This document shows positions 1 through 64,000 of a stretch of DNA of 64,000 nucleotides, piece by piece. The translations under genes were made by a program, and so were the position numbers. The stretch is from the NCBI GenBank assembly GCA_964419925.1, contig CAYQPR010000002.1, positions 2,002-66,001 of the forward strand, read 5' to 3'. Source of the stretch: Candidatus Woesearchaeota archaeon (GTDB taxonomy: Archaea > Nanobdellota > Nanobdellia > SCGC-AAA011-G17 > GW2011-AR20). The stretch's first letter is position 1, and every line of letters starts with the position of its first letter. The notes below the pieces were generated by a model. That model did no database searches, was not told where the DNA came from, and saw only the letters and a list, made by a program, of their open reading frames with translations.

Positions 1-104
1 AAAAAAATGTTAGATAATTAAAAGTTTATCGTCGGAAAAATAATAAATAGATATGTTTAAATATTTGTTAATCATTTAAAGATTATAAAAAAGGAGGGAT
101 TCTC

Positions 105-191
105 ATGGCAACAAGAAGAAAAGCTGCTAGCACAAAAAAAAGGACGACAAAAAGAAAATCTACCAGCTCAACAAAAAGAAAAAGAAGATAA
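105..191 (+). CDS. 28-aa very basic peptide (MATRRKAASTKKRTTKRKSTSSTKRKRR). It is not in the ORF track. It may be a small ribosomal or nucleic-acid-binding protein.
   Basis: GGAGGG Shine-Dalgarno sits 6 nt upstream of the ATG. The composition is Lys/Arg/Thr-rich with no hydrophobic core. Confidence 0.3.
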   Translation: MATRRKAASTKKRTTKRKSTSSTKRKRR

Positions 192-228
192 ATTTTAATA
201 AAAAATTTTGATTCTTTTTTTTATTTTT

Positions 229-732
229 TTAAATTTCTTCAATCATATCATGAATTGTTTTATATTCATGTAATTCTTTTTCATCAAACCATAAAGGAAT
301 TTCAAATTTAGCTTCTTCTAAACTTCCAGATGAGTGAACTAAATTTTTAACTTTTAATTCATGAAAGTTTGCATAATCTTTAGAAGTATGAGAATAGTCT
401 CCCCTAATTGTTCCGGAAATAGCTTCACCGCCATAAGTACTTCCAGCAATCTTTCTAACAACTTTAACTGCATCAACGCCCTCTAAAACAAAAGCAACAA
501 CTGGGCCTTCAGTAATGTATTGAACTAAATTATTCCTTACTCTTTCTCCATGTCTTTTAGAAATATCATCAGTATAGTGCCTTTGAGCAAAATCTTTGTC
601 AGCCCAAAACATTTTCATTCCAAGAATTTTTAATCCAACATTCTCAAATCTAGAAATAATTTCTCCAACAAGAGATCTTCTAACCCCATCAGGTTTTACC
701 AAAACTAGAGTTCTTTCTTTTTGCATGAACAA
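229..732 (-). CDS. ndk: nucleoside diphosphate kinase
   Basis: N-terminal LVLVKPDGV...FENVGLKILGMK and the HxS region are typical of NDK. The length fits with an insertion. Confidence 0.8.
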   Translation of the reverse strand: MFMQKERTLVLVKPDGVRRSLVGEIISRFENVGLKILGMKMFWADKDFAQRHYTDDISKRHGERVRNNLVQYITEGPVVAFVLEGVDAVKVVRKIAGSTYGGEAISGTIRGDYSHTSKDYANFHELKVKNLVHSSGSLEEAKFEIPLWFDEKELHEYKTIHDMIEEI

Positions 733-1232
733 ACGTCTAAATTAAGGTTTAAAAAGATTTTGCTAATAATTCATACTTCTTTCTTTTCCGCCACGTTTGT
801 AAACACGATCTCTTCTTTTTGCTAATTTATCCCTTTTACTTTTTCGTTTACCATAACTTGGTTCATCATCACTCATTCTAAATTAGTTAATAAATGGGTA
901 TATAAATTTTATCCTAAACAATCCGAACTAGAATAACCCTCATTAAAAAAATAATGATTACTACTTAATAAAATAATTCGTTTACGAATTAAATAAGAAA
1001 TACCGTTTTTGATATCATTAATTGGTATAGGTTTACAATCTAATTTAGTATTATCAGCAATATCTTCCAAATTTCCATTACCACCCATTTTCTCCAAAGA
1101 AATACCAATACAATGCCTTACAACTTCTTTATACGGAACACCGCCCCAAATTGCCATACAAATGACCATTATCGATAAACTAATAAATCTTTCCAAAGCA
1201 CAATTATTCAAGTAAAATTGAACACATTTTTC

Positions 1233-1517
1233 TCACTTTATTTCAAGAGCTTTTTTTATAGATTCTAAATCAAATCCAATTATAATCTTCCCATCAATAT
1301 CAATAACTGGAACTCCTAATTGTCCACTTTTCTTCACCATTTCTTGAGCCATCTTATGGTCTTTATCGACCCAAATACTTTCAAATTTAACTTTTTTCTG
1401 ATTAAAAAACTCTTCAGCCCTATGACACCAAATGCATGTACTTGTTCTATACAATAAAACTTTATGTTCTTTTGCCATAAATACTTCAATTAAAAAGAAA
1501 TTTATAAGCTTTTCCAA
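1233..1517 (-). CDS. glutaredoxin/NrdH-like thiol-disulfide oxidoreductase. The real start is probably the internal Met at 1478.
   Basis: CIWC (CxxC) active site. GVPVIDIDGKIIIGFD matches the thioredoxin-fold glutaredoxin signature. Confidence 0.7.
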   Translation of the reverse strand: MEKLINFFLIEVFMAKEHKVLLYRTSTCIWCHRAEEFFNQKKVKFESIWVDKDHKMAQEMVKKSGQLGVPVIDIDGKIIIGFDLESIKKALEIK

Positions 1518-1579
1518 AAAAGCAACCTCATTTTGGATTTTAAAAATATTACATAAGATTCAAAAAAATAAAAAAAAGA

Positions 1580-1939
1580 TTAGATTTGAGTTAAGTATAA
1601 ACCAAATTTATTATCTTTTACCAAATCATACAACAAAGTTTCTCCATTTTCACCAAGCACCCTTTCACGAGTATTTCTTACTGCATCCTCAAAGACTTGT
1701 TTTGTTGATTTACTGGTTTCATTTCCTAAATCAAAATCATAACCATATCCAATATAACGTTGATACATTGTCCTGAACTTATACTTTTTGTCAACCCCCA
1801 CAGTTCCCATTGATTGAATTACTGCTTTTGCCATATCAATCTCGCCATCTGCAATAAGATTCAAAGCAGGGTCTCTCTCTAATAATTGTTCGGCCATCAT
1901 TACTAAAACCACATCCTCAAGTTGTTGATTTTTTGCCAT
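1580..1939 (-). CDS. hypothetical protein
   Basis: Clean 119-aa ORF with no recognised motif. Confidence 0.4.
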   Translation of the reverse strand: MAKNQQLEDVVLVMMAEQLLERDPALNLIADGEIDMAKAVIQSMGTVGVDKKYKFRTMYQRYIGYGYDFDLGNETSKSTKQVFEDAVRNTRERVLGENGETLLYDLVKDNKFGLYLTQI

Positions 1940-2071
1940 TATATTCTCCTACATCACCTTAAGAATAATAGAAACGTAAACATTTAAAAGACTTTTCCAA
2001 AATCTTTATAAACCCTCTTCTGATAACACATAACTGAAAGAAAAGAAAGAAAAGCTTCTTTCTCAGGATAA

Positions 2072-2395
2072 ATGAAGCCAATATTACCAACATTACGTGA
2101 AAATAACAGATATCTTTCGTTTGAAATCAAAACTGAAGACAAAATTGAAAGAAAAGAGATAGAAAATAAGCTACAAGAAAGCTTCCTTGAATTTTTAGGA
2201 AGTTTAGAATTGGCAAAAAGTTCATTTAAATTAATCGATATTAGAAAAGATAAAGGAATAATAAAAGTAAATGCAAAGTATTTAAATAAACTAAAAGCAA
2301 TGTTCACACTAACAAAAATGATAAATAATAAAAAAATAGGTTTAAAAAGTTTAAAAACTTCAGGTTTATTAAATAAGTTAAAAGAGGAGGAATAA
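2072..2395 (+). CDS. rnp2: RNase P protein component 2 (Pop5 homolog)
   Basis: N-terminus MKPILPTLRENNRYLSFEI matches the archaeal Pop5 LPPTLRExxRYxxFEI signature. It lies immediately upstream of psmA, as in the conserved superoperon. Confidence 0.7.
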   Translation: MKPILPTLRENNRYLSFEIKTEDKIERKEIENKLQESFLEFLGSLELAKSSFKLIDIRKDKGIIKVNAKYLNKLKAMFTLTKMINNKKIGLKSLKTSGLLNKLKEEE

Positions 2396-2397
2396 AA

Positions 2398-3111
2398 ATG
2401 GAACCAATGCAACATCAAATGATGGGTTATGATCGTGCTTCAACTATGTTTAGTCCAGATGGAAGGTTATTACAAGTTGAATATGCAAAAAAAACAGTTA
2501 AACAAGGTAGCACCACACTAGGAATAGTTTGTAAGGATGGAGTTGTCTTAATTGCAGATAAAAGAGTTACAGAACCTTTGATTGTTCCTGCTTCTGTAGA
2601 AAAAGTATTTCAAATTGATGAACACATAGGAGCAACTGCTTCTGGAATTTTAAGCGATGGAAGAATTTTAATTGATAGAGCAAGATTAGTTGCTCAACAA
2701 CACAGAGTAACATACGATGAACCTATAGACACCGGATCATTAGTAAAAGACATATGTGATTTAAAACAACAGTTTACACAATTTGGAGGAGCTCGTCCTT
2801 TTGGAGTTTCAATATTATTTGCAGGTGTTAATTCTGAGCCTGAATTATATCTAACAGACCCTACTGGAATTTATTTTCAATACAAGGCAACGGCTATAGG
2901 TGAAGCTGAAAATGAAATAAAAGAAATTTTAGTCAAAGAATATAAAGAATCCATGGATGTAGATGAAGGTGCTTCTCTTGCATTAAGAGCTTTAAGAAAA
3001 GTTCTTGGAAAAGAATTTGATATTAAAAGAATAGATGGTGCTTACATAAAAACTACTGAAAAACAGTTTAAAAGAATGGACATGAAATATCTTCAAAAAC
3101 TAACAAAATGA
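2398..3111 (+). CDS. psmA: proteasome subunit alpha
   Basis: YDRASTMFSPDGRLLQVEYA alpha-subunit N-terminal signature. An SD (GAGGAGG) lies upstream. Confidence 0.9.
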   Translation: MEPMQHQMMGYDRASTMFSPDGRLLQVEYAKKTVKQGSTTLGIVCKDGVVLIADKRVTEPLIVPASVEKVFQIDEHIGATASGILSDGRILIDRARLVAQQHRVTYDEPIDTGSLVKDICDLKQQFTQFGGARPFGVSILFAGVNSEPELYLTDPTGIYFQYKATAIGEAENEIKEILVKEYKESMDVDEGASLALRALRKVLGKEFDIKRIDGAYIKTTEKQFKRMDMKYLQKLTK

Positions 3112-3806
3112 ATATAAAAGATGCTGTAGTAGCAAAATTGAGCAAACAGGGATTAAATTTTGAAATTTTAGTAGATTGTGAAAAAGCAATCGAATTTAAA
3201 CAAGGAAAAAACATTCCTTTGGAAGATGTTACCGTTACACTTGAAATTTATAGCGATGTAAAAAAAGGAGAACATGCTCCAGAAAATGTGTTCAAAAAAA
3301 TATTTAATACAGAAGATAAACAAGAAATAATAAAAAGAATAATCAAAGATGGTGAAGTTCAGTTAACAAAAGAATATCGCGATAAGCTAAGAGAAGAAAA
3401 AAAACTAAAGATTATAACTTTAATTCATAGGAATGCTATCAATCCAACAACTAATCTTCCTCATCCAGCACAAAGAATTCAGGCAGCTTTAGATGAAGCT
3501 AAGGTAAAAATAGATGAATTTAAAAATGCCGAAGATCAAATTAAAGAAATTGTTGATAAAATAAGAGCAATTCTTCCAATAAAATTTGAAGTAAGAGAAT
3601 TGGAAATAAGAATTCCTGCGAAGCATGCAGGGAAGTCATACTCTACTTTAAAGCAATACGGAACCTTAATAAAGGATGAATGGCAGAACGATGGAAGCCT
3701 AAAGGCAATTTTAGAAATTCCTGCGGGACTACAATCCGAATTATTTGATAAGTTAAACTCATTAACTCATGGAGAAGTTGAAAGCAAAATAATAAAAGTA
3801 AAATGA
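3108..3806 (+). CDS. sdo1: SBDS (Shwachman-Bodian-Diamond) family ribosome maturation protein
   Basis: The N-terminal domain pattern AVVAKLSKQGLNFEILVD...VFKKIFNTED is typical of archaeal SBDS. The gene is in the exosome superoperon context. Confidence 0.7.
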   Translation: MNIKDAVVAKLSKQGLNFEILVDCEKAIEFKQGKNIPLEDVTVTLEIYSDVKKGEHAPENVFKKIFNTEDKQEIIKRIIKDGEVQLTKEYRDKLREEKKLKIITLIHRNAINPTTNLPHPAQRIQAALDEAKVKIDEFKNAEDQIKEIVDKIRAILPIKFEVRELEIRIPAKHAGKSYSTLKQYGTLIKDEWQNDGSLKAILEIPAGLQSELFDKLNSLTHGEVESKIIKVK

Positions 3807-4492
3807 ATGAATTATTAGTTAAAGACAAAGAAATTGTAATTCCGGGACAAGAATTAGCAGATAGTATGGAATATCTTCCAAGCCACGGAGCATTTAGAGA
3901 AGGAAATAAAATAATCTCAAATTATTTAGGATTAGTAAGTATCAATGAAAGATTCATAAGGGTTATTCCATTAACAGGAAAATATGTTCCAAAAGTTAAT
4001 GATACGGTTGTAGGAAGGGTAGTTGATATCGGATTTTATGGATGGACAATTGATCTCGGATGTGCATATAATGGGGTTCTAAGCATAAGAGAAACCGCAG
4101 ATTTCATTGAAAAAAATGATGATTTAACAAAATATTATGATTATGGGGATTTAGTCGTTGCTAAAATTGTCAAAGTGACAAGACAAAAATCTGTTGATTT
4201 AAGTACAAGAGGACCTGGATTAAGAAAATTAATTGGAGGAAAAGTAATTGAAGTTACTCCAAGCAAAGTTCCAAGAATGATTGGAAAACAAGGAAACATG
4301 ATTGGGATGATTAAAGAAAAAACAGGTTGCAATATGTTAATAGGACAAAATGGAAGAGTTTGGTTAAAAGGAGAAAATACTGAAAAAGAAATTTTCGTTA
4401 CAAAGATTATTTTAAAAATAGAACAAGAGTCACATACAGAAGGATTAACAGATAAAATAAAAAATATGCTCGAGGAAAAAAATGACGGATAA
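3803..4492 (+). CDS. rrp4: exosome complex RNA-binding protein Rrp4 (S1 + KH)
   Basis: S1 domain (VVGRVVDIGFYGWTIDLG) followed by a KH motif (IGKQGNMIGMIKEKTGC). Start and stop overlap with neighbours. Confidence 0.8.
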   Translation: MNELLVKDKEIVIPGQELADSMEYLPSHGAFREGNKIISNYLGLVSINERFIRVIPLTGKYVPKVNDTVVGRVVDIGFYGWTIDLGCAYNGVLSIRETADFIEKNDDLTKYYDYGDLVVAKIVKVTRQKSVDLSTRGPGLRKLIGGKVIEVTPSKVPRMIGKQGNMIGMIKEKTGCNMLIGQNGRVWLKGENTEKEIFVTKIILKIEQESHTEGLTDKIKNMLEEKNDG

Positions 4493-5177
4493 AAGAGTAG
4501 ACGGAAGAAAGCACGACGAAATGAGGGAGATTGAAGCTAAGGTCGGAATAATTAAAAGAGCAGATGGAAGTGCAATGTTTAAGATAGGAGATACAATCGC
4601 AATTGCAGCTGTCTATGGTCCTAGAGAACTACATCCAAAATATTTACAAAATCCTGAAACAGGAATTTTAAGATGCAATTATGATATGATTACATTTTCG
4701 GTTCCAGAAAGAAAACGTCCTGGACCAAGCAGAAGAGGTGTAGAGATTTCATTGGTTACAGAAAAAGCATTGCTTCCAGCAGTTGATTTAGTTCAGTTTC
4801 CAAATGCAGTCGTAGATGTTTTTATACAAATAATTCAAGCAAATGCCGGAACGAGATGTGCAGGTATATCTGCAGCTTCATTAGCATTGGCTCACGCGGG
4901 TATTCCAATGAAAGATATGGTTGCAGCAGTTTCTGTTGGAAGAATAAATGGAAAAATTTATGTTGATTTAAATAAGGACGAAGAAGATGTTGAAGATGCA
5001 ACAGACATCCCGGTTGCGTTTACTTCAAGAGGTCAAAAACTAACATTATTACAATTAGATGGAAACATTACAAAAAAAGAATTAATTGAAGCCTTAAAAC
5101 TTGGACAAGAAAGTTGTAAAAAAATAAATGATATACAAGAAAAGGCATTAAAGGAGTTTTACAAGAAAAATGAATAA
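4482..5177 (+). CDS. rrp41: exosome complex exonuclease Rrp41 (RNase PH)
   Basis: RVDGRKHDEMREI...ADGSAMF...AVYGPRE is an RNase PH-type motif. Confidence 0.85.
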   Translation: MTDKRVDGRKHDEMREIEAKVGIIKRADGSAMFKIGDTIAIAAVYGPRELHPKYLQNPETGILRCNYDMITFSVPERKRPGPSRRGVEISLVTEKALLPAVDLVQFPNAVVDVFIQIIQANAGTRCAGISAASLALAHAGIPMKDMVAAVSVGRINGKIYVDLNKDEEDVEDATDIPVAFTSRGQKLTLLQLDGNITKKELIEALKLGQESCKKINDIQEKALKEFYKKNE

Positions 5178-5931
5178 TGAATATATAATTTCCCTGATAA
5201 AAGAAGGTAAAAGAGTAGACGGAAGAGGATTAGATGATTTTAGGGAAGTTAGTTTAGAATATAATATAAGTAAAAATGCAGAAGGAAGTGCTAAATGCAA
5301 GATTGGAGAAACTGAGGTAATTGTTGGTGTAAAGATGAATGTTGGAGAACCTTATTCAGATTCGCCTGATGAGGGAGTAATTACAGTAACTGCAGAATTA
5401 AGTCCAGTTGCAAGTCCTTTATTTGAACTTGGTCCTCCAAATTCTTGGGCTACAGAATTAGCAAGGGTTGTTGATAGAGGAATCAGAGAAAGTAAATGCA
5501 TTGATTTCAAAAAATTATGCATAAGAGAAAATGAAAAAGTTTGGATGATATTTTTAGATATTTATCCAATAAATGATGATGGAAATTTAATTGATGCAAG
5601 TGTTTTAGCTGCGTTAGCTGCATTAAAAAGTGTAAGAATTCCAAGATTAGAAAATGATAAAGTTATTTTTGGTGAACTTACAAATGAAAAATTAAAATTA
5701 AATAAAACCCCAATAACATTTACTTTCGGAAAAGTTGAAGATAAAATTATATTAGATCCAAATTCAAAAGAAGAATCCATTTTAAATGCTAGAGTAAGTA
5801 TTTCAGTTTATGAAGGAAATATTCATGCGATGCAAAAGGGCGGAGACGATGGAATTGAAATAGGCGACGTTGAAAAGATGGTTGATATTGCAATCAAAAA
5901 AGAAAAAGAATTAAGGAGTTTATTAAAATGA
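5170..5931 (+). CDS. rrp42: exosome complex subunit Rrp42 (inactive RNase PH)
   Basis: RNase PH-like fold motifs (RVDGRGLDDFREV, EGSAKCKIGETEVIVGVK). It directly follows rrp41. Confidence 0.8.
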   Translation: MNNEYIISLIKEGKRVDGRGLDDFREVSLEYNISKNAEGSAKCKIGETEVIVGVKMNVGEPYSDSPDEGVITVTAELSPVASPLFELGPPNSWATELARVVDRGIRESKCIDFKKLCIRENEKVWMIFLDIYPINDDGNLIDASVLAALAALKSVRIPRLENDKVIFGELTNEKLKLNKTPITFTFGKVEDKIILDPNSKEESILNARVSISVYEGNIHAMQKGGDDGIEIGDVEKMVDIAIKKEKELRSLLK

Positions 5932-6137
5932 ATCCTGAACTTTTTACTAAATACGAAAAAGCAAGAATAATTGGAGCAAGAGCATTGCAATTGGCAATGG
6001 GTGCACCATTAATATTAGATTTAAAAGAAGGAAAGTTAGAAGAGATAAGATTTAATCCAATTTCAATAGCAAGAATGGAATTTGAAAAAGGAATTCTACC
6101 AATAACAATTAAAAGACCTTTGCCAGTAAAAAATTAA
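5928..6137 (+). CDS. rpoK: DNA-directed RNA polymerase subunit K (Rpb6/omega family)
   Basis: FTKYEKARIIGARALQLAMGAPL...EFEKGILPITIKRP matches the RpoK consensus closely. Confidence 0.85.
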   Translation: MNPELFTKYEKARIIGARALQLAMGAPLILDLKEGKLEEIRFNPISIARMEFEKGILPITIKRPLPVKN

Positions 6138-6141
6138 TTTC

Positions 6142-7137
6142 TTACAACATTAAAGAAACAACAATAAAGTAAATTATAATTGATAAAACATCAGATATTA
6201 TCGTTGCAAATGGTCCACTACCTAAAGCAGGATCTTGTTTAAATACTTTAAATAAATAAGTTATAAGCAAAGACATAAAACTTGATAAAACTAAAGTGAT
6301 AAGCATCGCTAAAGAAATAACAAGAGCAATATATGGCTCTCCCCAAAATAAATCAATAATAATATAAGCAATAAAACCGATTAAAACACCTAAAATGATT
6401 CCAATAAAAGTTTGTCTAAAAAAATATGGAACTATCTTGAATTCTTTTCCAAAAATTGTCAAATCCCTAATTAATAATGTTTGTTGCTGTATTCCAAGAG
6501 CACTGCTCATATAAACAACCGCAGGAACAAAAAAAGCTAATATCAAATGTTGATTTAATATACTTTCATATTTGCCAATAAAACCTGCAGCAAGTAAAAC
6601 ACCGATTAAACCAACAATTAACCATGGAATTCTATGTTCTAAATTTAATAATAAAGGAACATGCATCGTATCTTCATATTCCAAATGACCTTTATGAATA
6701 CCTGCAGAATAAAGAAGCCTTTTATGTAAAGCATGATGTAATATAGATAAAATTTTATTTGTTAAAATAACTCCAATTAATTTTCCTTCTTCAACAATTG
6801 GAATTGCTTTTAAATTATGTTTCAAAGCTAAATTTGCAATTTTTTGTTCTTCAGCATCAGGAGAAACGGAAATAATATTTTTCTCCATAATATCTTTAAT
6901 CTTAGTTTTTTTAGGAAGTTCAAAAACTTTTTTTATAGAAGTAACCCCATTTAAATTACTTTTATCATCAATAACATAAATATAATCTATTGTTTCAAAA
7001 TCTTTAACGTTTTTATTAATAAATTTTTGAATATCGCCAATTAAATAAGAATCTGGAACAACAGGAACATTTTTAGTAATGTAATCAACAGCAAAATTTA
7101 CCTTACCTTCTTTTTTAATAGAACTTTCAATCACCAT
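6142..7137 (-). CDS. mgtE: magnesium transporter MgtE
   Basis: N-terminal CBS-pair region followed by the C-terminal multi-TM MgtE channel domain. Confidence 0.7.
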   Translation of the reverse strand: MVIESSIKKEGKVNFAVDYITKNVPVVPDSYLIGDIQKFINKNVKDFETIDYIYVIDDKSNLNGVTSIKKVFELPKKTKIKDIMEKNIISVSPDAEEQKIANLALKHNLKAIPIVEEGKLIGVILTNKILSILHHALHKRLLYSAGIHKGHLEYEDTMHVPLLLNLEHRIPWLIVGLIGVLLAAGFIGKYESILNQHLILAFFVPAVVYMSSALGIQQQTLLIRDLTIFGKEFKIVPYFFRQTFIGIILGVLIGFIAYIIIDLFWGEPYIALVISLAMLITLVLSSFMSLLITYLFKVFKQDPALGSGPFATIISDVLSIIIYFIVVSLML

Positions 7138-7173
7138 CTGAAAAACAAAAGAAATAGAAGTATTTAAATCTTA

Positions 7174-8466
7174 TTAAGGAACATATCTTAGCATCGTTCT
7201 AGGGTAAGGTATTGCATCCTTGATATTGTCTAAACCACAAATCCAAGATATAATTCTTTCAACACCCATTCCAAATCCACCATGAGGAACACTTCCATAT
7301 TTTCTTGTATCCAAATAAAATTCATAATTCTTTGGATTTTCTCCCTGCTCTTTTAATCTAGAAATTATTTTATCTTTATCGGGCTCTCTTTCACTTCCAC
7401 CTATAATCTCACCATAACCTTCAGGAGCAATAAAATCACAACCAAAAACAACTTTCGTATCTTTTGGATCTTCTTTCATATAAAATGCTTTAACAACTTT
7501 AGGATAATGTGTTACAATTATTGGAGTATCGTATAACTTACTTAATTCATCCTCTTCAATTGTCCTTAAATCTTTTCCCCAATCAATTTTGATTTTACAT
7601 TTTTCTTTTAATATTTTTAAAGCATCAGTATAAGTCATTCTTGGAAAAGGTTTTTTTAATATTGGTTCCAATTTCTTAACATCTCTTTCTAAAAGTTTCA
7701 ATTCTTCTTTATTATTTTCCAAAACTTCTTTAACAATATTTTTAATTAAATTTTCGCCATGATCTTGAATATCTTTAAAGGAAGCCCAAGCCTGTTCCAT
7801 TTCAGCATGCCAGTACTCCGTCAAATGTCTAGACGTCTTAGATTTTTCAGCTCTAAAACTTGGTGCGATGCAATACACTTTTTCTAAAGCAAAAATAGCT
7901 GGCTCAGCATACAACTGCCATGTTTGTGCCAAAAATAATTTTTTTCCAAAATAATCTACATTAAATAGCGTGCTTCCACCTTCACACTGAACACTTTGTA
8001 TTATGGGACTTTGAAATTCATAAAAACCTTCATTTCTAAAATAATCATGTATTGCTTTAAAAATAGTACTCCTTATCTTTAATATAGAGGTCATCTTTCT
8101 GCTTCTTAACCATAGATGTCTATTATCTAATAATAGTTCAGGACTTTGATCTTTATTTATTGGAAATATCTCTGCAAATTGAATAACATTTATTTTACTA
8201 ACCTGAATTTCATATCCTGTTGGAGCTCTTTTATCTTCCTTTATTTCTCCTTCAATTTCTAAAGAGCTTTCAATTAAAATTTTATTAGAATCTTCCCATT
8301 CTTTCTTTGTAACTTTATCTTGTTTAATTACACATTGAATAATATTTGTAGAATCTCTAACCACTAAAAAAATCATGTCTTTCTGTTTTCTTTCACGATG
8401 AACCCATCCGTGAATACTTACATTACCTTTTCCCTTTTCAATTGCTTCTTGTATTTGAATAAACAT
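7174..8466 (-). CDS. asnS: asparaginyl-tRNA synthetase (class IIb)
   Basis: N-terminal OB anticodon-binding domain (GWVHRER). Class II motifs FRAE...RHLTEYWHAE and GGSER are present. The HLTE(F/Y) region favours AsnRS over AspRS. Confidence 0.65.
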   Translation of the reverse strand: MFIQIQEAIEKGKGNVSIHGWVHRERKQKDMIFLVVRDSTNIIQCVIKQDKVTKKEWEDSNKILIESSLEIEGEIKEDKRAPTGYEIQVSKINVIQFAEIFPINKDQSPELLLDNRHLWLRSRKMTSILKIRSTIFKAIHDYFRNEGFYEFQSPIIQSVQCEGGSTLFNVDYFGKKLFLAQTWQLYAEPAIFALEKVYCIAPSFRAEKSKTSRHLTEYWHAEMEQAWASFKDIQDHGENLIKNIVKEVLENNKEELKLLERDVKKLEPILKKPFPRMTYTDALKILKEKCKIKIDWGKDLRTIEEDELSKLYDTPIIVTHYPKVVKAFYMKEDPKDTKVVFGCDFIAPEGYGEIIGGSEREPDKDKIISRLKEQGENPKNYEFYLDTRKYGSVPHGGFGMGVERIISWICGLDNIKDAIPYPRTMLRYVP

Positions 8467-8518
8467 ACTTTTACGTATTTTGGTATATTAAAAAGATTTT
8501 GGTTTAGTTAGTTTAAAA

Positions 8519-8827
8519 TTAAGTTCTGATTAGAGAGTCAAATTCTTTAATCCAATAAGGAATTATATTTGATTCTTCCATCCTAATTTTTTTACCATTT
8601 TCATAACAATCAATATGATTTCTTTCAGGATGATTAGGTATAATATGCATCCCGGATACAATTGTTACTCCTTTCTTAATCTCTTTGAAATTTGGTTTTT
8701 CCATCATTTGTTTAACATTTCCTTCTTCATCTTTTTCTACTAAAATATAAAAAGGATTACCCCATAAATCTATTTGGTATCTTAGATAGTTCCTCTTCTT
8801 TTTTACAAATAAATTGGATTTTATCAT
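8519..8827 (-). CDS. hypothetical protein
   Basis: 102-aa ORF with no motif recognised. Confidence 0.35.
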   Translation of the reverse strand: MIKSNLFVKKKRNYLRYQIDLWGNPFYILVEKDEEGNVKQMMEKPNFKEIKKGVTIVSGMHIIPNHPERNHIDCYENGKKIRMEESNIIPYWIKEFDSLIRT

Positions 8828-8869
8828 TTTAACACCAAAATGTTAAAGTTTATTAGAATTTAAATTTAA

Positions 8870-9406
8870 CTAATTAAAGTCTAATACTTCAAAATCAGTT
8901 AAATCTTCCTTTTTATATGGAATGCCATTATAAGTCCAGTTTAAATAAACATGAATCTTATTTTCTCCAACTTTTTTATTAGGATAATACCAAATAATAT
9001 AATTATCTGTAATGTTGTTAAAGAAAGTTTTAGAGTGATATTTTTTTGAATTGTGTATGAATTCTAAAGTAAAACTATAAGGAATTTTCAGACCTTCTTT
9101 TACCAAAACCTGCCAAGTCGTGGTTGTATTACCATCATAAGGATAAACTAAGTTCTTTGGTCTTAATTCTTTAATAGACAAAAAATCTTCTTCGTTAACC
9201 CCTATTGGTATTTCAGAAGTTAAATTTGTAGAGTTACTTTCATTATCTTCAAAAGGATTACTTATCCAACCATTAATCATAATTACGAAAGATGGAATGG
9301 CCATTAAGAATGCTAAAACTCCAACAACTCCAATGATTACATTAAACTGCTGCAATTTCCCTAAGTTCTTAAACCAGAAATATTGTTTTTTAAACCAATT
9401 GGTCAT
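8870..9406 (-). CDS. hypothetical membrane-anchored protein (N-terminal TM helix, extracytoplasmic domain with several N-x-S/T sites)
   Basis: Hydrophobic segment VIIGVVGVLAFLMAIPSFVIMI near the N-terminus. Confidence 0.45.
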   Translation of the reverse strand: MTNWFKKQYFWFKNLGKLQQFNVIIGVVGVLAFLMAIPSFVIMINGWISNPFEDNESNSTNLTSEIPIGVNEEDFLSIKELRPKNLVYPYDGNTTTTWQVLVKEGLKIPYSFTLEFIHNSKKYHSKTFFNNITDNYIIWYYPNKKVGENKIHVYLNWTYNGIPYKKEDLTDFEVLDFN

Positions 9407-9417
9407 TTTTTCTCGTT

Positions 9418-10695
9418 TTATGGTGTTAACCTATCTCGATCCCTTGCAAACAAAACCGCTTCCCTAATATTATCTAACTTTAATAATGTCATAGTAAATC
9501 TTTCTAAACCAATTGACCATCCAGAATGCATCGGAGCTCCTGTTCTAAAGCTATCAACATAAAATTCAAAATTATCCGGATTTAATTTTTTATCTTTTAA
9601 TTGTTTTATTAAAATCTCGGGAATGTGAACGCGTTGTCCTCCAGAACTTATTTCAACTCCACCATACAAAGCATCAAATCCCTTACTCAACCTCTCTCTT
9701 TTATCTAAACTTTTTGGAAAAATATAGAATGGTTTTAATGTAGAAGGCCAAGAATGGGTAAATACAATCATATCCGGATACATTTCACATAATTTTCTTT
9801 CAGATTCAGGTGTAAAATCTTCTCCAATTTTTAAACCAACAAGTTTAATTGCTTCATCATAACTTAAGTATTTTGCTTTTGGAATTTTCAATTTTAAATT
9901 TAAATTTTCTAATTCATCTTTACATTTTTCAATTACATTTTTAACAATAAATGCAACACAATCTTCTAAATATTTCATAACTTTAAAATCATCTGCAAAG
10001 GCAACTTCAATATCCATTTGTCTTGATTCATTCAAGTGTCTTATTGTATTATGTTTCTCCGCTCTCCAAACGGGAGTTATTGTAAATACCCTTTCTAAAG
10101 AAATTGCACATAATTGTTTATATAATTGAGGACTTTGTGCTAGATAAGCTTTTTTCTCAAAATACTTAACTTCAAATAACTCAGTTCCACCCTCGGAAGC
10201 ACTTGCAATAATGCTTGGAGGTTGTATCTCAATAAAATTTAATTTTCTAAAAAATTCTCTAAAAGAACTTGAAATTTCGCTTTGAATTTTAAATATTGCC
10301 TTAACCTTTTTCTTCCTTAAATCTAAACTCCTATGTTCTAATCTCGTGCTTAAATCAGTAATGATATCTTTATCTTTTTCATAAACTTGTATTGGAAGAT
10401 TTTCAGCCTTATTCAATAACTCTAATTCATCAACACTGATTTCAAAATTATTAATTGTTAATTCAGAAGATGTTAATTTAGCTTCTTTTATTTTTCCCCT
10501 AATTGAAATAACACTTTCTAATGTTAATTTCTCATCAAAACCTTTAGCTTCATTTTTTATAACACATTGAACGATTCCAGTTATATCTCTTAAAAGAATA
10601 AACTTGGCTTTGGGTAATTCTCTAATATCATGAACCCAACCTTTCAATAAAACTTCCTTTTTATCTTTAAGTTCATTAACGTAGCTTCTTTCCAT
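9418..10695 (-). CDS. aspS: aspartyl-tRNA synthetase (archaeal type, class IIb)
   Basis: GWVHDIRE OB domain, then WRAEKHNTIRHLNE...DIEVAF and GGQR class II motifs. The HNTxRHLNE region is typical of archaeal AspRS. Confidence 0.7.
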   Translation of the reverse strand: MERSYVNELKDKKEVLLKGWVHDIRELPKAKFILLRDITGIVQCVIKNEAKGFDEKLTLESVISIRGKIKEAKLTSSELTINNFEISVDELELLNKAENLPIQVYEKDKDIITDLSTRLEHRSLDLRKKKVKAIFKIQSEISSSFREFFRKLNFIEIQPPSIIASASEGGTELFEVKYFEKKAYLAQSPQLYKQLCAISLERVFTITPVWRAEKHNTIRHLNESRQMDIEVAFADDFKVMKYLEDCVAFIVKNVIEKCKDELENLNLKLKIPKAKYLSYDEAIKLVGLKIGEDFTPESERKLCEMYPDMIVFTHSWPSTLKPFYIFPKSLDKRERLSKGFDALYGGVEISSGGQRVHIPEILIKQLKDKKLNPDNFEFYVDSFRTGAPMHSGWSIGLERFTMTLLKLDNIREAVLFARDRDRLTP

Positions 10696-10791
10696 AAAAT
10701 AAAGTTAAAATCAAATTATATAAAGTTTTCTTTAATTAAGTATTTAGAAAAACACCAAAACTTATATAAAGAATGACCAATTTCTAAGCAT

Positions 10792-13302
10792 ATGAAAAAA
10801 GAGAATCCTTACAGTTTACCAAATCACATTATTCCTTTAATTTATAATATAGAACTAACCCCTAATTTTAAAGAGCTAACATTCAAAGGCGAAGAAAAAA
10901 TAAAAATAAATGTTTTAAAAGATACAAAAGAAATTTCTTTAAATATAAAGGGGTTAGAGATAAATTCAGTTTCTCTTCAAAATAATTCAATAAAAAAGAT
11001 GAAAGAAGATAAAGAAAAGCAAATTATTATATTTTATTTTGAAAAAATTATTAAAAAAGGAGAGTATAATTTAATAGTTAATTTCGGAGGAAAGGTTGCA
11101 GAAAATCTACGAGGATTTTACAAAAGCATGTATATTGTTGGAGAAGAAAAAAGAACAATGTTAACAACTCAGTTTGAGCCTAATGATGCGAGAAAATGTT
11201 TTCCTTCTTTTGATCAGCCAGATATGAAAGCAAAATTCAATATCTCATTAACCATTCCGGATAATTTAAATGCAGTTTCAAATATGCCTATAAAAAGCGA
11301 AAGTCTATTTAGCAATTTAAAAAAAGTTACATTTGAAGAAACTCCAATAATGTCTACATATTTAGTTGCATTTGTAATCGGAGAATTAGAATATTTGGAA
11401 TCAAAAACAAAAGATAATGTTTTAGTTAGGGTTATAACAACTCCAGGAAAAAAACATAAAGCAAAATTTGCTTTAGATTTTGCAATAAAAGCATTAGAAT
11501 ATTATAATGATTATTTCAAAATTCCTTATCCCCTACCAAAATTAGATCTAATTGAAATTCCAGATTTTGAATCTGGTGCAATGGAAAATTGGGGTTTGAT
11601 AACATATAGAGAAACACAAATTCTTTTTGATGAGAATGAATCTTCAGTCGGAATAAAACAAGCGGTTGCAACAACAATAAGCCATGAATTAGCACATCAG
11701 TGGTTTGGAAATCTGGTAACAATGAAATGGTGGAATGATTTATGGTTAAATGAAGGTTTTGCTTCTTGGATAGAATACAAAGCAACAAATAAGATACATC
11801 CTGAATTTGAGATGTGGACCCAGTATATCGGTGATGAAAAAATAGGTGCGTTATATTTAGATAGTTTGAACAATACTCATCCAATTGAAGTTGATGTAAA
11901 AAATCCTGAAGAGATCAATGAAATTTTTGATGCAATAAGTTACAATAAAGGTTCTTGTATAATAAGGATGCTTGAAGAATATTTAGGAGAAGAAATTTTT
12001 AGAGAAGGATTAAAGCATTACATGAACAAATTTAAATATGATAATGCAGACACAGATGATTTATGGAATTCTATGGAAGAAATTTCAAAAAAGCCGGTTA
12101 AAAAATTAATGCATTCATGGACAAAACAAGAGGGTTATCCAATTATTTCTGCAACCTATAAAGATAATAAGTTAATACTTGAACAAGAAAGATTTTCTTA
12201 TATAAAAAACAAAGATAATAAATTATGGACCATCCCCGTTTCAATTTTAGATAATAATAAAATAAAATATTACGAAATGAGTAAAAAGAAATTAGAAATA
12301 AATATAAATAAAGATATTATAATAAATCATAATCAAGTTGGATTTTACAGAATAAAATATGATGAAGAATTTTTTAAAGAAGTTATTAATTACAAATTAA
12401 ACATAATTGATAAGATCGGGTTAGAAAACGATGTTTTTGCTTTAGCACGAGGATCTCACGTTCCAGTTAAAAACTTTTTAAAATTAGCTCTAAAGTTAAA
12501 AAAAGAAACTGATCAAGAAATTTGGAATGATTTATCATCAAGTTTAGGAAAAATAAGTCAGCTTTTTTCAGATAAATATGAAAAAGAAATGGACGAATAT
12601 ATAAAAAATTTATATTCTGAGATTTATAAAAAAGTTGGGTGGGAAGAAAAGACGAAGGAAAGTCATACTGAAAAACTACTAAGGTCAAATGTGATTGCCA
12701 CTTTAGGTTTTAGTAATCATAAAGAAGTTTTAGATAAAGCAAAAAAAATGTTTAATGAATATCTAAAAGGCAAAAAAATAAATCCAAATTTAAGAACATT
12801 AATCTATAATTTAACGGCATTTACAGGTGATAGAAAAATATATGAAAAATTAAAAGAGTTATATTTAAAAGAAAAATCTTCTGAAGAAAAAATAAGATTC
12901 CTTGGATCTTTAGGAATTTTTAAAGATAAAACAATTTTACAAGATGCTTTAAAGTTTAGTTTATCAAAAGAGGTTAAATCTCAAGATGCAATGTATGTTC
13001 TTGCAACGGTTGGAAGCAATGAGCATGCAGATGATTTAGCATGGAAATTTTTAAGAGAAAATTGGAAAGTTTATTATGAAAAATATGGCGAAGGACATGT
13101 TCTTCCAAGTTTAATTAAATCTGTACTATCTAAATTTAGCTCTTTAGATAGAATCAAAGAGATTCAAGATTTTTTTAGCAAACACAAATTAAAAGGTGCA
13201 CAAAGGTCAATCCAACAATCTATTGAAATGATAAGAATTAATCATAATTTTGTTAATTATAATGAAAAAGATTTGAAAGAATTCTTTAAGAAAGACTTTT
13301 AA
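10792..13302 (+). CDS. pepN: M1-family aminopeptidase N (tricorn-interacting factor F2/F3-like)
   Basis: GAMENWG exopeptidase motif and HELAHQWFGNLVTMKWWNDLWLNEGFA (HEXXH-18-E zinc motif). Confidence 0.9.
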   Translation: MKKENPYSLPNHIIPLIYNIELTPNFKELTFKGEEKIKINVLKDTKEISLNIKGLEINSVSLQNNSIKKMKEDKEKQIIIFYFEKIIKKGEYNLIVNFGGKVAENLRGFYKSMYIVGEEKRTMLTTQFEPNDARKCFPSFDQPDMKAKFNISLTIPDNLNAVSNMPIKSESLFSNLKKVTFEETPIMSTYLVAFVIGELEYLESKTKDNVLVRVITTPGKKHKAKFALDFAIKALEYYNDYFKIPYPLPKLDLIEIPDFESGAMENWGLITYRETQILFDENESSVGIKQAVATTISHELAHQWFGNLVTMKWWNDLWLNEGFASWIEYKATNKIHPEFEMWTQYIGDEKIGALYLDSLNNTHPIEVDVKNPEEINEIFDAISYNKGSCIIRMLEEYLGEEIFREGLKHYMNKFKYDNADTDDLWNSMEEISKKPVKKLMHSWTKQEGYPIISATYKDNKLILEQERFSYIKNKDNKLWTIPVSILDNNKIKYYEMSKKKLEININKDIIINHNQVGFYRIKYDEEFFKEVINYKLNIIDKIGLENDVFALARGSHVPVKNFLKLALKLKKETDQEIWNDLSSSLGKISQLFSDKYEKEMDEYIKNLYSEIYKKVGWEEKTKESHTEKLLRSNVIATLGFSNHKEVLDKAKKMFNEYLKGKKINPNLRTLIYNLTAFTGDRKIYEKLKELYLKEKSSEEKIRFLGSLGIFKDKTILQDALKFSLSKEVKSQDAMYVLATVGSNEHADDLAWKFLRENWKVYYEKYGEGHVLPSLIKSVLSKFSSLDRIKEIQDFFSKHKLKGAQRSIQQSIEMIRINHNFVNYNEKDLKEFFKKDF

Positions 13303-13324
13303 ATTTTGTTAATAAGAAAAGTTT

Positions 13325-13771
13325 ATGAAAGAACCATTTTTATTTGATTTAGTTAATAAATTATATCACACTGCAACTGATAATTTTTCAGATGAATTAA
13401 AAGAGCAAAGTGAACTAAATGCTTTTGTTCTTGGATTTATTGGAAGCGAAGCAGTAATTAGATCTATTCAATTTGCTTCTGAAAAAATACTTCCTAAGAA
13501 ATTTAATGATGAAATTCTTCCATACATAGAAAAGGGATGTAGAATTGGAATAACTACAGCACCGATTATTTATGCTGCACTAAATCCTTATGATTTTTTT
13601 CAGGTTATCAAAGAACATCCAACATATTCTTCTGGAATGATTGGAGCATATCTTGGTTTAATGGACTCTTCAAATATCCATATAAAAGAAAAACTAAAAG
13701 AAGAAAGTTTATTTAAAAAAATTAAAAAAGGTGTAAAAGAACTAGATCAAACAATTGAAGATATATTTTAA
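13325..13771 (+). CDS. hypothetical protein
   Basis: 148-aa ORF with no motif. Confidence 0.4.
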   Translation: MKEPFLFDLVNKLYHTATDNFSDELKEQSELNAFVLGFIGSEAVIRSIQFASEKILPKKFNDEILPYIEKGCRIGITTAPIIYAALNPYDFFQVIKEHPTYSSGMIGAYLGLMDSSNIHIKEKLKEESLFKKIKKGVKELDQTIEDIF

Positions 13772-14622
13772 ATTTTTTTTAATTCAATTAAATCATGTTT
13801 CGCTTTTGGCAGATGCAAACTTCTAACAAAATAATACATTGCAAATAATTCAAAAGCAAAAGGTCCATATCCTAAATACCCTAGAATAGGCATTTCAAAT
13901 ATTTTAAAAAATCCAACAAAAGGAATCTCGTAATACCATTTAACAACCGCATAATAATTCCAAAATTCCCATAAAATTCCACAAACAGTTCCTGCAACAA
14001 ATAGTAATATTGGAATTTTAGTATTCCCATTTTTCCAGTAACTAATAATACTTGGCTGTTTATGTAGATAATTAATCGGATCAAGAATAAAAAAGAAAGC
14101 CATCCAAACAAAAGGGAAAAAATATTTTGGATAAATGATGCTTAACAAAATCATTAAAACTCCAATTAGAGTCATTGAATTTAAAAAAGAAGGTGTAATA
14201 TTACGATGCTTTTTTAATTTAAGTTTATCAAATAGATTAAACGTCTTAAACAATTCATAAGTTTCAATTATCGCAGGAAGAACTGTTGAAAATGCAATCG
14301 TTCTAAAAATATAAAACCTAAACCAAGAAGGTTCAGAATAAAAAGTAGAACTTTGATAGTTCCAATTTCCAGTCTTAAAGTTTATAATCTCAAATAGCCA
14401 CCAAATCAATGCAGATAAGATTAAAGATTTAACAAACTGTTCTTTCCTTGACATTATTAAAGAATGTTCTTTTAATTTGTAAATAATTGCGTCAATTAAT
14501 AAGATATATCCAAACCAAACTATCGGAAAATACCAAGAAGCAAAAGGTTCAATTTTAAGATAAAAATTTAATTCAGTAAATAATATCATTATTATTCCAA
14601 GTAAACCATACCACTTAAACAT
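13768..14622 (-). CDS. polytopic membrane protein of unknown function
   Basis: About eight hydrophobic helices with aromatic-rich loops. Its start/stop overlaps the downstream PAP2-like gene. Confidence 0.5.
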   Translation of the reverse strand: MFKWYGLLGIIMILFTELNFYLKIEPFASWYFPIVWFGYILLIDAIIYKLKEHSLIMSRKEQFVKSLILSALIWWLFEIINFKTGNWNYQSSTFYSEPSWFRFYIFRTIAFSTVLPAIIETYELFKTFNLFDKLKLKKHRNITPSFLNSMTLIGVLMILLSIIYPKYFFPFVWMAFFFILDPINYLHKQPSIISYWKNGNTKIPILLFVAGTVCGILWEFWNYYAVVKWYYEIPFVGFFKIFEMPILGYLGYGPFAFELFAMYYFVRSLHLPKAKHDLIELKKI

Positions 14623-15185
14623 TATATCACCTCTTCAAATCTTTTGCTTATTTTTATACTAACTAAAGCAAGTAAAACTCCAAAAATCAAATCAGCAAGA
14701 TGATGTTGTTTAATGAATAACGTTGAAACCAAACTAAAGATCATTAAAGGAGCAAGTTGGTAAGCCAATTTTTTTTTATATTGAAAGATTAAAATAAAGG
14801 AGAGGGTAAGTAATGTAGCATGCAAACTTGGAAATAGATTATATTGAAGGTCTAGAGAATGGATAAGATTTATCAAATAGTTGCTTAAATTATTATTTTC
14901 TATTAAAGGTCTATAGATACTAGTCGGTAAAAAAATGAAAAAGAAATCAGCAATGATTACCGGAACAGAATAATAGAAAGCTACTTTCTTATTATCCATT
15001 ATAAAAAAAGGTATTAAAATAATAAAAAAATAAGCTAAATAAAAATAAACCATCCAGTTTAAGAAAGGAATTGAGTTTTCAAATGCAAATCCTAAATCAT
15101 AAACTTCTCGGCCATAATTAAATTGGTTAATTACAAAGTAAGTAGAGATTACCACTAAAAAAATAAAAAAGTATTTAAGTTTCAT
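14622..15185 (-). CDS. PAP2-superfamily-like membrane phosphatase
   Basis: Degenerate PAP2 motifs: SIYRPL (KxxxxxxRP-like), FPSLHAT (PSGH-like) and QHHLADLIFG (SRxxxxxHxxxD-like). Confidence 0.45.
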   Translation of the reverse strand: MKLKYFFIFLVVISTYFVINQFNYGREVYDLGFAFENSIPFLNWMVYFYLAYFFIILIPFFIMDNKKVAFYYSVPVIIADFFFIFLPTSIYRPLIENNNLSNYLINLIHSLDLQYNLFPSLHATLLTLSFILIFQYKKKLAYQLAPLMIFSLVSTLFIKQHHLADLIFGVLLALVSIKISKRFEEVI

Positions 15186-15288
15186 AAGATTAACATAAAA
15201 ATTTAATTATTAAATCTAATCATTCATTTAAGAGTAATAATAACTAGAATAATAAAATATATAAACCTTAGTCTACCTTGGTTAATAA

Positions 15289-15750
15289 ATGAAATTAAGG
15301 AAAAGTTTTGTTTTAAGTGTAATTTTTTTGCTTGTTTTATTTGTAGTGAGTTCTTGTAAAACACCTGTTGGTGGTTTAGAAAAATCAAATGATGTTAGAT
15401 TATTAAGCACTTCAGAGAACAGTGCTAATTTTGAAATATTTGTTAATAAGTATCCAAAAGGAAATGAATTTGAAAAACAGGTTAATAGTTTTGGATTTTA
15501 TGAGATTTACTTAGAGATTTATGGAAATTTATATGAACAGAGTTTTTTAACTGAACCTTATAAATTAGTTTTAGGGAGAATTTATGTAAATGATAAATAT
15601 CCATTAAAAAAAGAATTCTTGCTTGGTGATCCAATAATAAAATTAAATTCCAACTCTCATTATAATCTCAAGTTTTATTTAAAAGAAAAATCTTCTGAAA
15701 CTCTAACAAATAAAGTTTTTATAAAGGAAATTGAGTTTGATACAAAATAA
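15289..15750 (+). CDS. secreted protein / putative lipoprotein
   Basis: Signal peptide MKLRKSFVLSVIFLLVLFVVSSC, with a Cys immediately after the hydrophobic core. Confidence 0.5.
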   Translation: MKLRKSFVLSVIFLLVLFVVSSCKTPVGGLEKSNDVRLLSTSENSANFEIFVNKYPKGNEFEKQVNSFGFYEIYLEIYGNLYEQSFLTEPYKLVLGRIYVNDKYPLKKEFLLGDPIIKLNSNSHYNLKFYLKEKSSETLTNKVFIKEIEFDTK

Positions 15751-15822
15751 ATAAAATATCAATTGTGTGGGATAACCAATTTATTATTCGAGGATTATAA
15801 AGGTTTGCGTTGCTAATGAACA

Positions 15823-17229
15823 CTATTTTTTATTTATTAATTCTATTAACTTCTTGCCATCAATTTTACCTTTATATTTTGACATTAACATCCCCATCAA
15901 GGCATTTACGCTTAGTTCTTTATTTTTAGATTTAAGTTCTTTAATTTCTTTTTCAATTTCATTTAAACTAACAGATTTATAATCTTCAAGATTAATTTTT
16001 TCATTTTTACTTAATTTAACAAAAATTTCATTAACAACATCTTTTGTTATTTTACCTTTATCCAATAAATCTAAAACATAATCTAAACGTTTATTATTAA
16101 AATTACTAACTAAAATACTTGCTAATAAACCAGAACTAATCTCATTATACTTTTTAGAATAATCATTAAAATCTATCTTACTATGGATCATTTCAGAAGC
16201 CAGTTCATTACTTAATCCATATCTTTCTTTTAATTTATTTATCTTATCTTCAATCAGTTCAGGGATTTTAACATTCTCCAATAATTCTTTACTAACCTCT
16301 ATAGTTGGAATATCCGTATCCGGGTACATCCTTGCACTTCCGGGCAAAGGTCTCAAAAATGAGGTTGTCCCGTTTTCATTCGCCTTTCTTACCTCTTCTT
16401 CAACTTTTTTATCTTTTTCAACTAAACTAAACTGCCTTTGAATTTCATAATCAATTATCTTAGGCATTGTTCTTAAATCCTGAAAACCTTTTATCTCAAC
16501 CCTTGATCCATCTAAAATACTTAAATTAACATCCTGTCTTATTGTTCCAATTCCCCTTAAAATATCAGAAAAACTTCTTAAGATCATTCCTAATTTTTCA
16601 GCAGTTTCCTTTGCACCATCAGGGGTTTTAATGTCTGGCTTAGTCATTATCTCAATTAAAGGAATTCCCTGCCTTGATAAAGAATAATAAGTTTTATTTT
16701 CTTCATTTTTCTCAATTTTACATGCATCTTCCTCTAAACATAGACTTGCAATCTTAACCTTTCCAAAAGAAGTTTCAATAAACGAATCTTCACTTTCATA
16801 ACCAACTAACATTGTTCTTTGAAAAGCGCTACAAGCACTCCCATCCGTAATTATCTTTCTCATAACATAAATTTCTTTAGGAATGTTTAATCTAAACAAT
16901 TTAGCTAAAGATAAAGCCGTAACTAGTGCATCTTGATTAACCTGATATGGTGGCTGTTCATCACAATCGACTAAACAATATTCTCCTTTATAACCGTGAT
17001 AAATAAAATCTTTATTTTTAGATTCTTCAAATTTAGCTGCAACATCAACTTTTCCAGTTTCACCTGAAGAAGCTCTTAATTTCCTTTTAAATTCGATATC
17101 CAATTCTTTTTCTTCAAATTTAGTAGAGCAGTTGCAGAATAACTTTTTATCTGAAAGTTGCTGATGAATCTCAAGTCCAATCTTCAAGTTTAAATCCTTA
17201 TAGTCAAACATTTTCAATATCCTCATCAA
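15823..17229 (-). CDS. gatE: Glu-tRNA(Gln) amidotransferase subunit E/B-family (GatE-like, short form). The likely start is the Met at 17211.
   Basis: N-terminus YKDLNLKIGLEIHQQL...KLFCNC is the GatB/E signature. It is paired with gatD on the same strand. Confidence 0.7.
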   Translation of the reverse strand: MMRILKMFDYKDLNLKIGLEIHQQLSDKKLFCNCSTKFEEKELDIEFKRKLRASSGETGKVDVAAKFEESKNKDFIYHGYKGEYCLVDCDEQPPYQVNQDALVTALSLAKLFRLNIPKEIYVMRKIITDGSACSAFQRTMLVGYESEDSFIETSFGKVKIASLCLEEDACKIEKNEENKTYYSLSRQGIPLIEIMTKPDIKTPDGAKETAEKLGMILRSFSDILRGIGTIRQDVNLSILDGSRVEIKGFQDLRTMPKIIDYEIQRQFSLVEKDKKVEEEVRKANENGTTSFLRPLPGSARMYPDTDIPTIEVSKELLENVKIPELIEDKINKLKERYGLSNELASEMIHSKIDFNDYSKKYNEISSGLLASILVSNFNNKRLDYVLDLLDKGKITKDVVNEIFVKLSKNEKINLEDYKSVSLNEIEKEIKELKSKNKELSVNALMGMLMSKYKGKIDGKKLIELINKK

Positions 17230-17710
17230 TAATTTTAACTATTTTAGTAATATTATTTACAAAAAGTTTTGCATTTTTTAATGAATCTTCAGCATATTCC
17301 TTATTTGCCTGCGAAATTGTTTGATAAGTAAATAAACCTCTTTTAAATTTCAAATCTTTAAAAATTTCAAGCAAATGATCTGCCCTTATAATCATCTTTT
17401 GATAAATTTCAAGAAGTTTCACATCTATGATTCTGGTCTTAACAAAATTATTATCAAATTCATCATAAGTCTTTTTATGAACTTCAGGAAATGTTGTTTT
17501 AATATCTTTAGTTAATAAAATTGCCTTTGCTGAGTAAAATATCGCATAATAAGAATGAGAAATAACTGCACTGTAAAAACTAATCTCTAAAGGTATTTTC
17601 AAAAATTCTTTTTTCTTGTTATCATTACTTATATCTCTAAGCGTTTCAGCGATTATTAATTCATTTTCAGATCGATCAAGAAAATTTTTTGTTGTTAAAT
17701 CCATTCTCAA
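17204..17710 (-). CDS. HEPN-domain protein (toxin of a HEPN/MNT pair)
   Basis: All-helical 168-aa protein with the ISHSYYAIFYSAKAILL helix typical of HEPN. It overlaps the MNT gene and the gatE start. Confidence 0.55.
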   Translation of the reverse strand: MRMDLTTKNFLDRSENELIIAETLRDISNDNKKKEFLKIPLEISFYSAVISHSYYAIFYSAKAILLTKDIKTTFPEVHKKTYDEFDNNFVKTRIIDVKLLEIYQKMIIRADHLLEIFKDLKFKRGLFTYQTISQANKEYAEDSLKNAKLFVNNITKIVKIIDEDIENV

Positions 17711-18305
17711 TAACCTCTTGCATTAATTTAATATAAATCTGTCCTCCAGTTAATATAATGAAGTTTCTTACTATCCCTTTACCATAATTAGCTTCATTAT
17801 TTAAAAGCATTTCCTTAAACTCAGAATATTTAAAAACATATAAATGTATTTGTGGAATATTCATTTCTGCCTTAAAGGATAGTTCAGCATAAACTCTTTT
17901 AGGTTCAAACAAATCATTGATAAGCACAACAACATCAAGATCAGATGTTTTTGTAAATTTTCCGTTTGCATAACTACCAGTTATAATAAAAACATAATCC
18001 TTATAAGAAATATTGCTCATAAACTCTTGTAAATCTCGATAAGGTAAACTATCCTTATGCCAACCATAATACTCTAAAACAAAACCTGCAAAAATTCTTG
18101 ATTTTACTATAAAATTTAATGAGTAAACCGAGAGATTACCTACTTTTTCTAATAGTAATATTTTTTCTTTTAATAAATTCTTAATTACCTTATCAACATA
18201 GCTTTTTGATTTCTTTTTTGAAGAATTTTTTAATTCTGTAAAAGTATATTTTTTCCAAGGTTCTTTTGCAAATAAATATAATAATTCTGAATCTTTTTTT
18301 AGCAT
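17676..18305 (-). CDS. minimal nucleotidyltransferase (MNT) with N-terminal winged-helix domain (antitoxin partner of HEPN)
   Basis: GSYANGKFTKTSDLDVVVL is the GS...DxD polymerase-beta-type nucleotidyltransferase motif. It overlaps the HEPN gene. Confidence 0.7.
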   Translation of the reverse strand: MLKKDSELLYLFAKEPWKKYTFTELKNSSKKKSKSYVDKVIKNLLKEKILLLEKVGNLSVYSLNFIVKSRIFAGFVLEYYGWHKDSLPYRDLQEFMSNISYKDYVFIITGSYANGKFTKTSDLDVVVLINDLFEPKRVYAELSFKAEMNIPQIHLYVFKYSEFKEMLLNNEANYGKGIVRNFIILTGGQIYIKLMQEVIENGFNNKKFS

Positions 18306-18309
18306 AGTA

Positions 18310-18351
18310 ATTCCCTATTTTTAGGATTACTATTCCCTATTTTTAGGGTTA
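18310..18351. promoter_or_regulatory. Tandem operator-like repeat: two 20-nt units (attccctatttttagg[a/g]tta), each holding the palindrome CCCTA-TTTT-TAGG(G). Unit spacing is 22 bp, and they sit between a TATA-like box (atataaatat, 18351..18360) and the MNT start codon.
   Basis: Read directly in the sequence. Unit 2 is a perfect palindrome. Confidence 0.6.
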
Positions 18352-18373
18352 TATAAATATTTCGATTCAAAAA

Positions 18374-19666
18374 CTAATCTAAAAACTCTTTTGTTAAATG
18401 ATCATTAATTTCGCCACGTAAATTTTTACCAATTAAACCTTTAACTTCTTTAGGATTATAATTTCCTAACAACCAAGCTAACTTAACAAAAGCAACTTCT
18501 GGTAACATATCTTCTCCAGAAATAATCCCAATTTCTTGTAAATCCCTCCCTTTAGAGTAAACATTCATGTTAACCCGACCAAATAAACATTGAGAAGTCA
18601 TCACCACAACCATACTTTTATTTAAATCTTGCAAAGCTTTCTTAATCTTAGCATGTTCCTTAGTTTCATTATCAATAACATCTCCAGGGGTATGACCCAA
18701 TCCGGTTCCTTCAATGATCAAACCCTTATAACCCTTGTAAGCTAAAAATTGATTAGCGGTCATATTAATCGTAATTTTAATCAAAGCAACTTTTTCTTCA
18801 AATTTATCTTTAATTACTAACTTTTCTCCCTTTCGTTTATAATCTTCCTTAATGAAATTTATATTTTTAGTTCTATAATCAACTTGTGCAATTACATTAT
18901 CATTAATTGGCTTAAAGGCATCTCTTCTAGAGGTATGCATCTTACGAGTTTTACATGCTGGAAAAATTGAACAGGTTTTATCATTTATTGAATCATGCAT
19001 ACATATTGCAACTCCAGAAAAATCAGTTTTAGTTATAAACAAAGAAGCACAAACTAAATTCATCGCAGCATCACTTGAACCCCTATCAGAACTTCTTTGA
19101 GATGCCACCAAGATTACAGGAACCGGACAAGATTCTAAAACAAAACTCAAAGCAGCACTTGCAACAGCTAAATTATCAGTTCCCATTCCAACAATTACGC
19201 CCTCAACCCCAGATTTAATTTCATTTTCAATCTCCTTAGCAAGAACACCAAAATGTTTAAATCTTAAATCATCACTCCACATTTTTCTAACAAGTTTACT
19301 TTTAAAGTTTGCAATCTCCTTAAGTTCAGGAAAAATAGATAAAAATTCTTCAGGAGTAAACTTTGAAATTACCCCTCCGGTCTCATAATCTACCTTAGAA
19401 GCTATCGTTCCACCGGTGTGTAAAATAGAAATGGTTTTTAATCCTTTTTTAAAATCAACTTTTTCTTGATTTTCTTTTTTTTCAGAAATTTTTTTTATTA
19501 AATTAATTTTTTTTATTTTATTTTTTTCAATTCCTAAATTGTATCCAGAATTTAATTTTAAAGTTAAAATTTCTTTATTTGTCGACGGCAAAATTGTTCC
19601 TTTCAAATTTTCTTTTTCAGAAAAAATTTCAACGTAATCACCGATTTTATAATTTTCTTTTTTCAT
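18374..19666 (-). CDS. gatD: Glu-tRNA(Gln) amidotransferase subunit D
   Basis: C-terminal L-asparaginase-like domain (HTGGTIAS, GMGTDNLA). The N-terminal small domain is typical of GatD. Confidence 0.8.
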   Translation of the reverse strand: MKKENYKIGDYVEIFSEKENLKGTILPSTNKEILTLKLNSGYNLGIEKNKIKKINLIKKISEKKENQEKVDFKKGLKTISILHTGGTIASKVDYETGGVISKFTPEEFLSIFPELKEIANFKSKLVRKMWSDDLRFKHFGVLAKEIENEIKSGVEGVIVGMGTDNLAVASAALSFVLESCPVPVILVASQRSSDRGSSDAAMNLVCASLFITKTDFSGVAICMHDSINDKTCSIFPACKTRKMHTSRRDAFKPINDNVIAQVDYRTKNINFIKEDYKRKGEKLVIKDKFEEKVALIKITINMTANQFLAYKGYKGLIIEGTGLGHTPGDVIDNETKEHAKIKKALQDLNKSMVVVMTSQCLFGRVNMNVYSKGRDLQEIGIISGEDMLPEVAFVKLAWLLGNYNPKEVKGLIGKNLRGEINDHLTKEFLD

Positions 19667-19803
19667 TAATTAAACTAAAATTTTCAAATTAAATAAGATT
19701 TATATTCTGCGAAATATATTTTCCATTTCAAAAGTATTTAAATATAAGTTTAGATAATAAAAGAACTAATTTGACACAAAGTTCATCATTTAACTGATTT
19801 TTG

Positions 19804-19875
19804 TTTGGCGACAAAATCGGTTTTGGCGATCGATGAAACTTTTATTGGTATTAGTCCAGAGATTATTTTTGGCGA
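19804..19875. promoter_or_regulatory. Three copies of TTTGGCGA in the gatD/ftsZ divergent intergenic region. One copy overlaps a GCGATCGATG palindrome.
   Basis: Copies at 19804..19811, 19822..19829 and 19868..19875. They are GC-rich islands in an AT-rich spacer. Confidence 0.4.
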
Positions 19876-19993
19876 AATAAACTCTTTCTTAAAGTAAGGT
19901 ATATGTTAACTTATATATAAAGCTTACGCTTAAAAAAACATATACTCATAATCAAAAAAATAAAAAAGGAGAAAAAAGTAGGGGGAACAAAAA

Positions 19994-21073
19994 ATGGATT
20001 TTATAATACAAAATGCTCTCGAAGGAGCAAAGAGTACAAAATACAACGATGTTAAAGTTGGACAAGCAAACATTAAAGTTTGTGGTGTTGGTGGTGCTGG
20101 AAATAATATGGTTTCTTGGTTATACAGAAAAGGTATCCAAGGTGCAGAAATCGTTGCATGTAATACTGATAAACAACACTTAGATATAAGTGAAGCAGAT
20201 CATAAGATTTTAATCGGTGTTGAATTAAACAGAGGATTAGGATGTGGAGGATTCCCACAAAAAGGACAAGAATCTGCAAAAGAAAGTTTGCATGAATTAA
20301 AAGAAGCATTGAAAGATTCTGATATGATATTTATCTGTGCTGGTATGGGTGGAGGAACAGGAACAGGAGCTGCTCCAGTAGTAGCAAGGGTTGGAAAAGA
20401 AATGGGTTCAATCGTTATTGGAACTGTAACCATGCCATTAGATATTGAAAAAGCAAGGGTAGACAAAGCAGAATTTGGATTGCAACAATTAAGACAAGCT
20501 TCTGATACAGTTATCGTAATTGATAACAATAGATTAGTACAGATTGCTGGAAACCTTCCTCTAAAACAAGCATTTGCTGTAGCAAATGAATTAGTAAGTA
20601 CAATGATTAAAGGAATTGTAGAGACAATTGCAGTTCCAAGTTTAGTTAACTTAGACTATGCAGATGTCAAAGCAATTATGACCTCAGGCGGAGTAAGCGT
20701 CATTGGGATTGGAGAGAGTGATACAGAACATAGAGTAGAAGAAGCCGTAAAAAGAGCATTAAGTAATCCTTTACTAGATGTTACCTACAACGGTGCAACA
20801 GGTGCTTTAATCCATATTACCGGTGGAGATGACTTAACATTAGATGAAGTAAACAAAGTCGGAGAGATTGTAACTCAAGCATTAGATCCAGATGCACAAG
20901 TTATCTGGGGTGCAAGAATCTCAGAAGACATGAATAACAGACTAAGGGTAATGACAATAATTACCGGAGTCAACTCACCATATGTAATTGGAAAAGTAGA
21001 CCACAACAAGCAATCATCAGAGTCTCGCAGACTTAGTGATGAGCTTGGAATAGAAATGGTGCATAGGAGATAA
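19994..21073 (+). CDS. ftsZ: cell division GTPase FtsZ
   Basis: GVGGAGNNMV and GMGGGTGTGAAPVVA (tubulin/FtsZ GGGTGTG signature). Confidence 0.95.
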   Translation: MDFIIQNALEGAKSTKYNDVKVGQANIKVCGVGGAGNNMVSWLYRKGIQGAEIVACNTDKQHLDISEADHKILIGVELNRGLGCGGFPQKGQESAKESLHELKEALKDSDMIFICAGMGGGTGTGAAPVVARVGKEMGSIVIGTVTMPLDIEKARVDKAEFGLQQLRQASDTVIVIDNNRLVQIAGNLPLKQAFAVANELVSTMIKGIVETIAVPSLVNLDYADVKAIMTSGGVSVIGIGESDTEHRVEEAVKRALSNPLLDVTYNGATGALIHITGGDDLTLDEVNKVGEIVTQALDPDAQVIWGARISEDMNNRLRVMTIITGVNSPYVIGKVDHNKQSSESRRLSDELGIEMVHRR

Positions 21074-21093
21074 GTTTCCCATCTCCTTTTTTA
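21067..21093 (+). terminator. Hairpin ggagat-aagtttccc-atctcc followed by TTTTTT. It overlaps the ftsZ stop codon.
   Basis: Perfect 6-bp stem plus T-tract, read in the sequence. Confidence 0.55.
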
Positions 21094-21147
21094 TTTCATG
21101 TTTTAGGGCAAAGTAGAATTCTTTAACCCCCTTGAAATGCCCTTTCC

Positions 21148-21177
21148 GGCTGGGTAAAACCAGCCTTTTTTCTTTTT
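21148..21177. terminator. Hairpin ggctgg-gtaaaa-ccagcc flanked by T-tracts. It is a likely bidirectional terminator between ftsZ (+) and the nucleotidase gene (-).
   Basis: Perfect 6-bp stem with T-runs on both sides. Confidence 0.5.
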
Positions 21178-21751
21178 ATATTTTTTCTAAAATTTCTTTC
21201 CAGTTATTAACTCTTTCAACATTAGGATAAGACTTTCCTTTATTCCAAGGCTGAGTCATAAGCAAAACTCTTATTCCAACATCAGCACACTGAACTGCGG
21301 TCTCAAAATTATCATCAACTATCAATTCAATTTCATTTTTCAAACAAATATCTGATTTTTTTAGACTAATTAATTTATTGGAGTTAGAATAATTATTTGT
21401 AAAAAAGAATTCTAAAAACTTATCTCCAAAATGATATAATAACTGTTCTTTTGTCTTTTCAGTAAAATAATTGCTTCTTGAAGTTAAAACATAAAGTTCG
21501 TGATCCTTAGATAATTTATTAATTCCTTCAATTGCCCCTTTCATTGGTTTAATTTTGTTAAAATAATCACTTTCTTGGAAATCATGAATTTTTTTAATTG
21601 CTTCTTCCCTTGTTCCACCCCAAGATTTCCATAAGTTATAAGAAACAATATCACTTTTCTTTAAACTAGTATTATAAGTTATGTTATGCCATTTACATAA
21701 AACAGAAACATAATCCAATGAAGTATCATCAACATCAAGGCCAATTCTCAT
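21176..21751 (-). CDS. HAD-superfamily 5'(3')-deoxyribonucleotidase-like phosphatase
   Basis: HAD motif I IGLDVDDT (DxD) at the N-terminus. Size and pattern match the 5'-nucleotidase NT5C-like family. Confidence 0.55.
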   Translation of the reverse strand: MRIGLDVDDTSLDYVSVLCKWHNITYNTSLKKSDIVSYNLWKSWGGTREEAIKKIHDFQESDYFNKIKPMKGAIEGINKLSKDHELYVLTSRSNYFTEKTKEQLLYHFGDKFLEFFFTNNYSNSNKLISLKKSDICLKNEIELIVDDNFETAVQCADVGIRVLLMTQPWNKGKSYPNVERVNNWKEILEKI

Positions 21752-21787
21752 AAAATAAACGTTTAAGAAAAATTAATAAATCTATTT

Positions 21788-22150
21788 TTATTTTACAAAT
21801 TCTACATTCTTCATACTTTTGAATTCCTTATCTCCAGTTAAGAATTTCATTTCATTTTCTGTAGCAATAATATATCCCAAAGCATCAACATATGAAATAT
21901 TATTTTTCTTATTCTTTAATTTAAAATCTGAGGCTAAAAAAATCCATTCATCTTTTATTCTAATCAACAAAGAATAAAAAGTATAAAAAACTTCTTTAGC
22001 TTTATTTCCATCATTCTCTTTTAATATATTATAATATAGTTCATATAAATTAAGCAATGTTGTAAAAACCTCGTGATCAAGATATTTTTTATAACTTTCA
22101 TTGCCCTTAACAATCTCAATCAAAGCATAAGTATCAAGAAAGAATCTCAT
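21788..22150 (-). CDS. vapC: PIN-domain toxin VapC
   Basis: FFLDTYALIE (first catalytic Asp) ... VDALGYIIATENEMKFLTGDKEF. The start overlaps the vapB stop (ATGA). Confidence 0.75.
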   Translation of the reverse strand: MRFFLDTYALIEIVKGNESYKKYLDHEVFTTLLNLYELYYNILKENDGNKAKEVFYTFYSLLIRIKDEWIFLASDFKLKNKKNNISYVDALGYIIATENEMKFLTGDKEFKSMKNVEFVK

Positions 22151-22362
22151 TTAGTCCACTCCTTTCTTAATTCATCCTTTACATCTTGAGCGTTAATCTT
22201 CCATTTTTTTAAAAGCCCAAATGCATTTTTAACAAGAATCTTTTTTCTCAATTCAAACATCACTTCTTCACCAGGTTTTAAATTTTCTCTGACCATAATC
22301 TCTCGAGGAACCACTATTCCAAATGAATTTCCCCACCTTTTCAATTTAGTTCTGAATTCCAT
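22147..22362 (-). CDS. vapB: AbrB/SpoVT-type antitoxin VapB
   Basis: KRWGNSFGIVVPREI swapped-hairpin barrel motif. 71 aa, directly upstream of vapC. Confidence 0.75.
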   Translation of the reverse strand: MEFRTKLKRWGNSFGIVVPREIMVRENLKPGEEVMFELRKKILVKNAFGLLKKWKINAQDVKDELRKEWTK

Positions 22363-22383
22363 AGTTATACTTAATGTATAACT
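22363..22383. promoter_or_regulatory. Perfect palindrome AGTTATAC-TTAAT-GTATAACT. It abuts the vapB start codon and is a candidate operator.
   Basis: 8-bp inverted repeat with a 5-nt spacer, 1 nt upstream of the vapB ATG. Confidence 0.5.
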
Positions 22384-22388
22384 AATAT

Positions 22389-22862
22389 TTAAGCTTTTTC
22401 ATTTACAATAAACAAAACATCATTATAACAATCAATTTCTTTAAATTTAAAATATTTTTTTAATATTTTTCTAAATTCATCTAATTTTTTAGATTTTTTC
22501 AAAAAAGTTATCGCAATATTCTCATTACTAGAAACTCTTTTAATTTCTAACAAAGCTTTTTCCATATTCTCAAAATTATGAAAAGCAGTTACACTTATTA
22601 CAGTATTAAAACTTTTATCTAAAAACGGCAGTTTCTCAGCGTTTCCATAAATCAAATTTCCATATCTTCCTTCCTTAATCATTTCTTTAGAACTATCAAT
22701 TCCAATACTTACAACATCAAAGTAATTTGTACTTATTCCGGTTCCACATCCAACATCTAATAAAGGTGGAATCATCTTAAGGTTTTTCTTAATAATCTCT
22801 AATTTCTTAATTTGTTCTTCCTCATGAAGTTCATTATAACTTTTAGCTATTTTATTGTACAT
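22389..22862 (-). CDS. small class I SAM-dependent methyltransferase
   Basis: LLDVGCGTGIST (motif I) and an acidic residue at the end of beta-2. Confidence 0.65.
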   Translation of the reverse strand: MYNKIAKSYNELHEEEQIKKLEIIKKNLKMIPPLLDVGCGTGISTNYFDVVSIGIDSSKEMIKEGRYGNLIYGNAEKLPFLDKSFNTVISVTAFHNFENMEKALLEIKRVSSNENIAITFLKKSKKLDEFRKILKKYFKFKEIDCYNDVLFIVNEKA

Positions 22863-22884
22863 AAAGAGATAAAAAGAAAGCAGG

Positions 22885-23793
22885 TTATAAATTTAACTCC
22901 AATCCATCTCTTGCAATAATAATTTTTGAATTAAGTTTCATTTGTCTAGCATAAACCAAAAGCCGATCATGCATCTCGTCTAACTTATCATCATCATGTA
23001 TCGGATCGTGATGGGTCAATACAAGTGTGCTTGGTTGAATATCTAACAAAAAATCAACAACTTGCTCATAATCAGAATGTCCCCATCCTCTTTTTGAAAC
23101 TGATTTTAGATTATACTTTACAGGATTTGTTTCTTCAGGAAAATATTGTGCATCCATAACCAACAAGTTTACATTGTTAAAAAATCGTTTTAAATTACAA
23201 TCTATAAAATCATTTCCACATTCATGATCGCCACCAAAAACAAAAATTTTTCCATTTTCTTCAAATTTATATGCAATACAGCCGTTAGGATGATTTGTAA
23301 ACTCATATGTAACTTTTGTCCCATTTTTTCCATTAACAACTTTATTGTTAATGCTATGGTGAAATTTCTTTGCCATCATTACAGGTTCATCATTTTGATC
23401 TCCTTTCAGATAACGAACAGGAAATACTCCAGAACCTTGTCTAGCGGATAAAATTTCTTCCAATCTCCTAGGTTCTTCTCTTGAATAAATATCAAATTCA
23501 TTTTTTGGATTATAAAACGGAAAAAATCCAGGAATTCCCTCAATATGATCTTGATGTAGATGGGTAAGCAAAATTTTTATTCTATCGTTTCCTTTTGATA
23601 ATTCCCCTTTTGAAATTAAATCTTGTCCCAATAATCTCATACCGGATCCAGCATCAATAATGAATCTTTCATCAGAATCTGTAGCTAAGTACAAAGAAGT
23701 TGTATGTCCCCCATATTTATTTGTATAAAAGTTTCTTTCAGGAATGGATGGCGTTGGAAAGCTTCCCCTGGTTCCATAAAATTTTATTTTCAT
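22885..23793 (-). CDS. metallo-beta-lactamase-fold hydrolase (possibly a short-form RNase Z-like nuclease)
   Basis: LTHLHQDHIEG (HxHxDH) and the N-terminal FYGTRGSFP. Length about 300 aa. Confidence 0.55.
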   Translation of the reverse strand: MKIKFYGTRGSFPTPSIPERNFYTNKYGGHTTSLYLATDSDERFIIDAGSGMRLLGQDLISKGELSKGNDRIKILLTHLHQDHIEGIPGFFPFYNPKNEFDIYSREEPRRLEEILSARQGSGVFPVRYLKGDQNDEPVMMAKKFHHSINNKVVNGKNGTKVTYEFTNHPNGCIAYKFEENGKIFVFGGDHECGNDFIDCNLKRFFNNVNLLVMDAQYFPEETNPVKYNLKSVSKRGWGHSDYEQVVDFLLDIQPSTLVLTHHDPIHDDDKLDEMHDRLLVYARQMKLNSKIIIARDGLELNL

Positions 23794-23905
23794 TTTTTCC
23801 TCCTCAACATTGAAATATTAGGAGATTACAAAATATAAAAAAGATTTGATTGAATATTTTGTTTAAACAGGAAGATTTATATATTTTATCATAAATATCA
23901 TAAAA

Positions 23906-24943
23906 ATGAAGGTATTAAACAAAAACGAATTTAAAGAAAAGATCGATTTAGATCTTAAAGATAAAAAAATTCTAAAATTATTAAGTATAAATTCAAGATT
24001 TCCATTAACTAAAATCTGTAAATATATAAGGTTAACAAGAGATGCAGTAAATTATAGAATAAAGGGGTTGGAAGAGAAAAATATAATAACTGGATACAGA
24101 ACTTTAATTAATTTAAAAAAACTAGGCTATTCCTCTTATCATATTTTTATAGAATTACATCCAAATCGTGAAAAAGAAAAAGAGTTAATTGATTTTTTTA
24201 AAAAAAATGAAAATATAAATGCAATAATAAAATATTCTGGAAAATTAGACTATGAAATAGCCTTAGTTTGTAAAACATTTGAAGAATTTGATAACGTCTT
24301 TAATAAAATAATCAATAAATATGAAGTTAAAAACTATGAAATCCTAATAATATTAAATACAATAAAGAGTTCATCATTTCCAGAAAGTTTATTGAATGAA
24401 AAGATACCTATTGAAAATAAAAAAAATGACGGAAGTTTTTTTAAAAATTTTATCAATGCAAAAAACACAGATTTTAAACTAGATAAGGCCGATATAAAAA
24501 TTCTTAATCTAATTTCAAATGATGCAAAAATCTCTTTAACCGAATTAAGCAAAAATACAAGCTTGAGCTTGGATGTAATTTCTTATAGAATTAAGAAAAT
24601 GATAGAAAGTAAAATAATTCTCGAATTCCGTCCAGTAATAAATTACAATAATTTAGGTTTTTCAGTTTATACACTTTTATTAAGTTTACAAAATCTAAAC
24701 GATAAAAAAGAAATCGAACTTATTGAATTTTTTAAAAACAATAAGAATATTTTATGGGGTGTTAAAACAATAGGCAAATGGAACCTATTAATATATATTC
24801 TAACAAAAGACGAGCAAGAGTTTCATTCAACAATTTCAGAAATTAAAAATAAATTTTCAAGCATAATCAAAACATATGAAACACTATTAGCAGATGAGGA
24901 ATACAAATACACTTATTTCCCGGAAGTTTTAAGTAAAATCTAG
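23906..24943 (+). CDS. tandem-duplicated Lrp/AsnC-family transcriptional regulator (two HTH + RAM-like repeats in one chain)
   Basis: Repeat 1 is KKILKLLSINSRFPLTKICKYIRLTRDAVNYRIKGLEE. Repeat 2 is IKILNLISNDAKISLTELSKNTSLSLDVISYRIKKMIE. Confidence 0.6.
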   Translation: MKVLNKNEFKEKIDLDLKDKKILKLLSINSRFPLTKICKYIRLTRDAVNYRIKGLEEKNIITGYRTLINLKKLGYSSYHIFIELHPNREKEKELIDFFKKNENINAIIKYSGKLDYEIALVCKTFEEFDNVFNKIINKYEVKNYEILIILNTIKSSSFPESLLNEKIPIENKKNDGSFFKNFINAKNTDFKLDKADIKILNLISNDAKISLTELSKNTSLSLDVISYRIKKMIESKIILEFRPVINYNNLGFSVYTLLLSLQNLNDKKEIELIEFFKNNKNILWGVKTIGKWNLLIYILTKDEQEFHSTISEIKNKFSSIIKTYETLLADEEYKYTYFPEVLSKI

Positions 24944-25860
24944 TTTTTCTTCAAAACCTCAACAATTTTACAAGTCTGACAAATTTCTTGAGAACACGGT
25001 TCACCACAGGATTTACATTCTTTTAAAGATGTAATATTTTTATAATTTTCTTTTAATAAAGGTAATAATTCCAAAAAACTAGTTATAATACTATGTTTAG
25101 TACCAGGGTATTTTGATTCAAAACTATTCAAAAGATCTCTAACATCTCCACGATAAGCATCTGTGTTGTAAGGACATTCTTTAAAATCTGGAATTAATTT
25201 TTTTAAAAAAGCATAAGTAGCAACCTCTTTTTCGGTCATTAAATACAAAGGCTTTATTCTCCTAACAAATTTCTTATCGTTTACAATTCCAGTAATCGGT
25301 CCAAGTCTAGCCGAAGTTTCTAAATTCCTTCTAAAATAATTCATCATTATTGTCTGAGATTCATCATCTAGATTATGTCCAGTAGCTAATTTAGTGAATC
25401 CTAATTCTTTTGATTTTTTATTTAAAATATATCTTCTAAAAGGCCCGCACATTGAGCAAGCTTTCATTTTACTTTTTTTAAGAAAATTATCTAGAGTATT
25501 CCCAAATTCTTCTTTATATGAAAAGATACTTAATTTAATATTATTTTCTTTGCAGAATTTTTTAGCATTTTCTAAAGTCTCATCCCTATATCCTTTAATC
25601 CCTTCGTTTACAGCAATTGCTTCCAAAGTAAATCTTCTTGTTTTACTCTTTAAATCATTTAAAATATTTAAAACAGTTAAAGAATCTTTTCCACCAGAAA
25701 CGGCAACTCCAATTTTATCATTTTTATCAATTAGTTTATATTTTCTAATTAAATTCAAAACTTTTTTCTCAAAGTATTTAATAAAATGCTGCTTACATAG
25801 TTGGATATTCACATTTGTAAGTTTTATTACAGGATTATCTAAACAATTCTTGCACACCAT
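24940..25860 (-). CDS. ncsA: PP-loop ATPase of the NcsA/TtuA/TtcA tRNA-thiolation family
   Basis: SGGKDS PP-loop, N-terminal CxxC...C and C-terminal CKSCGEPCSQEICQTC zinc/Fe-S cysteines. Confidence 0.75.
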   Translation of the reverse strand: MVCKNCLDNPVIKLTNVNIQLCKQHFIKYFEKKVLNLIRKYKLIDKNDKIGVAVSGGKDSLTVLNILNDLKSKTRRFTLEAIAVNEGIKGYRDETLENAKKFCKENNIKLSIFSYKEEFGNTLDNFLKKSKMKACSMCGPFRRYILNKKSKELGFTKLATGHNLDDESQTIMMNYFRRNLETSARLGPITGIVNDKKFVRRIKPLYLMTEKEVATYAFLKKLIPDFKECPYNTDAYRGDVRDLLNSFESKYPGTKHSIITSFLELLPLLKENYKNITSLKECKSCGEPCSQEICQTCKIVEVLKKN

Positions 25861-25943
25861 ATTAATATGGATTGTATATCATTTATAAAGATAATTTATT
25901 CTAAATTAGATAATTTTATAAAAGTTTTAGTATTATCAATTCA

Positions 25944-27047
25944 ATGAGTGATAAAGTGTTAAATGAAGAACTCGTTCTTGAACATGCCTTTGAAATTAAG
26001 AAGGTTAAACACAATTATAGTCCTGAAGAAAAACTTATAGTAGATCGTGCAAATGCAATTTTAAGTTATAGAAATGGTATTGTTAGAAATTTAGAAGATT
26101 ATGTTGAATCATTACTAAAGACAAGGTTAAATGAAGTCGGTAATGAAAGAAACTGGCAACCCTCTGATTTTTTACCTGATTTTTCATTAGGAAATTGGAA
26201 ACAAGAAGTTGAAAGACTTCAAAAACAATCCAAAGGAATATCCGATGAATTAATGGTAGTATTGATTGGAAATTTAGTAACAGAAGAAGCACTTCCAACT
26301 TATCAGACATTTCTTAATAAATTTGATGGCATTAAAGATTTGACCGGAGCACAGAACACTGCTTGGGCTAAGTGGACAAAGGGTTGGACCGCTGAAGAAA
26401 ATAGACACGGAGATTTACTGCACTGTTATTCATTTTTATCCGGGCGTTTTAATATGAGAACAGTGTATGACACTATTCAACTTTTAATAATGAATGGTTT
26501 TGATGCCGGAGCCGGAGAAGATCCATTTAAAGTATTTGAATATACAAGTTTTCAGGAAAGAGCAACTAGAATTTCTCATACAAATACTGGTAAAATTGCA
26601 AAGCAACAAGGAGATGAATTATTATACAAGATATGTACTATGATTGCTAAAGATGAAACAAGACATGAAAGTTTTTATACTCTCTGTATGAAAAAAATTT
26701 TTGATATAGATCCAAATGGGGCAATGACCTCTTATGCTTGGATGATGAAAAAAAATATATCTATGCCTGCAAAATTAATAAGTGATAATAAGAATCCAAA
26801 TTTGTTTAAAGATTTTTCAGCCGCTGCCGAGCGTGTAGGAGTTTACACAGCAAGAGACTATGCGGAGATAATAAACCATCTAAACAATGAATGGGAAATA
26901 GCTGAAGTAAAGGTAACAACTATAGAAGCAAGTCAAGCTCAAGAATATTTATTAAATCTACCAGAAAGATACTTAAAACTTTCAGATAGAAAAAGAAGTT
27001 CCGAAAGAACATTTGATCCAAAATATTTTTCCTGGTTAAAAAATTAA
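25944..27047 (+). CDS. soluble acyl-ACP desaturase-family di-iron protein (DesA-like)
   Basis: The two di-iron motifs TAEENRHGD and AKDETRHE sit in a ferritin-like four-helix context. Local GC looks slightly above neighbours. Confidence 0.75.
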   Translation: MSDKVLNEELVLEHAFEIKKVKHNYSPEEKLIVDRANAILSYRNGIVRNLEDYVESLLKTRLNEVGNERNWQPSDFLPDFSLGNWKQEVERLQKQSKGISDELMVVLIGNLVTEEALPTYQTFLNKFDGIKDLTGAQNTAWAKWTKGWTAEENRHGDLLHCYSFLSGRFNMRTVYDTIQLLIMNGFDAGAGEDPFKVFEYTSFQERATRISHTNTGKIAKQQGDELLYKICTMIAKDETRHESFYTLCMKKIFDIDPNGAMTSYAWMMKKNISMPAKLISDNKNPNLFKDFSAAAERVGVYTARDYAEIINHLNNEWEIAEVKVTTIEASQAQEYLLNLPERYLKLSDRKRSSERTFDPKYFSWLKN

Positions 27048-27049
27048 AA

Positions 27050-27244
27050 TTAACCACCAGAAATAACACTTAATAATTTTAGTTCATCGCTATCTTTTAA
27101 TTCAGTGTTTTCTAAAATAAGTTCATTGTTTCTTGAAAATAAAACAGTTTCAGAATTAATTTTTAATTTACTTAAAACTTCTTTTGGGTTCTTAGCTTTT
27201 AAATTTATGATTCTATCTTCTTTTTCAATAAAAATTTTAACCAT
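27050..27244 (-). CDS. ThiS/MoaD-like ubiquitin-fold sulfur-carrier protein ending in Gly-Gly. The start is the internal Met MVKIF; the track ORF 27050..27328 is N-extended.
   Basis: C-terminal ...LSVISGG-stop. About 64 aa of beta-grasp size. Its ATG overlaps the stop of the upstream ORF (TATGGTTAA). Confidence 0.65.
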   Translation of the reverse strand: MVKIFIEKEDRIINLKAKNPKEVLSKLKINSETVLFSRNNELILENTELKDSDELKLLSVISGG

Positions 27245-27572
27245 AATAAATAACCTCTGATTCAATTGGAGTCTTAGAAGAATCTTGTAAAAATAATTTA
27301 TTTTCTGGAATTTCATTTTTAAGATCAAGTTCTAAAAAACAATAAGAGGGGATTTTTAATTTATTGTTTTCAAAAGAACAACCAACCGAGTTAATTCTTA
27401 AATAATAAAAAGTATGATTAATATGGTTTTTTATGAATTCTAAAGAAATGGGGGTTTTTCTATATAAAGTGTATTCGTCTCCGTTAAATCCAAAAGGTTC
27501 GCCTTCAATATTAACTACATCACCTAAATTAAGTAAATTATTTACAGATTTATTTTTATTTAATTCGTCCAT
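27237..27572 (-). CDS. hypothetical protein, translationally coupled to the Ubl gene
   Basis: 111-aa ORF with no motif. It sits between the ThiI-like and Ubl genes. Confidence 0.45.
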   Translation of the reverse strand: MDELNKNKSVNNLLNLGDVVNIEGEPFGFNGDEYTLYRKTPISLEFIKNHINHTFYYLRINSVGCSFENNKLKIPSYCFLELDLKNEIPENKLFLQDSSKTPIESEVIYYG

Positions 27573-27596
27573 AAAAACTCATTGAACTAAAATGAT

Positions 27597-28205
27597 TTAT
27601 AAAACTTTCTTTAAGTTTTTTAAAGAACTTTCAACCAGTTTATTTACGTTAATCTTATTTTCTTCCTTTAATAAAATTTCTTCATTAGATCTAGTTGCAG
27701 GATGTTTTGGTCCAAGAATATTACACATCTCTGGTCCTTTAGAAGTTTCAAAAGTATCTATTTTTCTGGCAATTTTAATAATTTCATCTTTATCATAACA
27801 CAACAAAGGACTTATGATTGGGATTTCAACAGCCTTTCTAATACTAACTAAATTTGATAAGGTTTGACTTGAAACTTGTCCGATATTACATCCGTCTAAT
27901 AAAAAATCACACTTCAATTTTTCAGCCAATTTCTCTGCTACTTTGTACATTAATCTTCTAGAAAGGACATAATAATATTTATTATCGCACTTTTTTGTAA
28001 TTTCAGAATGTTCTTCAGAATGGTTAATAACATAAAATTCTTTTATTTTTAACTTTTTACAAATTTCTAAAGATTTCTTTTCAGGAGTATTATCTGTAAA
28101 TGGTTCTAAAGAAAAATGCAATGCAACTATTTCCATCTTAGGCTTCATTAAGTAAATTGCAATGGGTGAATCAAATCCGCCAGATAACAATGCTAAAGCT
28201 TTCAT
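27597..28205 (-). CDS. ThiI-type PP-loop ATPase domain protein (no THUMP domain)
   Basis: LALLSGGFDSPIA PP-loop at the N-terminus. 202 aa. Confidence 0.65.
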   Translation of the reverse strand: MKALALLSGGFDSPIAIYLMKPKMEIVALHFSLEPFTDNTPEKKSLEICKKLKIKEFYVINHSEEHSEITKKCDNKYYYVLSRRLMYKVAEKLAEKLKCDFLLDGCNIGQVSSQTLSNLVSIRKAVEIPIISPLLCYDKDEIIKIARKIDTFETSKGPEMCNILGPKHPATRSNEEILLKEENKINVNKLVESSLKNLKKVL

Positions 28206-28558
28206 TTCACTTCAAAGAAATTTAGTTTACCTTTTAAAGGAATTGGTTTAATCCTATGATTATTTTTTAGTCTAAAACCATATCTTACGAAAATTTTTGC
28301 AAAATGTTTATTATAGTCTTTATCAAATTCTTCTTTAGATTTATATTCCTTAACATCTACTAATTCAGCTTTTCCAATCAAACAACCAGTAACTAAATCT
28401 TTCAAATTAATTTCATCACAATACTCTAAATCAGAATTCTTAGAAGAATGTATAAAAAATTCCCCTCTAAAATTAGTTTTCCATTTTCTAGTTTCAATTG
28501 TTTTCTTTCCTGAAACAATCAATTCTGCCCAAGGCTGTTTTAGAGATAAAGCTTTCAT
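28202..28558 (-). CDS. ASCH/PUA-like domain protein
   Basis: LSLKQPWAELIVSGKKTIETR is the characteristic ASCH N-terminal beta-strand motif. Confidence 0.6.
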   Translation of the reverse strand: MKALSLKQPWAELIVSGKKTIETRKWKTNFRGEFFIHSSKNSDLEYCDEINLKDLVTGCLIGKAELVDVKEYKSKEEFDKDYNKHFAKIFVRYGFRLKNNHRIKPIPLKGKLNFFEVK

Positions 28559-29505
28559 TTTCCAGCTTCATAAATTTCATCAGCAATTTCCATAACTTTA
28601 TTCTCATCTCTTAAAGTCTTAAAAATAATTTCACCTTCTTTATTAATAATAACTTGCTCATTATCAACTTCAATCAAAATTGTATTTCCTGCATCTCTTA
28701 ATTCACCAAATTTTTTCTTAATCTTCTCAAGATTCAACTTTTTATGAGTCTTAACAGTTAATGTAGTTTTAGTTCTGCACAATTCAAGTTTAAATTTTTT
28801 CTCAACCATTTTACCGTTACAAACTTCGCAATCTGTATTTTTATTAACTTTTATTTTTTCAAATAAATTCTTATCTAAATTTATCCTTATTAAACTTTCT
28901 TCATAGTCTTTATTCAACAAGATCTTAAAAGCCTCACTAACTTGCAAACTTGAAATTAAAGTAGTAATTGTATTCAAAACTCCTATGTCTTCACATCTGT
29001 CAAATTCTTTTATGTTTCTGTAAATACAGTTAAAACATGCTTTTCCAGGCATAACATTAAAAATTAATCCATGATTTTGAATAGCTGCAGCATGAACCCA
29101 AGGGATCTTATTTTTTGAACAAAAATCATTTATCAAAAACCTTACTTCTAAATTATCGGTACAATCTAAGACTAAGTCGGATTTAATTAAATTAATATTT
29201 TCTTGATTTAGTTTAACATTATACCTTTTAATCTTAATCTTAGAATTAACTTTTTTTAAATAATCGCAAGCAACATCAGATTTAAACAACCCAATATTCC
29301 CTTCAGTGTAAATATTTTGTCTTTGCAAATTGCTTAATTCAACTTTATCTTTATCTACTAAAATTAAATTTACACCAGATCTTGTTAATAAATTACTAGA
29401 GTTACTTCCTAAAGCTCCTAATCCAACTACACAAACGGTTTTTCGATTAAGTAATTCTTGATTCTCTTTTTCAATCAAAATCTCCTGTCTTGAATATCTC
29501 ATCAT
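28555..29505 (-). CDS. E1-like ThiF/MoeB/UbaA-family adenylyltransferase with zinc CxxC pairs and an extra roughly 70-aa C-terminal region
   Basis: RYSRQ...VCVVGLGALGS...LILVDKDKVELSNLQRQ Rossmann/adenylation motif, plus CFNC and CEVC. Confidence 0.8.
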   Translation of the reverse strand: MMRYSRQEILIEKENQELLNRKTVCVVGLGALGSNSSNLLTRSGVNLILVDKDKVELSNLQRQNIYTEGNIGLFKSDVACDYLKKVNSKIKIKRYNVKLNQENINLIKSDLVLDCTDNLEVRFLINDFCSKNKIPWVHAAAIQNHGLIFNVMPGKACFNCIYRNIKEFDRCEDIGVLNTITTLISSLQVSEAFKILLNKDYEESLIRINLDKNLFEKIKVNKNTDCEVCNGKMVEKKFKLELCRTKTTLTVKTHKKLNLEKIKKKFGELRDAGNTILIEVDNEQVIINKEGEIIFKTLRDENKVMEIADEIYEAGK

Positions 29506-29553
29506 TCTAGAGTTTAAATAAAGGTTTTTAAACTTTTATAACCTTAGTAAATT

Positions 29554-31440
29554 ATGAGTTTTAAAGACCTAATTAAAGTAATTAAGAAATATAATCCTGA
29601 ATCAAACATTGAGCTAATAATGAAAGCTTACAGTTTTGCTTCAAAAAAACATCTTAAACAAATTAGAGAATCAGGACATCCTTACATTACCCATCTTGTT
29701 GGAGCTGCTGGAATCTTAGCCAACTTAAAAACAGATGACGAAACAATTGCAGCTTGCTTATTGCACGATACCTTAGAAGATACGAATACAGCCGAAGAAG
29801 AATTAAAAGAAAATTTTGGAGAGGATATTCTAAATCTAATAAAAGGAGTCACAAAAATTAGTAAATTAGTTCTTCCAGATTTTAAAGAAAGACAAGTAGA
29901 GAGTATAAGAAAAATGTTAATTGCAAGCACAAAAGATATTCGAGTTATTTTAATAAAATTAGCCGATAGATTAAACAACATGTATTCTCTTAAATATTTT
30001 CGTGAAGAAAAACAAAAAAGAATAGCAAAAGAAACATTAGAAATTTATGCGCCTTTAGCTTATAGGTTAGGTTTGTTTAATATAAAATGGCAGTTAGAGG
30101 ATTTATCTTTTAGATATTTAGAACCTAAAATTTATCAAGAAATAAAATCAAAAGTTGTTAAAACAAGAAATGAAAGGGAATCAGAGATTAAAAAGATTAA
30201 ATCAATAATAGAAAGAGAGTTAGCAAAACGCAATATAAATGCACAAGTATTTGGAAGAGCAAAAAGTTTCTACAGTATTTACAAAAAAATAACTGAAAGA
30301 AATAAAACAATAGAAGGTATGTATGATTTAATTGCATTAAGGATATTGGTAGAAAAAAAACAACAATGTTATGAAGTTTTAGGAATAATTCATAATTTGT
30401 TTAAACCTGTAGAAGGGAAGATTCAAGATTATATTGCAAACCCAAAACCAAACATGTACCAAAGCTTACATACAATTATTCTTTACAATGAAGATCAAGT
30501 AGAAATCCAAATATTAACAAAAGATATGCATTTGATAAATGAAGAAGGAATTGCGGCACATTGGAGATATAAAGATAAAAAATCTATAAATGATCCTGAA
30601 TTTGAGAAAAAGTTAGGATGGATTAAAGAAGTAATTAACCTAAAATCAAATATGGGAGAAGATTTTCTTGAAAGATTAAAGATTGATTTATTTTTAGACC
30701 ATATCTTTGTTTTTACTCCAAAAAATGATATTGTTGAGCTTCCAAAAGGAGCGACATTACTTGATTTTGCCTATGCCGTACATAGTGATTTAGGAAATTC
30801 ATGTATAGGTGGAAAAGTAAATGATAAATTTGTAAATTTAAAGCACGAACTAAAAAATACTGACCAAGTTGAGATATTAGTTTCAAAAAATCAAAAACCG
30901 AGCAGAGAATGGTTAAAATTTGTTATTTCTCAAAGAACAAAGGAAAAAATTGCACACTATTTAAGAATGCAAAATGAAATTCCAATATCAAATCTAAGAA
31001 AGATGATTAATGAAAAAAATAGTTTAATAAAAAGCGAAACAAAGTCAACTTTTATTAAGATTTCCGAATGTTGTGACCCAATTCCAAATGATCCGATTAT
31101 TGGATTAAGCACAAAAAATAACAAAATTACAGTGCATAAAACAAATTGTAGCAAACTAAATACATTTAGCTTAAAAAAAGTAAAAGTATTTTGGAATGAT
31201 GAAATTGGGTTAACCGTAAATATCAAAGTTATAGCTTCAGATAGATTAGGGTTATTTGCAGACGTTTTAAAAAATATATCTTCATTATATCTAAACATTG
31301 AAAAAGCAAGTGCAAAAACAATCAATAAAGAATTAGGAGAATGCAACATTAAAATTAAAGTAAATTCTTTAGAAGATATAAAAAAAATTGTTGATCAAAT
31401 AAAAAAAATAAATGATGTTAGAAAAGTTAGTTTGAGTTAA
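29554..31440 (+). CDS. long RelA/SpoT homolog (HD hydrolase + (p)ppGpp synthetase + TGS + ACT)
   Basis: HD motif HPYITHLVGAAGILA...LLHDTLEDT. Synthetase motif RAKSFYSIYKKI...YDLIALRILV. TGS IFVFTPKNDIVELPKGATLLDFAYAVHSDLG. C-terminal ACT-like region. Confidence 0.85.
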   Translation: MSFKDLIKVIKKYNPESNIELIMKAYSFASKKHLKQIRESGHPYITHLVGAAGILANLKTDDETIAACLLHDTLEDTNTAEEELKENFGEDILNLIKGVTKISKLVLPDFKERQVESIRKMLIASTKDIRVILIKLADRLNNMYSLKYFREEKQKRIAKETLEIYAPLAYRLGLFNIKWQLEDLSFRYLEPKIYQEIKSKVVKTRNERESEIKKIKSIIERELAKRNINAQVFGRAKSFYSIYKKITERNKTIEGMYDLIALRILVEKKQQCYEVLGIIHNLFKPVEGKIQDYIANPKPNMYQSLHTIILYNEDQVEIQILTKDMHLINEEGIAAHWRYKDKKSINDPEFEKKLGWIKEVINLKSNMGEDFLERLKIDLFLDHIFVFTPKNDIVELPKGATLLDFAYAVHSDLGNSCIGGKVNDKFVNLKHELKNTDQVEILVSKNQKPSREWLKFVISQRTKEKIAHYLRMQNEIPISNLRKMINEKNSLIKSETKSTFIKISECCDPIPNDPIIGLSTKNNKITVHKTNCSKLNTFSLKKVKVFWNDEIGLTVNIKVIASDRLGLFADVLKNISSLYLNIEKASAKTINKELGECNIKIKVNSLEDIKKIVDQIKKINDVRKVSLS

Positions 31441-31939
31441 TTTTACTTAATATTTTTTTAACTGTTTCTTCTATGCTTAATCCCCCAGTATTAATTATAA
31501 TATTGTAAAGTTTTTTGTTTCTATAATCAACATGATAATGTTTTTTGTAATGTTCCAATTCCAATCTTTCCCTAGACAATATTTTTTTCACCGTTTCTTT
31601 ATAATCCAATTTTTCCCTTTTCATTATTCTTTTAACTCTTTCTTTTAAACTACAAGATAAATAAATTTTATAATCTGCATTTTTTATCAAATAAGCTCCT
31701 AATCTTGAATCGATAATTGCATTTTTCTTCTTAGCAATAACCTTCTGTTTTTTATCTAATAAATCAACCAATTTAGGATTTTCTTTCATTAATTTAATAA
31801 CATCTTCATGTTTTTTTCTCGCAAATTTTCTAAAGATATCACCAATAGAATAATGTTTAATATGTAAGTGTTTTGCAAGTTCTTTAGAAACACTTGTCTT
31901 TCCAGAACCAGGTAATCCCGTAATCGTAATAATCATCAA
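31427..31939 (-). CDS. cmk: cytidylate kinase, archaeal type
   Basis: ITITGLPGSGKTSVSKELA P-loop. The overall pattern matches archaeal CMP kinases of about 175 aa. Confidence 0.75.
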   Translation of the reverse strand: MMIITITGLPGSGKTSVSKELAKHLHIKHYSIGDIFRKFARKKHEDVIKLMKENPKLVDLLDKKQKVIAKKKNAIIDSRLGAYLIKNADYKIYLSCSLKERVKRIMKREKLDYKETVKKILSRERLELEHYKKHYHVDYRNKKLYNIIINTGGLSIEETVKKILSKINSN

Positions 31940-32024
31940 AACAACGTTTATTAGAAAGATTATAAATGTTATAATACCATTTCAAAATAGTAACTTTTAA
32001 AAAGGAGAGAATTTTGAGAGAATC

Positions 32025-32345
32025 ATGAAAAAAGTTAAAAAAGAAACTAAAATTGCTAAAGAAAAGGTTTCAGACAAGATAATGCAAGGGCATTTAACTA
32101 AATATTTTAACGTAACTAGAGAAGCTTTAGAAAAAGCAATGAAATCTCGTTCAAGATTCAATGAACAGATTAGGAATGATTTTCTTGATATGATTCAAAG
32201 ATATTATGAAGATGCAGTATATTTTCAAACCAAAGGTAATTTTGTAAATGCATTTGCAGCTTTAAATTATGCACATGGTTGGCTCGATGCAGGAGCAAGA
32301 ATTGGAGTATTTTTAGTTAAAGATTCTAGATTGTTTGCTGCTTAA
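32025..32345 (+). CDS. conserved archaeal hypothetical protein (DUF357-like)
   Basis: Helical, with the YAHGWLDAG motif. Assigned by recall only. Confidence 0.35.
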   Translation: MKKVKKETKIAKEKVSDKIMQGHLTKYFNVTREALEKAMKSRSRFNEQIRNDFLDMIQRYYEDAVYFQTKGNFVNAFAALNYAHGWLDAGARIGVFLVKDSRLFAA

Positions 32346-32646
32346 AATGTATAGAATAGAAACTTTCAACGCTGGAAATTATCTTATTGAAACTTATTGG
32401 AATTTCTTAAGAATGGTTTCTCCAGATGATGAGTTATTAAAATATTATAGTGAGGGAAAATTAGATATTCAAGGAATAAAAAAATTAATTGGTGAAGAAA
32501 TAGACACAAGCGAATTAATAGGAGAGTATTATGCAAGAATGTCATTGAAATATCAAGAGATTACTGGAAAATATAAGGATCCTTTATCTGATTTAGAAGC
32601 TATAAAAAGTTTGGAAGAATTTCTAAATAAAGGAACTTATAATTGA
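32335..32646 (+). CDS. hypothetical protein
   Basis: 103-aa ORF overlapping the previous gene by 11 nt. Confidence 0.35.
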   Translation: MLLKMYRIETFNAGNYLIETYWNFLRMVSPDDELLKYYSEGKLDIQGIKKLIGEEIDTSELIGEYYARMSLKYQEITGKYKDPLSDLEAIKSLEEFLNKGTYN

Positions 32647-33161
32647 TTCTTAATAACTTTCTTACCTTTTTCAACAGGAACTATTTTTAAATTAGCATCT
32701 TTAAATTCATGTTTCAATTCTTTTCCATTATTAAGTAAATGCAAGAATATTGCTAAAGCAGAAACTTCTGAAATGGGTTGTTGAGTTATGCTTAAATTAT
32801 AATCTGCTAAATGATAATAAACTGGCTCGACTTTTTCTCCGCCAACAACGATAATTAAATTCTTCTTTTTTTTAATCTCTTTAATTTTATCCTCGACATT
32901 TAAACCATAACAAGTTAAGTGAACTATAGAAAATTTATCTTTATTTTGTTTAATAAAATTTACAGGATTTTCTAAATAATTAATGGTAAACTTGCTTCCA
33001 AATTTCGCCGTAACTTTATTTATGCTTAGTTCGTATCCTGAATCTTTTTCACCAGAATAGTACAATTTATCAGCCAAAAATGCCCTTGCAGTTAACGCAA
33101 CATGGGTGCTTAATCTTTTATCTCGATTAATTCTGTGATTTAGTCTTAAAATAATTATCAT
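32637..33161 (-). CDS. trm56: tRNA (cytidine56-2'-O)-methyltransferase aTrm56 (SPOUT)
   Basis: MIIILRLNHRINRDKRLSTHVALTARAF matches the aTrm56 N-terminal consensus (LRLGHRxxRDxRxTTHVxLxARAF). Confidence 0.75.
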   Translation of the reverse strand: MIIILRLNHRINRDKRLSTHVALTARAFLADKLYYSGEKDSGYELSINKVTAKFGSKFTINYLENPVNFIKQNKDKFSIVHLTCYGLNVEDKIKEIKKKKNLIIVVGGEKVEPVYYHLADYNLSITQQPISEVSALAIFLHLLNNGKELKHEFKDANLKIVPVEKGKKVIKNQL

Positions 33162-33236
33162 GAAGTTACCTAATATTTACTCTATAAAAAAGTTTTCAAT
33201 GCAAATATTTATAATTTTAACTAATTCTATAAACTT

Positions 33237-33638
33237 ATGTTTGGAAAAGAAAAATTTAATCAAGAAGAATTAGAAACTTTAAAAGGAAAAGAGTTTTTCT
33301 TAAAAGTTAATCAAATAAATAAAGAAAATTATATGTTTTTAATTTACCTTGAATCAAGAGAAAAAGGTTCGATGACAGGATATCCAATAGGCGATGTTTC
33401 TTTAGTCAAAACAATAGATAACAAAGAAATTTACGATGAAAATAAAAAATCTGATTACTTATTTACTTTAAATAAAATAACTTACTTGAGGAGCATTGAA
33501 GGATACATTTTGAACGGAAAAACTTTAGAATTTGATCTAACGAAAAATGAAACAAGTGGACTAGAAAAAGAAGTTAACATTTCTATAGAAAACTTAGCAA
33601 AACATAAAGAACACGGAACAATAAAGGCAGACGGCTAA
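33237..33638 (+). CDS. hypothetical protein
   Basis: 133-aa ORF with no motif. Confidence 0.4.
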   Translation: MFGKEKFNQEELETLKGKEFFLKVNQINKENYMFLIYLESREKGSMTGYPIGDVSLVKTIDNKEIYDENKKSDYLFTLNKITYLRSIEGYILNGKTLEFDLTKNETSGLEKEVNISIENLAKHKEHGTIKADG

Positions 33639-33678
33639 CATAAAAACATTTTTAAAGTGATATTTAACTAAAATAAGG

Positions 33679-34560
33679 ATGGGTAGATTTGAAGATTTTT
33701 ACGAAAGAAACTATAAAAAGTTAATTGTAATCTCATATTCAATCTTGTTTCTAAGTCTAATTGTAATCGGAGTTCACTATTTTAAAACCGGAGAGTTTTT
33801 TGATAAAGACATTTCATTAAAAGGGGGTGTAAGTGTAACCATATACAAAGAAGATTTAAATGTTAATGATGTTAAAGAACTCCTTAAGCAAAATTTCAAA
33901 GACTATAGTGTAAGAGAATTAACTGATTTTAATACTAATCAAAACATAGGGGTTATAATAGAAGTAGCAGATATTCAAGAGTCACAATTAAGAGACGTTT
34001 TAAAAACAAAATATAATCTCAATTTTAATAATAAAGAAGAATATGATCCAGGATTAACAAATTCTAGTTTTAGTCAAAGTTTTTACAAAGGATTAATCAT
34101 TGCAATAATTTTCTCATTTGTCTTGATGTCATTAGTTGTTTTTCTATCCTTCAAAACATTTATACCTAGCATCGCAGTAATATTTGCAGCATTAACAGAT
34201 ATTCTTGGAGCACTTGCCGTAATAGATATTATTGGAATGAAACTATCTGCAGCAGGAATTGTTGCATTTTTATTAATTATTGGATATTCGATTGATACGG
34301 ATATCTTGCTTACAACAAGGATGTTAAAAAGACATGACCATCCATTGCTAGAAAGAATGAAAGCAAGCATGATTACAGGAATGACGATGACGATAGCAGC
34401 AATTGCAGCATTAATGACCGGATATTTTATAGCAATTCCAGAAGAACTAAAACAAATTTTCTTAATAGTCTCAATTGCATTATTATTTGACATTCCATCA
34501 ACTTATTTTGGAAATGGAGGAATATTACTCCATTACTGTAAAAAGAAAAACATAACATGA
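33679..34560 (+). CDS. secF: protein-export membrane protein SecF
   Basis: N-terminal TM, a small periplasmic domain, then 5 C-terminal TM helices. It overlaps secD. Confidence 0.65.
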   Translation: MGRFEDFYERNYKKLIVISYSILFLSLIVIGVHYFKTGEFFDKDISLKGGVSVTIYKEDLNVNDVKELLKQNFKDYSVRELTDFNTNQNIGVIIEVADIQESQLRDVLKTKYNLNFNNKEEYDPGLTNSSFSQSFYKGLIIAIIFSFVLMSLVVFLSFKTFIPSIAVIFAALTDILGALAVIDIIGMKLSAAGIVAFLLIIGYSIDTDILLTTRMLKRHDHPLLERMKASMITGMTMTIAAIAALMTGYFIAIPEELKQIFLIVSIALLFDIPSTYFGNGGILLHYCKKKNIT

Positions 34561-36119
34561 ACCTAAAAAAATTTTTAAAGATTAGAATATTAATTTTGAT
34601 ATTTTGTTTGATAATTAGTGTAGTAGCAATAAATCCAAAGTTTGATGCTGAGGGGGTTGTAATAAAAGGTGTTGAAAAAAATAGCACTGCTGCATCAGCA
34701 GGGATGATATTTAATCCCGATGTAACTCCAACAAATTTAGAAAAAATTCTTGAGATAAATAATAATAAAATAATAAGTATTCAAGATTATAATAATGCTA
34801 TAGATAAAATAAATAATTCTGGAATTTTAAAGATAAAGACAAATAAGCAAGAATATGCTATGATTAAAACAGGTAACATCGGAATAAATATAGGTGAAGC
34901 AGCTGGAAGCAATTTAAGAAAAGGTTTAGATTTACAAGGTGGAACAAGGGTTGTTCTTCAGCCAGAAGGAATTTTAAACGATAAAGATACTTCCGATATA
35001 ATAAAAATAATTGAATCGAGATTAAATGTTTATGGGTTAAGTGATATTAAAGTAAGGCAAAGCAAAGATTTGTTTGGAGGCAATTTTATTGTAGCTGAAG
35101 TCGCAGGAGTATCCAAACAGGAAGTTAAGGAATTAATTGCAAGTCAGGGTAAATTTGAAGCAAAAATAGGAAATGATGTTGTATTCATTGGAGGAAAGAA
35201 AGATATTACTTTTGTCGGAAGAGACGACGCTAGATATTCAAGAATAACCCAATGTGGTCAAACAGAATCGGTTTCATATCAATGTCAGTTTGAGTTTGCA
35301 ATAAAATTAAGTCCTGAAGCTGCAAAAAGGCATGCACAGATAACAGATAAACTTGATGTAAATTTAAGTTCAAGCGGAAACAATTATTTAAGCAAACCTT
35401 TAGATTTATACTTAGATGACAATCTTGTAGATAGTCTTCAGATTTCTAGCAACTTAAAGGGAAAAGAAGCAATAGATATTGCAATTTCAGGAGCCGGAAT
35501 AGGGGAAACGCTAAAGGATGCTGAAAAAGATGCCCAGAAAAATATGAATAAATTACAAACTGTTTTAATAACAGGAAGTTTGCCTATAAAATTAAATATT
35601 GTAAAAATAGATACTATAAGTCCAAGTTTAGGAAAATCATTTGCAAATAATGCAATTTGGGTAATACTTGGAGCAATTATCGCAGTTTCAATTGTAATTT
35701 TTATCAGATACCGAGATTTAAAAATCTCCGTTCCAGTAATAATCTTTTCATTCAGTGAAATATTAATATTGTTAGGATTTGCAGCATTAATAAGGTATAA
35801 TTTAGATTTAGCGGCCATCGCAGGAATATTAGCCGCGGTTGGAACGGGAGTTGACGATCAGATTGTTATTGTAGATGAAATCTTAAAAGGAAAGAAAGAA
35901 GAAAAAATTAATGTTGGATTTAAAGATAAAATAAAGAGAGCTTTCTTTGTTATAATGGTTGCTTGGGTAACGGGCGTTGCTTCAATGTTGCCTTTATTCT
36001 GGGCAGGTGCAGGATTGTTTACAGGATTTGCATTAACAACAATTGCAGGAATCTCAATAGGGGTATTTATAACAAGACCAGCATTTGCAGCAGTTGTAGA
36101 AATTCTTGAAGAAAATTAA
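34557..36119 (+). CDS. secD: protein-export membrane protein SecD
   Basis: N-terminal TM, a large periplasmic P1 domain with KGLDLQGGTRVVLQ, and a C-terminal 5-TM bundle. Confidence 0.7.
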   Translation: MNLKKFLKIRILILIFCLIISVVAINPKFDAEGVVIKGVEKNSTAASAGMIFNPDVTPTNLEKILEINNNKIISIQDYNNAIDKINNSGILKIKTNKQEYAMIKTGNIGINIGEAAGSNLRKGLDLQGGTRVVLQPEGILNDKDTSDIIKIIESRLNVYGLSDIKVRQSKDLFGGNFIVAEVAGVSKQEVKELIASQGKFEAKIGNDVVFIGGKKDITFVGRDDARYSRITQCGQTESVSYQCQFEFAIKLSPEAAKRHAQITDKLDVNLSSSGNNYLSKPLDLYLDDNLVDSLQISSNLKGKEAIDIAISGAGIGETLKDAEKDAQKNMNKLQTVLITGSLPIKLNIVKIDTISPSLGKSFANNAIWVILGAIIAVSIVIFIRYRDLKISVPVIIFSFSEILILLGFAALIRYNLDLAAIAGILAAVGTGVDDQIVIVDEILKGKKEEKINVGFKDKIKRAFFVIMVAWVTGVASMLPLFWAGAGLFTGFALTTIAGISIGVFITRPAFAAVVEILEEN

Positions 36120-36124
36120 TAATC

Positions 36125-36406
36125 TTATTTTTTATGAAGTTCTTCCCTAATTATATTAAATAAATTTTCAACCAAACTCCTTTCTAAATTATTTAAATTA
36201 GAATCATCTAATATTACTTTTGGTCCATCTTTTAATAAAGTTATATTTAACCAACTCCTTTCAGGATTTCGTTTAAATGATATAATCGTATCATATTTAT
36301 TAGGATCGCTAGAAAATTCGTAAGCTGAATTTATTAAATTGGTTTTATTCAGTTCTAATCTTTTATATTCATCTAAAGTACAAAACAAAGTATAAGGTTT
36401 ACTCAT
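36125..36406 (-). CDS. hypothetical protein
   Basis: 93-aa ORF. Confidence 0.35.
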   Translation of the reverse strand: MSKPYTLFCTLDEYKRLELNKTNLINSAYEFSSDPNKYDTIISFKRNPERSWLNITLLKDGPKVILDDSNLNNLERSLVENLFNIIREELHKK

Positions 36407-36444
36407 AAAAATAGATATTAAAAAAGATTTATAAAAGCTTTGAA

Positions 36445-37174
36445 TTAAAACTCAATTCTAGCCCTTTCTAAATCTGGGTAAGTTCCAATATCAAAAAATT
36501 TACCTTTTATTTCATAAGCATAAACATCTCCAGAATTAACTAAATGTTTTATTAAATCACCCGTATTTTCTTTTAAATTATTCTTATCATTTAAATAATG
36601 TAAGTCATTTTTAGATAAAATATAACATAATGTACTTATCAAAGAGGATTCTGGGTTGCTTGGTTTCTCATCAAATTTAACAACTTTATTTTTTTCATCA
36701 ACACTAACACATCCAAATCTATTTGCAACTTCATCCTTATTTCCAAGATCATAAACTGCTATAGATGTTTTTTTATTCATTAAATAATAAAAGCTAATGA
36801 ATTCATCAATATCAAAATCAAATAGATTATCTCCTCCTAAAATAAGTAAGTCATCATTTATTTTTTTAAGATTAACAACATAAGAGATCCCCCCAACGGA
36901 ACCGGGCATTTCGTGAACTATCCTTTCTTTATCACTTATCATTTCAATTTTTTTATTATACTTATAATATTTTGAGTACTCCTGAAATTGATATTCAAAA
37001 AGACTCGGATACATAACAAAAATTTCTTTAATATATATAATTAGACGAATCGAGGTTGCTTACAATGTGATCAAGTACAGGTCTTCCCTTAACATCGAGT
37101 AAAGGTTTTGGTAATAACCTCGTAAGAGGATATAATCTGCTTCCAGAACCGGCAGTTAATATTAATGATTTCAT
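36445..37174 (-). pseudogene. Sugar-phosphate nucleotidyltransferase (glucose-1-phosphate thymidylyl/uridylyltransferase family), interrupted by a frameshift.
   Basis: An N-terminal 47-codon fragment (37174..37031, MKSLILTAGSGSRLYPLTRLLPKPLL, stop TAA) lies in a different frame from the C-terminal ORF 36445..37014 (VYAYEIKGKFFDIGTYPDLERA). The junction is at a TATATATA run. Confidence 0.6.
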
Positions 37175-37209
37175 AATCAACTTATGTTGTTGACACTTTA
37201 TAAAGGTAA

Positions 37210-37321
37210 CGCCAAGGCTAGGATTTGAACCTAGAAGTCCTTGCGGACAGCAGTTTTCTTTACGGTATTCGAGATTCGGCCTTATTTTGACTGCCGCAAT
37301 ACCGGATTATGCGACCTTGGC
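37210..37321 (-). tRNA. Intron-containing class II tRNA with a long variable arm. The G73 discriminator suggests tRNA-Ser. The anticodon is unresolved; a candidate CGA lies within CTCGAAT.
   Basis: Acceptor GCCAAGG/CCTTGGC, D-arm GCA-TAATCCGGTAT-TGC, stem GCAGT...ACTGC enclosing 35 nt, variable arm TGTCCGCAAGGACTT, T-arm CTAGG-TTCAAAT-CCTAG. Confidence 0.6.
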
Positions 37322-37357
37322 ACAACATTTATAAGAATTATCTAAAATAAAAAGGTT

Positions 37358-37771
37358 ATGTATTTGAAATATCATTTCATATCTTGTATTATCTTATCAA
37401 TAATCCTATTCCCGTTTTTCAATTATTTAAGTTTATTAGTTTTTGTTTTAGGATTTTTTATTGATGCTGACCATTACTTCTATGATGTCTTGACAACAAG
37501 AAAATTAAGTATAAAAAATTCATATAATCTACATATGGATAAAAGTATCATAAGAAAAGATCAGCTTCATATTTTTCACACATTAGAGTTTATAGTCTCA
37601 TTCATTTTTTTAACAATAACCTCAAAGAATACTTATCTAATATTGTTATCAATTGGATTAATTCTTCATTTGATATTAGATGTTTTACATGGAATTATAT
37701 TAATCAAAAAAAGAGTTAAGATGAATCAAACAAGAGCTTACTCATTTTTATTTTGGATAATGAGAAATTAA
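37358..37771 (+). CDS. small membrane protein, possibly a membrane-bound metal-dependent hydrolase (YdjM/DUF457-like)
   Basis: 3-4 TM helices with FFIDADHYFYD and HLILDVLHG His/Asp clusters. Confidence 0.35.
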   Translation: MYLKYHFISCIILSIILFPFFNYLSLLVFVLGFFIDADHYFYDVLTTRKLSIKNSYNLHMDKSIIRKDQLHIFHTLEFIVSFIFLTITSKNTYLILLSIGLILHLILDVLHGIILIKKRVKMNQTRAYSFLFWIMRN

Positions 37772-38706
37772 TTTTTATCTAATAAATGTTTCAAAAAAGT
37801 AATAAATGTAACCAAAATTAATGGACCAAAAAATATTCCAATGAATCCAAGCAAAGCAATTCCACCAAAAACTCCAACAACAACAAGTGTAGGATGAATA
37901 TCGGATTTATAACTTATCAATTTTGGCTTAAATAAAACTTCAAATCCACTTACAAAAATAAAACCATAAATAAATAATCCAATACCAGAAGAATAATCTC
38001 CTTGAATTATTCTCAAAATTGCTATAGGTGCCCAAATGATGCTTGTTCCTATTCCAGGCAAAACACTAACTAGTATTGTTAAAAGTCCAAGCAAAATTGG
38101 ATTCGAAACCTTAAAAATATAAAAACCAAGAACTGAAAAAGCCCCAACAATTATTCCAATTAATATTAAACCATAAACAACAGCTGAAGTAACCCTTCGA
38201 AATTCCTTAAAAACAATCTCTTTATGTTTATTATCTAAAGGGGTTAAGTTTTTCAAACTAATAATTATTTTTTCTCCTTCCTTTAAAAAATAATAAAATA
38301 GAAAGAAAGTAATAAATACATGAATTAAAAAACTTGGAATTGATTTGATCAAAGACTGAGATTCCTGCAAGACAAACTTTAGAAAATTATCAAGAATATT
38401 ATCAAACAATGGAGCAATGGAAGAATTTTTTATAATATTATAAAGTCCAATCGATTCCTTAACTAAAGATTGAGTTATAAAGAAAAAAGGTACAACAAAT
38501 AATAGAATTGCAATCAATAAAACAATCACCGCCGAGAATGTTTTGTTTAATTTTTTATTTAAAAGTTGATAAAGTGGGTAAAACAAGTATGCGAGAACAA
38601 TACTTGTTAAAATTGATGTAATGAACGGTTTAATTACAAAGAAAGACAGTACTAACAGAATAATAAAAACAGCAAAAAAAATATATTTTGAACGAGATTT
38701 ATCCAT
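37768..38706 (-). CDS. AI-2E/PerM (UPF0118) family transporter
   Basis: Eight-TM topology with the family-typical N-terminal FITSIL..LAYLFYPL and C-terminal G-rich helices. Confidence 0.55.
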   Translation of the reverse strand: MDKSRSKYIFFAVFIILLVLSFFVIKPFITSILTSIVLAYLFYPLYQLLNKKLNKTFSAVIVLLIAILLFVVPFFFITQSLVKESIGLYNIIKNSSIAPLFDNILDNFLKFVLQESQSLIKSIPSFLIHVFITFFLFYYFLKEGEKIIISLKNLTPLDNKHKEIVFKEFRRVTSAVVYGLILIGIIVGAFSVLGFYIFKVSNPILLGLLTILVSVLPGIGTSIIWAPIAILRIIQGDYSSGIGLFIYGFIFVSGFEVLFKPKLISYKSDIHPTLVVVGVFGGIALLGFIGIFFGPLILVTFITFLKHLLDKN

Positions 38707-38740
38707 AATAAACTAAAGTTTAAAATGTTTATAAAACTAA

Positions 38741-38938
38741 CTATAGAACACTTTTAATTTCAGTTTCCTTTGCAATTGCCATTATCGAAAGTAAGACTAA
38801 AATAAAAAAAGATAATTTGTATATTGCTGAAAATGAGAAGATTGATTTAAATAAGGGATAAATAAATGAGGTTCCTAAAATTATTAGAGAAATAATCATA
38901 ATTACAGATACTGGTCCATCTAAACTTGCTTTTGACAT
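38741..38938 (-). CDS. small two-TM membrane protein
   Basis: 65 aa, two hydrophobic helices. Confidence 0.35.
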   Translation of the reverse strand: MSKASLDGPVSVIMIISLIILGTSFIYPLFKSIFSFSAIYKLSFFILVLLSIMAIAKETEIKSVL

Positions 38939-38986
38939 AAACCCTTTTTAATTTTATTTAATTTATAAAACTTTTGAAGAAAAAAT

Positions 38987-39355
38987 CTAAACAGAAACTT
39001 CATTTTCCAAACCAACTGAAGAGGTACATCTTGATAAATCATCGATAGTAAGCAAAGATAACTCCGGATATTTAAGATTATCAGAAGTAGCAATTATTTT
39101 ATGAACTTGACCTTCATGATAAGAAACATCTTTATCATCCTTTTTACCATAATAATAACCATTTTGCCAGTGGGTATATTTCTGAATGGTATCATCGGGA
39201 GATAAATAATAACTTCCCTCACTAATTTTAAGTTTTTCCCAGGTTTTTCTTCCACCTTCAATATTATTACAAGAAATACAAAAATCATAATCATTCAAAG
39301 ATAAATATTCGATAATTGTATTCTCTACTTTTTTAAAACTAGTTGAAAACTTCAT
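38987..39355 (-). CDS. hypothetical protein
   Basis: 122-aa ORF. Confidence 0.4.
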   Translation of the reverse strand: MKFSTSFKKVENTIIEYLSLNDYDFCISCNNIEGGRKTWEKLKISEGSYYLSPDDTIQKYTHWQNGYYYGKKDDKDVSYHEGQVHKIIATSDNLKYPELSLLTIDDLSRCTSSVGLENEVSV

Positions 39356-39481
39356 GAAAAAGAATTAAGAACAAAACATTTTTAATACTTCTCACAAAAA
39401 TTTCAAAAATCGCTATCTTTATAAATACTTAATTTCAAATCCAATTATCCCGTTATACTACGCAAGTAGGAGGGGCATGAA

Positions 39482-40132
39482 ATGGATAAAAATACAATAC
39501 TAGAAGCAATAAAAAAAGTAAAAGAAAGTTCTAAAAAAAACTTTGTACAAAAAGTTGATTTAATAATTAATCTAAAAGGTTTGAATTTAAAAAAACCTGA
39601 AGAAAATGTTGATTTGTTTATTAGCCTCCCACATTCTCCGGGTAAAAAAATAAAAATTTGTGCTTTAGTCGGAAAAGAAATGTCTGAACAAGCTTCCGTT
39701 TTTGATAAAGTAATTAAAAAAGAAGAATTCATGGATTATCAAGATAAAAAATTAATAAAAAACCTTGCAAAAGAATATAACTTATTTGTAGCTCAAGGAA
39801 ACTTAATGACGGATGTGGCTAAAGTTTTTGGTAAGACCCTTGGTCCAAGAAACAAAATGCCTAATCCAAAATATAATGGAGTAGTTGTTCCAGGAACAAA
39901 TTTAGTAGAACTAAAATCAAAACTAGAAAAGATGGTAAGGGCAAAAACAAAAAGTGAGCCAATAATAAAAACATTCATTGGAAATCAAAATATGTCGGAT
40001 AATGAGCTTTTTGAAAATATGATGGCAATATATAATGCAATAATCCGAACATTGCCTCAAGAAGAAGCAAATATTAATGAAATAATTTTAAAATTAACAA
40101 TGGGACCTCCGATAAAGGTAAACAAAAAATGA
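39482..40132 (+). CDS. rpl1: 50S ribosomal protein L1
   Basis: Family pattern (VDLIINLKG, FDKVIK...AKEYNLFVAQGNLM, KTLGPRNKMPNP). SD AGGAGGGG upstream. Confidence 0.9.
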   Translation: MDKNTILEAIKKVKESSKKNFVQKVDLIINLKGLNLKKPEENVDLFISLPHSPGKKIKICALVGKEMSEQASVFDKVIKKEEFMDYQDKKLIKNLAKEYNLFVAQGNLMTDVAKVFGKTLGPRNKMPNPKYNGVVVPGTNLVELKSKLEKMVRAKTKSEPIIKTFIGNQNMSDNELFENMMAIYNAIIRTLPQEEANINEIILKLTMGPPIKVNKK

Positions 40133-41076
40133 TGCGCGCAAAAGACATAAGGGTTAGAGAACTTGAAAACGTAAAGGTATTACTTGAAAAATATTCTAAT
40201 ATCACGGTTGCAGATTTAACAGGATTACCAAGTGCAACATTGCAAAAATTAAGAAAAAAATTAAAAGACAAAATATATGTTAAAGTCGCAAAAAAATCTT
40301 TAATAAATATAGCAATAGATCAGATTAAAGGAAAAGACTTAACTGGATTAAAACCTAGTTTAGATAAATCAATTCCAGTTTTAATTTTAAGCGAAGAAGA
40401 TCCTTTCAAATTATATAAATTAATCAAAGAAAATAAATCAACCGCATTAGCAAAACCGGGTCAAATTGCACCAAGAGATATAATAATTCCAGCAGGACCA
40501 ACAAACTTTCCACCAGGTCCAATAATTGGAGAATTAGGGGCAGTAGGATTACAAACTGGTGTTGAAGCGGGAAAGATTGCAATCAAAAAAGAAAAATTAA
40601 TTGTCAAAGCAAACGAACCAATAAAAGCAGAGGTAGCAGCTGTTTTGGCAAAACTGGGCATTGAACCTGTTGAAATTGGAATAAATGTTGTAGCAGCATA
40701 TAAAGACAAAGTCGTATATCTGAAAGAAGATTTAGATGTTGATGAAGAAAAATACATAAACGACTTAAGACTAGCTAACGCACAAGCTTTAGCTTTAGCA
40801 GAAAAAATAGGCTACATTACAAAAGAAAACATTAAGCTATTATTAGCAAAGATATATTTATTAAGCCTAAACTTTGGAAAGAAGTTAAACTTAGAACTTG
40901 ATCTTGAGATAAAACCTCAAGAGAAAAAACATGAAGTAAAAGAACACGTTAAAAGTGAAAATGTTGTAGGCTATCAAGAAGACATTGTAAAAAAAGCCCA
41001 AAGCATCTTGCAGGATTTGCAGGATAAAAAAATAAGAGAACAGGAAAAACCAAAACAAAAGAGTATGTGGGACTAA
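40129..41076 (+). CDS. rpl10: 50S ribosomal protein L10 (acidic ribosomal protein P0)
   Basis: The N-terminal L10 domain is followed by a helical spine and a Lys/Glu-rich tail. It sits between L1 and L12. Confidence 0.85.
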   Translation: MMRAKDIRVRELENVKVLLEKYSNITVADLTGLPSATLQKLRKKLKDKIYVKVAKKSLINIAIDQIKGKDLTGLKPSLDKSIPVLILSEEDPFKLYKLIKENKSTALAKPGQIAPRDIIIPAGPTNFPPGPIIGELGAVGLQTGVEAGKIAIKKEKLIVKANEPIKAEVAAVLAKLGIEPVEIGINVVAAYKDKVVYLKEDLDVDEEKYINDLRLANAQALALAEKIGYITKENIKLLLAKIYLLSLNFGKKLNLELDLEIKPQEKKHEVKEHVKSENVVGYQEDIVKKAQSILQDLQDKKIREQEKPKQKSMWD

Positions 41077-41097
41077 TATTCATAGGAGGAAAACAAA

Positions 41098-41388
41098 ATG
41101 GAGTTAATTCATAGCGCTTTATTGCTGAATAAAGCTGGCAAAGAAATAAATGAAGTAAATGTAAAAAAAGTGCTGGAATCGGTTGGATTACATACGGAAG
41201 AAGGCAAAATAAAAGCATTGATAACAGCATTAGAAAACGTAAATATTGAAGAAATAATAAAAGAAGCTTCAGTAATGCCAGTTCATACTCAAGCAGTACA
41301 ACAGCAAGACGTAAAGAAGGAAGAAAAGAAGGAAGAAAAGAAAGCAGACGATAGTGCAGCTGTTGGATTAGGTAGCTTATTTGGCTAA
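41098..41388 (+). CDS. rpl12: 50S ribosomal protein L12 (P1, archaeal/eukaryotic type)
   Basis: MELIHSALLLNKAGKEINEVNVKKVLESVGL...KEEKKEEKKADDSAAVGLGSLFG C-terminal P-protein tail. Confidence 0.9.
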   Translation: MELIHSALLLNKAGKEINEVNVKKVLESVGLHTEEGKIKALITALENVNIEEIIKEASVMPVHTQAVQQQDVKKEEKKEEKKADDSAAVGLGSLFG

Positions 41389-41435
41389 ATAATCCTTTTT
41401 TTATTTAAAATGACAAACAGTAATCTAGACACAGT

Positions 41436-42302
41436 ATGGAAAAGAACGATTTATTTAGAAAGATTAGTGAACTAAGAGGAGAAATAAATACCCTCAGAAA
41501 TAATTTAAATGAGCTCGATAAAGAAAAGGAGCTATTCTTTAATAAAAAAGAACAGTTAAAAAAAGAGCTTAATTCTTTGGTTTTAGATATAAAAAAAATT
41601 AAATCAAGTTCAGATACGTTTAATGAAGATGTTTCTAAAGTAAGAACAGAAAGAGACGAGAATAATCAAAAAGTCAAAGTTCTAGTTGAAGAAATTAAGA
41701 AATTAAATGAAGAGAAAAAAGAACTTTTAAAGAAGAGTAAATTAAAATTTGATCCTGAAGAAATTAAAAGAAAAATAGAACAATTAGAGTATAAAGTTGA
41801 GACCGAAGCATTGAAATTTGACAAAGAAAAAAAATTAATGAAAGAGATTAATAATCTTAAAAAGATTTATCAAGAAAATTTTGAAATTAAAGAAGTTTTT
41901 GAAAAAATATCTGAATTGGATAAGAAGATTAAAGAATTCAGAAAAAAAGCAGATAATGCTCATAAAAGTTTGAATGAAACATTTAGTTCTAATCGTGAAG
42001 AGATTAGTCATTTTAAGGATTTATCTAAAAAAATTTATGAAACAAGAAAATCCCAGCAAGAGTCTTTTGATAAGTTTATTGAATTTAAAAATAAATTTCT
42101 TGAAACTAATAATAAATTAAAAGATAAACTAAATGAGATAAATAAACTTCAAAAAGACGTTGAAGAAGTAAAGAAAAATGTTTTTGTAGAGAAAGAAGCA
42201 TTAAAAGAAAAAAGATTGGAAGAAAGGGAAAAAATCATTGAAGAAAAGTTGATGTCAAAAAAGAAACTAACAAAAGACGATTTAATTATGCTACAAGGTT
42301 AA
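41436..42302 (+). CDS. coiled-coil protein of unknown function
   Basis: 288 aa, almost entirely heptad-like Lys/Glu-rich sequence. Confidence 0.45.
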   Translation: MEKNDLFRKISELRGEINTLRNNLNELDKEKELFFNKKEQLKKELNSLVLDIKKIKSSSDTFNEDVSKVRTERDENNQKVKVLVEEIKKLNEEKKELLKKSKLKFDPEEIKRKIEQLEYKVETEALKFDKEKKLMKEINNLKKIYQENFEIKEVFEKISELDKKIKEFRKKADNAHKSLNETFSSNREEISHFKDLSKKIYETRKSQQESFDKFIEFKNKFLETNNKLKDKLNEINKLQKDVEEVKKNVFVEKEALKEKRLEEREKIIEEKLMSKKKLTKDDLIMLQG

Positions 42303-42334
42303 ATTTATATAAACAAACTTTAATTTATTATTTT

Positions 42335-42898
42335 ATGAAAAAATCTTATTATTTTATTGGGATTTTATTTTTAATAGTCTCGTTTATTTTTGATAAACAA
42401 ATCTCTATCTTTTTTACAAGTTATAGAAATCCAATTTTAAGTTCAATTTCAATTTTTATTGATGGATTTAAATGGTATTACTTGTTTGGAATTGTGTTAT
42501 TAATTTTATTATTAAGAAAAGAATACAAAAAACTTCCATCTTTAGTTTTGTCATTAATTTTATATTTATTTATTGTAAATGGTCTTAAAATCTTATTTTC
42601 TAGAGAAAGGCCATTTGTTAATTTAAAAAATGAATTAGTTGAAACAACAAACCCTTATAGAAGTTTTCCAAGTGGTCATGCAACCTCAATGTTTGTCTTG
42701 CTCCCCTTTCTTAACTTTTTTTATGGTTTCTGGTTTATATTAAGTATCGTTGTTGCATTTTCAAGAGTTTATCTAGGAGTTCATTACTTAAGTGATATTA
42801 TTGGAGGTGCTTTGTTAGGATTTTTAATACAAGATTTAAGTGAATTCTTAATGATTAGAGCTCAGAAAAGTAAAATTTTTACTCACCGAAAGGTTTAA
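42335..42898 (+). CDS. PAP2-family membrane phosphatase (polyprenyl/dolichyl diphosphate phosphatase-like)
   Basis: KILFSRERPF (KxxxxxxRP), SFPSGHAT (PSGH) and SRVYLGVHYLSD (SRxxxxxHxxxD). Confidence 0.8.
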   Translation: MKKSYYFIGILFLIVSFIFDKQISIFFTSYRNPILSSISIFIDGFKWYYLFGIVLLILLLRKEYKKLPSLVLSLILYLFIVNGLKILFSRERPFVNLKNELVETTNPYRSFPSGHATSMFVLLPFLNFFYGFWFILSIVVAFSRVYLGVHYLSDIIGGALLGFLIQDLSEFLMIRAQKSKIFTHRKV

Positions 42899-42949
42899 AT
42901 AGCTATAGTAACTTCAAAATAACAACACAATTTCAAGGGGGTTAAAACT

Positions 42950-45007
42950 ATGAAAAAATTATTATCATTAAGTATATTTTTATTTTTAATTAGTCTATTT
43001 ACATTAAGTTCAATAAATGTTGATGGTGCGATCACGGTTGGAACAATAACAACTGACAAATCAGGCTATAATCCTGGTGAAACTGCAACTATCACAATTA
43101 AAGATTTAACAAATACTGGAACAAATGCAGTTACAGTATCATTATCAAGTACAGAGTTAATTAAAGGTACAGATAAAATAGGTACGCCTGTTATCAGTTC
43201 AATAAGTCTATCTGCATCAGGCACAGTAGGCGATATAAAAAATCAAACATTCACTTTTGTTATTCCAAGTAAACTACTTGGAACTTATAGTGCAACAATA
43301 ACTGCACAAGACAGCGGAGACCTAAATAACAAAGACACTGAAGTCTATTCATTGACTATAAATTCAAAATCAGATTTAACTTTTGAAGGTTTGACAGATA
43401 ACAAATTAACAATTTCAGGTCAAAAAGATTTTAGTGCTAAAAGGAAATTCACATTAACAAATAAAGGGAGTACAGTTTTAACAATTCCAGTTACAACAGG
43501 AATAGTAGTTAAACAAACAGATAAAACCTTTACAAATTCTTTTGAAGATGATGATGGAGATAAAATCCAATTCACATTTGTAAACTCAGATAACACAAAT
43601 ATAGCTTTCCCATTAACATTAAATCCGGGGGAAAATAAAGAAGTTTATATAAAATCAAGTATAGATCAAGATTCTGATACTGGTTCATATTCTGGTACAG
43701 TAACTGTTACAGCAACAGAATTAACTACTCAATTATCACCTTTCAATTTAGAAGTTAACGTAGATCCAGAAATATGTGAAGCTGGAAGAGTTAAAGAAAA
43801 GGTAGAATTTGATAGCCATGACAGTGGAAACTTAATACTTGACTTAGACAATCCTGATTCAGGAGACAATTTTAATCCTGGAGAAAAAATTTCAATTGAA
43901 GGAAGCGTAGAGAATAAAGCAAATGAAGACAAAGATGTAATCGTTGAAGCAGTTCTTTACAACATAGATAGAAACAAGGTAGTTGAAAGAGTTGAAACAG
44001 ATTCTTTTGAAGTTGTAGAAAGTGAAGATGAGTCTTTTACTTTAGACTTAGAAGTTCCTGTAGATGATTCTTCATTAAAAGAAGGAGACAAATATAGGTT
44101 ATACATCAAAGTTTATGAAGATAGCAATGAAGATGAAAACTGTAACTATGACGACCTTGATATGGATTTTGATAGACAAGATCATCAAGTTGTAATAACT
44201 CGAGCAGAAGTAACACCAAGCGTAGCATCTTGTAATGCAAATGTAAATTTTGCAGTAGAAGTTCAAAACGCAGGTAAAAAAGTTGAAGAAAGAACTTCAA
44301 TAAAATTAAGAGAATCCGAATTGGGATTGAATTACGAAACTGATTATTTCAGTTTAGCAAAATTCGATAAGTCCGGAGACAATATAATCAAAACACTTAC
44401 ATATAAAATTCCAAATGGAATAGCTGAAAAAGATTATTTCGTTGAAGTTTTATCAATCTTTGACGGTGGAAAGAAAACTGATTCAGAGTTGGTAAAATTA
44501 ACAATTAAAGGATGTTCAGCAGTTCAAGACAGTTTACAATTGTCATTGGTTCAAGACAGTATAACTGCAACACCAGGAAAATTATTTGGATTCCCATTCA
44601 AATTAAGAAATACTGGAAGTACGGTTCAAACATATTCAGTTGAAATATCAACAGGAGTATGGGCAAATCAATTGCAAGATCAAACTGTAACATTACAACC
44701 TGGACAAGAAACAACTGTATATAGCTATTTAACACCTAAGTCTGATTTAACAAGCGGAAGCTATACATTAGACATAAAGGTAAAGCAGGATAATAAAGTA
44801 GTAAAAACGCAAACAGCAACTGTTCAAATACCTCAAGCAGGAAATAGCGGTGGAACACCAACAGGGGGTACAACATACCAACCAAGTGTATCATTAGATT
44901 CTATATGGAGAAATCTTGCAGGTAGTACAGCGTTCTGGATTATAGCAATTATAATTGTATTTGCTTTGGTTATATATATCTTAACTATTTTATTAAGGCC
45001 GAGGTAA
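42950..45007 (+). CDS. large cell-surface (S-layer-like) protein with signal peptide and a C-terminal TM anchor plus basic tail
   Basis: Signal peptide MKKLLSLSIFLFLISLFTLSS. Thr/Ser-rich beta-rich repeats. C-terminal GGTPTGGTTYQP...FWIIAIIIVFALVIYILTILLRPR. Confidence 0.6.
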   Translation: MKKLLSLSIFLFLISLFTLSSINVDGAITVGTITTDKSGYNPGETATITIKDLTNTGTNAVTVSLSSTELIKGTDKIGTPVISSISLSASGTVGDIKNQTFTFVIPSKLLGTYSATITAQDSGDLNNKDTEVYSLTINSKSDLTFEGLTDNKLTISGQKDFSAKRKFTLTNKGSTVLTIPVTTGIVVKQTDKTFTNSFEDDDGDKIQFTFVNSDNTNIAFPLTLNPGENKEVYIKSSIDQDSDTGSYSGTVTVTATELTTQLSPFNLEVNVDPEICEAGRVKEKVEFDSHDSGNLILDLDNPDSGDNFNPGEKISIEGSVENKANEDKDVIVEAVLYNIDRNKVVERVETDSFEVVESEDESFTLDLEVPVDDSSLKEGDKYRLYIKVYEDSNEDENCNYDDLDMDFDRQDHQVVITRAEVTPSVASCNANVNFAVEVQNAGKKVEERTSIKLRESELGLNYETDYFSLAKFDKSGDNIIKTLTYKIPNGIAEKDYFVEVLSIFDGGKKTDSELVKLTIKGCSAVQDSLQLSLVQDSITATPGKLFGFPFKLRNTGSTVQTYSVEISTGVWANQLQDQTVTLQPGQETTVYSYLTPKSDLTSGSYTLDIKVKQDNKVVKTQTATVQIPQAGNSGGTPTGGTTYQPSVSLDSIWRNLAGSTAFWIIAIIIVFALVIYILTILLRPR

Positions 45008-45034
45008 AAACTTTTTTTCTTTTTTTAATTTAAA

Positions 45035-45346
45035 ATGACATATAAGCATATAATTGCGGCAGGGTATTCTAAAGAAGTTTTAGCTAAAAATAAAGAAGAA
45101 GAGAAAAAAATTTCTTTGGAATTAAAAAAATATATACAAAATAAACTCACATTAGAGAGTATAGATCCAATGAGATTCCCAAAACCTTTAGTTTCGGGAG
45201 CAATTGGAGACCGAGAATATGTATTTAGTATATTTTTCGGATATCAAATTTCAAAAGAAGAATGGACTAATAGAATAATAAGGGGGCTTAGACGAAAAGG
45301 TTTTAAAATAAAGATTTTTGGATTAGAAGACATACTTGAAAAATAA
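45035..45346 (+). CDS. hypothetical protein (first of three co-transcribed small ORFs)
   Basis: 103 aa. Its start overlaps a TTTAAAATG promoter-like context. No motif. Confidence 0.45.
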   Translation: MTYKHIIAAGYSKEVLAKNKEEEKKISLELKKYIQNKLTLESIDPMRFPKPLVSGAIGDREYVFSIFFGYQISKEEWTNRIIRGLRRKGFKIKIFGLEDILEK

Positions 45347-45665
45347 ATTTAAAATGGTTAACGATGAAGATGAATATAATGGGTCAACTGCACTTATATT
45401 AGATCATTATTTTGGTAATTATATCCATGTGGTCTGGTTTTATTATAATAACAATATCCAAAAATCTTACGAAGAAATTGGAAAAATTAAAGAAGAATTC
45501 TGTAAAGGATTAGAGTTGAAAATTAAAAAAGATTTAAAAGAGTATGCAGGAATAACCAATCAGACATTAAAAAATTTTTTAGAACTTGGAAAATCTTTAG
45601 ATTGGCTAGTGAAGGAGAATTTAGATTTGCTAAGAGATAAATATAGCAAATTAAGGCAAGAATAG
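45336..45665 (+). CDS. hypothetical protein (second of three)
   Basis: 109 aa. Overlaps the upstream ORF by 11 nt. Confidence 0.45.
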   Translation: MKNKFKMVNDEDEYNGSTALILDHYFGNYIHVVWFYYNNNIQKSYEEIGKIKEEFCKGLELKIKKDLKEYAGITNQTLKNFLELGKSLDWLVKENLDLLRDKYSKLRQE

Positions 45666-45675
45666 TACTAAAAAA

Positions 45676-45972
45676 ATGAATGATTTACCTTACATAATTT
45701 CTGTATCAAATAGAAAACCATTAAAGGAAACTTTGAGAGATGGAGAAAAATTAGAAGAAAGGTTAAGGAAAATTTTAGGCCATATCACTAAATATAATGG
45801 ACTTCATTCGGATTTAAATCTGGTTGATCATGCAAACGACGAAAAAATTTACTTTGCAAGAATAGATCAACATAATTACAATGAAACAATGGAAGATTTA
45901 AGGAATCTTGAAGCAGAGTTGATAATAAAAGAAAAAGAATTGAAAATTTATCGTTTAGAAGAAGTTTTTTAA
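45676..45972 (+). CDS. hypothetical protein (third of three)
   Basis: 98 aa. 10 nt downstream of the previous ORF. Confidence 0.45.
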   Translation: MNDLPYIISVSNRKPLKETLRDGEKLEERLRKILGHITKYNGLHSDLNLVDHANDEKIYFARIDQHNYNETMEDLRNLEAELIIKEKELKIYRLEEVF

Positions 45973-46007
45973 GTTAATTTTATATAGGTTAATTTATTCT
46001 TAAAACC

Positions 46008-46733
46008 GTGGAATTAAAAGAAAGGATAAAAAACCATTCATTGTATAAGAAGACATTAGAAAATAGATATTTAGCAATATTTCTACTATTAGTGATAATT
46101 CTAATGACTTACAGTTATTTTAAAGAAGGAATCGTTTATCAAATAAGCGATGTAAATCTAGAGGGGGTTAAAAATTTTATTAATTCATTTGGAAATTTTT
46201 CATGGATAATTTATGTTCTTACTTTAATTTTAATATCAATATTTCCAGTTCCATCAACAATAATTAATGTTGCAGGAAGTTTATCTTTTGGGCCATTAAA
46301 TGCAGTATTTTTAACATTAATTGGAGCAGTTTTAGGAAACAGTATTGATTACTTCATTGCAAGAAGATATGGGTATGAGCACATTAAACAAATTATTAAT
46401 GAGAAAAGAAGAGAAAAATTTGATGATTACTCTAAAAAATATGGTTATTTGGTGTTGTTCATTTTAAGATTAAATCCCTTAACATCAACAGATATTTTTA
46501 GCTATTTATCGGGGTTAATTGGAATGCCATTTAAAAAATTTTTACTCAGTACCATTTTTGGAATACTTCCGGGGATTATTTTTGTCTCTTATTTTGGAAG
46601 TAGATTTATAAATGATAATAAACTATTTAGATTAACATTTGTTATTATAACGATGTTTTATGCATTAATAATGGTTTATTTGATTTTAAGATTTTTAAAA
46701 AAGAAAGTTAAAGAAAGATTTGTTAAGAAATAA
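46008..46733 (+). CDS. DedA/TVP38 (SNARE-associated) family membrane protein. Possible GTG start.
   Basis: FPVPSTIINVAGSLSFGP...GAVLGNSIDYFIARRYG is the DedA signature. Confidence 0.65.
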   Translation: MELKERIKNHSLYKKTLENRYLAIFLLLVIILMTYSYFKEGIVYQISDVNLEGVKNFINSFGNFSWIIYVLTLILISIFPVPSTIINVAGSLSFGPLNAVFLTLIGAVLGNSIDYFIARRYGYEHIKQIINEKRREKFDDYSKKYGYLVLFILRLNPLTSTDIFSYLSGLIGMPFKKFLLSTIFGILPGIIFVSYFGSRFINDNKLFRLTFVIITMFYALIMVYLILRFLKKKVKERFVKK

Positions 46734-46734
46734 G

Positions 46735-46842
46735 AGCGTGGAGCAGGATTCGAACCTGCGGAGTAATCGCTATCTCCCCGTGGTCTGCAGGTTGGACTTT
46801 CTTTTGGAAATCGATCCCCTTAGGCCACTTGGGTATCCACGC
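46735..46842 (-). tRNA. Intron-containing tRNA. The anticodon loop reads either TTTCCAA (Gly-TCC) or ATTTCCA (Glu-TTC) depending on the stem register. Roughly 33 nt of extra sequence lies in the anticodon region.
   Basis: Acceptor GCGTGGA/TCCACGC. D-arm with AGTGGCC. T-arm GCAGG-TTCGAAT-CCTGC. 108 nt between the acceptor ends. Confidence 0.6.
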
Positions 46843-47661
46843 TTATAGGGAATTAATATCAAGAATACCTTTTAATAACTTTCGTCTTTGTTCTAAGGTG
46901 GTGTGTATTGGGCAGAATCCAAACCTCTTCCATACAAAATATTTGCTGTAATGTTTTGGGTTGCTAAACCCAATAATGGTAATCCATTTTTCCAAATTTT
47001 TCTTGCCAACAATCACAACACGATAATGTTTAAACACCCTATTATTTCGCTTACGTTTTCCTTTCTCTAAATAACTATGTATTCCCAACTTGTTTAATAA
47101 CACCTTTAACTGTTTTGTTAATTTCTCTGAGGCAAATTGACCTCCAATTAATGGGTAATGATGTTTCTTAAATTTGGTATCTTTTCTTATTTTAAACACC
47201 AAATAAAAATCCGTATCAGCAATTCCCCTAATTAATGCAGAAATAATTTTATTATCCTTAGTTTCAAAAAAATATTTGGGTATTTTATAAGAATTATCCA
47301 ATTTATTTCCAGGTGTATATTTCATATTTTTAACGAAAAAATTAATTATAGATTTAGAGGTTACACAGATTTTTATTCCATTTGTTCCAGAAATTTTACG
47401 AATATATGGCCTTACGTTAAAAAGATTGTAAAATAAATCTGATATTATAATGTTATGATAATCTAAATCTTCTTGAGCATGTCCGTATACAAATAACTCA
47501 TATTTTCTTCTGTTAGATGGTTTTTCTTTTAAATGGATGCACCCGTCTCCAATCATTAAACCAAATAATTCTGCCAAATCAGAAGTTAATTTATTAGGCA
47601 AATGAACATCTCTTTTTATATCTGAATTACTGAATGAAATTTTTGAGTTATCAAATATCAT
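46843..47661 (-). CDS. double-motif LAGLIDADG homing endonuclease, free-standing
   Basis: Motif 1 LAELFGLMIGDGCI and motif 2 ISALIRGIADTDFY. 272 aa. A TATA-like TTTATAA lies about 30 nt upstream. The ORF ends exactly where the tRNA gene begins. Confidence 0.75.
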   Translation of the reverse strand: MIFDNSKISFSNSDIKRDVHLPNKLTSDLAELFGLMIGDGCIHLKEKPSNRRKYELFVYGHAQEDLDYHNIIISDLFYNLFNVRPYIRKISGTNGIKICVTSKSIINFFVKNMKYTPGNKLDNSYKIPKYFFETKDNKIISALIRGIADTDFYLVFKIRKDTKFKKHHYPLIGGQFASEKLTKQLKVLLNKLGIHSYLEKGKRKRNNRVFKHYRVVIVGKKNLEKWITIIGFSNPKHYSKYFVWKRFGFCPIHTTLEQRRKLLKGILDINSL

Positions 47662-47760
47662 TTTTATATCAAAAATCTCTTCTTACTTATAAAGTTGACC
47701 CGCGAGGTTGTCACTTGGACAGTTGGGAAAAAATGTATATTTTAAAGAATATAAATAAAA

Positions 47761-47835
47761 CGGGCCTGATGGGATTTGAACCCACGATCTTCAGCTTAGA
47801 AGGCTGACATCCAATCCAGGCTAGACGACAGGCCC
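47761..47835 (-). tRNA. tRNA-Arg (anticodon TCT), no intron
   Basis: Acceptor GGGCCTG/CAGGCCC. Anticodon arm TCAGC-CTTCTAA-GCTGA. T-arm GTGGG-TTCAAAT-CCCAT. Discriminator G. Confidence 0.75.
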
Positions 47836-47879
47836 ATAATAAAAACCACCTCTATGAAGATATTTAAACCTTTTCAAAA

Positions 47880-48485
47880 TTATTTTTTCCATTTAGAAAT
47901 CCATTTACCCATCTTAAAATGTAATAAAACGCTTCCAAAAAGGATACCTAAACTTCCATAAACCTTATCTAAAAAAGAATCAAAATCCGCATTTTGATAA
48001 AAATCATAATACATAATTGTTCCAAATATTTTATCCCCATAAAACTCATATTTCTCCCATAAAAAAACTCCAAAGATTAAAGTAAAAATAATTGAAAAAA
48101 TAATGGATTCATTAACATTGGTATCTTTTTTAGTTAAATATGTTTTAAGAATATAATAAAGAACGGCAAAGATTATGGTATAAAGAATTAAATTAAAAAA
48201 ATGAACATAGCTGTCAAAGTCGATTGAATTATCTAAAAATAATGTCAATATCATACTCATAACAAGTAAGAATAAAACAAATATTTCTAAGGTGTATAAT
48301 AAATTTTTATTATAATTTAATTTTATGTAATTTAAGCTAAATAAAAATTTTGGTATGAGCATCAATAAAGGAACAACAACTATCCACATAACCGTCAAAA
48401 AATAATTCTTTTGAAAAAATTTTAATATTCCCATAAGTATTACGATAAAAATAATTATGCGATAAATTAACTTGAATAGTTCCAT
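47880..48485 (-). CDS. polytopic membrane protein of unknown function
   Basis: About six hydrophobic helices. No motif. Confidence 0.45.
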   Translation of the reverse strand: MELFKLIYRIIIFIVILMGILKFFQKNYFLTVMWIVVVPLLMLIPKFLFSLNYIKLNYNKNLLYTLEIFVLFLLVMSMILTLFLDNSIDFDSYVHFFNLILYTIIFAVLYYILKTYLTKKDTNVNESIIFSIIFTLIFGVFLWEKYEFYGDKIFGTIMYYDFYQNADFDSFLDKVYGSLGILFGSVLLHFKMGKWISKWKK

Positions 48486-48554
48486 TGCTAGAAAAAGAAT
48501 AGAATAATTTTTAAAGATTTCTACCCAAATAAATAGTTATATATTAATAGGTTT

Positions 48555-49295
48555 ATGAAAAAAGAAAACTATACTTTTGTTGATATGCATGTTCATTCTA
48601 ATTACTCTTTAGATTCTTCAAATAAAATAAAAAATATTATTGAAAAAGCAAGAGAAAAAAATATAGGAATTTCTATAACCGACCATAATGAAATTGAAGG
48701 ATGTTTAGAGGCTTCAAAATATGATATCTTTCTGATTCCTGGAATAGAAATAACCTGTATGGAAGGTTGCCATATCCTAGTTTATTTTTATAAAATAAAA
48801 GACTTAGAAAGATTTTTCAATAAAGAAATAAAGAATAATATGTATAATAAAATGAGAACAAAGATACCTCAAGAAAACCTAATAGAAATAACAAATAAAT
48901 ACGAATGTTTGGTTAGTGCCGCACATCCATTTGGAGCCGGAAATTCTGGAATTTATAAATTAAAAAGATATAAGGATATGGAGACATTAGAGGGATTAAA
49001 CTCGGCTTTGACAAAAAATAAAAATAGTAAAACAATTTCTTTACGAAAAAAATTTTATACTGCAGGAAGCGACGCACATATAATCTCACATATCGGAAAA
49101 GGACTAGTTGGAGTAAAGGCAAGTAATGTAAAAGATTTTCTCAAAGGAATAAAGAATAATAAAAATATAATTAGAGGAAGGGAAATAAGTTTAATTGAAC
49201 AGATAAAACTGAATTTATTTAAAGAATTTTCTTTAATTAAAAAAATGAAATTAAAAGATTTTATAAATAACAGATTAATTCATATAATAAAATGA
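48555..49295 (+). CDS. PHP-domain phosphoesterase
   Basis: FVDMHVHSNYSLDSS...ISITDHNEIEG and later AAHPFG / GSDAHI are PHP metal-binding His/Asp motifs. Confidence 0.65.
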   Translation: MKKENYTFVDMHVHSNYSLDSSNKIKNIIEKAREKNIGISITDHNEIEGCLEASKYDIFLIPGIEITCMEGCHILVYFYKIKDLERFFNKEIKNNMYNKMRTKIPQENLIEITNKYECLVSAAHPFGAGNSGIYKLKRYKDMETLEGLNSALTKNKNSKTISLRKKFYTAGSDAHIISHIGKGLVGVKASNVKDFLKGIKNNKNIIRGREISLIEQIKLNLFKEFSLIKKMKLKDFINNRLIHIIK

Positions 49296-49789
49296 AATTA
49301 AGTTTGGCTGATAAGGTCTCATTATCAAGAATACCATTAACAATATTATTTATCCTGTTTATAGGAAATCAGTTTTTATCTTTAATTATACTGACTCTTG
49401 TAATAATTTCTGATATCTTAGATGGTTATTTAGCGAGAAAAAGTAAAACAACCAAATTTGGAGCAACCTTAGATCCGTTAATGGATAAATTTTTTATAGT
49501 AACAACATTTATCTTTTTTTTAACAAATCAAGAAATTAGTTTTATACAGTTTTTATTTTTAATAATAAGAGATATTTATAGCATTTCAGAGATGACATTG
49601 ATTCAATTATTAAAATCAGAAAAGTCGCACAAAGCAAACATATTTGGAAAAATAACAACAACTTTACAGTTCATAGCAATCGGATTTTTAATTTTAAGAA
49701 TAAATTTGGTGAATCCATTAGTAATTATTATATTAATTTCTTCATTAATAACAATAATAAGCTATATTAGATCGAGGTGGTTAAAATAA
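49292..49789 (+). CDS. CDP-alcohol phosphatidyltransferase (archaetidyl-head-group synthase family)
   Basis: DILDGYLARKSKTTKFGATLDPLMDK is the D-G-x2-A-R-x8-G-x3-D-x3-D signature. ATGA overlap with the upstream PHP gene. Confidence 0.75.
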   Translation: MKLSLADKVSLSRIPLTILFILFIGNQFLSLIILTLVIISDILDGYLARKSKTTKFGATLDPLMDKFFIVTTFIFFLTNQEISFIQFLFLIIRDIYSISEMTLIQLLKSEKSHKANIFGKITTTLQFIAIGFLILRINLVNPLVIIILISSLITIISYIRSRWLK

Positions 49790-50298
49790 TACTAGAGATT
49801 ATCTATCTTTTATTACCAGGGTATTTTGCAAACATGTCTCCTGCATTTTCAAGCAAAATAAATTTTCTTAATTATCCTGTAGATTTCAATAAAACAATAT
49901 TCGGAAAAAGAATTTTTGGTAAGAATAAAACTTTTAGAGGTTTTTTCTTTGCAATAATATTTGCAATAATTATTGCTTATGTTCAGAGTTTGCTAAACTT
50001 AAATGTTAACTTAATTGATTATAAAAACTTTATTTTAATCGGATTCTTAATGGGATTTGGGGCAATGTTTGGAGACTTAATAGAAAGCTTCTTCAAGAGA
50101 CAATTAAATATTCCGCCGGGTCATCGTTTTTTACCATTTGATCAAATAGACCATGTAATGGGTTCATTGCTCTTTCTTTCAATTAGTTATAGTATAAGTT
50201 TAAAAATATTTATTATTGCAATAATGATAACTTTTCCACTGCATTTAATTATAAACTATATTGCATATAAATTAAGGCTAAGAAATACTTACTGGTAG
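49777..50298 (+). CDS. carS: CDP-archaeol synthase (CTP:2,3-di-O-geranylgeranylglyceryl-phosphate cytidylyltransferase, CdsA/CarS family)
   Basis: GKRIFGKNKTFRG and GDLIESFFKRQLNIPPGHRFLPFDQIDH match the cytidylyltransferase C-terminal signature. About 170 aa and multi-TM. Confidence 0.65.
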   Translation: MVKIILEIIYLLLPGYFANMSPAFSSKINFLNYPVDFNKTIFGKRIFGKNKTFRGFFFAIIFAIIIAYVQSLLNLNVNLIDYKNFILIGFLMGFGAMFGDLIESFFKRQLNIPPGHRFLPFDQIDHVMGSLLFLSISYSISLKIFIIAIMITFPLHLIINYIAYKLRLRNTYW

Positions 50299-51305
50299 TT
50301 AAATTTATTCTTCATTTTTTTAAATATATTTTTAGCGTCTAAATGTCTTTTATTGAAATGTAATTTTGCGGGCAATCCGGTTTTAATGAATGTTTTTAGT
50401 AATCCTTTAAAAACATTTTTCATAAAGATATTATTTCTAACACTATCATTTAATATTGTTTTAACAAGCCAATCTGCTTTTTTATCGCTTTCTCCAAAAG
50501 TAAATCGATTTATTTCTGGTTTGGTATTAATCTTTAATTTAGAAAAGATATGATTCATCCTTGCATTAATTTCATTTACAAAACTAAATTTAGTTAAACT
50601 TCTTGCAACAATATAAGATTTTCCCATTGCAATATTTCTAAAGTATTCATCAAAATTATCTCCTTCAGCAAGCGTATAAACTCTTCCAATTCTGCCAATA
50701 TGACTATCTGTAGAAGCAATAACCCCCTTATTATATTTTTGAGCAAGAAATAAAGAAAATTTATTTAATGGTTTTATTATTCCCATGTTATACTCTAGAA
50801 CTGGGAAATGTTCAACAAGTTTTAAAACGGAGTCAACATTAAGTTCTTCATGGTTATAACACCAGTAGGGATGATTGTAAACATAATGAAGCTTATTCTT
50901 TTTAAGATATTTTAACAATGAAAATATATTTCTTTCATCAAGAGAGATTTCCCTTAAATCTCTAAATTGTTCTTTTGAAAGACCATAAACGTTTGTATGT
51001 ATTGTATGACCCACTCTCTTTTTATCAGTTATCTCAATTTCAACTCCAGTAACTAACTTATTCTTTTTCCATCCAATACTGTCATAAGCTGCCATTGTAT
51101 CATGATCTGTAAATGTAATAAAATCAAGATTTTTTCTCAAAGCTTTTTTATATAAATAATTAGGGTCTAATTTTTTAAATGGAAGAACATCATCAGAATA
51201 CCAAGTATGAACATGCAAATCTGCCTTTTTCCATCCTTGATTTACTAATTCTAAAGATCTCTTTTTAGAAATAATTTGGTCATAATTAATCTTTAATCCC
51301 ATGCC
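50289..51305 (-). CDS. PHP-domain phosphoesterase (second, larger). The track ORF extends to 51431, but the likely start is the Met at 51305.
   Basis: KADLHVHTWYSDD...ITFTDHDTMAAY and later STDSHIG are PHP motifs. Confidence 0.6.
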   Translation of the reverse strand, partial: GMGLKINYDQIISKKRSLELVNQGWKKADLHVHTWYSDDVLPFKKLDPNYLYKKALRKNLDFITFTDHDTMAAYDSIGWKKNKLVTGVEIEITDKKRVGHTIHTNVYGLSKEQFRDLREISLDERNIFSLLKYLKKNKLHYVYNHPYWCYNHEELNVDSVLKLVEHFPVLEYNMGIIKPLNKFSLFLAQKYNKGVIASTDSHIGRIGRVYTLAEGDNFDEYFRNIAMGKSYIVARSLTKFSFVNEINARMNHIFSKLKINTKPEINRFTFGESDKKADWLVKTILNDSVRNNIFMKNVFKGLLKTFIKTGLPAKLHFNKRHLDAKNIFKKMKNKFNYQ

Positions 51306-51395
51306 TAATATCAAATAAGAATGCTTTATTAAATTTATGATTGAAAGAATTTTCAAAATAAAAAAGTTTAAATAACGCCTTTCTAAAAGAATCTT

Positions 51396-53840
51396 ATGTA
51401 TAACTTTAAAGAAATAGAAGAAAAATGGCAAGATAAATGGGAAAAATCAAAAATATTTAAAGTTAAATTAGATAATAAAAAAAAGAAGTTCTATAATTTA
51501 GAAATGTTCCCGTACCCCTCAGGTGCCCTGCACATGGGTCATGTAAGAAATTATTCAATCGGTGATGCATATGCAAGATTCAAAAGAATGCAGGGTTATA
51601 ATGTTCTTTATCCAATGGGTTATGACGCTTTTGGTTTGCCAGCAGAGAATGCGGCTATAAAAAATAAAATAAATCCAAAAGATTGGACATTTAACAATAT
51701 AACGATAATGAAAGAACAGCAGATGCAATTAGGCTTAAGTTACGACTGGGATAAAGAATTAGCAACATGCACATCAGAATATTATAAATGGAATCAGTTT
51801 ATATTTCTAAAATTTTATGAAAAAAATCTTGTTTATAGAAAAGAAGCTTTAGTTAATTTCTGTAATTCATGTAAAACCGTTTTAGCAAATGAACAGGTTA
51901 TAAACGGAAAATGTTGGAGATGCAAAAACGAAATTGAGTTAAAAAATTTAGAACAATGGTTTTTGAAGATTACAGAATATGCTGAAGAATTATTAAACGA
52001 TTTAGACAAATTAGACTGGCCTGAAAAGGTTAAGATAATGCAAAAAAATTGGATTGGAAAAAGTGAAGGAACCCTAATTAAGTTTCAATTAGAAAATTCA
52101 AAAGAATATTTAGAAGTGTTCACAACGAGACCCGATACACTATACGGAGTAACATTCGTTACAATGGCTCCAGAAAATCCCAAAGTTGCTGAGTTAATTA
52201 AAAATCATAAAAACAAAGAAAGTATTGAAAATTTTATCAAAAAAGTTATCAACGAAGAAAAGTTTTCAAGAACAGCAGAAGATAAAGAAAAATATGGAAT
52301 TCCATTAAATAAAAATGTTATTCATCCATTAACCAATGAAAAAATTCCAATTTACTTAGCTAACTTTGTTTTACCCGATTATGGAACTGGAATTGTAATG
52401 GGTGTTCCAGCCCATGATCAAAGAGATTTTGAGTTTGCAAAAAAGTATAAGTTACCTGTTAAAGTTGTAATAACTCCAAAAGATAAAAAATTAACAGATT
52501 TAAAAGAAGCTTATTTAGGTGAAGGAATTTTAATTAATTCAAATAAATTTAATGATTTAGAAAACAAAAAAGGCGTTGAAGAGATCACTAAACATTTATC
52601 TGGATTAAAACTTGGAAAAAGAGAAATTCAATATAAATTACGTGATTGGTTAATTTCAAGACAAAGATATTGGGGAACGCCAATTCCTATAATTTACTGT
52701 AACAATTGCGGAATTCTTCCAGAAAAAAATCTTCCAGTTAAATTGCCTGAAAATGTTAAGTTTACTGGAGAAGGAAATCCACTTAGTTCCTCAAAAGAGT
52801 TTATTAATGTAAAATGTCCAAAATGTAATAAACAAGCCAGAAGAGAAACAGACACCATGGATACTTTTTTTGACTCCTCTTGGTATTATTTAAGATACTG
52901 CGATGTAGACAATGATAAACTACCTTTTTCTAAAAAAAATGTTAATTACTTTATGCCCGTAGATCAATACATCGGCGGAATAGAACATGCAATATTACAT
53001 TTACTTTATTCAAGATTTTTCACAAAAGCATTCAGAGATTTAAAACTATTAAATTTTAATGAACCGTTTAAAAAATTATTAACACAAGGGATGGTGCTAA
53101 AAGATGGAGAAGTGATGAGTAAGAGCAAAGGAAATGTTGTTGATCCTAGAACAATAATTGAAAAATACGGAAGCGATTCATTAAGAACTTTTATTTTATT
53201 TATAGCTTCTCCAGAAAAAGAATTCAATTGGAGTGATGATGGTATTGAAGGAATTTTTAAGTTTTTGAATAGAGTTTATTCCTTATTAGATAAGATAAAT
53301 AAAAAAAATGATTTAATTGTTGAAAGCAAATTAAATAAATTGATTAAAAAAGTTACAGAAGAAATTGAAAATTTCAAATATAATAACGCAATAATTTCCA
53401 TAATGGAATTTAGTGATTATATAAAAGACAAGAATTATGATAAAAATACTTTAACGAAATTAATTTTATTGTTTAGTCCATTTTCACCTCACCTTGCAGA
53501 AGAAATGTTTTCAAAATTAGGAAACAAAGGATTTGCTTCTTTAGAAAAATGGCCAAAATGCGACGAGAAGAAAATTAATGAAAACTTGGAGAAAGAAGAA
53601 GAAATTATTGAAAAATTAATTCAAGATATTAAAAATATTAAAAAATTAGCAAATATTGAAAATCCAGAAGTTTACCTTTATTGTATTCCAAAAGAAATTG
53701 ATTTGTATGAGAAAAATAAAGATAAAATTAAAGATTGTAAAAACATTAAAATTTATGCTGTTAACGACAAAAATAAGTTTGATCCAGAAAATAAATCTTC
53801 TAAAGCTAAATTAGGAAAACCTGCGATATATTTAAAATAA
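51396..53840 (+). CDS. leuS: leucyl-tRNA synthetase, bacterial-type
   Basis: FPYPSGALHMGHVRNYSIGDAYARFKRMQGYNVLYPMGYDAFGLPAENAA (bacterial LeuRS HMGH region) and VMSKSKGN (KMSKS). 814 aa. Confidence 0.85.
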   Translation: MYNFKEIEEKWQDKWEKSKIFKVKLDNKKKKFYNLEMFPYPSGALHMGHVRNYSIGDAYARFKRMQGYNVLYPMGYDAFGLPAENAAIKNKINPKDWTFNNITIMKEQQMQLGLSYDWDKELATCTSEYYKWNQFIFLKFYEKNLVYRKEALVNFCNSCKTVLANEQVINGKCWRCKNEIELKNLEQWFLKITEYAEELLNDLDKLDWPEKVKIMQKNWIGKSEGTLIKFQLENSKEYLEVFTTRPDTLYGVTFVTMAPENPKVAELIKNHKNKESIENFIKKVINEEKFSRTAEDKEKYGIPLNKNVIHPLTNEKIPIYLANFVLPDYGTGIVMGVPAHDQRDFEFAKKYKLPVKVVITPKDKKLTDLKEAYLGEGILINSNKFNDLENKKGVEEITKHLSGLKLGKREIQYKLRDWLISRQRYWGTPIPIIYCNNCGILPEKNLPVKLPENVKFTGEGNPLSSSKEFINVKCPKCNKQARRETDTMDTFFDSSWYYLRYCDVDNDKLPFSKKNVNYFMPVDQYIGGIEHAILHLLYSRFFTKAFRDLKLLNFNEPFKKLLTQGMVLKDGEVMSKSKGNVVDPRTIIEKYGSDSLRTFILFIASPEKEFNWSDDGIEGIFKFLNRVYSLLDKINKKNDLIVESKLNKLIKKVTEEIENFKYNNAIISIMEFSDYIKDKNYDKNTLTKLILLFSPFSPHLAEEMFSKLGNKGFASLEKWPKCDEKKINENLEKEEEIIEKLIQDIKNIKKLANIENPEVYLYCIPKEIDLYEKNKDKIKDCKNIKIYAVNDKNKFDPENKSSKAKLGKPAIYLK

Positions 53841-53887
53841 AATGATTATTTGGATAAGTTTAAATAGAAAGAGCGGGTTATACAACA

Positions 53888-55498
53888 ATGCAAAAAAACG
53901 TTGCTTTTTTAACATTTTCCTTGTTCGTAGTTCTAATTGTTGTAAACGCTTGTAGCAATGTAAAAGGAATAGAAATAAATCAGAAATTTGAGCCTAAGTC
54001 AGAATTAATAATAAATGAGGGATTAAATAAAGATAAAATCATTGAAGGGATTAGTTTTTATCAGAAATTAAAATATAATTCAGAATACCTATTGACTGAT
54101 GAAGGTGGTTTGATAATCTCTCAAAGTGAAAATGTTTCTCCAGTTCTTAAAAAAATATTTAACAAAGAAGGTAATCAAGGTGGAAAAGATTTACTCAAAT
54201 TGGTTATTCACGGAAAGAAGTTAGATTCTAAAAATTGGAGGAAAATAATTTCGGTTTTGATACTTAGAGACAATGTTCCAATAGCAAGTTATAGAAATGA
54301 TTTCAATAATCAAAATGATTTAACATTAGAGATACCAAATGTTAAAGGAAAAAATTTAGAAATTTATTACGTGACAAGAATTTTTGATTTAGACAATCCA
54401 AAAAATTCTAATATAATATTTTACGGCTCAAAACTGCCAGACGATCCTGAAGAATATGAAATATATGAAAAAGAATCAAAACCAATAAGAACAAATTTTA
54501 AAGAGATTTCAAAAAGTATAAACCTAAAAGAAATTTATGAATTTGAGATTGCAATAAAACCTCTTGACATTAATATGATTGATACATATTCTTTTTTAAA
54601 TGATTACTCAGCAACAGAAGCTTATTTTTATAATAATAATTTTTTTGAAGAAGTCTTTATTTCACAAACCGGAGGCGAAATAGGTAAATCAATCTCTAGA
54701 TCAAGGGGGTTAATTACTGCACAACACAAATTTATGGAATTAGAAAATTTAACGTATAATTATAGTTCTTCTGATTTCGAGAGACGTAGTATAAAGTGGT
54801 ATAAATCGTTTAATTTTAATCCAGATGGATATCCTGGACATTTAGATTTTGTGTTTAGCAATTTTTATGATACAGACTATGAAATAAATGGATTAGATAC
54901 AATGAAACCAATGTACCAAATTGGGTTTTCTGAGATCCCAAAGACAACAAAATTATACTACAATAAAGATTCAAACATTCTTACGGGTACTGGGGGCCAT
55001 TGGCCTAATAAACCGGATTATGAAATCACAAGAGGATTATCAGAAAGTTTTGTTTTCAATATTGAAAATGCTCCAAAACTTAATAAAGAAATTGCATTTT
55101 ATAAATCTCCTTTAAAACTTAAAATCAACGTTGCTTATCCGGAAAATCCAGAAGAATTAAAACAGATTTTTTATGGTTATTTTAAAAGCAATTATAATTA
55201 TTATTCTCCAATTCCTTTAGATTATGTTCTTGTTTTAGGTTATATTTATCCTTCCTTCAGATTCTATACTCAAACAAGTCTAAATCTTCCAGATAATACT
55301 ACTAAAGTGTCAGAAGGCTCTCCTTTAATAAATTGTAATTATCCAACAGAATCAAATCCACCAATTTCTTACTGCCAAAAAGGAATCTATCAAATAACTT
55401 GGGATGCTTCTGACATCGTAAAAAATGGTCAAAAAAAGATAACAAAAAAAGTTTGTTATACTGGAACGTACTTCTCAACAGATTTAGAACTATGTTAA
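53888..55498 (+). CDS. secreted protein of unknown function (signal peptide, Cys after the hydrophobic core)
   Basis: MQKNVAFLTFSLFVVLIVVNAC. 536 aa, Asn/Tyr-rich. Confidence 0.5.
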   Translation: MQKNVAFLTFSLFVVLIVVNACSNVKGIEINQKFEPKSELIINEGLNKDKIIEGISFYQKLKYNSEYLLTDEGGLIISQSENVSPVLKKIFNKEGNQGGKDLLKLVIHGKKLDSKNWRKIISVLILRDNVPIASYRNDFNNQNDLTLEIPNVKGKNLEIYYVTRIFDLDNPKNSNIIFYGSKLPDDPEEYEIYEKESKPIRTNFKEISKSINLKEIYEFEIAIKPLDINMIDTYSFLNDYSATEAYFYNNNFFEEVFISQTGGEIGKSISRSRGLITAQHKFMELENLTYNYSSSDFERRSIKWYKSFNFNPDGYPGHLDFVFSNFYDTDYEINGLDTMKPMYQIGFSEIPKTTKLYYNKDSNILTGTGGHWPNKPDYEITRGLSESFVFNIENAPKLNKEIAFYKSPLKLKINVAYPENPEELKQIFYGYFKSNYNYYSPIPLDYVLVLGYIYPSFRFYTQTSLNLPDNTTKVSEGSPLINCNYPTESNPPISYCQKGIYQITWDASDIVKNGQKKITKKVCYTGTYFSTDLELC

Positions 55499-55518
55499 AA
55501 TAAAAAAAAGAAAAAAAA

Positions 55519-57006
55519 TTATTGCAAAGCTAAAATTTGCCTTACAATTTCAAGAAGTTGTTTATACAACTCTTTCAACTTTATTTCTTTATTAACCGGT
55601 TCTGGTGTAGGTTCTGGAACAATTATTCCATTACCAACATTAACGGTCAATGAAGATTCAGCTGAGTTTCCTTGATCATCACTTACAGTAAATCGAACAT
55701 AATAAGTTCCAGGATTACTATAAGAATGTGTAAATGTAGCCTCTTGACTTCTTATCGATTCTGAATTACTTGAAGTTAAAGGAGCAAACCAATTTTTCTC
55801 TCCCCAATCAACAGAGTAATAAAGATTTTTTCCTTCGTCATGAGCTTTAACAACCCAAGTTGCTTTTTCATTTACATTTAGGTTTTGAGGCCCACTTACT
55901 CCATCAATTACAGGATTACTATTTAATGATTTTACGTTAACAATTTTAGTTAATACATTATTTTCTTTATTTATGTCGTTATTTGTACCAACTTTAACTG
56001 TAAATTTATAATCTCCTGCATTAAAGTAAGTATGTGAAGTTTTCAAAGTTATTTTTTCTCCAGCTTTAATTACTTGAGGAGTTGCATAACCTTGTCCTGC
56101 ACCTTCACCGTAATTATACTCAACACTATAACTATAAGCGTCTCCGCCATAATTTGCTACTGTAATCACAAAATCAACTTCTTTTCCAGCATAAGCTTGA
56201 TTAAAGTTAATATCTGAGATTGCTAAGTCAGGATAAGTATTTATCACATTTCCATTAACATCAACTGTTAATGTACTTTGAGTACTTTCTCCTTTTTCAT
56301 CACTTACTGTAAATGTAACTGTGTAAGTTCCAGAATTTTGATATGAATGAGTAAATGTTGAGGTTTGTGTTTTTGATGCAAATGCTTTTTCTTGAAGACC
56401 TTCATAAAGCCTTATTTTTTCTCCCCAATTAACAGAATAACTTAAGTAATTTCCATCAGGATCATAAGCATTTATTTGCCATTTTCCAACTTCATTTACA
56501 TTTAAGTTTTGAGGTCCTGAAACACCTGTAATAACTGGTGCTTGATTTTTAGGTTCAGTTTTATGTGCAATTTCATAACTGAATGTAACCCAACTTCCAG
56601 CATCTCCTCTAGTTACATATTTAGGAGTTAACTGTAATAAGTCTCCATTAACATCAATTTGTTCTAATGTTTTACCAATTTCAACATTTTGATAAGTTGC
56701 ACAATTTCTAAAAGACCATTCTGGCCAGTTCTTAGAACATATCTGTAAATCGACTGACGCCATTAAGTTAGCATCTGTAGGTCCATCTATAACATACCAA
56801 TCTCTAACTTTATTTAAAATTATATCAAAATTAGAGTCAGGAATACTATATTTACCACCTTCATTTAATTCGAATGAGTTATACGTTTTTATAACTCCAC
56901 TTGGATCATTAACAATCATTGGACTACCAAGTACATTTAATGGTAGTGTTAATACCGTTAAGATCATTAACATTGCAATTATTTTGTTTTTCATTTTATC
57001 CTCCAT
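55519..57006 (-). CDS. secreted protein with repeated PKD/Ig-like domains
   Basis: Signal peptide. Two copies of VSGPQNLNVNE...W.V.A.D..GN.L.YSV.WGE, the PKD-domain consensus. Confidence 0.6.
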   Translation of the reverse strand: MEDKMKNKIIAMLMILTVLTLPLNVLGSPMIVNDPSGVIKTYNSFELNEGGKYSIPDSNFDIILNKVRDWYVIDGPTDANLMASVDLQICSKNWPEWSFRNCATYQNVEIGKTLEQIDVNGDLLQLTPKYVTRGDAGSWVTFSYEIAHKTEPKNQAPVITGVSGPQNLNVNEVGKWQINAYDPDGNYLSYSVNWGEKIRLYEGLQEKAFASKTQTSTFTHSYQNSGTYTVTFTVSDEKGESTQSTLTVDVNGNVINTYPDLAISDINFNQAYAGKEVDFVITVANYGGDAYSYSVEYNYGEGAGQGYATPQVIKAGEKITLKTSHTYFNAGDYKFTVKVGTNNDINKENNVLTKIVNVKSLNSNPVIDGVSGPQNLNVNEKATWVVKAHDEGKNLYYSVDWGEKNWFAPLTSSNSESIRSQEATFTHSYSNPGTYYVRFTVSDDQGNSAESSLTVNVGNGIIVPEPTPEPVNKEIKLKELYKQLLEIVRQILALQ

Positions 57007-57068
57007 AAGTTTTAATTAAGAGATAGTAAACTAATGATGCCTATATACTTTGTTTAGACTTTAAGGTA

Positions 57069-57096
57069 GTTTGAAGTCAAAATAAAGGTTTATAAG
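57069..57096. repeat. 28-bp direct repeat, left copy (gtttgaagtcaaaataaaggtttataag)
   Basis: Identical to 57986..58013. Confidence 0.8.
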
Positions 57097-57163
57097 AGAA
57101 AATTTATAGATTAAGATTTTAAATCAGATTGAGTTTAAATCATAGAAAAGTTTATATACTACA

Positions 57164-57679
57164 TTGTGCACATTAAGATACATGATTATAGTAAAGGATG
57201 CAATGGTGTTAATACATTTAGCAAAACTCTCAATTCTAGAAAAGAGTTGTGAATATTTTAAAGACGTATTAATTCCAGAATTAGTTTATGAAGAAATTAA
57301 TAAATATCCCGATTATGATGACACCAAAATAATAAATAGTTTAATAGAAAAAAAGAAAATTACAAAAAAACAAATAAAAAACATATCTTTAATAAAAAAA
57401 GCAAACGAACTTAATATAAACCACGGAGAAGCTGAAGCTGTCTCATTGTATTGGCAAGAAAATGCAGATTTACTAGCCACAGATGACGATAACGTAAGAA
57501 AAAGAGCAATGATATTAGATATAAAGATTATTGGGACATTAAGTATAATCCTAAGTCTCTACAACAAAAATAAAATAACAAAGGATAAAATAATTTCAAG
57601 TTTAGAAAAATTAAAAGAAATTGGTTGGTTCAACGATTTTATTATTGATAATATTTTAATGGAGGTTAACAGAAAATGA
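57164..57679 (+). CDS. PIN-domain protein of the DUF3368/COG2405-like family (toxin). The track start is TTG; the likely ATG is at 57182.
   Basis: MIIVKDAMVLIHLAKLS...HGEAEAVSLYWQENADLLATDDDNVRKRA matches the family pattern GEAEAI..A......LLLDD..AR. Confidence 0.6.
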   Translation: MCTLRYMIIVKDAMVLIHLAKLSILEKSCEYFKDVLIPELVYEEINKYPDYDDTKIINSLIEKKKITKKQIKNISLIKKANELNINHGEAEAVSLYWQENADLLATDDDNVRKRAMILDIKIIGTLSIILSLYNKNKITKDKIISSLEKLKEIGWFNDFIIDNILMEVNRK

Positions 57680-57975
57680 ATAGACCGTTAGGTATAAGAT
57701 TAGATAGATCACTTTTACAAAGAGTAGATCAAATGGGCAAAGAAGAACTTGTTGATAGAAGTACAATAATAAGAAACCTAGTAAATATAGGCTATAAAGA
57801 AATGATTAAATCCAAAGCAGCAGAGAAATATGTTAAAGGAAAAATAACATTATCTGAAGCAGCAAGACAAGCAGAATTAAGTATATTCGAAATGGAAAAA
57901 TACTTAGTTGGACAAGGATTTAAATCTCAGTATTCTATGAAAGATTTAAAAGAAGAATTGAAAAATATACGATAA
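57676..57975 (+). CDS. UPF0175-family putative antitoxin
   Basis: 99 aa, helical, with the LSEAARQAELSIFEMEKYL motif. It overlaps the PIN gene by 4 nt (ATGA). Confidence 0.5.
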   Translation: MNRPLGIRLDRSLLQRVDQMGKEELVDRSTIIRNLVNIGYKEMIKSKAAEKYVKGKITLSEAARQAELSIFEMEKYLVGQGFKSQYSMKDLKEELKNIR

Positions 57976-57985
57976 CTTCAACCTG

Positions 57986-58013
57986 GTTTGAAGTCAAAAT
58001 AAAGGTTTATAAG
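57986..58013. repeat. 28-bp direct repeat, right copy
   Basis: Identical to 57069..57096. Confidence 0.8.
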
Positions 58014-58034
58014 TAATAAAATAATATCTAAACT

Positions 58035-58292
58035 ATGGAAATTTTTAAACCAAATAAAAATAAAATAATGATTACTTTTGTAATCTTAGTAGTTTATGAG
58101 ATAATTATTTTTATTCAAGGTTACAATTTTGGAAGCAGATTTGATTGTGGATTAAATCAAATATGTAAATCTTCAATTGAATACGGTTTTGAATATGTTA
58201 AAAATTCAGTATTTAATATAAACATAATTCCTACAATTATAATCTCTTATTTAATTTCATGTGCAATCTTTTCAATAGTTAAGAAAAAATGA
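58035..58292 (+). CDS. small membrane protein
   Basis: 85 aa, two hydrophobic helices. Confidence 0.35.
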   Translation: MEIFKPNKNKIMITFVILVVYEIIIFIQGYNFGSRFDCGLNQICKSSIEYGFEYVKNSVFNINIIPTIIISYLISCAIFSIVKKK

Positions 58293-58897
58293 ACGAAGAA
58301 AAATATATCCTAGTGAACTTAGAAGAAGATAAGTCAAAAGATTTAGCTAATGTAATCAGTAACTCGACTTCAAGAAAACTTTTAAATTTTCTAGCGGATA
58401 AAGAAGAAGCATCCGAAACAGAAATTTCTAAAGAATTAAAATTACCTCTATCAACAGTTCACTATAATTTACAGCAATTAAAAAAAAGTAAATTAGTTGA
58501 AACAAAACATTTTATGTATTCAGATAAAGGGAAAAAAATAGAATATTATAGTGTTGTAAAAAAATTTATTGTTATCGCACCAAAGTATTCTTCAAACTTA
58601 TTAAAGAAATTATTGCCTTTGTTTTTAATATCGGCAGGGGTATCATTGATTATTCAAAAATTTTATGGATTTACAACAAAAACATTAAGTTACACTCAAG
58701 ATGTTGTTAATAAAGTACCTGAAGGAACGCAGGGTGCAGCTTCAAGTTTAGCCGATAAAGCTACGGAAGAAACAACAAAACAAATAGTAAATATTGTAAC
58801 GCAAGTTCCAAATTATTATGGATATTGGTTTTTTATTGGTTCCTGGACAATTTTATTAGTTTATCTGATGATTAATTTAGTTAAAAAAAGAAGATAA
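58289..58897 (+). CDS. winged-helix (ArsR-like) transcriptional regulator with a C-terminal transmembrane anchor
   Basis: LLNFLADKEEASETEISKELKLPLSTVHYNLQQLKKSKLV wHTH. C-terminal TM YWFFIGSWTILLVYLMINLV. Confidence 0.5.
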   Translation: MNEEKYILVNLEEDKSKDLANVISNSTSRKLLNFLADKEEASETEISKELKLPLSTVHYNLQQLKKSKLVETKHFMYSDKGKKIEYYSVVKKFIVIAPKYSSNLLKKLLPLFLISAGVSLIIQKFYGFTTKTLSYTQDVVNKVPEGTQGAASSLADKATEETTKQIVNIVTQVPNYYGYWFFIGSWTILLVYLMINLVKKRR

Positions 58898-60091
58898 TTT
58901 TTTCTGAGTTAAACTTCTTAACAGTTTACTTTCTTTAAAAAGATTATCAACTTCATAATTAAACCTTAATTTTATTAATTCCCTAGTCTTGTTCAATAAC
59001 TCTTCTTTTGTATTAAAACTTAAAAAATTACTTTCCAAGGTTTTTCTAGCAGCATTCCGAACAACAAAAACACCTAAAGGAAGATTATATTCAGGGGTTT
59101 CAAATCTAATAACTAAACAAGAAGATTGTTTTTTTATTTTCTTTAAATATTCTAAAACTCCTAATCTTGAACTATAATATCCACCAACACAATTAGAAGC
59201 ATAAGTCTTTCTTCCATAATAACTCTCATCATCAGTTGAAAACTTTATATCCCTAGAATAATTCCATGCACTTCCAGGTAAATACCCTTCAAATAATTCG
59301 TATTGCCAATTTTCAGGAAACATCAAAATATAATAATAATTTCCTAAATAATTTCCAATGTAGATTCTATGCTCATTAATTTGATTATAATCCTTTATTT
59401 CTTCAATTAAATTCTTTCCCAAAGTGTCATCGGTTCCAGTTATGCTCCATTTAGTCGGAACTAATTTTCTATTTTTTTTCAAACCTAAAACACCAATGCT
59501 CAAAAATTTAGTTAAAACGTTTTCATCAAAACCATTTTCATATAGATAAATTAAAGCATCAGAAGCCTTCAAGTCAATATCATTAACAACTTTATCAACT
59601 TTATTTTCAACCTTAATGTTTTCAGTAATTTTAATCTGTTTTAAATTTCCTTTAGGACCAGAAGGCATTACAATTTTTTCAAAATCAAAACTAATATTCG
59701 GAGTTTTAGTTAAATTAATCTCAACATCAACAGGTTTAGAAGCAATAGCAATTTCTTTTGCAACATCTAAAAACTTCTCCTGTTTCAAAGCATCTTTAAT
59801 ATTAACTTGAAATCTAGAATTAACTAACGAAGCCCTTAACAAAGCAATTTGATTGATATCATAATTCTCTTTTTTCCAAAATCTAGGATCATCATACATC
59901 CAAGCATCTTCAACCTCATTTGGAGGACTTAATATTCCAACATTAGCTTGAGGATATAATTTACTTCCAACAAATACAGAAGGTGGTGAAGTTCCAAAGA
60001 AACTTTCTTTTTTTAACTCTTTAATCATCTTAAACATGATTCCAGATTCTGCTATTAATTTAGAAAAATCTCTTTTAGCTATGAATTCCAT
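58877..60091 (-). CDS. conserved archaeal hypothetical protein (possibly Nre-family)
   Basis: 404 aa with no catalytic motif recognised. The Nre family assignment is recall only. Confidence 0.3.
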   Translation of the reverse strand: MEFIAKRDFSKLIAESGIMFKMIKELKKESFFGTSPPSVFVGSKLYPQANVGILSPPNEVEDAWMYDDPRFWKKENYDINQIALLRASLVNSRFQVNIKDALKQEKFLDVAKEIAIASKPVDVEINLTKTPNISFDFEKIVMPSGPKGNLKQIKITENIKVENKVDKVVNDIDLKASDALIYLYENGFDENVLTKFLSIGVLGLKKNRKLVPTKWSITGTDDTLGKNLIEEIKDYNQINEHRIYIGNYLGNYYYILMFPENWQYELFEGYLPGSAWNYSRDIKFSTDDESYYGRKTYASNCVGGYYSSRLGVLEYLKKIKKQSSCLVIRFETPEYNLPLGVFVVRNAARKTLESNFLSFNTKEELLNKTRELIKLRFNYEVDNLFKESKLLRSLTQKKLSSFFN

Positions 60092-60203
60092 TATTGTACT
60101 AAGACGTTAAAATATTTAAAGATTTAGTTGATTTAAGGGTATAAATGAGTAGAAAACAAAGATTTAAAAAAGAAATTGTTTTAGCTTTAGAAAAGGGGTA
60201 GCT

Positions 60204-61481
60204 ATGGATATAAAACAATATCAAAATTATCTTAAAAAATTTAAAGTTTTAATCCAAGAGATTAGAAGGAATATTAATAAATCAGATAAAAAAGGATTTT
60301 TAGAATATATTGGGCTTCTGGTAAATTCTGCAGAACTACAAATATCAGAAATTATATCAAATCACATTTTTAAAACAGATTTTACACATAACACAATCTC
60401 CATACTATTAGATATCATGCGCAAATTTAAATCACTATCAGAATATTACGATTATAAAATAGAAATGACAGAAAAAGAATGTAAAATTAGTTTTTTAAGA
60501 AACATGGATGTTTTTGAAAGAAGTATAGATATAGAATTAAAAATAATAAAAGAGATTGCTGAAGATCACAATCCAAAAATCAGCCACGCCATGAATATTC
60601 AAGCATGGATGTATGAAAAAGAGTTTGATAAAGTTTTACAATTAATTGAAAAAGTAATTATAAATTACGAAGAACTCAAAAAAAATAAGTATCAATTAAA
60701 GAAATTGTTTCAAGAGGTTAATGATATCCTTAAAGAAATTCCAGATACACCCAATTCAGCAATAACCGGAGAAGTATGTACTGTAACTTCAAGCCCGGAT
60801 AAACATGCAATTCTTTTTTTAAGTAAATTAATTTCAAGAGGAGAACATAAAAAAATAAATGGAAAGGTTATCCTAGAACTTGGATGTGGGTTACATAACA
60901 CGATACCTTATTCAATTAAACAAAAATATTTTCCGGAAAGCAATTATATTGGAGTAGATGCCCATCCGCTGATCTCAATACTAAGATATCTATCAATAAA
61001 ATATCCAAACAAAAAAACAATAATATCCAATTTATTAATACATGTAAACTCAACTGAAAGAGAAGAGGGGGTAATCTATGACTTGGCAAGATTAGATACT
61101 TATGTTTATGGTTCAATATTTGATATTAAAATAAAAAAAGGAACAGTAGGTATTTTAATAATCGATAGCACAATAAGTTTAGACAATCGAGGTGTAGATG
61201 TCACAGAGAGTAAGGCGATGGAGATGGCAGAAAAATATTTGAATGAAGGAGGATATTATATAGATAGAGATTTTAATTATTTTACGGCATTTAAGTTGAT
61301 TAATGGAAAGTTAAGCCGAGTCGCATCATTAAAATTTGATAAAACCTACTATACCAAAGATCCATTTAGTTGGTATGGTGAATATGAAGAATTTAATAAT
61401 GATGAAGAATTCAAAGATGTGGAATCGGTAGAGGAATCAAAAGAAATAAACAAGATTTATCCAAGAAATATCTTTAATTAA
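60204..61481 (+). CDS. two-domain protein: N-terminal helical domain of unknown function fused to a class I SAM-dependent methyltransferase domain
   Basis: VILELGCGLHNT (motif I) ... YIGVDAHP (acidic residue at the end of beta-2). Confidence 0.5.
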   Translation: MDIKQYQNYLKKFKVLIQEIRRNINKSDKKGFLEYIGLLVNSAELQISEIISNHIFKTDFTHNTISILLDIMRKFKSLSEYYDYKIEMTEKECKISFLRNMDVFERSIDIELKIIKEIAEDHNPKISHAMNIQAWMYEKEFDKVLQLIEKVIINYEELKKNKYQLKKLFQEVNDILKEIPDTPNSAITGEVCTVTSSPDKHAILFLSKLISRGEHKKINGKVILELGCGLHNTIPYSIKQKYFPESNYIGVDAHPLISILRYLSIKYPNKKTIISNLLIHVNSTEREEGVIYDLARLDTYVYGSIFDIKIKKGTVGILIIDSTISLDNRGVDVTESKAMEMAEKYLNEGGYYIDRDFNYFTAFKLINGKLSRVASLKFDKTYYTKDPFSWYGEYEEFNNDEEFKDVESVEESKEINKIYPRNIFN

Positions 61482-61549
61482 TCCTAAATAAAAAGAAATT
61501 GTTAAATAAATTTTTTATATTTGAATTGCAACTAAAATATTTCACCTCA

Positions 61550-61822
61550 TTAATTATTATAGATTTTATCATGATGATCAAAATCAGTAAAATAAACAAA
61601 GTCATTCTTTTTATCATATTTGAATAATAAAACAAAACTTCCAACATGAATCCTTTTGTATTCCTTTAGATTGCCTCTCAAATTTTTATAATGCTCGATG
61701 TCTGTAATACTCAAAATTTCGTCCATCTTATTAATCAAGTTTTCACAAAGCTGTTTATCCTTCTTTTCTAATTTTTGAAGAATCCTATCAAAATTCTTAC
61801 TAGTTTTATAAGGTCTAGGCAT
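61550..61822 (-). CDS. relE: RelE/ParE-family toxin
   Basis: HYKNLRGNLKEYKRIHVGSFVLLFKYDKKNDFVYFTDFDHHDKIY is the RelE/StbE pattern. Confidence 0.65.
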   Translation of the reverse strand: MPRPYKTSKNFDRILQKLEKKDKQLCENLINKMDEILSITDIEHYKNLRGNLKEYKRIHVGSFVLLFKYDKKNDFVYFTDFDHHDKIYNN

Positions 61823-61824
61823 TT

Positions 61825-62085
61825 TTATTTTATTCGCAGATTTTTTCTTAATTCTTCAATAGAATTGAATGTTTTACCGTAACCTTCTTTTTCAATTTTT
61901 CTAATCTTCCTAAGATATTCGGGTCTTAACTCAGGTTCTAATTCATTCTCGCCATACTTTTTAAGAAACAATCGCAAAGCATCATTCTTATTCCTTAATC
62001 TATACTTAGCTTTCATAAGATTAAGGAGTTGATCCTCATCTTCATTAAACATTACCAAAGCTTTTATCATCTTATTACTTTCCAT
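61825..62085 (-). CDS. putative antitoxin partner of RelE
   Basis: 86-aa ORF ending 3 nt upstream of the relE start. Confidence 0.45.
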   Translation of the reverse strand: MESNKMIKALVMFNEDEDQLLNLMKAKYRLRNKNDALRLFLKKYGENELEPELRPEYLRKIRKIEKEGYGKTFNSIEELRKNLRIK

Positions 62086-62168
62086 AATATTTTATAACAT
62101 TTCATTATATTTAAACCTTTCCTTTTGATTTAAGTAAATTATATAAATCTTAATAAAAAATAAGTCAT

Positions 62169-63911
62169 ATGCAATCCTCAGAACTAAAGAAAAAATATTT
62201 AGAATTTTTTAAATCTAAAGGCCATAAAGTTATTCCAAGTTCTAGTTTAATTCCACAAAATGATCCCACAGTATTGTTCACAACCGCGGGAATGCATCCA
62301 TTAGTTCCTTATTTATTAGGACAAAAACATCCTCAAGGCAAAAGATTAGTTGATTGTCAAAAATGTCTAAGAACCGATGATATCGATGAAGTTGGTGATA
62401 GTTCTCACTTAACTTTTTTTCAAATGTTGGGAAACTGGTCATTAGGAGATTATTTCAAAGAAGACGCAATAAAATTCAGTTTTGAGTTTCTAACTAAAAA
62501 TCTAAAAATACCAAAAGAAAAATTGTTCATAAGCTGTTTCAAAGGAGATAAAGATGCTCCAAAAGATATTGAATCAGAAAGAGTTTGGTTAAGTTTAGGA
62601 ATTTCAAAGTACCATATTTTCTTTTTTGGAAAAGATAACAATTGGTGGCCTGCAGGTGGAAAGGGTTATGGTCCTCAAGGTCCAGATACAGAAATGTTCT
62701 ACGATACCGGAAAGAAAAAATGTTCTGTAGATTGTGATCTGAGTTGCAATTGCGGAAAATATATTGAAATATGGAATGATGTTTTTATGGAATTCAATAA
62801 AACCGAAAAAGGCTATGAAAAACTGAAACAACAAAATGTCGATACGGGAATGGGTTTAGAAAGAACAACAATGATTCTAGAAAATAAAGAAAGTGTCTTT
62901 GATACCGATTTATTTGAAGATGTGATAAAAAAAATTAATGAATTAAGCACTAAAAATGAAATTAAAAGTAAGAGAATAATAGCAGATCATCTAAGATCTT
63001 CTGTTTTTATCTTAGCGGAAAAAATTCCTCCAAGTAATGTAGAACATGGTTACATCCTAAGAAGATTAATTAGAAGAGCAATACGACATGGACATTTAAT
63101 TGGAATAAAAAATAAATTTACTTCAGAAGTTGCAGAGATTGTAATAAAGATTTATAAAAAAGATTATCCTGAACTAGAGATTAATAAAGAATTTATTTTA
63201 AATGAATTAGATTTAGAAGAAGAAAAGTTTGAAAAAACACTGATTTCTGGATTAAAAATATTAGAAAAAGAAATTCCAAAAATAAAAATAATTTCTAAAG
63301 AATTAGCATTTAATCTATTTACAACATTTGGATTTCCATTAGAAATGATAAAAGAAGTTGCTAAAGAAAACAACCTTAAAGTAGATGAAGAAGGATTCAA
63401 TTTATTATTTAAAGAACATCAAGAGATTTCAAAAAAAGGAAGTGAAAGTAAATTTAAAGGGGGATTAGCCGACAATAGTTCTGAAGTTATTAGAATGCAT
63501 ACTGCAACGCATCTATTGCAACAAGCTTTAAGAGATGTTCTAGGAAAACACGTTGGTCAGATGGGGAGTAATATTACAAAAGAAAGATTAAGATTTGATT
63601 TTAGTAATCCAAAGGCATTAACAAAAGATGAAATTAAAAAAGTTGAAGATATTGTTAATGAAAAAATAAAAGAAGGTTTAGTTGTGAAAAGAATAGAGAT
63701 GAAATATGATGATGCAATTAAACAAGGAGCAATAGCATTCTTCAAAGAAAAATATCCTGAAACTGTTTCAGTGTATAAAATTGGAAATTATAGCATGGAA
63801 CTTTGTGGTGGTCCTCACGTAAATAATACTTCTGAAATAAAACATTTTAAAATAATTAAGGAAGAAGCAGTTTCAGCCTGTGTAAGAAGAATTAAAGCAA
63901 TCGTAGGGTAA
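62169..63911 (+). CDS. alaS: alanyl-tRNA synthetase, short form (catalytic + tRNA-recognition + editing, no C-Ala domain), bacterial-like N-terminus
   Basis: NDPTVLFTTAGMHPLVPY, HLTFFQMLGNWSLGDYFK, WNDVFMEFN (catalytic). HTATHLLQQAL and CGGPHV (editing HxxxH/CxxxH). Confidence 0.85.
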   Translation: MQSSELKKKYLEFFKSKGHKVIPSSSLIPQNDPTVLFTTAGMHPLVPYLLGQKHPQGKRLVDCQKCLRTDDIDEVGDSSHLTFFQMLGNWSLGDYFKEDAIKFSFEFLTKNLKIPKEKLFISCFKGDKDAPKDIESERVWLSLGISKYHIFFFGKDNNWWPAGGKGYGPQGPDTEMFYDTGKKKCSVDCDLSCNCGKYIEIWNDVFMEFNKTEKGYEKLKQQNVDTGMGLERTTMILENKESVFDTDLFEDVIKKINELSTKNEIKSKRIIADHLRSSVFILAEKIPPSNVEHGYILRRLIRRAIRHGHLIGIKNKFTSEVAEIVIKIYKKDYPELEINKEFILNELDLEEEKFEKTLISGLKILEKEIPKIKIISKELAFNLFTTFGFPLEMIKEVAKENNLKVDEEGFNLLFKEHQEISKKGSESKFKGGLADNSSEVIRMHTATHLLQQALRDVLGKHVGQMGSNITKERLRFDFSNPKALTKDEIKKVEDIVNEKIKEGLVVKRIEMKYDDAIKQGAIAFFKEKYPETVSVYKIGNYSMELCGGPHVNNTSEIKHFKIIKEEAVSACVRRIKAIVG

Positions 63912-63944
63912 GTTTTATATATTCTTTTTATTATTTATTCTAGA

Positions 63945-64000
63945 TGAAAAAAAGGGTTATTTTAGTTTTCTTGATTACATTATTATTATTTTCAATAATT
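63945..64000 (+). CDS. 5' end of a gene encoding a signal-peptide protein (MKKRVILVFLITLLLFSII...), truncated by the window
   Basis: An ATG, then basic residues, then a hydrophobic core. Confidence 0.35.

Follow-up and report, generated by a model that had tools for sequence, protein, structure and literature searches.

A PHP-domain phosphoesterase encoded with polar-lipid enzymes in a Woesearchaeota-like archaeon is a candidate lipid head-group phosphoesterase

What is the role of a PHP-domain phosphoesterase whose gene lies in one operon with genes of polar-lipid synthesis? The question is raised by a locus in a 64,000-nucleotide stretch of DNA (the window) from a low-GC, Woesearchaeota-like archaeal contig, where a PHP gene (PHP1) is followed by genes for a CDP-alcohol phosphatidyltransferase (CAPT) and for CDP-archaeol synthase (CarS). 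The original prediction held that the transferase makes a phosphorylated head-group intermediate and that PHP1 is the phosphatase acting on it. Most assignments of head-group steps in archaeal phospholipid synthesis still depend on homology, and the archaeal enzymes Ags and Agp (archaetidylglycerol synthase and phosphatase) are rated as uncharacterised in reviews (PMC9385802, PMC4244643). A literature search revealed no paper tying a PHP enzyme to dephosphorylation of PGP or of archaetidylglycerophosphate (AGP), and no named archaeal AGP phosphatase.

PHP1 (246 aa) occupies positions 48555..49295, the CAPT gene (165 aa) 49292..49789 and carS (173 aa) 49777..50298, all on the plus strand; a second PHP gene, PHP2 (337 aa), converges on them from the minus strand at 50289..51302. 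All four open reading frames of the original prediction were recovered at the same positions, and the gene caller gives the same products, 246, 165, 173 and 337 aa, on the source contig (ENA ERZ27284378 k139_105869, 92,403 bp). Direct reading of the sequence located an ATGA overlap between PHP1 and the CAPT gene (49292-49295) and a 13-nt overlap between the latter and carS (49777-49789), the GTG at 49777 being the sole in-frame start 5′ of the conserved CarS N-terminus. The AT-rich intergenic stretch 5′ of PHP1 (48486..48554) contains a TATA-like TATATATTAATA approximately 8-20 nt from the PHP1 ATG. Judged by its sequence, this stretch is the presumed operon promoter, and the transcript is possibly near-leaderless. 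The best explanation of the locus is that the three genes form a translationally coupled operon with which a Woesearchaeota-like DPANN archaeon synthesises polar-lipid head groups. The window contains 43 pairs of adjacent genes on the same strand, of which 16 overlap, eight of them by a 4-nt ATGA; overlaps are therefore ordinary in this genome and demonstrate operon organisation only, being not unusual per se. What is significant is that the PHP/CAPT/CarS combination recurs in other genomes.

CarS scores 131.2 bits against PF01864, over profile positions 1-175 of 175, and 149.5 bits against the CDP-archaeol synthase equivalog NF003114 (cut-off 148), and its identity to CarS from metagenomes, 80 genes in all, ranges from 45 to 76%.

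The transferase belongs to the CDP-alcohol phosphatidyltransferases (PF01066, 85 bits, cut-off 22) and carries the D-x2-DG-x2-AR...G-x3-D-x3-D motif, which reads DILDGYLARKSKTTKFGATLDPLMD. It does not resemble archaetidylinositol-phosphate synthase, which the original prediction named as an example of this family. The top-scoring family is pgsA (TIGR00560), with 81.0 bits, yet this is below the equivalog cut-off of 109.1; ClsA (50.4 bits) and AIP synthase (archin_ph_syn, 34.2 bits) follow, and the score lies below the NCBIfam cut-offs of both pgsA and ClsA. The protein is thus PgsA-like and represents a small divergent subfamily with the signature RKRxKTT, of which only about nine close relatives are known. 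Among solved structures, S. aureus PgsA (SaPgsA, 7drj, E 2.7e-8) is the closest to it, and the two share the CAPT motif. Comparison of the basic residues that bind the 3′-phosphate of PGP in SaPgsA (K83, R110, R118 and K137) gave a mixed result. Equivalents of R65, K83, R110, K135 and T138 are kept, whereas the R118 equivalent is replaced by M or T and that of K137 by T, so that two of the four basic terminal-phosphate residues are lost. R118 and K137 are ligands of the PGP 3′-phosphate in SaPgsA (PMC8640168). That this transferase makes a phosphorylated intermediate is therefore a tentative proposal: with two of these residues lost, the window CAPT may not make AGP, or a phosphorylated product. 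It could be a cardiolipin-synthase-type CAPT.

PHP1 exceeds the cut-offs of both Pfam families that define its architecture, PHP (PF02811, 43.3 bits, cut-off 26.4) and PHP_C (PF13263, 28.0 bits, cut-off 21.3), placing it in the PHP superfamily. The metal motifs sought were an N-terminal HxH with an acidic residue, the motif II His, a bridging Glu, later His residues and a C-terminal DxH. All are present: D10, H12, H14, D20, H44, E65, H124, D173 and H175 are invariant across 32 PHP1 homologues, and position 73 is H, D or E among them. Structure prediction, the check proposed for the metal site, returned an AF2 model with pLDDT 95.7 and the distorted (beta/alpha)7 barrel of the superfamily. PHP1 is accordingly predicted to be soluble and to retain its trinuclear metal site intact. 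The protein lacks a membrane anchor and shows no evident lipid-binding or membrane-insertion element. The C-terminal helices were considered as a membrane-binding amphipathic signature; with a hydrophobic moment of 0.39 and a net charge of +5 they are moderately amphipathic at most and not distinctive in a Lys-rich proteome, and this candidate was rejected.

Source annotations label PHP1 homologues as 'TrpH', and the PHP + PHP_C architecture is indeed common to PHP1, TrpH/YciV RNase AM and the Cv1693-type 3′,5′-nucleoside bisphosphate phosphatase (COG0613), structures of which (7ug9, 9etk, 2yb1) match PHP1. Only the N-terminal HxH region of PHP1 matches the equivalogs of these enzymes, however. 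The score against RNase AM/TrpH (NF047791) is 20.2 bits against a cut-off of 375, with residues 8-69 alone matching, and that against nucleoside bisphosphate phosphatase (NF041577) is 22.4 bits against 400. PHP1 also falls below the subfamily cut-off of histidinol-phosphatase HisJ/HisK (TIGR01856, 90.2 bits) and, at 38 bits, below the curated threshold of 80 for the CehA/McbA family (NF038032), to whose PHP metallohydrolases, along with TM0559 (PDB 2anu) and BVU_3505 (3e38), no substrate has been firmly assigned. A PDB sequence search gave nothing useful, the sole match being Lmo0812 (E 0.62). The nearest solved fold is that of EndoQ, the lesion-specific endonuclease of Pyrococcus furiosus (PDB 5zb8/7k30), at 21% identity. 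EndoQ combines the PHP core with a Zn-finger and C-terminal helical domains in about 400 aa, whereas PHP1 is confined to 246 aa, has four scattered cysteines and no CxxC pairs, and is surrounded by lipid genes and not by repair genes. Nuclease-type features of the PolX kind, which would have spoken against a lipid role, are absent as well: PHP1 has no family X polymerase core and reaches the threshold of no curated family of nucleases or nucleotidases.

Gene context was compared as well. The co-occurrence of PHP and CAPT genes, which the original prediction proposed as a check, was borne out: in DPANN-like archaea, lipid islands with CarS and CAPT repeatedly contain PHP + PHP_C genes, in many arrangements. 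At DPANN-like loci anchored on PHP1 homologues, CAPT (10 loci) and CarS (8 loci) are the commonest conserved neighbours, in layouts as varied as CAPT-PHP-CarS, PHP-CAPT-CarS, CarS-PHP, divergent CarS/PHP and convergent PHP/CAPT. Relatives 44-73% identical (L007, L090, L091) have the PHP-CAPT-CarS order with the same ATGA overlap, as do P0001/P0242 and P0006/P0243, each pair on a shared contig. At loci anchored on CarS, a PHP gene was found nearby in 25 of 78 metagenome loci, and no fewer than six layouts were distinguished. Where the sequence extends 3 kb or more upstream, the fraction is 17 of 40, and it is 14 of 28 among CarS clusters at 70% identity. By chance about 3-5% would be expected (binomial P <1e-12), a figure that overstates independence, many of the surveyed loci being phylogenetically related. 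Two PHP + PHP_C subfamilies with identical catalytic residues are involved, PHP1 and a 'short PHP' of about 211 aa.

The gene beside PHP in these islands is usually a PgsA-like CAPT; for instance, the CAPT of L089 (164.5 bits) and the N-terminal half of that of L117 (135.5 bits) both exceed the pgsA cut-off of 109.1 and have the full K83/R110/R118/K137 set. The islands also hold phosphatidylserine decarboxylase, PssA-like CAPT, PlsC-like acyltransferase and GT2 glycosyltransferase genes. Motif scans detected no conserved PAP2 or HAD phosphatases within CarS islands, and, of 80 loci, just one has a PAP2 relative in the vicinity of CarS. No fusion of PHP with CAPT, CarS or Cls was found in the loci, in the best 120 PHP1 homologues or in 108 CAPT homologues. 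The linkage is far from universal: no more than roughly a quarter to one half of the relevant DPANN loci show it, several Woesearchaeota clades of the PHP1 family have no lipid neighbours, and all Desulfobacterales members adjoin GGDEF genes, lipid neighbours being absent there.

A second lipid context was revealed in Methanomicrobiales (GC 40-67%), where the PHP1 orthologue abuts a cardiolipin synthase gene in 11 of 12 loci. This neighbour scores 519-520 bits against the cardiolipin synthase equivalog TIGR04265 (cut-off 290) and is the sole neighbour family common to at least three of the 12 loci. The two genes are convergent and hence not co-transcribed. A Methanospirillum hungatei cardiolipin synthase of this type uses two molecules of archaetidylglycerol (AG), as described in a paper that does not discuss the neighbouring genes (PMC8141893). 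Archaetidylglycerol is the theme common to the DPANN and Methanomicrobiales contexts.

Comparative genomics thus supports a tie of PHP to lipid head-group metabolism; AGP as the substrate and monoesterase chemistry are what we infer from it, the substrate by guilt by association. The proposed pathway would begin with CarS, which, on its family membership as borne out by the profile scores, would convert archaetidic acid to CDP-archaeol. The PgsA-like CAPT, again as a family member, would then exchange the CMP of CDP-archaeol for a head-group alcohol, and PHP1 would be the phosphoesterase of the pathway, most likely removing the terminal phosphate of AGP to give AG. AG would be an end product and would also feed cardiolipin synthases as their substrate. 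That PHP1 is a lipid head-group phosphoesterase, most likely an archaetidylglycerophosphate phosphatase, is our preferred reading, to which we assign a probability slightly short of even. Gene context on the DPANN CarS/CAPT side and on the Methanomicrobiales side speaks for the head-group phosphatase originally proposed; the large part of the PHP family that has no lipid link speaks against it, as do the phosphate ligands lost from the window CAPT, a PAP2 phosphatase gene upstream and the lack of a membrane anchor in PHP1.

The reaction and pathway position proposed for PHP1 match those of PgpA, PgpB (PAP2) and PgpC (HAD) of E. coli, Gep4 of yeast and mammalian PTPMT1. These PGP phosphatases, already of several unrelated folds, act between a PgsA-type synthase and cardiolipin synthase by taking off the terminal phosphate of PGP, and E. 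coli PgpA is active on the archaeal substrate AGP (PMC9385802). PHP1, a soluble (beta/alpha)7-barrel with a predicted trinuclear metal site and a candidate for this role only, is not homologous to any of them, and neither Pfam nor NCBIfam profiles of PgpA, PAP2, HAD or PTP matched it. A PGP phosphatase function of PHP1, if real, is therefore by analogy only, and the protein would then serve the function of PgpA/PgpB/PgpC, Gep4 and PTPMT1 while sharing no homology with them. A more specific version of this proposal is that PHP + PHP_C phosphoesterases are the missing archaeal AGP phosphatase, a further non-homologous PGP phosphatase family tied specifically to cardiolipin synthesis. Woesearchaeota PHP1 would be coupled to a divergent CAPT with terminal-phosphate ligands missing, possibly a Cls_cap-type cardiolipin synthase, and Methanomicrobiales PHP1 paired with a PLD-type cardiolipin synthase, paralleling the Gep4/PTPMT1 step that mitochondria dedicate to cardiolipin synthesis. 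We put this version forward tentatively, as something that may well prove wrong.

The same gene context fits a role of PHP1 in head-group metabolism other than that of an AGP phosphatase. PHP1 might be a phosphodiesterase, either stripping host-scavenged lipids in the manner of a phospholipase C/D or glycerophosphodiesterase, thereby providing archaetidic acid for CarS, or hydrolysing CDP-archaeol to control the activated pool. In many DPANN archaea de novo lipid synthesis is missing and host lipids have to be remodelled, for which a source of archaetidic acid is needed. True diesterases occur among PHP enzymes, EndoQ and RNase AM having the folds nearest to PHP1, and in L096, L147, L152, L154 and L160 PHP directly adjoins CarS with no PgsA-type CAPT beside it ('php> cars>'). 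With two terminal-phosphate ligands gone from the window CAPT, a downstream phosphatase may moreover be unneeded. Salvage fails, however, to explain the cardiolipin synthase pairing in Methanomicrobiales, which are free-living methanogens making their own lipids. In the islands, PHP most often directly adjoins a canonical PgsA, and the product of such an enzyme calls for a monoesterase. An element by which PHP1 would bind lipid or insert into a membrane is not evident. We consider a head-group role of this other kind unlikely.

A role outside lipid metabolism appears less probable still. PHP1 could be a housekeeping phosphoesterase of nucleic acids or nucleotides (for instance a nuclease resembling EndoQ or RNase AM, or a phosphatase of pAp) whose lipid adjacency is inherited synteny in compact genomes. 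The 'TrpH' labels, the frequency of overlapping genes in this genome and the absence of lipid neighbours from most PHP1-family loci, all Desulfobacterales ones included, agree with this explanation. Against it, the curated scores are far below threshold (20 versus 375 for RNase RNM, 22 versus 400 for nucleoside bisphosphate phosphatase), and PHP1 has neither the Zn-finger and extra C-terminal domain of EndoQ nor a PolX module. Inherited synteny does not account for at least six arrangements and two PHP subfamilies, nor for the independent Methanomicrobiales pairing with an unrelated lipid enzyme, where all other neighbours have changed; we hold this explanation to be distinctly improbable. Alternatively, PHP1, being soluble and adjoining both CarS and CAPT, could pull these reactions forward by clearing their soluble by-products, pyrophosphate and CMP, respectively. 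PHP domains were reportedly first proposed as pyrophosphatases, but we know of no characterised PHP enzyme that is a dedicated PPase. Some CarS islands already carry membrane H+-pyrophosphatase-like and NUDIX genes, and PLD-type cardiolipin synthase releases glycerol and not PPi or CMP, leaving the Methanomicrobiales pairing unexplained. By-product clearance is thus very unlikely.

The preferred reading of PHP1 as an AGP phosphatase spans uncultured DPANN archaea and cultured methanogens, Methanospirillum included, which makes it directly testable. Purification of the cardiolipin synthase from M. hungatei has been achieved before, and reconstitutions of CarS + PgsA + Pgp and an E. coli pgpABC mutant exist as assays. 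If true, it would add a new enzyme family for a reaction to which several solutions have already evolved, improve lipid-pathway annotation of DPANN genomes, whose capacity for host-lipid remodelling is debated, and supply a missing part for archaeal lipid pathways in synthetic cells.

Other genes near the operon were also analyzed. A 201-aa membrane protein is encoded upstream of PHP1 (47880-48485). A conserved membrane protein of 155 aa adjoins CarS in 53 loci; a profile search gave no match between the two, and their equivalence was rejected. The reading frame of PHP2 extends to 51431 and is called from the ATG at 51302, and its 3′ end overlaps that of carS by 10 nt. PHP2 scores 34.3 bits against Pfam PHP and 63.6 bits against CehA/McbA (cut-off 80), and pairwise similarity between PHP1 and PHP2 was not detectable. 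P0121 (337 aa) is 100% identical to PHP2, and close PHP2 relatives share a contig with CAPT and lie near it. Distant homologues (Methanosarcina, Methanolobus and a 197-kb MAG contig) lie near NurA/HerA, ABC transporters or GT28-like glycosyltransferases, with no phospholipid genes beside them. The convergence of PHP2 on the operon was thus confirmed, whereas a conserved lipid context was not seen in the distant homologues, and its adjacency to the operon is probably incidental. Finally, a PAP2-family membrane phosphatase of the PgpB superfamily is encoded 5.6 kb upstream of the operon (42335-42898), and the genome thus has another lipid-phosphatase candidate besides PHP1.

The window, AT-rich with a GC of about 0.23-0.32, is archaeal, carrying the canonical proteasome-alpha / SBDS / Rrp4 / Rrp41 / Rrp42 superoperon, and its genes find their best homologues in Candidatus Woesearchaeota MAGs. 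ORF reading, Pfam, NCBIfam and source-contig gene calls all support the four genes that had been predicted here, the calls on the public contig ENA ERZ27284378 (92,403 bp) being identical. Three of them form the operon on the + strand: PHP1 (48555-49295, 246 aa; Pfam PHP 43.3 bits, PHP_C 28.0 bits), a CDP-alcohol phosphatidyltransferase (CAPT; 49292-49789, 165 aa; PF01066, 85 bits) and the CDP-archaeol synthase CarS (49777-50298, 173 aa, GTG start), which matches PF01864 over its full length (131 bits) and passes the equivalog NF003114 (149.5 bits, cut-off 148). The ATGA overlap between PHP1 and CAPT and the 13-nt overlap between CAPT and CarS are both real. Overlapping pairs are frequent in the window (16 of 43 same-strand adjacent gene pairs, 8 of these 16 by ATGA), so these overlaps are not unusual; they are operon evidence and nothing beyond.

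PHP1, compact and soluble, combines a PHP with a PHP_C domain. Alignment of 32 homologues (33-73% identity) revealed invariant D10, H12, H14, D20, H44, E65, H124, D173 and H175, the ligands expected for a trinuclear PHP metal site; position 73 varies between H, D and E. The AlphaFold model is confident (pLDDT 95.7). Given the intact ligands and this fold, PHP1 is predicted to function as a metallo-phosphoesterase and to belong to a PHP branch that is poorly characterised; its substrate is not readable from the fold. It scored below all curated functional-family cut-offs in NCBIfam, including those for RNase RNM (20 bits, cut-off 375), nucleoside-bisphosphate phosphatase (22 bits, cut-off 400), HisJ (26 bits, cut-off 90) and CehA/McbA (38 bits, cut-off 80). 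PolX-associated nuclease features, named in the original prediction as evidence against a phosphatase, are absent from PHP1, which has no PolX module; it has no Zn-finger either. No membrane-binding element is evident in it, and no fusions of PHP with CAPT, CarS or Cls were found in the survey loci, among the top 120 PHP1 homologues or among 108 CAPT homologues.

The original prediction gave archaetidylinositol-phosphate synthase as an example of such transferases, but by score the window CAPT is closest to PgsA: 81 bits for pgsA, 50 for ClsA and 34 for archaetidylinositol-phosphate synthase. S. aureus PgsA (7drj) is also its nearest relative in the PDB; in that enzyme four basic residues, K83, R110, R118 and K137, clamp the 3′-phosphate of PGP (PMC8640168). 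The window CAPT keeps the equivalents of K83 and R110, whereas R118 is replaced by M/T and K137 by T. Its pgsA score is below the cut-off of 109.1, and its subfamily is small (about nine close relatives). Judged by sequence, the acceptor alcohol could be glycerol-3-phosphate, or it could lack a terminal phosphate, as does archaetidylglycerol (AG), giving a cardiolipin synthase of the Cls_cap type; the product may then be non-phosphorylated. Woesearchaeota accounted for most archaeal BLAST matches to a Cls_cap enzyme (Exterkate et al., PMC8141893).

Gene context was surveyed from both sides; L-numbers denote the surveyed loci. A forward scan with the PHP1 alignment, using one genome per species, gave 392 relatives. 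The best 80 loci of the 392 were examined, and genes within 6 kb either side of the PHP1 homologue were clustered. These 80 comprised about 36 DPANN-like archaeal MAGs, 12 Methanomicrobiales and about 32 Desulfobacterales and other Proteobacteria. The check on PHP/CAPT co-occurrence across archaea that accompanied the original prediction was positive: in the DPANN-like loci CAPT (10 loci) and CarS (8 loci) are the commonest conserved neighbours, in varied order. CAPT-PHP-CarS occurs in L002 and L010, PHP-CAPT-CarS in the window and L007, and CarS-PHP in L071; CarS and PHP diverge in L048, and PHP and CAPT converge in L012. In a neighbour-joining tree six of seven members of the window's own PHP1 subclade are lipid-linked; no such link is seen in several other Woesearchaeota clades or in any Desulfobacterales member. 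In 12 Desulfobacterales loci (e.g. L011, L014, L015, L037, L074) the PHP1-family gene lies downstream of a GGDEF diguanylate cyclase gene on the same strand, and a dynamin-like GTPase is encoded a few genes further downstream in Desulfobacterales loci. This context suggests a different or additional role of the family in bacteria.

The reverse search with a CarS alignment gave 80 metagenomic loci (44-76% identity), with CarS called in 78. A PHP gene was present in 25 of the 78, in 17 of the 40 that extend 3 kb or more upstream, and in 14 of 28 CarS clusters (70% identity). With chance expectation set generously at 3-5%, the binomial P for PHP near CarS is < 1e-12, a value inflated by relatedness among loci. 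Layouts include 'capt> capt< php>.<.< cars>', 'php> cars>', 'php> capt> cars>', 'capt< php> cars>' and 'cars> capt> php<'. The CarS surroundings are plainly a polar-lipid island, containing phosphatidylserine decarboxylase, PssA-like CAPT, PlsC-like acyltransferase, GT2 glycosyltransferase and methyltransferase. Most island PHPs are about 211 aa long and fall into a distinct 'short PHP' subfamily; they share domains and catalytic residues with PHP1 but match it with only 28-45 bits, and two PHP subfamilies therefore occupy one niche. Directly beside 'short PHP' there is usually a PgsA of canonical type (164.5 and 135.5 bits) in which the K83/R110/R118/K137 clamp is complete, and PHP1-type genes adjoin the divergent 'RKRxKTT' CAPT type, as in the window.

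Several other features of these islands were recorded. In L118 (3726-4277, -) and 16 other CarS loci a PlsC-like acyltransferase (PF01553, HX4D motif) is encoded between PHP and CarS, an unexpected bacterial-type enzyme in an archaeal ether-lipid island; in DPANN islands the GT2 glycosyltransferase stands beside it. Many DPANN islands encode double-CAPT fusions of about 340-375 aa (L099, L108, L116, L117, L122, L124, L132, L150 and others; e.g. L117:2609-3721, -). In one type a canonical PgsA forms the N-terminal half and is followed by a second CAPT domain without assigned specificity; in the other a degenerate CAPT-like N-terminal half precedes a PssA-like C-terminal one. The most conserved CarS neighbour (53 of 78 loci) is a multi-pass membrane protein of 155 aa outside any Pfam family, encoded directly downstream of CarS on the opposite strand (L087-L166; e.g. 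L103:816-1280, -) and missing from the window.

In 11 of the 12 Methanomicrobiales loci (Methanospirillum, Methanoregulaceae, Methanomicrobiaceae; locus GC 40-67%) the PHP1 orthologue lies tail to tail with a cardiolipin synthase (Cls) gene. The neighbour passes the Cls equivalog TIGR04265 (519-520 bits, cut-off 290) and has PLDc_N and two HKD domains. Cls is the only neighbour family common to at least three of the 12 loci, indicating that the rest of the surroundings has been reshuffled around the pair. The Methanospirillum hungatei enzyme of this type (MhCls) has been purified and converts two AG molecules into archaeal cardiolipin; the purification paper makes no mention of the adjoining gene (PMC8141893).

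PHP genes thus have three kinds of partner: CarS with PgsA-type CAPTs, the divergent CAPT, and PLD-type Cls. AG is their common denominator, and dephosphorylation of archaetidylglycerophosphate (AGP) is the only step among them without an assigned archaeal enzyme. According to reviews, the archaeal Ags/Agp enzymes are known by homology only and are uncharacterised, and the archaeal PIP phosphatase is unidentified (PMC9385802, PMC4244643). We found no literature link between a PHP enzyme and AGP dephosphorylation. Taken together, these points make a PHP-type AGP phosphatase the best explanation: a PgsA-type CAPT would form AGP, from which the PHP enzyme would remove the phosphate to give AG. 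The coupled head-group phosphatase of the original prediction is kept on gene context, but with AGP rather than archaetidylinositol phosphate as the intermediate. PHP1 is probably a phosphoesterase of lipid head-group metabolism; as an AGP phosphatase specifically it is a tentative candidate, its chances put a little short of even. This narrower role is a prediction from gene context whose strongest support lies outside the window, and it is opposed by the partial linkage and by the large part of the PHP1 family that has no lipid neighbours. Also counting against it are the possibly non-phosphorylated product of the window CAPT, a second phosphatase candidate of the PAP2 family, nucleases as the closest folds, and the failure to find a membrane-binding element or fusion proteins.

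Other roles can be envisaged. The PHP protein might be a lipid-directed phosphodiesterase or CDP-archaeol hydrolase, yielding for instance archaetidic acid from scavenged host lipids; this is unlikely, and the salvage idea is opposed by the Methanomicrobiales PHP-Cls pairing. The same pairing opposes scavenging of the by-products PPi or CMP, which we consider very improbable. The closest folds to PHP1 are nucleases, and an unrelated housekeeping nuclease or nucleotidase could be held nearby by synteny; the varied arrangements and the existence of two PHP subfamilies speak against this, and it is rather improbable. The genome's lipid phosphatase could possibly be instead a PAP2-superfamily membrane protein (42335-42898, +, 187 aa; PF01569, 68.9 bits), from the superfamily that includes PgpB. 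However, PAP2 genes are not a constituent of the lipid islands surveyed elsewhere, where a relative lies near CarS in only one of 80 loci, and this one lies directly upstream of a large surface protein gene (42950-45007, 685 aa; signal peptide, C-terminal anchor), which suggests a role in the glycosylation cycle, perhaps as a polyprenyl-pyrophosphate phosphatase. PGP-phosphatase-type reactions are catalysed by several unrelated families (PgpA, PAP2, HAD, PTP). For the AGP phosphatase, then, the reaction and the PHP fold are already known; what would be new is the assignment of a PHP subfamily to AGP dephosphorylation, together with the neighbourhoods PHP-Cls and PHP-PgsA-CarS. It is a useful, directly testable lead for archaeal-lipid specialists rather than a shock, and test systems exist: an E. 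coli pgpABC mutant, CarS/PgsA/Pgp reconstitution, purified MhCls and a cultured organism with the gene pair.

The second, divergent PHP gene is present on the opposite strand as described, converging on the operon with a 10-nt overlap of its 3′ end with CarS. Its product, PHP2 (337 aa from ATG 51302), belongs to a different, CehA/McbA-like lineage (63.6 bits) with homologues in Methanosarcina, Methanolobus, Methanothrix and several bacterial phyla; no phospholipid genes surround the distant homologues in the three contexts examined. Close relatives lie on the same small contig as CAPT. Its part in the lipid operon is probably incidental. In Methanolobus sp. WCC4 (L168:3605-7221) GT28/MGDG-synthase-like glycosyltransferases lie on either side of a PHP2 homologue and a HAD hydrolase is close by; the family may have a glycolipid context.

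Elsewhere in the window, three consecutive small ORFs (45035-45972, +; 103, 109 and 98 aa, the first two overlapping) have no Pfam match. A VTT/DedA-family membrane protein (46008-46733, +; PF09335, 95 bits), which weakly matches the undecaprenyl-phosphate transporter UptA, is encoded 1.8 kb upstream of the PHP-CAPT-CarS operon and is a further gene of lipid handling. A free-standing LAGLIDADG-type endonuclease-like ORF (46843-47661, -, 272 aa; LAGLIDADG_3, 34.6 bits) resembles intein regions of archaeal proteins, yet is not inside a host gene; homologues occur in five CarS-anchored loci. A full-length long RelA/SpoT homologue (29554-31440, +, 628 aa) carries HD_4, RelA_SpoT, TGS and ACT domains. 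To our knowledge such long enzymes are unusual in archaea, and the gene may therefore have been acquired horizontally.

Follow-up and report, generated by a model that had tools for sequence, protein, structure and literature searches.

A 917-bp unit, made up of one copy of a repeat, a promoter/operator region, a PIN-domain gene and its UPF0175 partner, is probably (at a likelihood that we put near 70%) an integrated, integrase-less minimal toxin-antitoxin (TA) cassette with attL/attR-type Campbell junctions, for which the recombinase would be supplied in trans. The unit was found in a stretch of 64,000 nucleotides from a Candidatus Woesearchaeota archaeon (the window, in what follows), where it lies inserted in the divergent promoter region that separates a PKD gene from an operon encoding an 85-aa protein and an HTH regulator (Table 1). 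A site that is empty, with a single copy of the repeat, exists in a close relative.

Table 1. Features of the cassette and of the adjoining host genes, with positions in the window
Feature	Position	Strand	Basis or remark
PKD/CARDB surface protein	55519-56994	-	left neighbour, divergent transcription, outside the cassette
Left junction repeat (attL-like)	57058-57096	+	perfect 28-mer at 57069-57096
5' leader and promoter	57097-57181	+	85 nt, TATA box and palindrome
Predicted PIN-domain toxin gene, COG2405/DUF3368 type, 165 aa	57182-57679	+	homologues, fold model
UPF0175 (COG2886) antitoxin-type, predicted DNA-binding protein, 99 aa	57676-57975	+	Pfam
Right junction repeat (attR-like)	57975-58013	+	perfect 28-mer at 57986-58013
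Host operon: 85-aa membrane-type ORF (58035-58292) and HTH regulator (58289-58897)	58035-58897	+	

The repeat pair and the borders of the cassette

The original prediction described two direct copies of a 28-nt sequence, judged very unlikely to have arisen by chance, and both points were confirmed. The 28-mer, GTTTGAAGTCAAAATAAAGGTTTATAAG, has exactly two matches in the 64 kb, both on the + strand, and still only two when up to three mismatches are allowed, while 100 dinucleotide shuffles gave none. An exact scan of the GTDB species genomes and of IMG/VR also returned no match. The 28-mer thus does not have the distribution of a common intergenic motif, which had been named as the finding that would count against cassette borders. 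The window sequence was reproduced exactly by an independent assembly (Logan SRR8863434), and the repeat arrangement is therefore not an assembly artefact.

The repeat runs on leftwards, imperfectly, to 39 nt (35/39 identical between the two copies), so that the right copy starts at the final base of the UPF0175 stop codon. The four mismatches are clustered to the left of the 28-mer, at the cassette-proximal end of the right copy, with a host-type version of the imperfect extension at 57058-57068 (ACTTTAAGGTA) and a cassette-type version at 57975-57985 (ACTTCAACCTG). The left junction repeat contains a BRE/TATA-like AAAGGTTTATAAG, with the TATA at 57089-57095. At the right junction, the TATA (TTTATAA, 58006-58012) lies 23 nt 5' of the ATG at 58035, and a small inverted repeat, ACTTCAA/TTGAAGT, is present at 57975-57981 and 57988-57994. 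The insertion of the cassette has duplicated the promoter of the host operon, whose second product is an HTH_20/ArsR-type regulator with a C-terminal membrane segment.

Content of the cassette

As had been claimed, the copies enclose only a promoter leader, a PIN (COG2405/DUF3368) gene and its overlapping UPF0175 partner, as seen by ORF and domain scans, and with these two ORFs alone inside the cassette an integrase or transposase is absent from it. The PIN ORF scored 18.5 bits against Pfam DUF3368, below the cut-off of 27.3, and has more than 331 homologues, whose names point to DPANN (Woese-, Pace- and Nanoarchaeota). Residues D6, E83, D101 and D102 were invariant in an alignment of 37 sequences, and the AlphaFold model (pLDDT 96.1) gave SSO1118 (2mdt), PAE2754 and VapC toxins as top Foldseek matches. 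The modelled PIN-fold and the conserved acidic residues of the putative active site are thus those predicted of a toxin. The start of the UPF0175 gene overlaps the PIN stop by 4 nt (ATGA), and its product scored 32.1 bits against Pfam UPF0175 (cut-off 27.9) and was modelled as all-helical (pLDDT 84.6), with weak matches to CopG/VapB (ribbon-helix-helix) and Fis-type HTH proteins. Together, the two form a predicted type II TA module of the COG2405/COG2886 type. A second TA-like pair is present in the window at 61550-62085, and has no flanking repeat.

The leader carries a BRE-like GAAAAG (57145-57150), a TATA box, TTTATATA (57151-57158), and an operator-like palindrome (57161-57176) with the core TGTGCACA at 57165-57172. 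The ATG follows about 6 nt further on, a short spacing that would be compatible with a leaderless-type mRNA. A TATA-like motif was detected in 57 of the 78 homologous loci scanned for promoter motifs, typically around 30 nt upstream, and GTGCAC was found 10-27 nt before the PIN start, between TATA and ATG, in 58/78 as against 1.5% of random 63-nt windows. Around GTGCAC the consensus palindrome is TACAATGTGCACATTGTA, with close variants in most other loci when the listing was read by eye. Presumably, the UPF0175 protein binds this conserved palindrome and autoregulates the promoter.

An empty site and probably coexisting alleles

The original prediction called for an empty site in which a single 28-mer would join the left flank to the gene at 58035, and such a site was found on a contig from a different metagenome (L004). 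Here the left flank and the 28-mer form uninterrupted chromosomal sequence, the left flank being identical to the window at 40/45 positions and the right flank at 47/47, through the start of the 85-aa gene. The empty site occupies about 120 nt at the end of the 1.2-kb contig. The remainder, at about 40% GC, is unrelated in sequence and might stem from a further insertion, from rearrangement or from chimerism.

The Logan assembly of SRR8863434, built at k=31, places its contig boundaries at the cassette borders. One contig (L003) ends at 57096, a second (L001) spans 57067-58015 and a third (L002) starts at 57986, and they overlap by the 30-mers TA[28] and [28]TA, where [28] stands for the 28-mer. 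The graph breaks exactly there. A 28-bp repeat alone cannot cause these breaks, which implies that an empty allele, TA[28]TA, coexists, and the boundaries match those that a bubble of insertion and empty site would give at k=31. Empty and filled alleles thus very probably coexist in this sample. Contig boundaries at 57069 and 58013, as the circle or tandem junction GG[28]AG would have produced, were not seen. In addition, a more distant relative with conserved flanking synteny (L098) carries the orthologous 85-aa/HTH operon with no PIN-UPF0175 cassette upstream, the cassette being absent at this locus. The empty site, the graph breaks and the cassette-free relative all support the reading of the unit as a mobile cassette.

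Flanking repeats in homologous loci

Homologous loci were surveyed as 79 species-level loci with PIN, and 71 loci with the gene pair were scanned for repeats. The gene order was PIN followed by UPF0175 in 75/75 loci with both genes, PIN alone being detected in the other 4 of the 79. Flanking direct repeats with a Smith-Waterman score of at least 13 were found in 14/71 loci plus the window, against 1.5% of 454 shifted controls; around 80% of the family loci have no detectable repeats. In these 14 loci the repeats are locus-specific and 19-70 nt long, and across the family loci their length is not fixed, with extremes of 19 and about 126 nt. The end of the upstream copy lies 29-107 nt 5' of the PIN ATG and the downstream copy starts 0-39 nt (70 nt in one case) 3' of the UPF0175 stop, which the 3' boundary of the cassette adjoins in most loci. 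The repeat-bounded unit measures 879-994 bp in 13 loci from Woese-, Pace-, Aenigm- and Iainarchaeota and contains no pseudogene remnants.

The repeats correspond to the 3' ends of housekeeping genes (FttA, ProRS, deoxyhypusine synthase and others) or to the 3' halves of tRNA-Lys/Met. When the coding repeats were compared copy against copy, 17 synonymous and 7 non-synonymous codon differences were counted, where random placement would give 20.8 non-synonymous, and 7 or fewer were obtained in 0/20,000 simulations. Frame and stop position are retained with different stop codons, and at one locus (L069) all 6/6 differences are synonymous. This synonymous bias, together with the kept frame and stop, indicates that one copy is a foreign surrogate gene end and not a decayed target-site duplication. 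The repeat in the window is non-coding, so that the argument from synonymous differences rests on the homologous loci and not on this copy; here, an element-borne origin of one repeat copy is what we infer from the four clustered mismatches beside the 28-mer.

The closest related cassettes (L084-L094, 70-72% PIN identity) contain no sequence like the 28-mer at up to 6 mismatches. Their TATA-rich repeats of 22 nt and 13 nt were not counted, as these could be promoter consensus. Homologue contigs of about 950 bp were also considered as repeat-bounded units, and three (L095-L097) proved to be truncated fragments; the only cassette-sized contigs among the homologues are L001 and L111.

Arrays with other cargo

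In four loci (L102, L064, L035 and L014), copies of one and the same gene end stand between TA/defence cassettes of different kinds. In L102, PIN-UPF0175 is followed by MNT-HEPN, and L064 has four repeat copies. The cargo unrelated to PIN-UPF0175 comprises MNT-HEPN, Fic and AbiEii, has repeats of this kind on both sides and, like PIN-UPF0175, is without integrases. The array repeats are in-frame copies of the C-terminus of the anchor gene with its stop codon, or tRNA 3' halves. The expectation that other cargo would be found between copies of the repeat thus held in these four loci, each with its own repeats, and failed for the 28-mer of the window, where two repeat copies only, and no tandem accretion, were seen.

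Proposed mechanism

A recombinase domain was not detected in any of the 38 window ORFs scanned, 20 of them of 241-468 aa, and no integrase, resolvase or transposase family recurred among 145 ORFs neighbouring 66 of the loci. The cassette would thus move in trans, and a trans-acting site-specific recombinase is favoured over recombination of the RadA type through short homology. Between the two repeat copies of older relatives, identity is only about 73%, and identical runs do not exceed 8-9 nt. The cassette, as a circle or with terminal repeats, would carry a copy of the target just 3' of the UPF0175 stop, and the two recombinant junctions would arise when this cassette-borne copy and the chromosomal site underwent a reciprocal crossover of the Campbell type. 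The crossover would fall within the 28 identical bases, the four mismatches to the left representing differences between the cassette-borne and host copies. The repeat holds the BRE/TATA of the 85-aa gene, and the duplication therefore leaves that gene with a promoter; in relatives, duplication of a housekeeping 3' end or tRNA 3' half would likewise keep the target gene intact. The cassette would bring its own autoregulated, leaderless-type promoter (TATA and conserved palindrome), and toxin-antitoxin 'addiction' may counter-select its loss by recombination between the repeats.

Alternative explanations

The original prediction offered attL/attR-type junctions and a target-site duplication as alternative origins of the repeats, and the family-wide sequence evidence favours the former over staggered cuts. 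A duplication by transposase-like or repair-mediated cuts 28 (or 39) bp apart, with both copies host-derived, would account for the 28/28 bp identity and for an empty site with exactly one copy, and a cassette-borne att copy has never been directly observed. We nevertheless consider it unlikely, since terminal inverted repeats are missing (the ends, AGAAAATTTATAG... and ...CTTCAACCTG, are not inverted copies), the family repeats have no fixed length and the mismatches of the right copy cluster at its cassette-proximal end. Moreover, a decaying duplicate should accumulate mostly non-synonymous-type differences, whereas the coding copies differ mainly synonymously and keep their stops. It is hardly credible, on the other hand, that there was no mobility at all, with the 28-mer, for instance as a BRE/TATA joined to a binding site of the neighbouring HTH regulator, a promoter/operator motif used twice around an old resident gene pair. 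The 28-mer does contain a palindrome, TTTGA-AG-TCAAA, and a BRE/TATA at the right distance for a leaderless start at 58035, and TATA-like short repeats flank other TA pairs too, for example in L098. However, the palindrome TTTGANNTCAAA shows no enrichment (17 matches in the window, where 19.4 would be expected), the full identity of the only two 28-mer copies is far above promoter-consensus similarity, an empty allele exists, and the gene that starts 85 nt after the left copy is equipped with a conserved TATA and operator of its own.

An integron-type gene cassette (CALIN), with the repeats as attC sites and the integron integrase encoded elsewhere, would fit the repeat-separated cassette arrays of the homologous loci and the archaeal integrase-less attC clusters already reported, in which TA modules are the commonest annotated cargo (PMC9668308). 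This is very unlikely all the same. The repeats are unstructured, with ssDNA folding z-scores of -1.8 to +1.0 over 10 repeat regions; the 28-mer starts GTTTGAA, which does not fit GTTRRRY, lacks the R''/L''-L'/R' architecture, and the sole inverted repeat has a 7-bp stem. The in-frame C-termini and tRNA 3' halves of the arrays point to att-site mimicry and not to attC, an IntI was not found among the neighbours, no tyrosine recombinase recurred across the neighbours of 66 loci and none was hit among the 38 window ORFs scanned. Equally improbable is insertion driven by the products of the cassette, with the PIN nuclease and the UPF0175 protein as its catalysts or triggers, for instance by cleavage of the empty site followed by repair. 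The constant size of the repeat-bounded unit with no other content, the abutment of its 3' boundary on the UPF0175 stop in most loci and the lack of any other recombinase nearby would be in keeping with such self-mobility. Against it, the modelled PIN fold is an ordinary VapC-type one with no recombinase similarity, and unrelated cargo bears the same kind of repeat in the same arrays, so that the mechanism is not specific to PIN-UPF0175. Integration at attL/attR-type junctions by a recombinase acting in trans is the reading retained here.

Relation to known elements

CIMEs retain attL/attR while integration and transfer genes are absent (PMC5704250), and they have been described in Firmicutes along with tandem accretion of ICEs and IMEs at att sites (Pavlovic 2004; Bellanger 2011; reviewed in PMC5704250). 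The cassette resembles them in having attL/attR-type direct repeats at its borders and no integration genes of its own, and the family loci do so further in that the target is a duplicated 3' end of a housekeeping or tRNA gene and in that tandem elements are separated by att copies. In contrast, CIMEs are bacterial, several kb long and decayed remnants of larger ICEs/IMEs, while here a constant 0.9-kb unit of promoter and two genes recurs across several archaeal phyla. Traces of a larger element are missing, an integrase-bearing partner was not seen within 4 kb, and the piece duplicated in the window is a promoter and not a gene end. SSV-type and pNOB8-type archaeal integrative elements encode an integrase, are many kb long and carry a surrogate gene end in attP, as is proposed for the cassettes. 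What these elements and tRNA-targeting islands further have in common with the cassettes is a target at a tRNA 3' half or the 3' end of a gene, and direct repeats of tens of bp, but the cassette encodes a toxin and an antitoxin only. IMEX elements use the host Xer recombinases at the 28-bp dif site and have no recombinase of their own. The absence of a recombinase and the 28-bp site are thus points of likeness; however, the 28-mer is not dif-like (the arms match at 5/11), and the sites vary by locus, as gene ends or promoters, and are not a single terminus site.

Integrons and integrase-less attC clusters occur in Archaea, Nanoarchaeota among them (PMC9668308). Integron cassettes likewise hold one or two genes without a recombinase, carry TA/defence cargo with its own promoter and are mobilised in trans, as is proposed here, and the family loci share with them arrays separated by recombination sites. 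An attC site spans 55-140 nt, forms an imperfect palindrome that folds as ssDNA and includes R'' (RYYYAAC) and R' (GTTRRRY). The present cassettes differ in having no attC hairpin, GTTRRRY core or attI/intI platform, their repeats being copies of the adjoining chromosomal gene end, tRNA half or promoter. The pairing of COG2405 (PIN, DUF3368) with COG2886 (UPF0175) is a predicted type II TA family, and TA systems have been credited with 'exceptional horizontal mobility' (Makarova 2009, PMC2701414; Matelska 2017, PMC5499597). The same two protein families are found here, adjacent and co-directional, although the toxin gene comes first, ahead of the antitoxin gene, in all loci of the clade with both. 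Att-type flanking repeats or arrays are not described as a mobility mechanism in PMC2701414 or PMC5499597, and a literature search on archaeal TA cassettes flanked by direct repeats yielded no description of this arrangement. On the reading retained here, the cassette would be a hitherto undescribed form of cis-mobilizable and integron-like element.

Implications

TA modules hop between genomes, but the means by which a module of two genes alone travels has for the most part gone unexplained. The window offers a clean case, with a filled site and an empty site, both probably in one population. The family survey suggests a rule by which a short sequence imitating the target, be it a promoter, a tRNA half or a gene 3' end, travels with the cassette, insertion leaves the host gene working, and stacking with other defence cassettes into arrays can follow. 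More tentatively, PIN-UPF0175, MNT-HEPN, Fic, AbiE and similar modules might constitute an undescribed class of minimal, integrase-less integrative cassettes in DPANN and other archaea, bringing their own surrogate targets, building integron-like arrays behind housekeeping genes and recombining in trans. Such a class would account, in general and physical terms, for the 'exceptional mobility' that has long been noted in TA and defence modules. If the rule suggested by the family survey holds, repeated, codon-conserved gene ends would serve as a signature for mobile cassettes and integration hotspots in metagenome-assembled genomes, and the cassettes would point to an unrecognised trans-acting recombination activity in genome-reduced archaea.

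The repeat pair and the proteins encoded between its copies

The original prediction was that a 28-bp sequence occurs twice in direct orientation and encloses only a PIN gene, its UPF0175 partner and their TATA region. Both copies were recovered (Table), and since a scan allowing up to three mismatches gave only these two matches in the 64-kb window, the 28-mer is not a common intergenic motif; none was found in shuffled sequence. Repeat finding lengthened the match on its left side to 39 nt (starts 57058 and 57975), four positions of which differ, ACTTTAAGGTA versus ACTTCAACCTG. As this extension begins at 57975, the right copy shares its first base with the final A of the UPF0175 stop codon (TAA, 57973-57975). 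Between the copies lay the cassette promoter and two ORFs overlapping by 4 nt, as had been claimed.

Features of the cassette, the contigs covering it, and the repeats and arrays of homologous loci (X, X1, etc., repeat copies)
Feature	Position	Strand	Remarks
28-mer GTTTGAAGTCAAAATAAAGGTTTATAAG, left copy	57069-57096	+	exact match
28-mer GTTTGAAGTCAAAATAAAGGTTTATAAG, right copy	57986-58013	+	exact match
PIN ORF, 165 aa	57182-57679	+	Pfam DUF3368 match, weak
UPF0175 ORF, 99 aa	57676-57975	+	Pfam UPF0175 match above cut-off
Logan contig L003, SRR8863434	ends 57096		
Logan contig L001, SRR8863434	exactly 57067-58015		949 bp
Logan contig L002, SRR8863434	starts 57986		
L045 repeat			last 23 codons and stop of FttA/aCPSF1-type gene
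L074 repeat			ProRS gene end
L069 repeat			FAD oxidoreductase gene end
L070 repeat			Lrp/AsnC regulator gene end
L064 repeat			deoxyhypusine synthase gene end
L102 repeat			PEP-utilising enzyme gene end
L015 repeat			tRNA-Lys 3' half, anticodon loop to 3' end
L076 repeat			part of tRNA-Met
L102/L103 array			PEP-utilizers gene end X1, PIN-UPF0175, X2, MNT-HEPN, X3
L064 array			deoxyhypusine synthase end X0, Polbeta nucleotidyltransferase and small ORF, X1, PIN-UPF0175, X2, Fic, X3
L035 array			X1, PIN-UPF0175, X2, AbiEii and partner, X3
L014 array			X1, PIN-UPF0175, X2, MNT-HEPN and AAA_14/DUF4143 ATPase, X3

The first ORF encodes a genuine PIN nuclease: residues D6, E83, D101 and D102 are invariant in 37 homologues, and its high-confidence structure model (pLDDT 96) matches SSO1118 (2mdt), PAE2754 and VapC toxins. 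The UPF0175 protein models as a DNA-binding protein, all-helical, with weak matches to CopG/VapB (ribbon-helix-helix) and Fis-type HTH proteins. The family is already known, COG2405-COG2886 being a predicted type II toxin-antitoxin (TA) family (PMC2701414, PMC5499597). More than 330 PIN homologues with 50-72% identity were found, of which almost all belong to MAGs of DPANN, Thermoplasmata and Hadarchaeota. One PIN protein, P0003, is identical in L089 and L090/L091/L092 and pairs with two UPF0175 variants (L089 versus L090/L091/L092), one of 99 aa overlapping the PIN gene and one of 95 aa without overlap, which suggests recombination inside the module.

The cassette is an insertion

An empty site of the kind originally envisaged, with a single 28-mer, was found in L004 (OBEQ012857702.1), the one contig matched when metagenome contigs were scanned with the 28-mer. 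Here both window flanks are joined: the repeat is preceded by ~45 nt of the left flank with five mismatches, the 18 nt adjacent to the repeat being identical, and followed by the right flank (47/47 identical) into the start of the 58035 gene, an 85-aa membrane-type ORF. The part of L004 left of the empty site (1-1085) is unrelated DNA of ~40% G+C, with DUF3179 and a putative phage metallopeptidase and without the PKD gene. The left neighbour in that strain is therefore another one, unless the contig turns chimeric past the junction; a second insertion into this hotspot, a rearrangement or a chimeric assembly could each explain this part.

In the Logan assembly of SRR8863434 (k=31), the cassette region falls into three contigs (Table) whose overlaps are of 30 nt, TA[28] and [28]TA, where [28] is the repeat. 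The two sites of a 28-bp repeat have no 30-mer in common, so the repeat is unable on its own to branch a k=31 graph. A coexisting empty allele, ...TA[28]TA..., would yield precisely these break points, as read from contig ends and not from reads. A circle or tandem junction, GG[28]AG, predicts breaks at 57069 and 58013, but the observed breaks lie elsewhere. Flanking synteny is kept (PHP, LeuRS ... HTH, small ORF, Nre, AlaRS) in a relative with 59% identity in the HTH regulator, and PIN-UPF0175 is absent there upstream of the HTH operon. Three independent lines, the empty site, the contig breaks and the cassette-less relative, thus establish the cassette as an insertion.

Genomic setting

The window is ordinary archaeal chromosome of 27.6% G+C, encoding aminoacyl-tRNA synthetases, GatDE, FtsZ, ribosomal protein L10, SecF and Nre, and homologue names place it in DPANN (Woese-, Pace-, Nanoarchaeota). 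The cassette locus is flanked by ORFs without Pfam match at 53888-55498 (536 aa) and 60204-61481 (425 aa). Both positions hold different genes in the relative L098, so that the stretch from LeuRS to AlaRS varies as a whole while its backbone is conserved. A second TA-like pair (61550-62085, minus strand), DUF2683 (86 aa) followed by a weak YafQ/RelE-like ORF (90 aa), lies just upstream of AlaRS; no flanking direct repeat was found around it in the window. In the same Nre-AlaRS slot L098 has two tandem vapBC pairs, each bracketed by a 17-nt TATA-like sequence, TAAA(A/T)TATATAAA(G/T)ATT (7034-7050, 7754-7770 and 8460-8476). This sequence matches the AlaRS promoter, and the copies may have arisen by duplication of a promoter, as in the window, or reflect no more than a promoter consensus.

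Elsewhere, a free-standing LAGLIDADG_3 ORF of 272 aa (46843-47661, minus strand) lies ~100 nt from tRNA-Arg(TCT) (47760-47836), the sole tRNA gene in the window. The ORF at 25944-27047 gave a very strong FA_desaturase_2 match (soluble acyl-ACP desaturase type, E 2e-121), an enzyme unexpected in a DPANN archaeon and possibly acquired horizontally. Paralogous class II Asp/Asn/Lys-type tRNA synthetase genes (7174-8466 and 9418-10695, minus strand; 430 and 425 aa) are separated by 1 kb and lie next to GatD/GatE-type genes (15823-19666).

Promoters and a conserved palindrome

The 3' half of the 28-mer, AAAGGTTTATAAG, is a BRE/TATA element. In the right copy its TATA box (58006-58012) lies 23 nt upstream of ATG 58035, as would be expected of leaderless transcription in archaea, and on this established promoter geometry the copy can be read as the putative promoter of the 58035 gene. 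The cassette's own promoter (TATA 57151-57158, ATG 57182) has the same geometry. Through duplication of the repeat, the 85-aa/HTH operon would thus keep an intact promoter though the cassette was inserted between TATA box and start codon, while the left copy, as a promoter, would read into the cassette.

A TATA-like motif precedes the PIN start in 57/78 loci, typically ~30 nt before the ATG. Between TATA and start codon, 10-27 nt before the latter, GTGCAC was found in 58/78 loci, which come from several archaeal phyla, and in 1.5% of random windows of 63 nt. Comparison of window 57145-57181 with the 60 nt upstream of PIN in L005-L082 showed GTGCAC to be part of a consensus palindrome, TACAATGTGCACATTGTA, with close variants in most other loci and mostly the GTGCATAT variant in Thermoplasmata. 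The palindrome is strikingly conserved and operator-like, and would most simply be an autoregulation site. Such conservation is unusually strong for non-coding DNA; the proteins beside it are only 45-60% identical.

Flanking repeats in homologous loci

We fetched 79 species-level loci; PIN precedes UPF0175 in all 75 in which both genes were detected. When the 350 nt on either side of the module were compared with each other, the longest exact match was 14-20 nt in five loci; among 323 shifted controls the longest were a single match of 16 nt and six of 12 nt. A local alignment score of at least 13 was reached in 14/71 loci plus the window versus 1.5% of 454 controls. The repeats vary in sequence by locus and occupy the same positions, the upstream copy ending 29-107 nt before the PIN ATG and the downstream copy starting 0-39 nt (70 nt in one locus) past the UPF0175 stop, with copy-to-copy spacing of 879-994 bp in the 13 loci examined. 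In the homologous loci they are 3' ends of host genes (Table).

Both copies encode KLLKFLTKLA* in L069, where all six nucleotide differences are synonymous, and RDIKRYLRID(SS/TA)APKNLEAVRVK* in L045, with stops TGA and TAG; L074 has TAG and TGA at the same position. Pooled over four loci, the codon differences were 17 synonymous and 7 non-synonymous, whereas random placement of the same 31 substitutions gave a mean of 20.8 non-synonymous, with 7 or fewer in 0/20,000 simulations. A staggered-cut duplication predicts neutral decay of one copy and mostly non-synonymous-type differences, the reverse of this bias. Both copies thus evolved as functional gene ends, and therefore one of them came with the cassette from another genome. 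Judged from these codons, the copies would be the signature of Campbell-type integration by an element that brings a surrogate target with it, like those that integrases insert into tRNA genes and the 3' ends of genes.

Arrays with other cargo

Seeking further repeat copies in repeat-positive loci revealed arrays (Table) in which copies of one target bracket different TA and defence cassettes. Cargo other than PIN-UPF0175 between copies of one repeat, also anticipated originally, was thus seen in homologous loci and not with the window's 28-mer. In L064 all four copies encode (I/A)VFP(I/L)LVAE(T/M)FGK(K)*, using different codons and ending in TAA, TGA, TAG and TGA. In L102/L103, X2 and X3 share 88% identity across 126 nt, and X3 is a longer, frameshifted remnant. 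Contigs L106-L111, from at least four different assemblies, end or start at the same two points inside X1 and X2 (L102 2417 and 3362), and the Logan contig L111 (946 bp) likewise has the size of a cassette; the shared breaks hint at presence/absence or allele heterogeneity of the cassette in several samples.

Proposed mode of integration

An intermediate of the order [UPF0175 stop]-X'-[promoter], either circular or with terminal repeats, would recombine with the chromosomal X. In the window the extension is host-type on the left copy and cassette-type on the right, which places the crossover inside the 28 identical bases. No recombinase domain was found among 38 window ORFs scanned (20 of them 241-468 aa), and no integrase, resolvase or transposase family occurred twice among 145 neighbouring ORFs of 66 loci. 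Short-homology recombination may account for recent events such as the insertion in the window, where 28-39 nt are identical between copies. In some old insertions (L074; L064 X1/X2), however, X and X' share only ~73% identity, and their identical runs measure 8-9 nt, a degree of identity that would favour a site-specific recombinase acting in trans over RadA-type homologous recombination. Repeats often end at or beside BRE/TATA (window; L102 X2/X3; L069), and promoter boxes may, more speculatively, take part in occasional illegitimate jumps.

IS/MITE-type transposition fails on both terminal inverted repeats and a fixed duplication length, and IMEX/dif fails on site uniqueness and sequence. 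The closest concept is that of bacterial CIMEs and att-site accretion, in which attL and attR are kept without an integrase, gene 3' ends are targeted and tandem arrays occur (PMC5704250). However, CIMEs are decay products of larger elements, an origin contradicted by the constant 0.9-kb unit. Integron cassettes and archaeal CALINs (PMC9668308) have cassette logic and TA cargo in common with the TA cassettes, but the repeats of the latter are copied from host genes and show neither the structure nor the core motifs of attC.

The observation of a repeat-bracketed cassette is thus confirmed and its interpretation as mobile supported; of the two footprints originally proposed, attL/attR-type junctions are favoured over target-site duplication by the synonymous-biased differences in homologous loci. 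Taken alone, the window locus is a clean but modest case, and its value lies in the family-wide pattern that it exposed.
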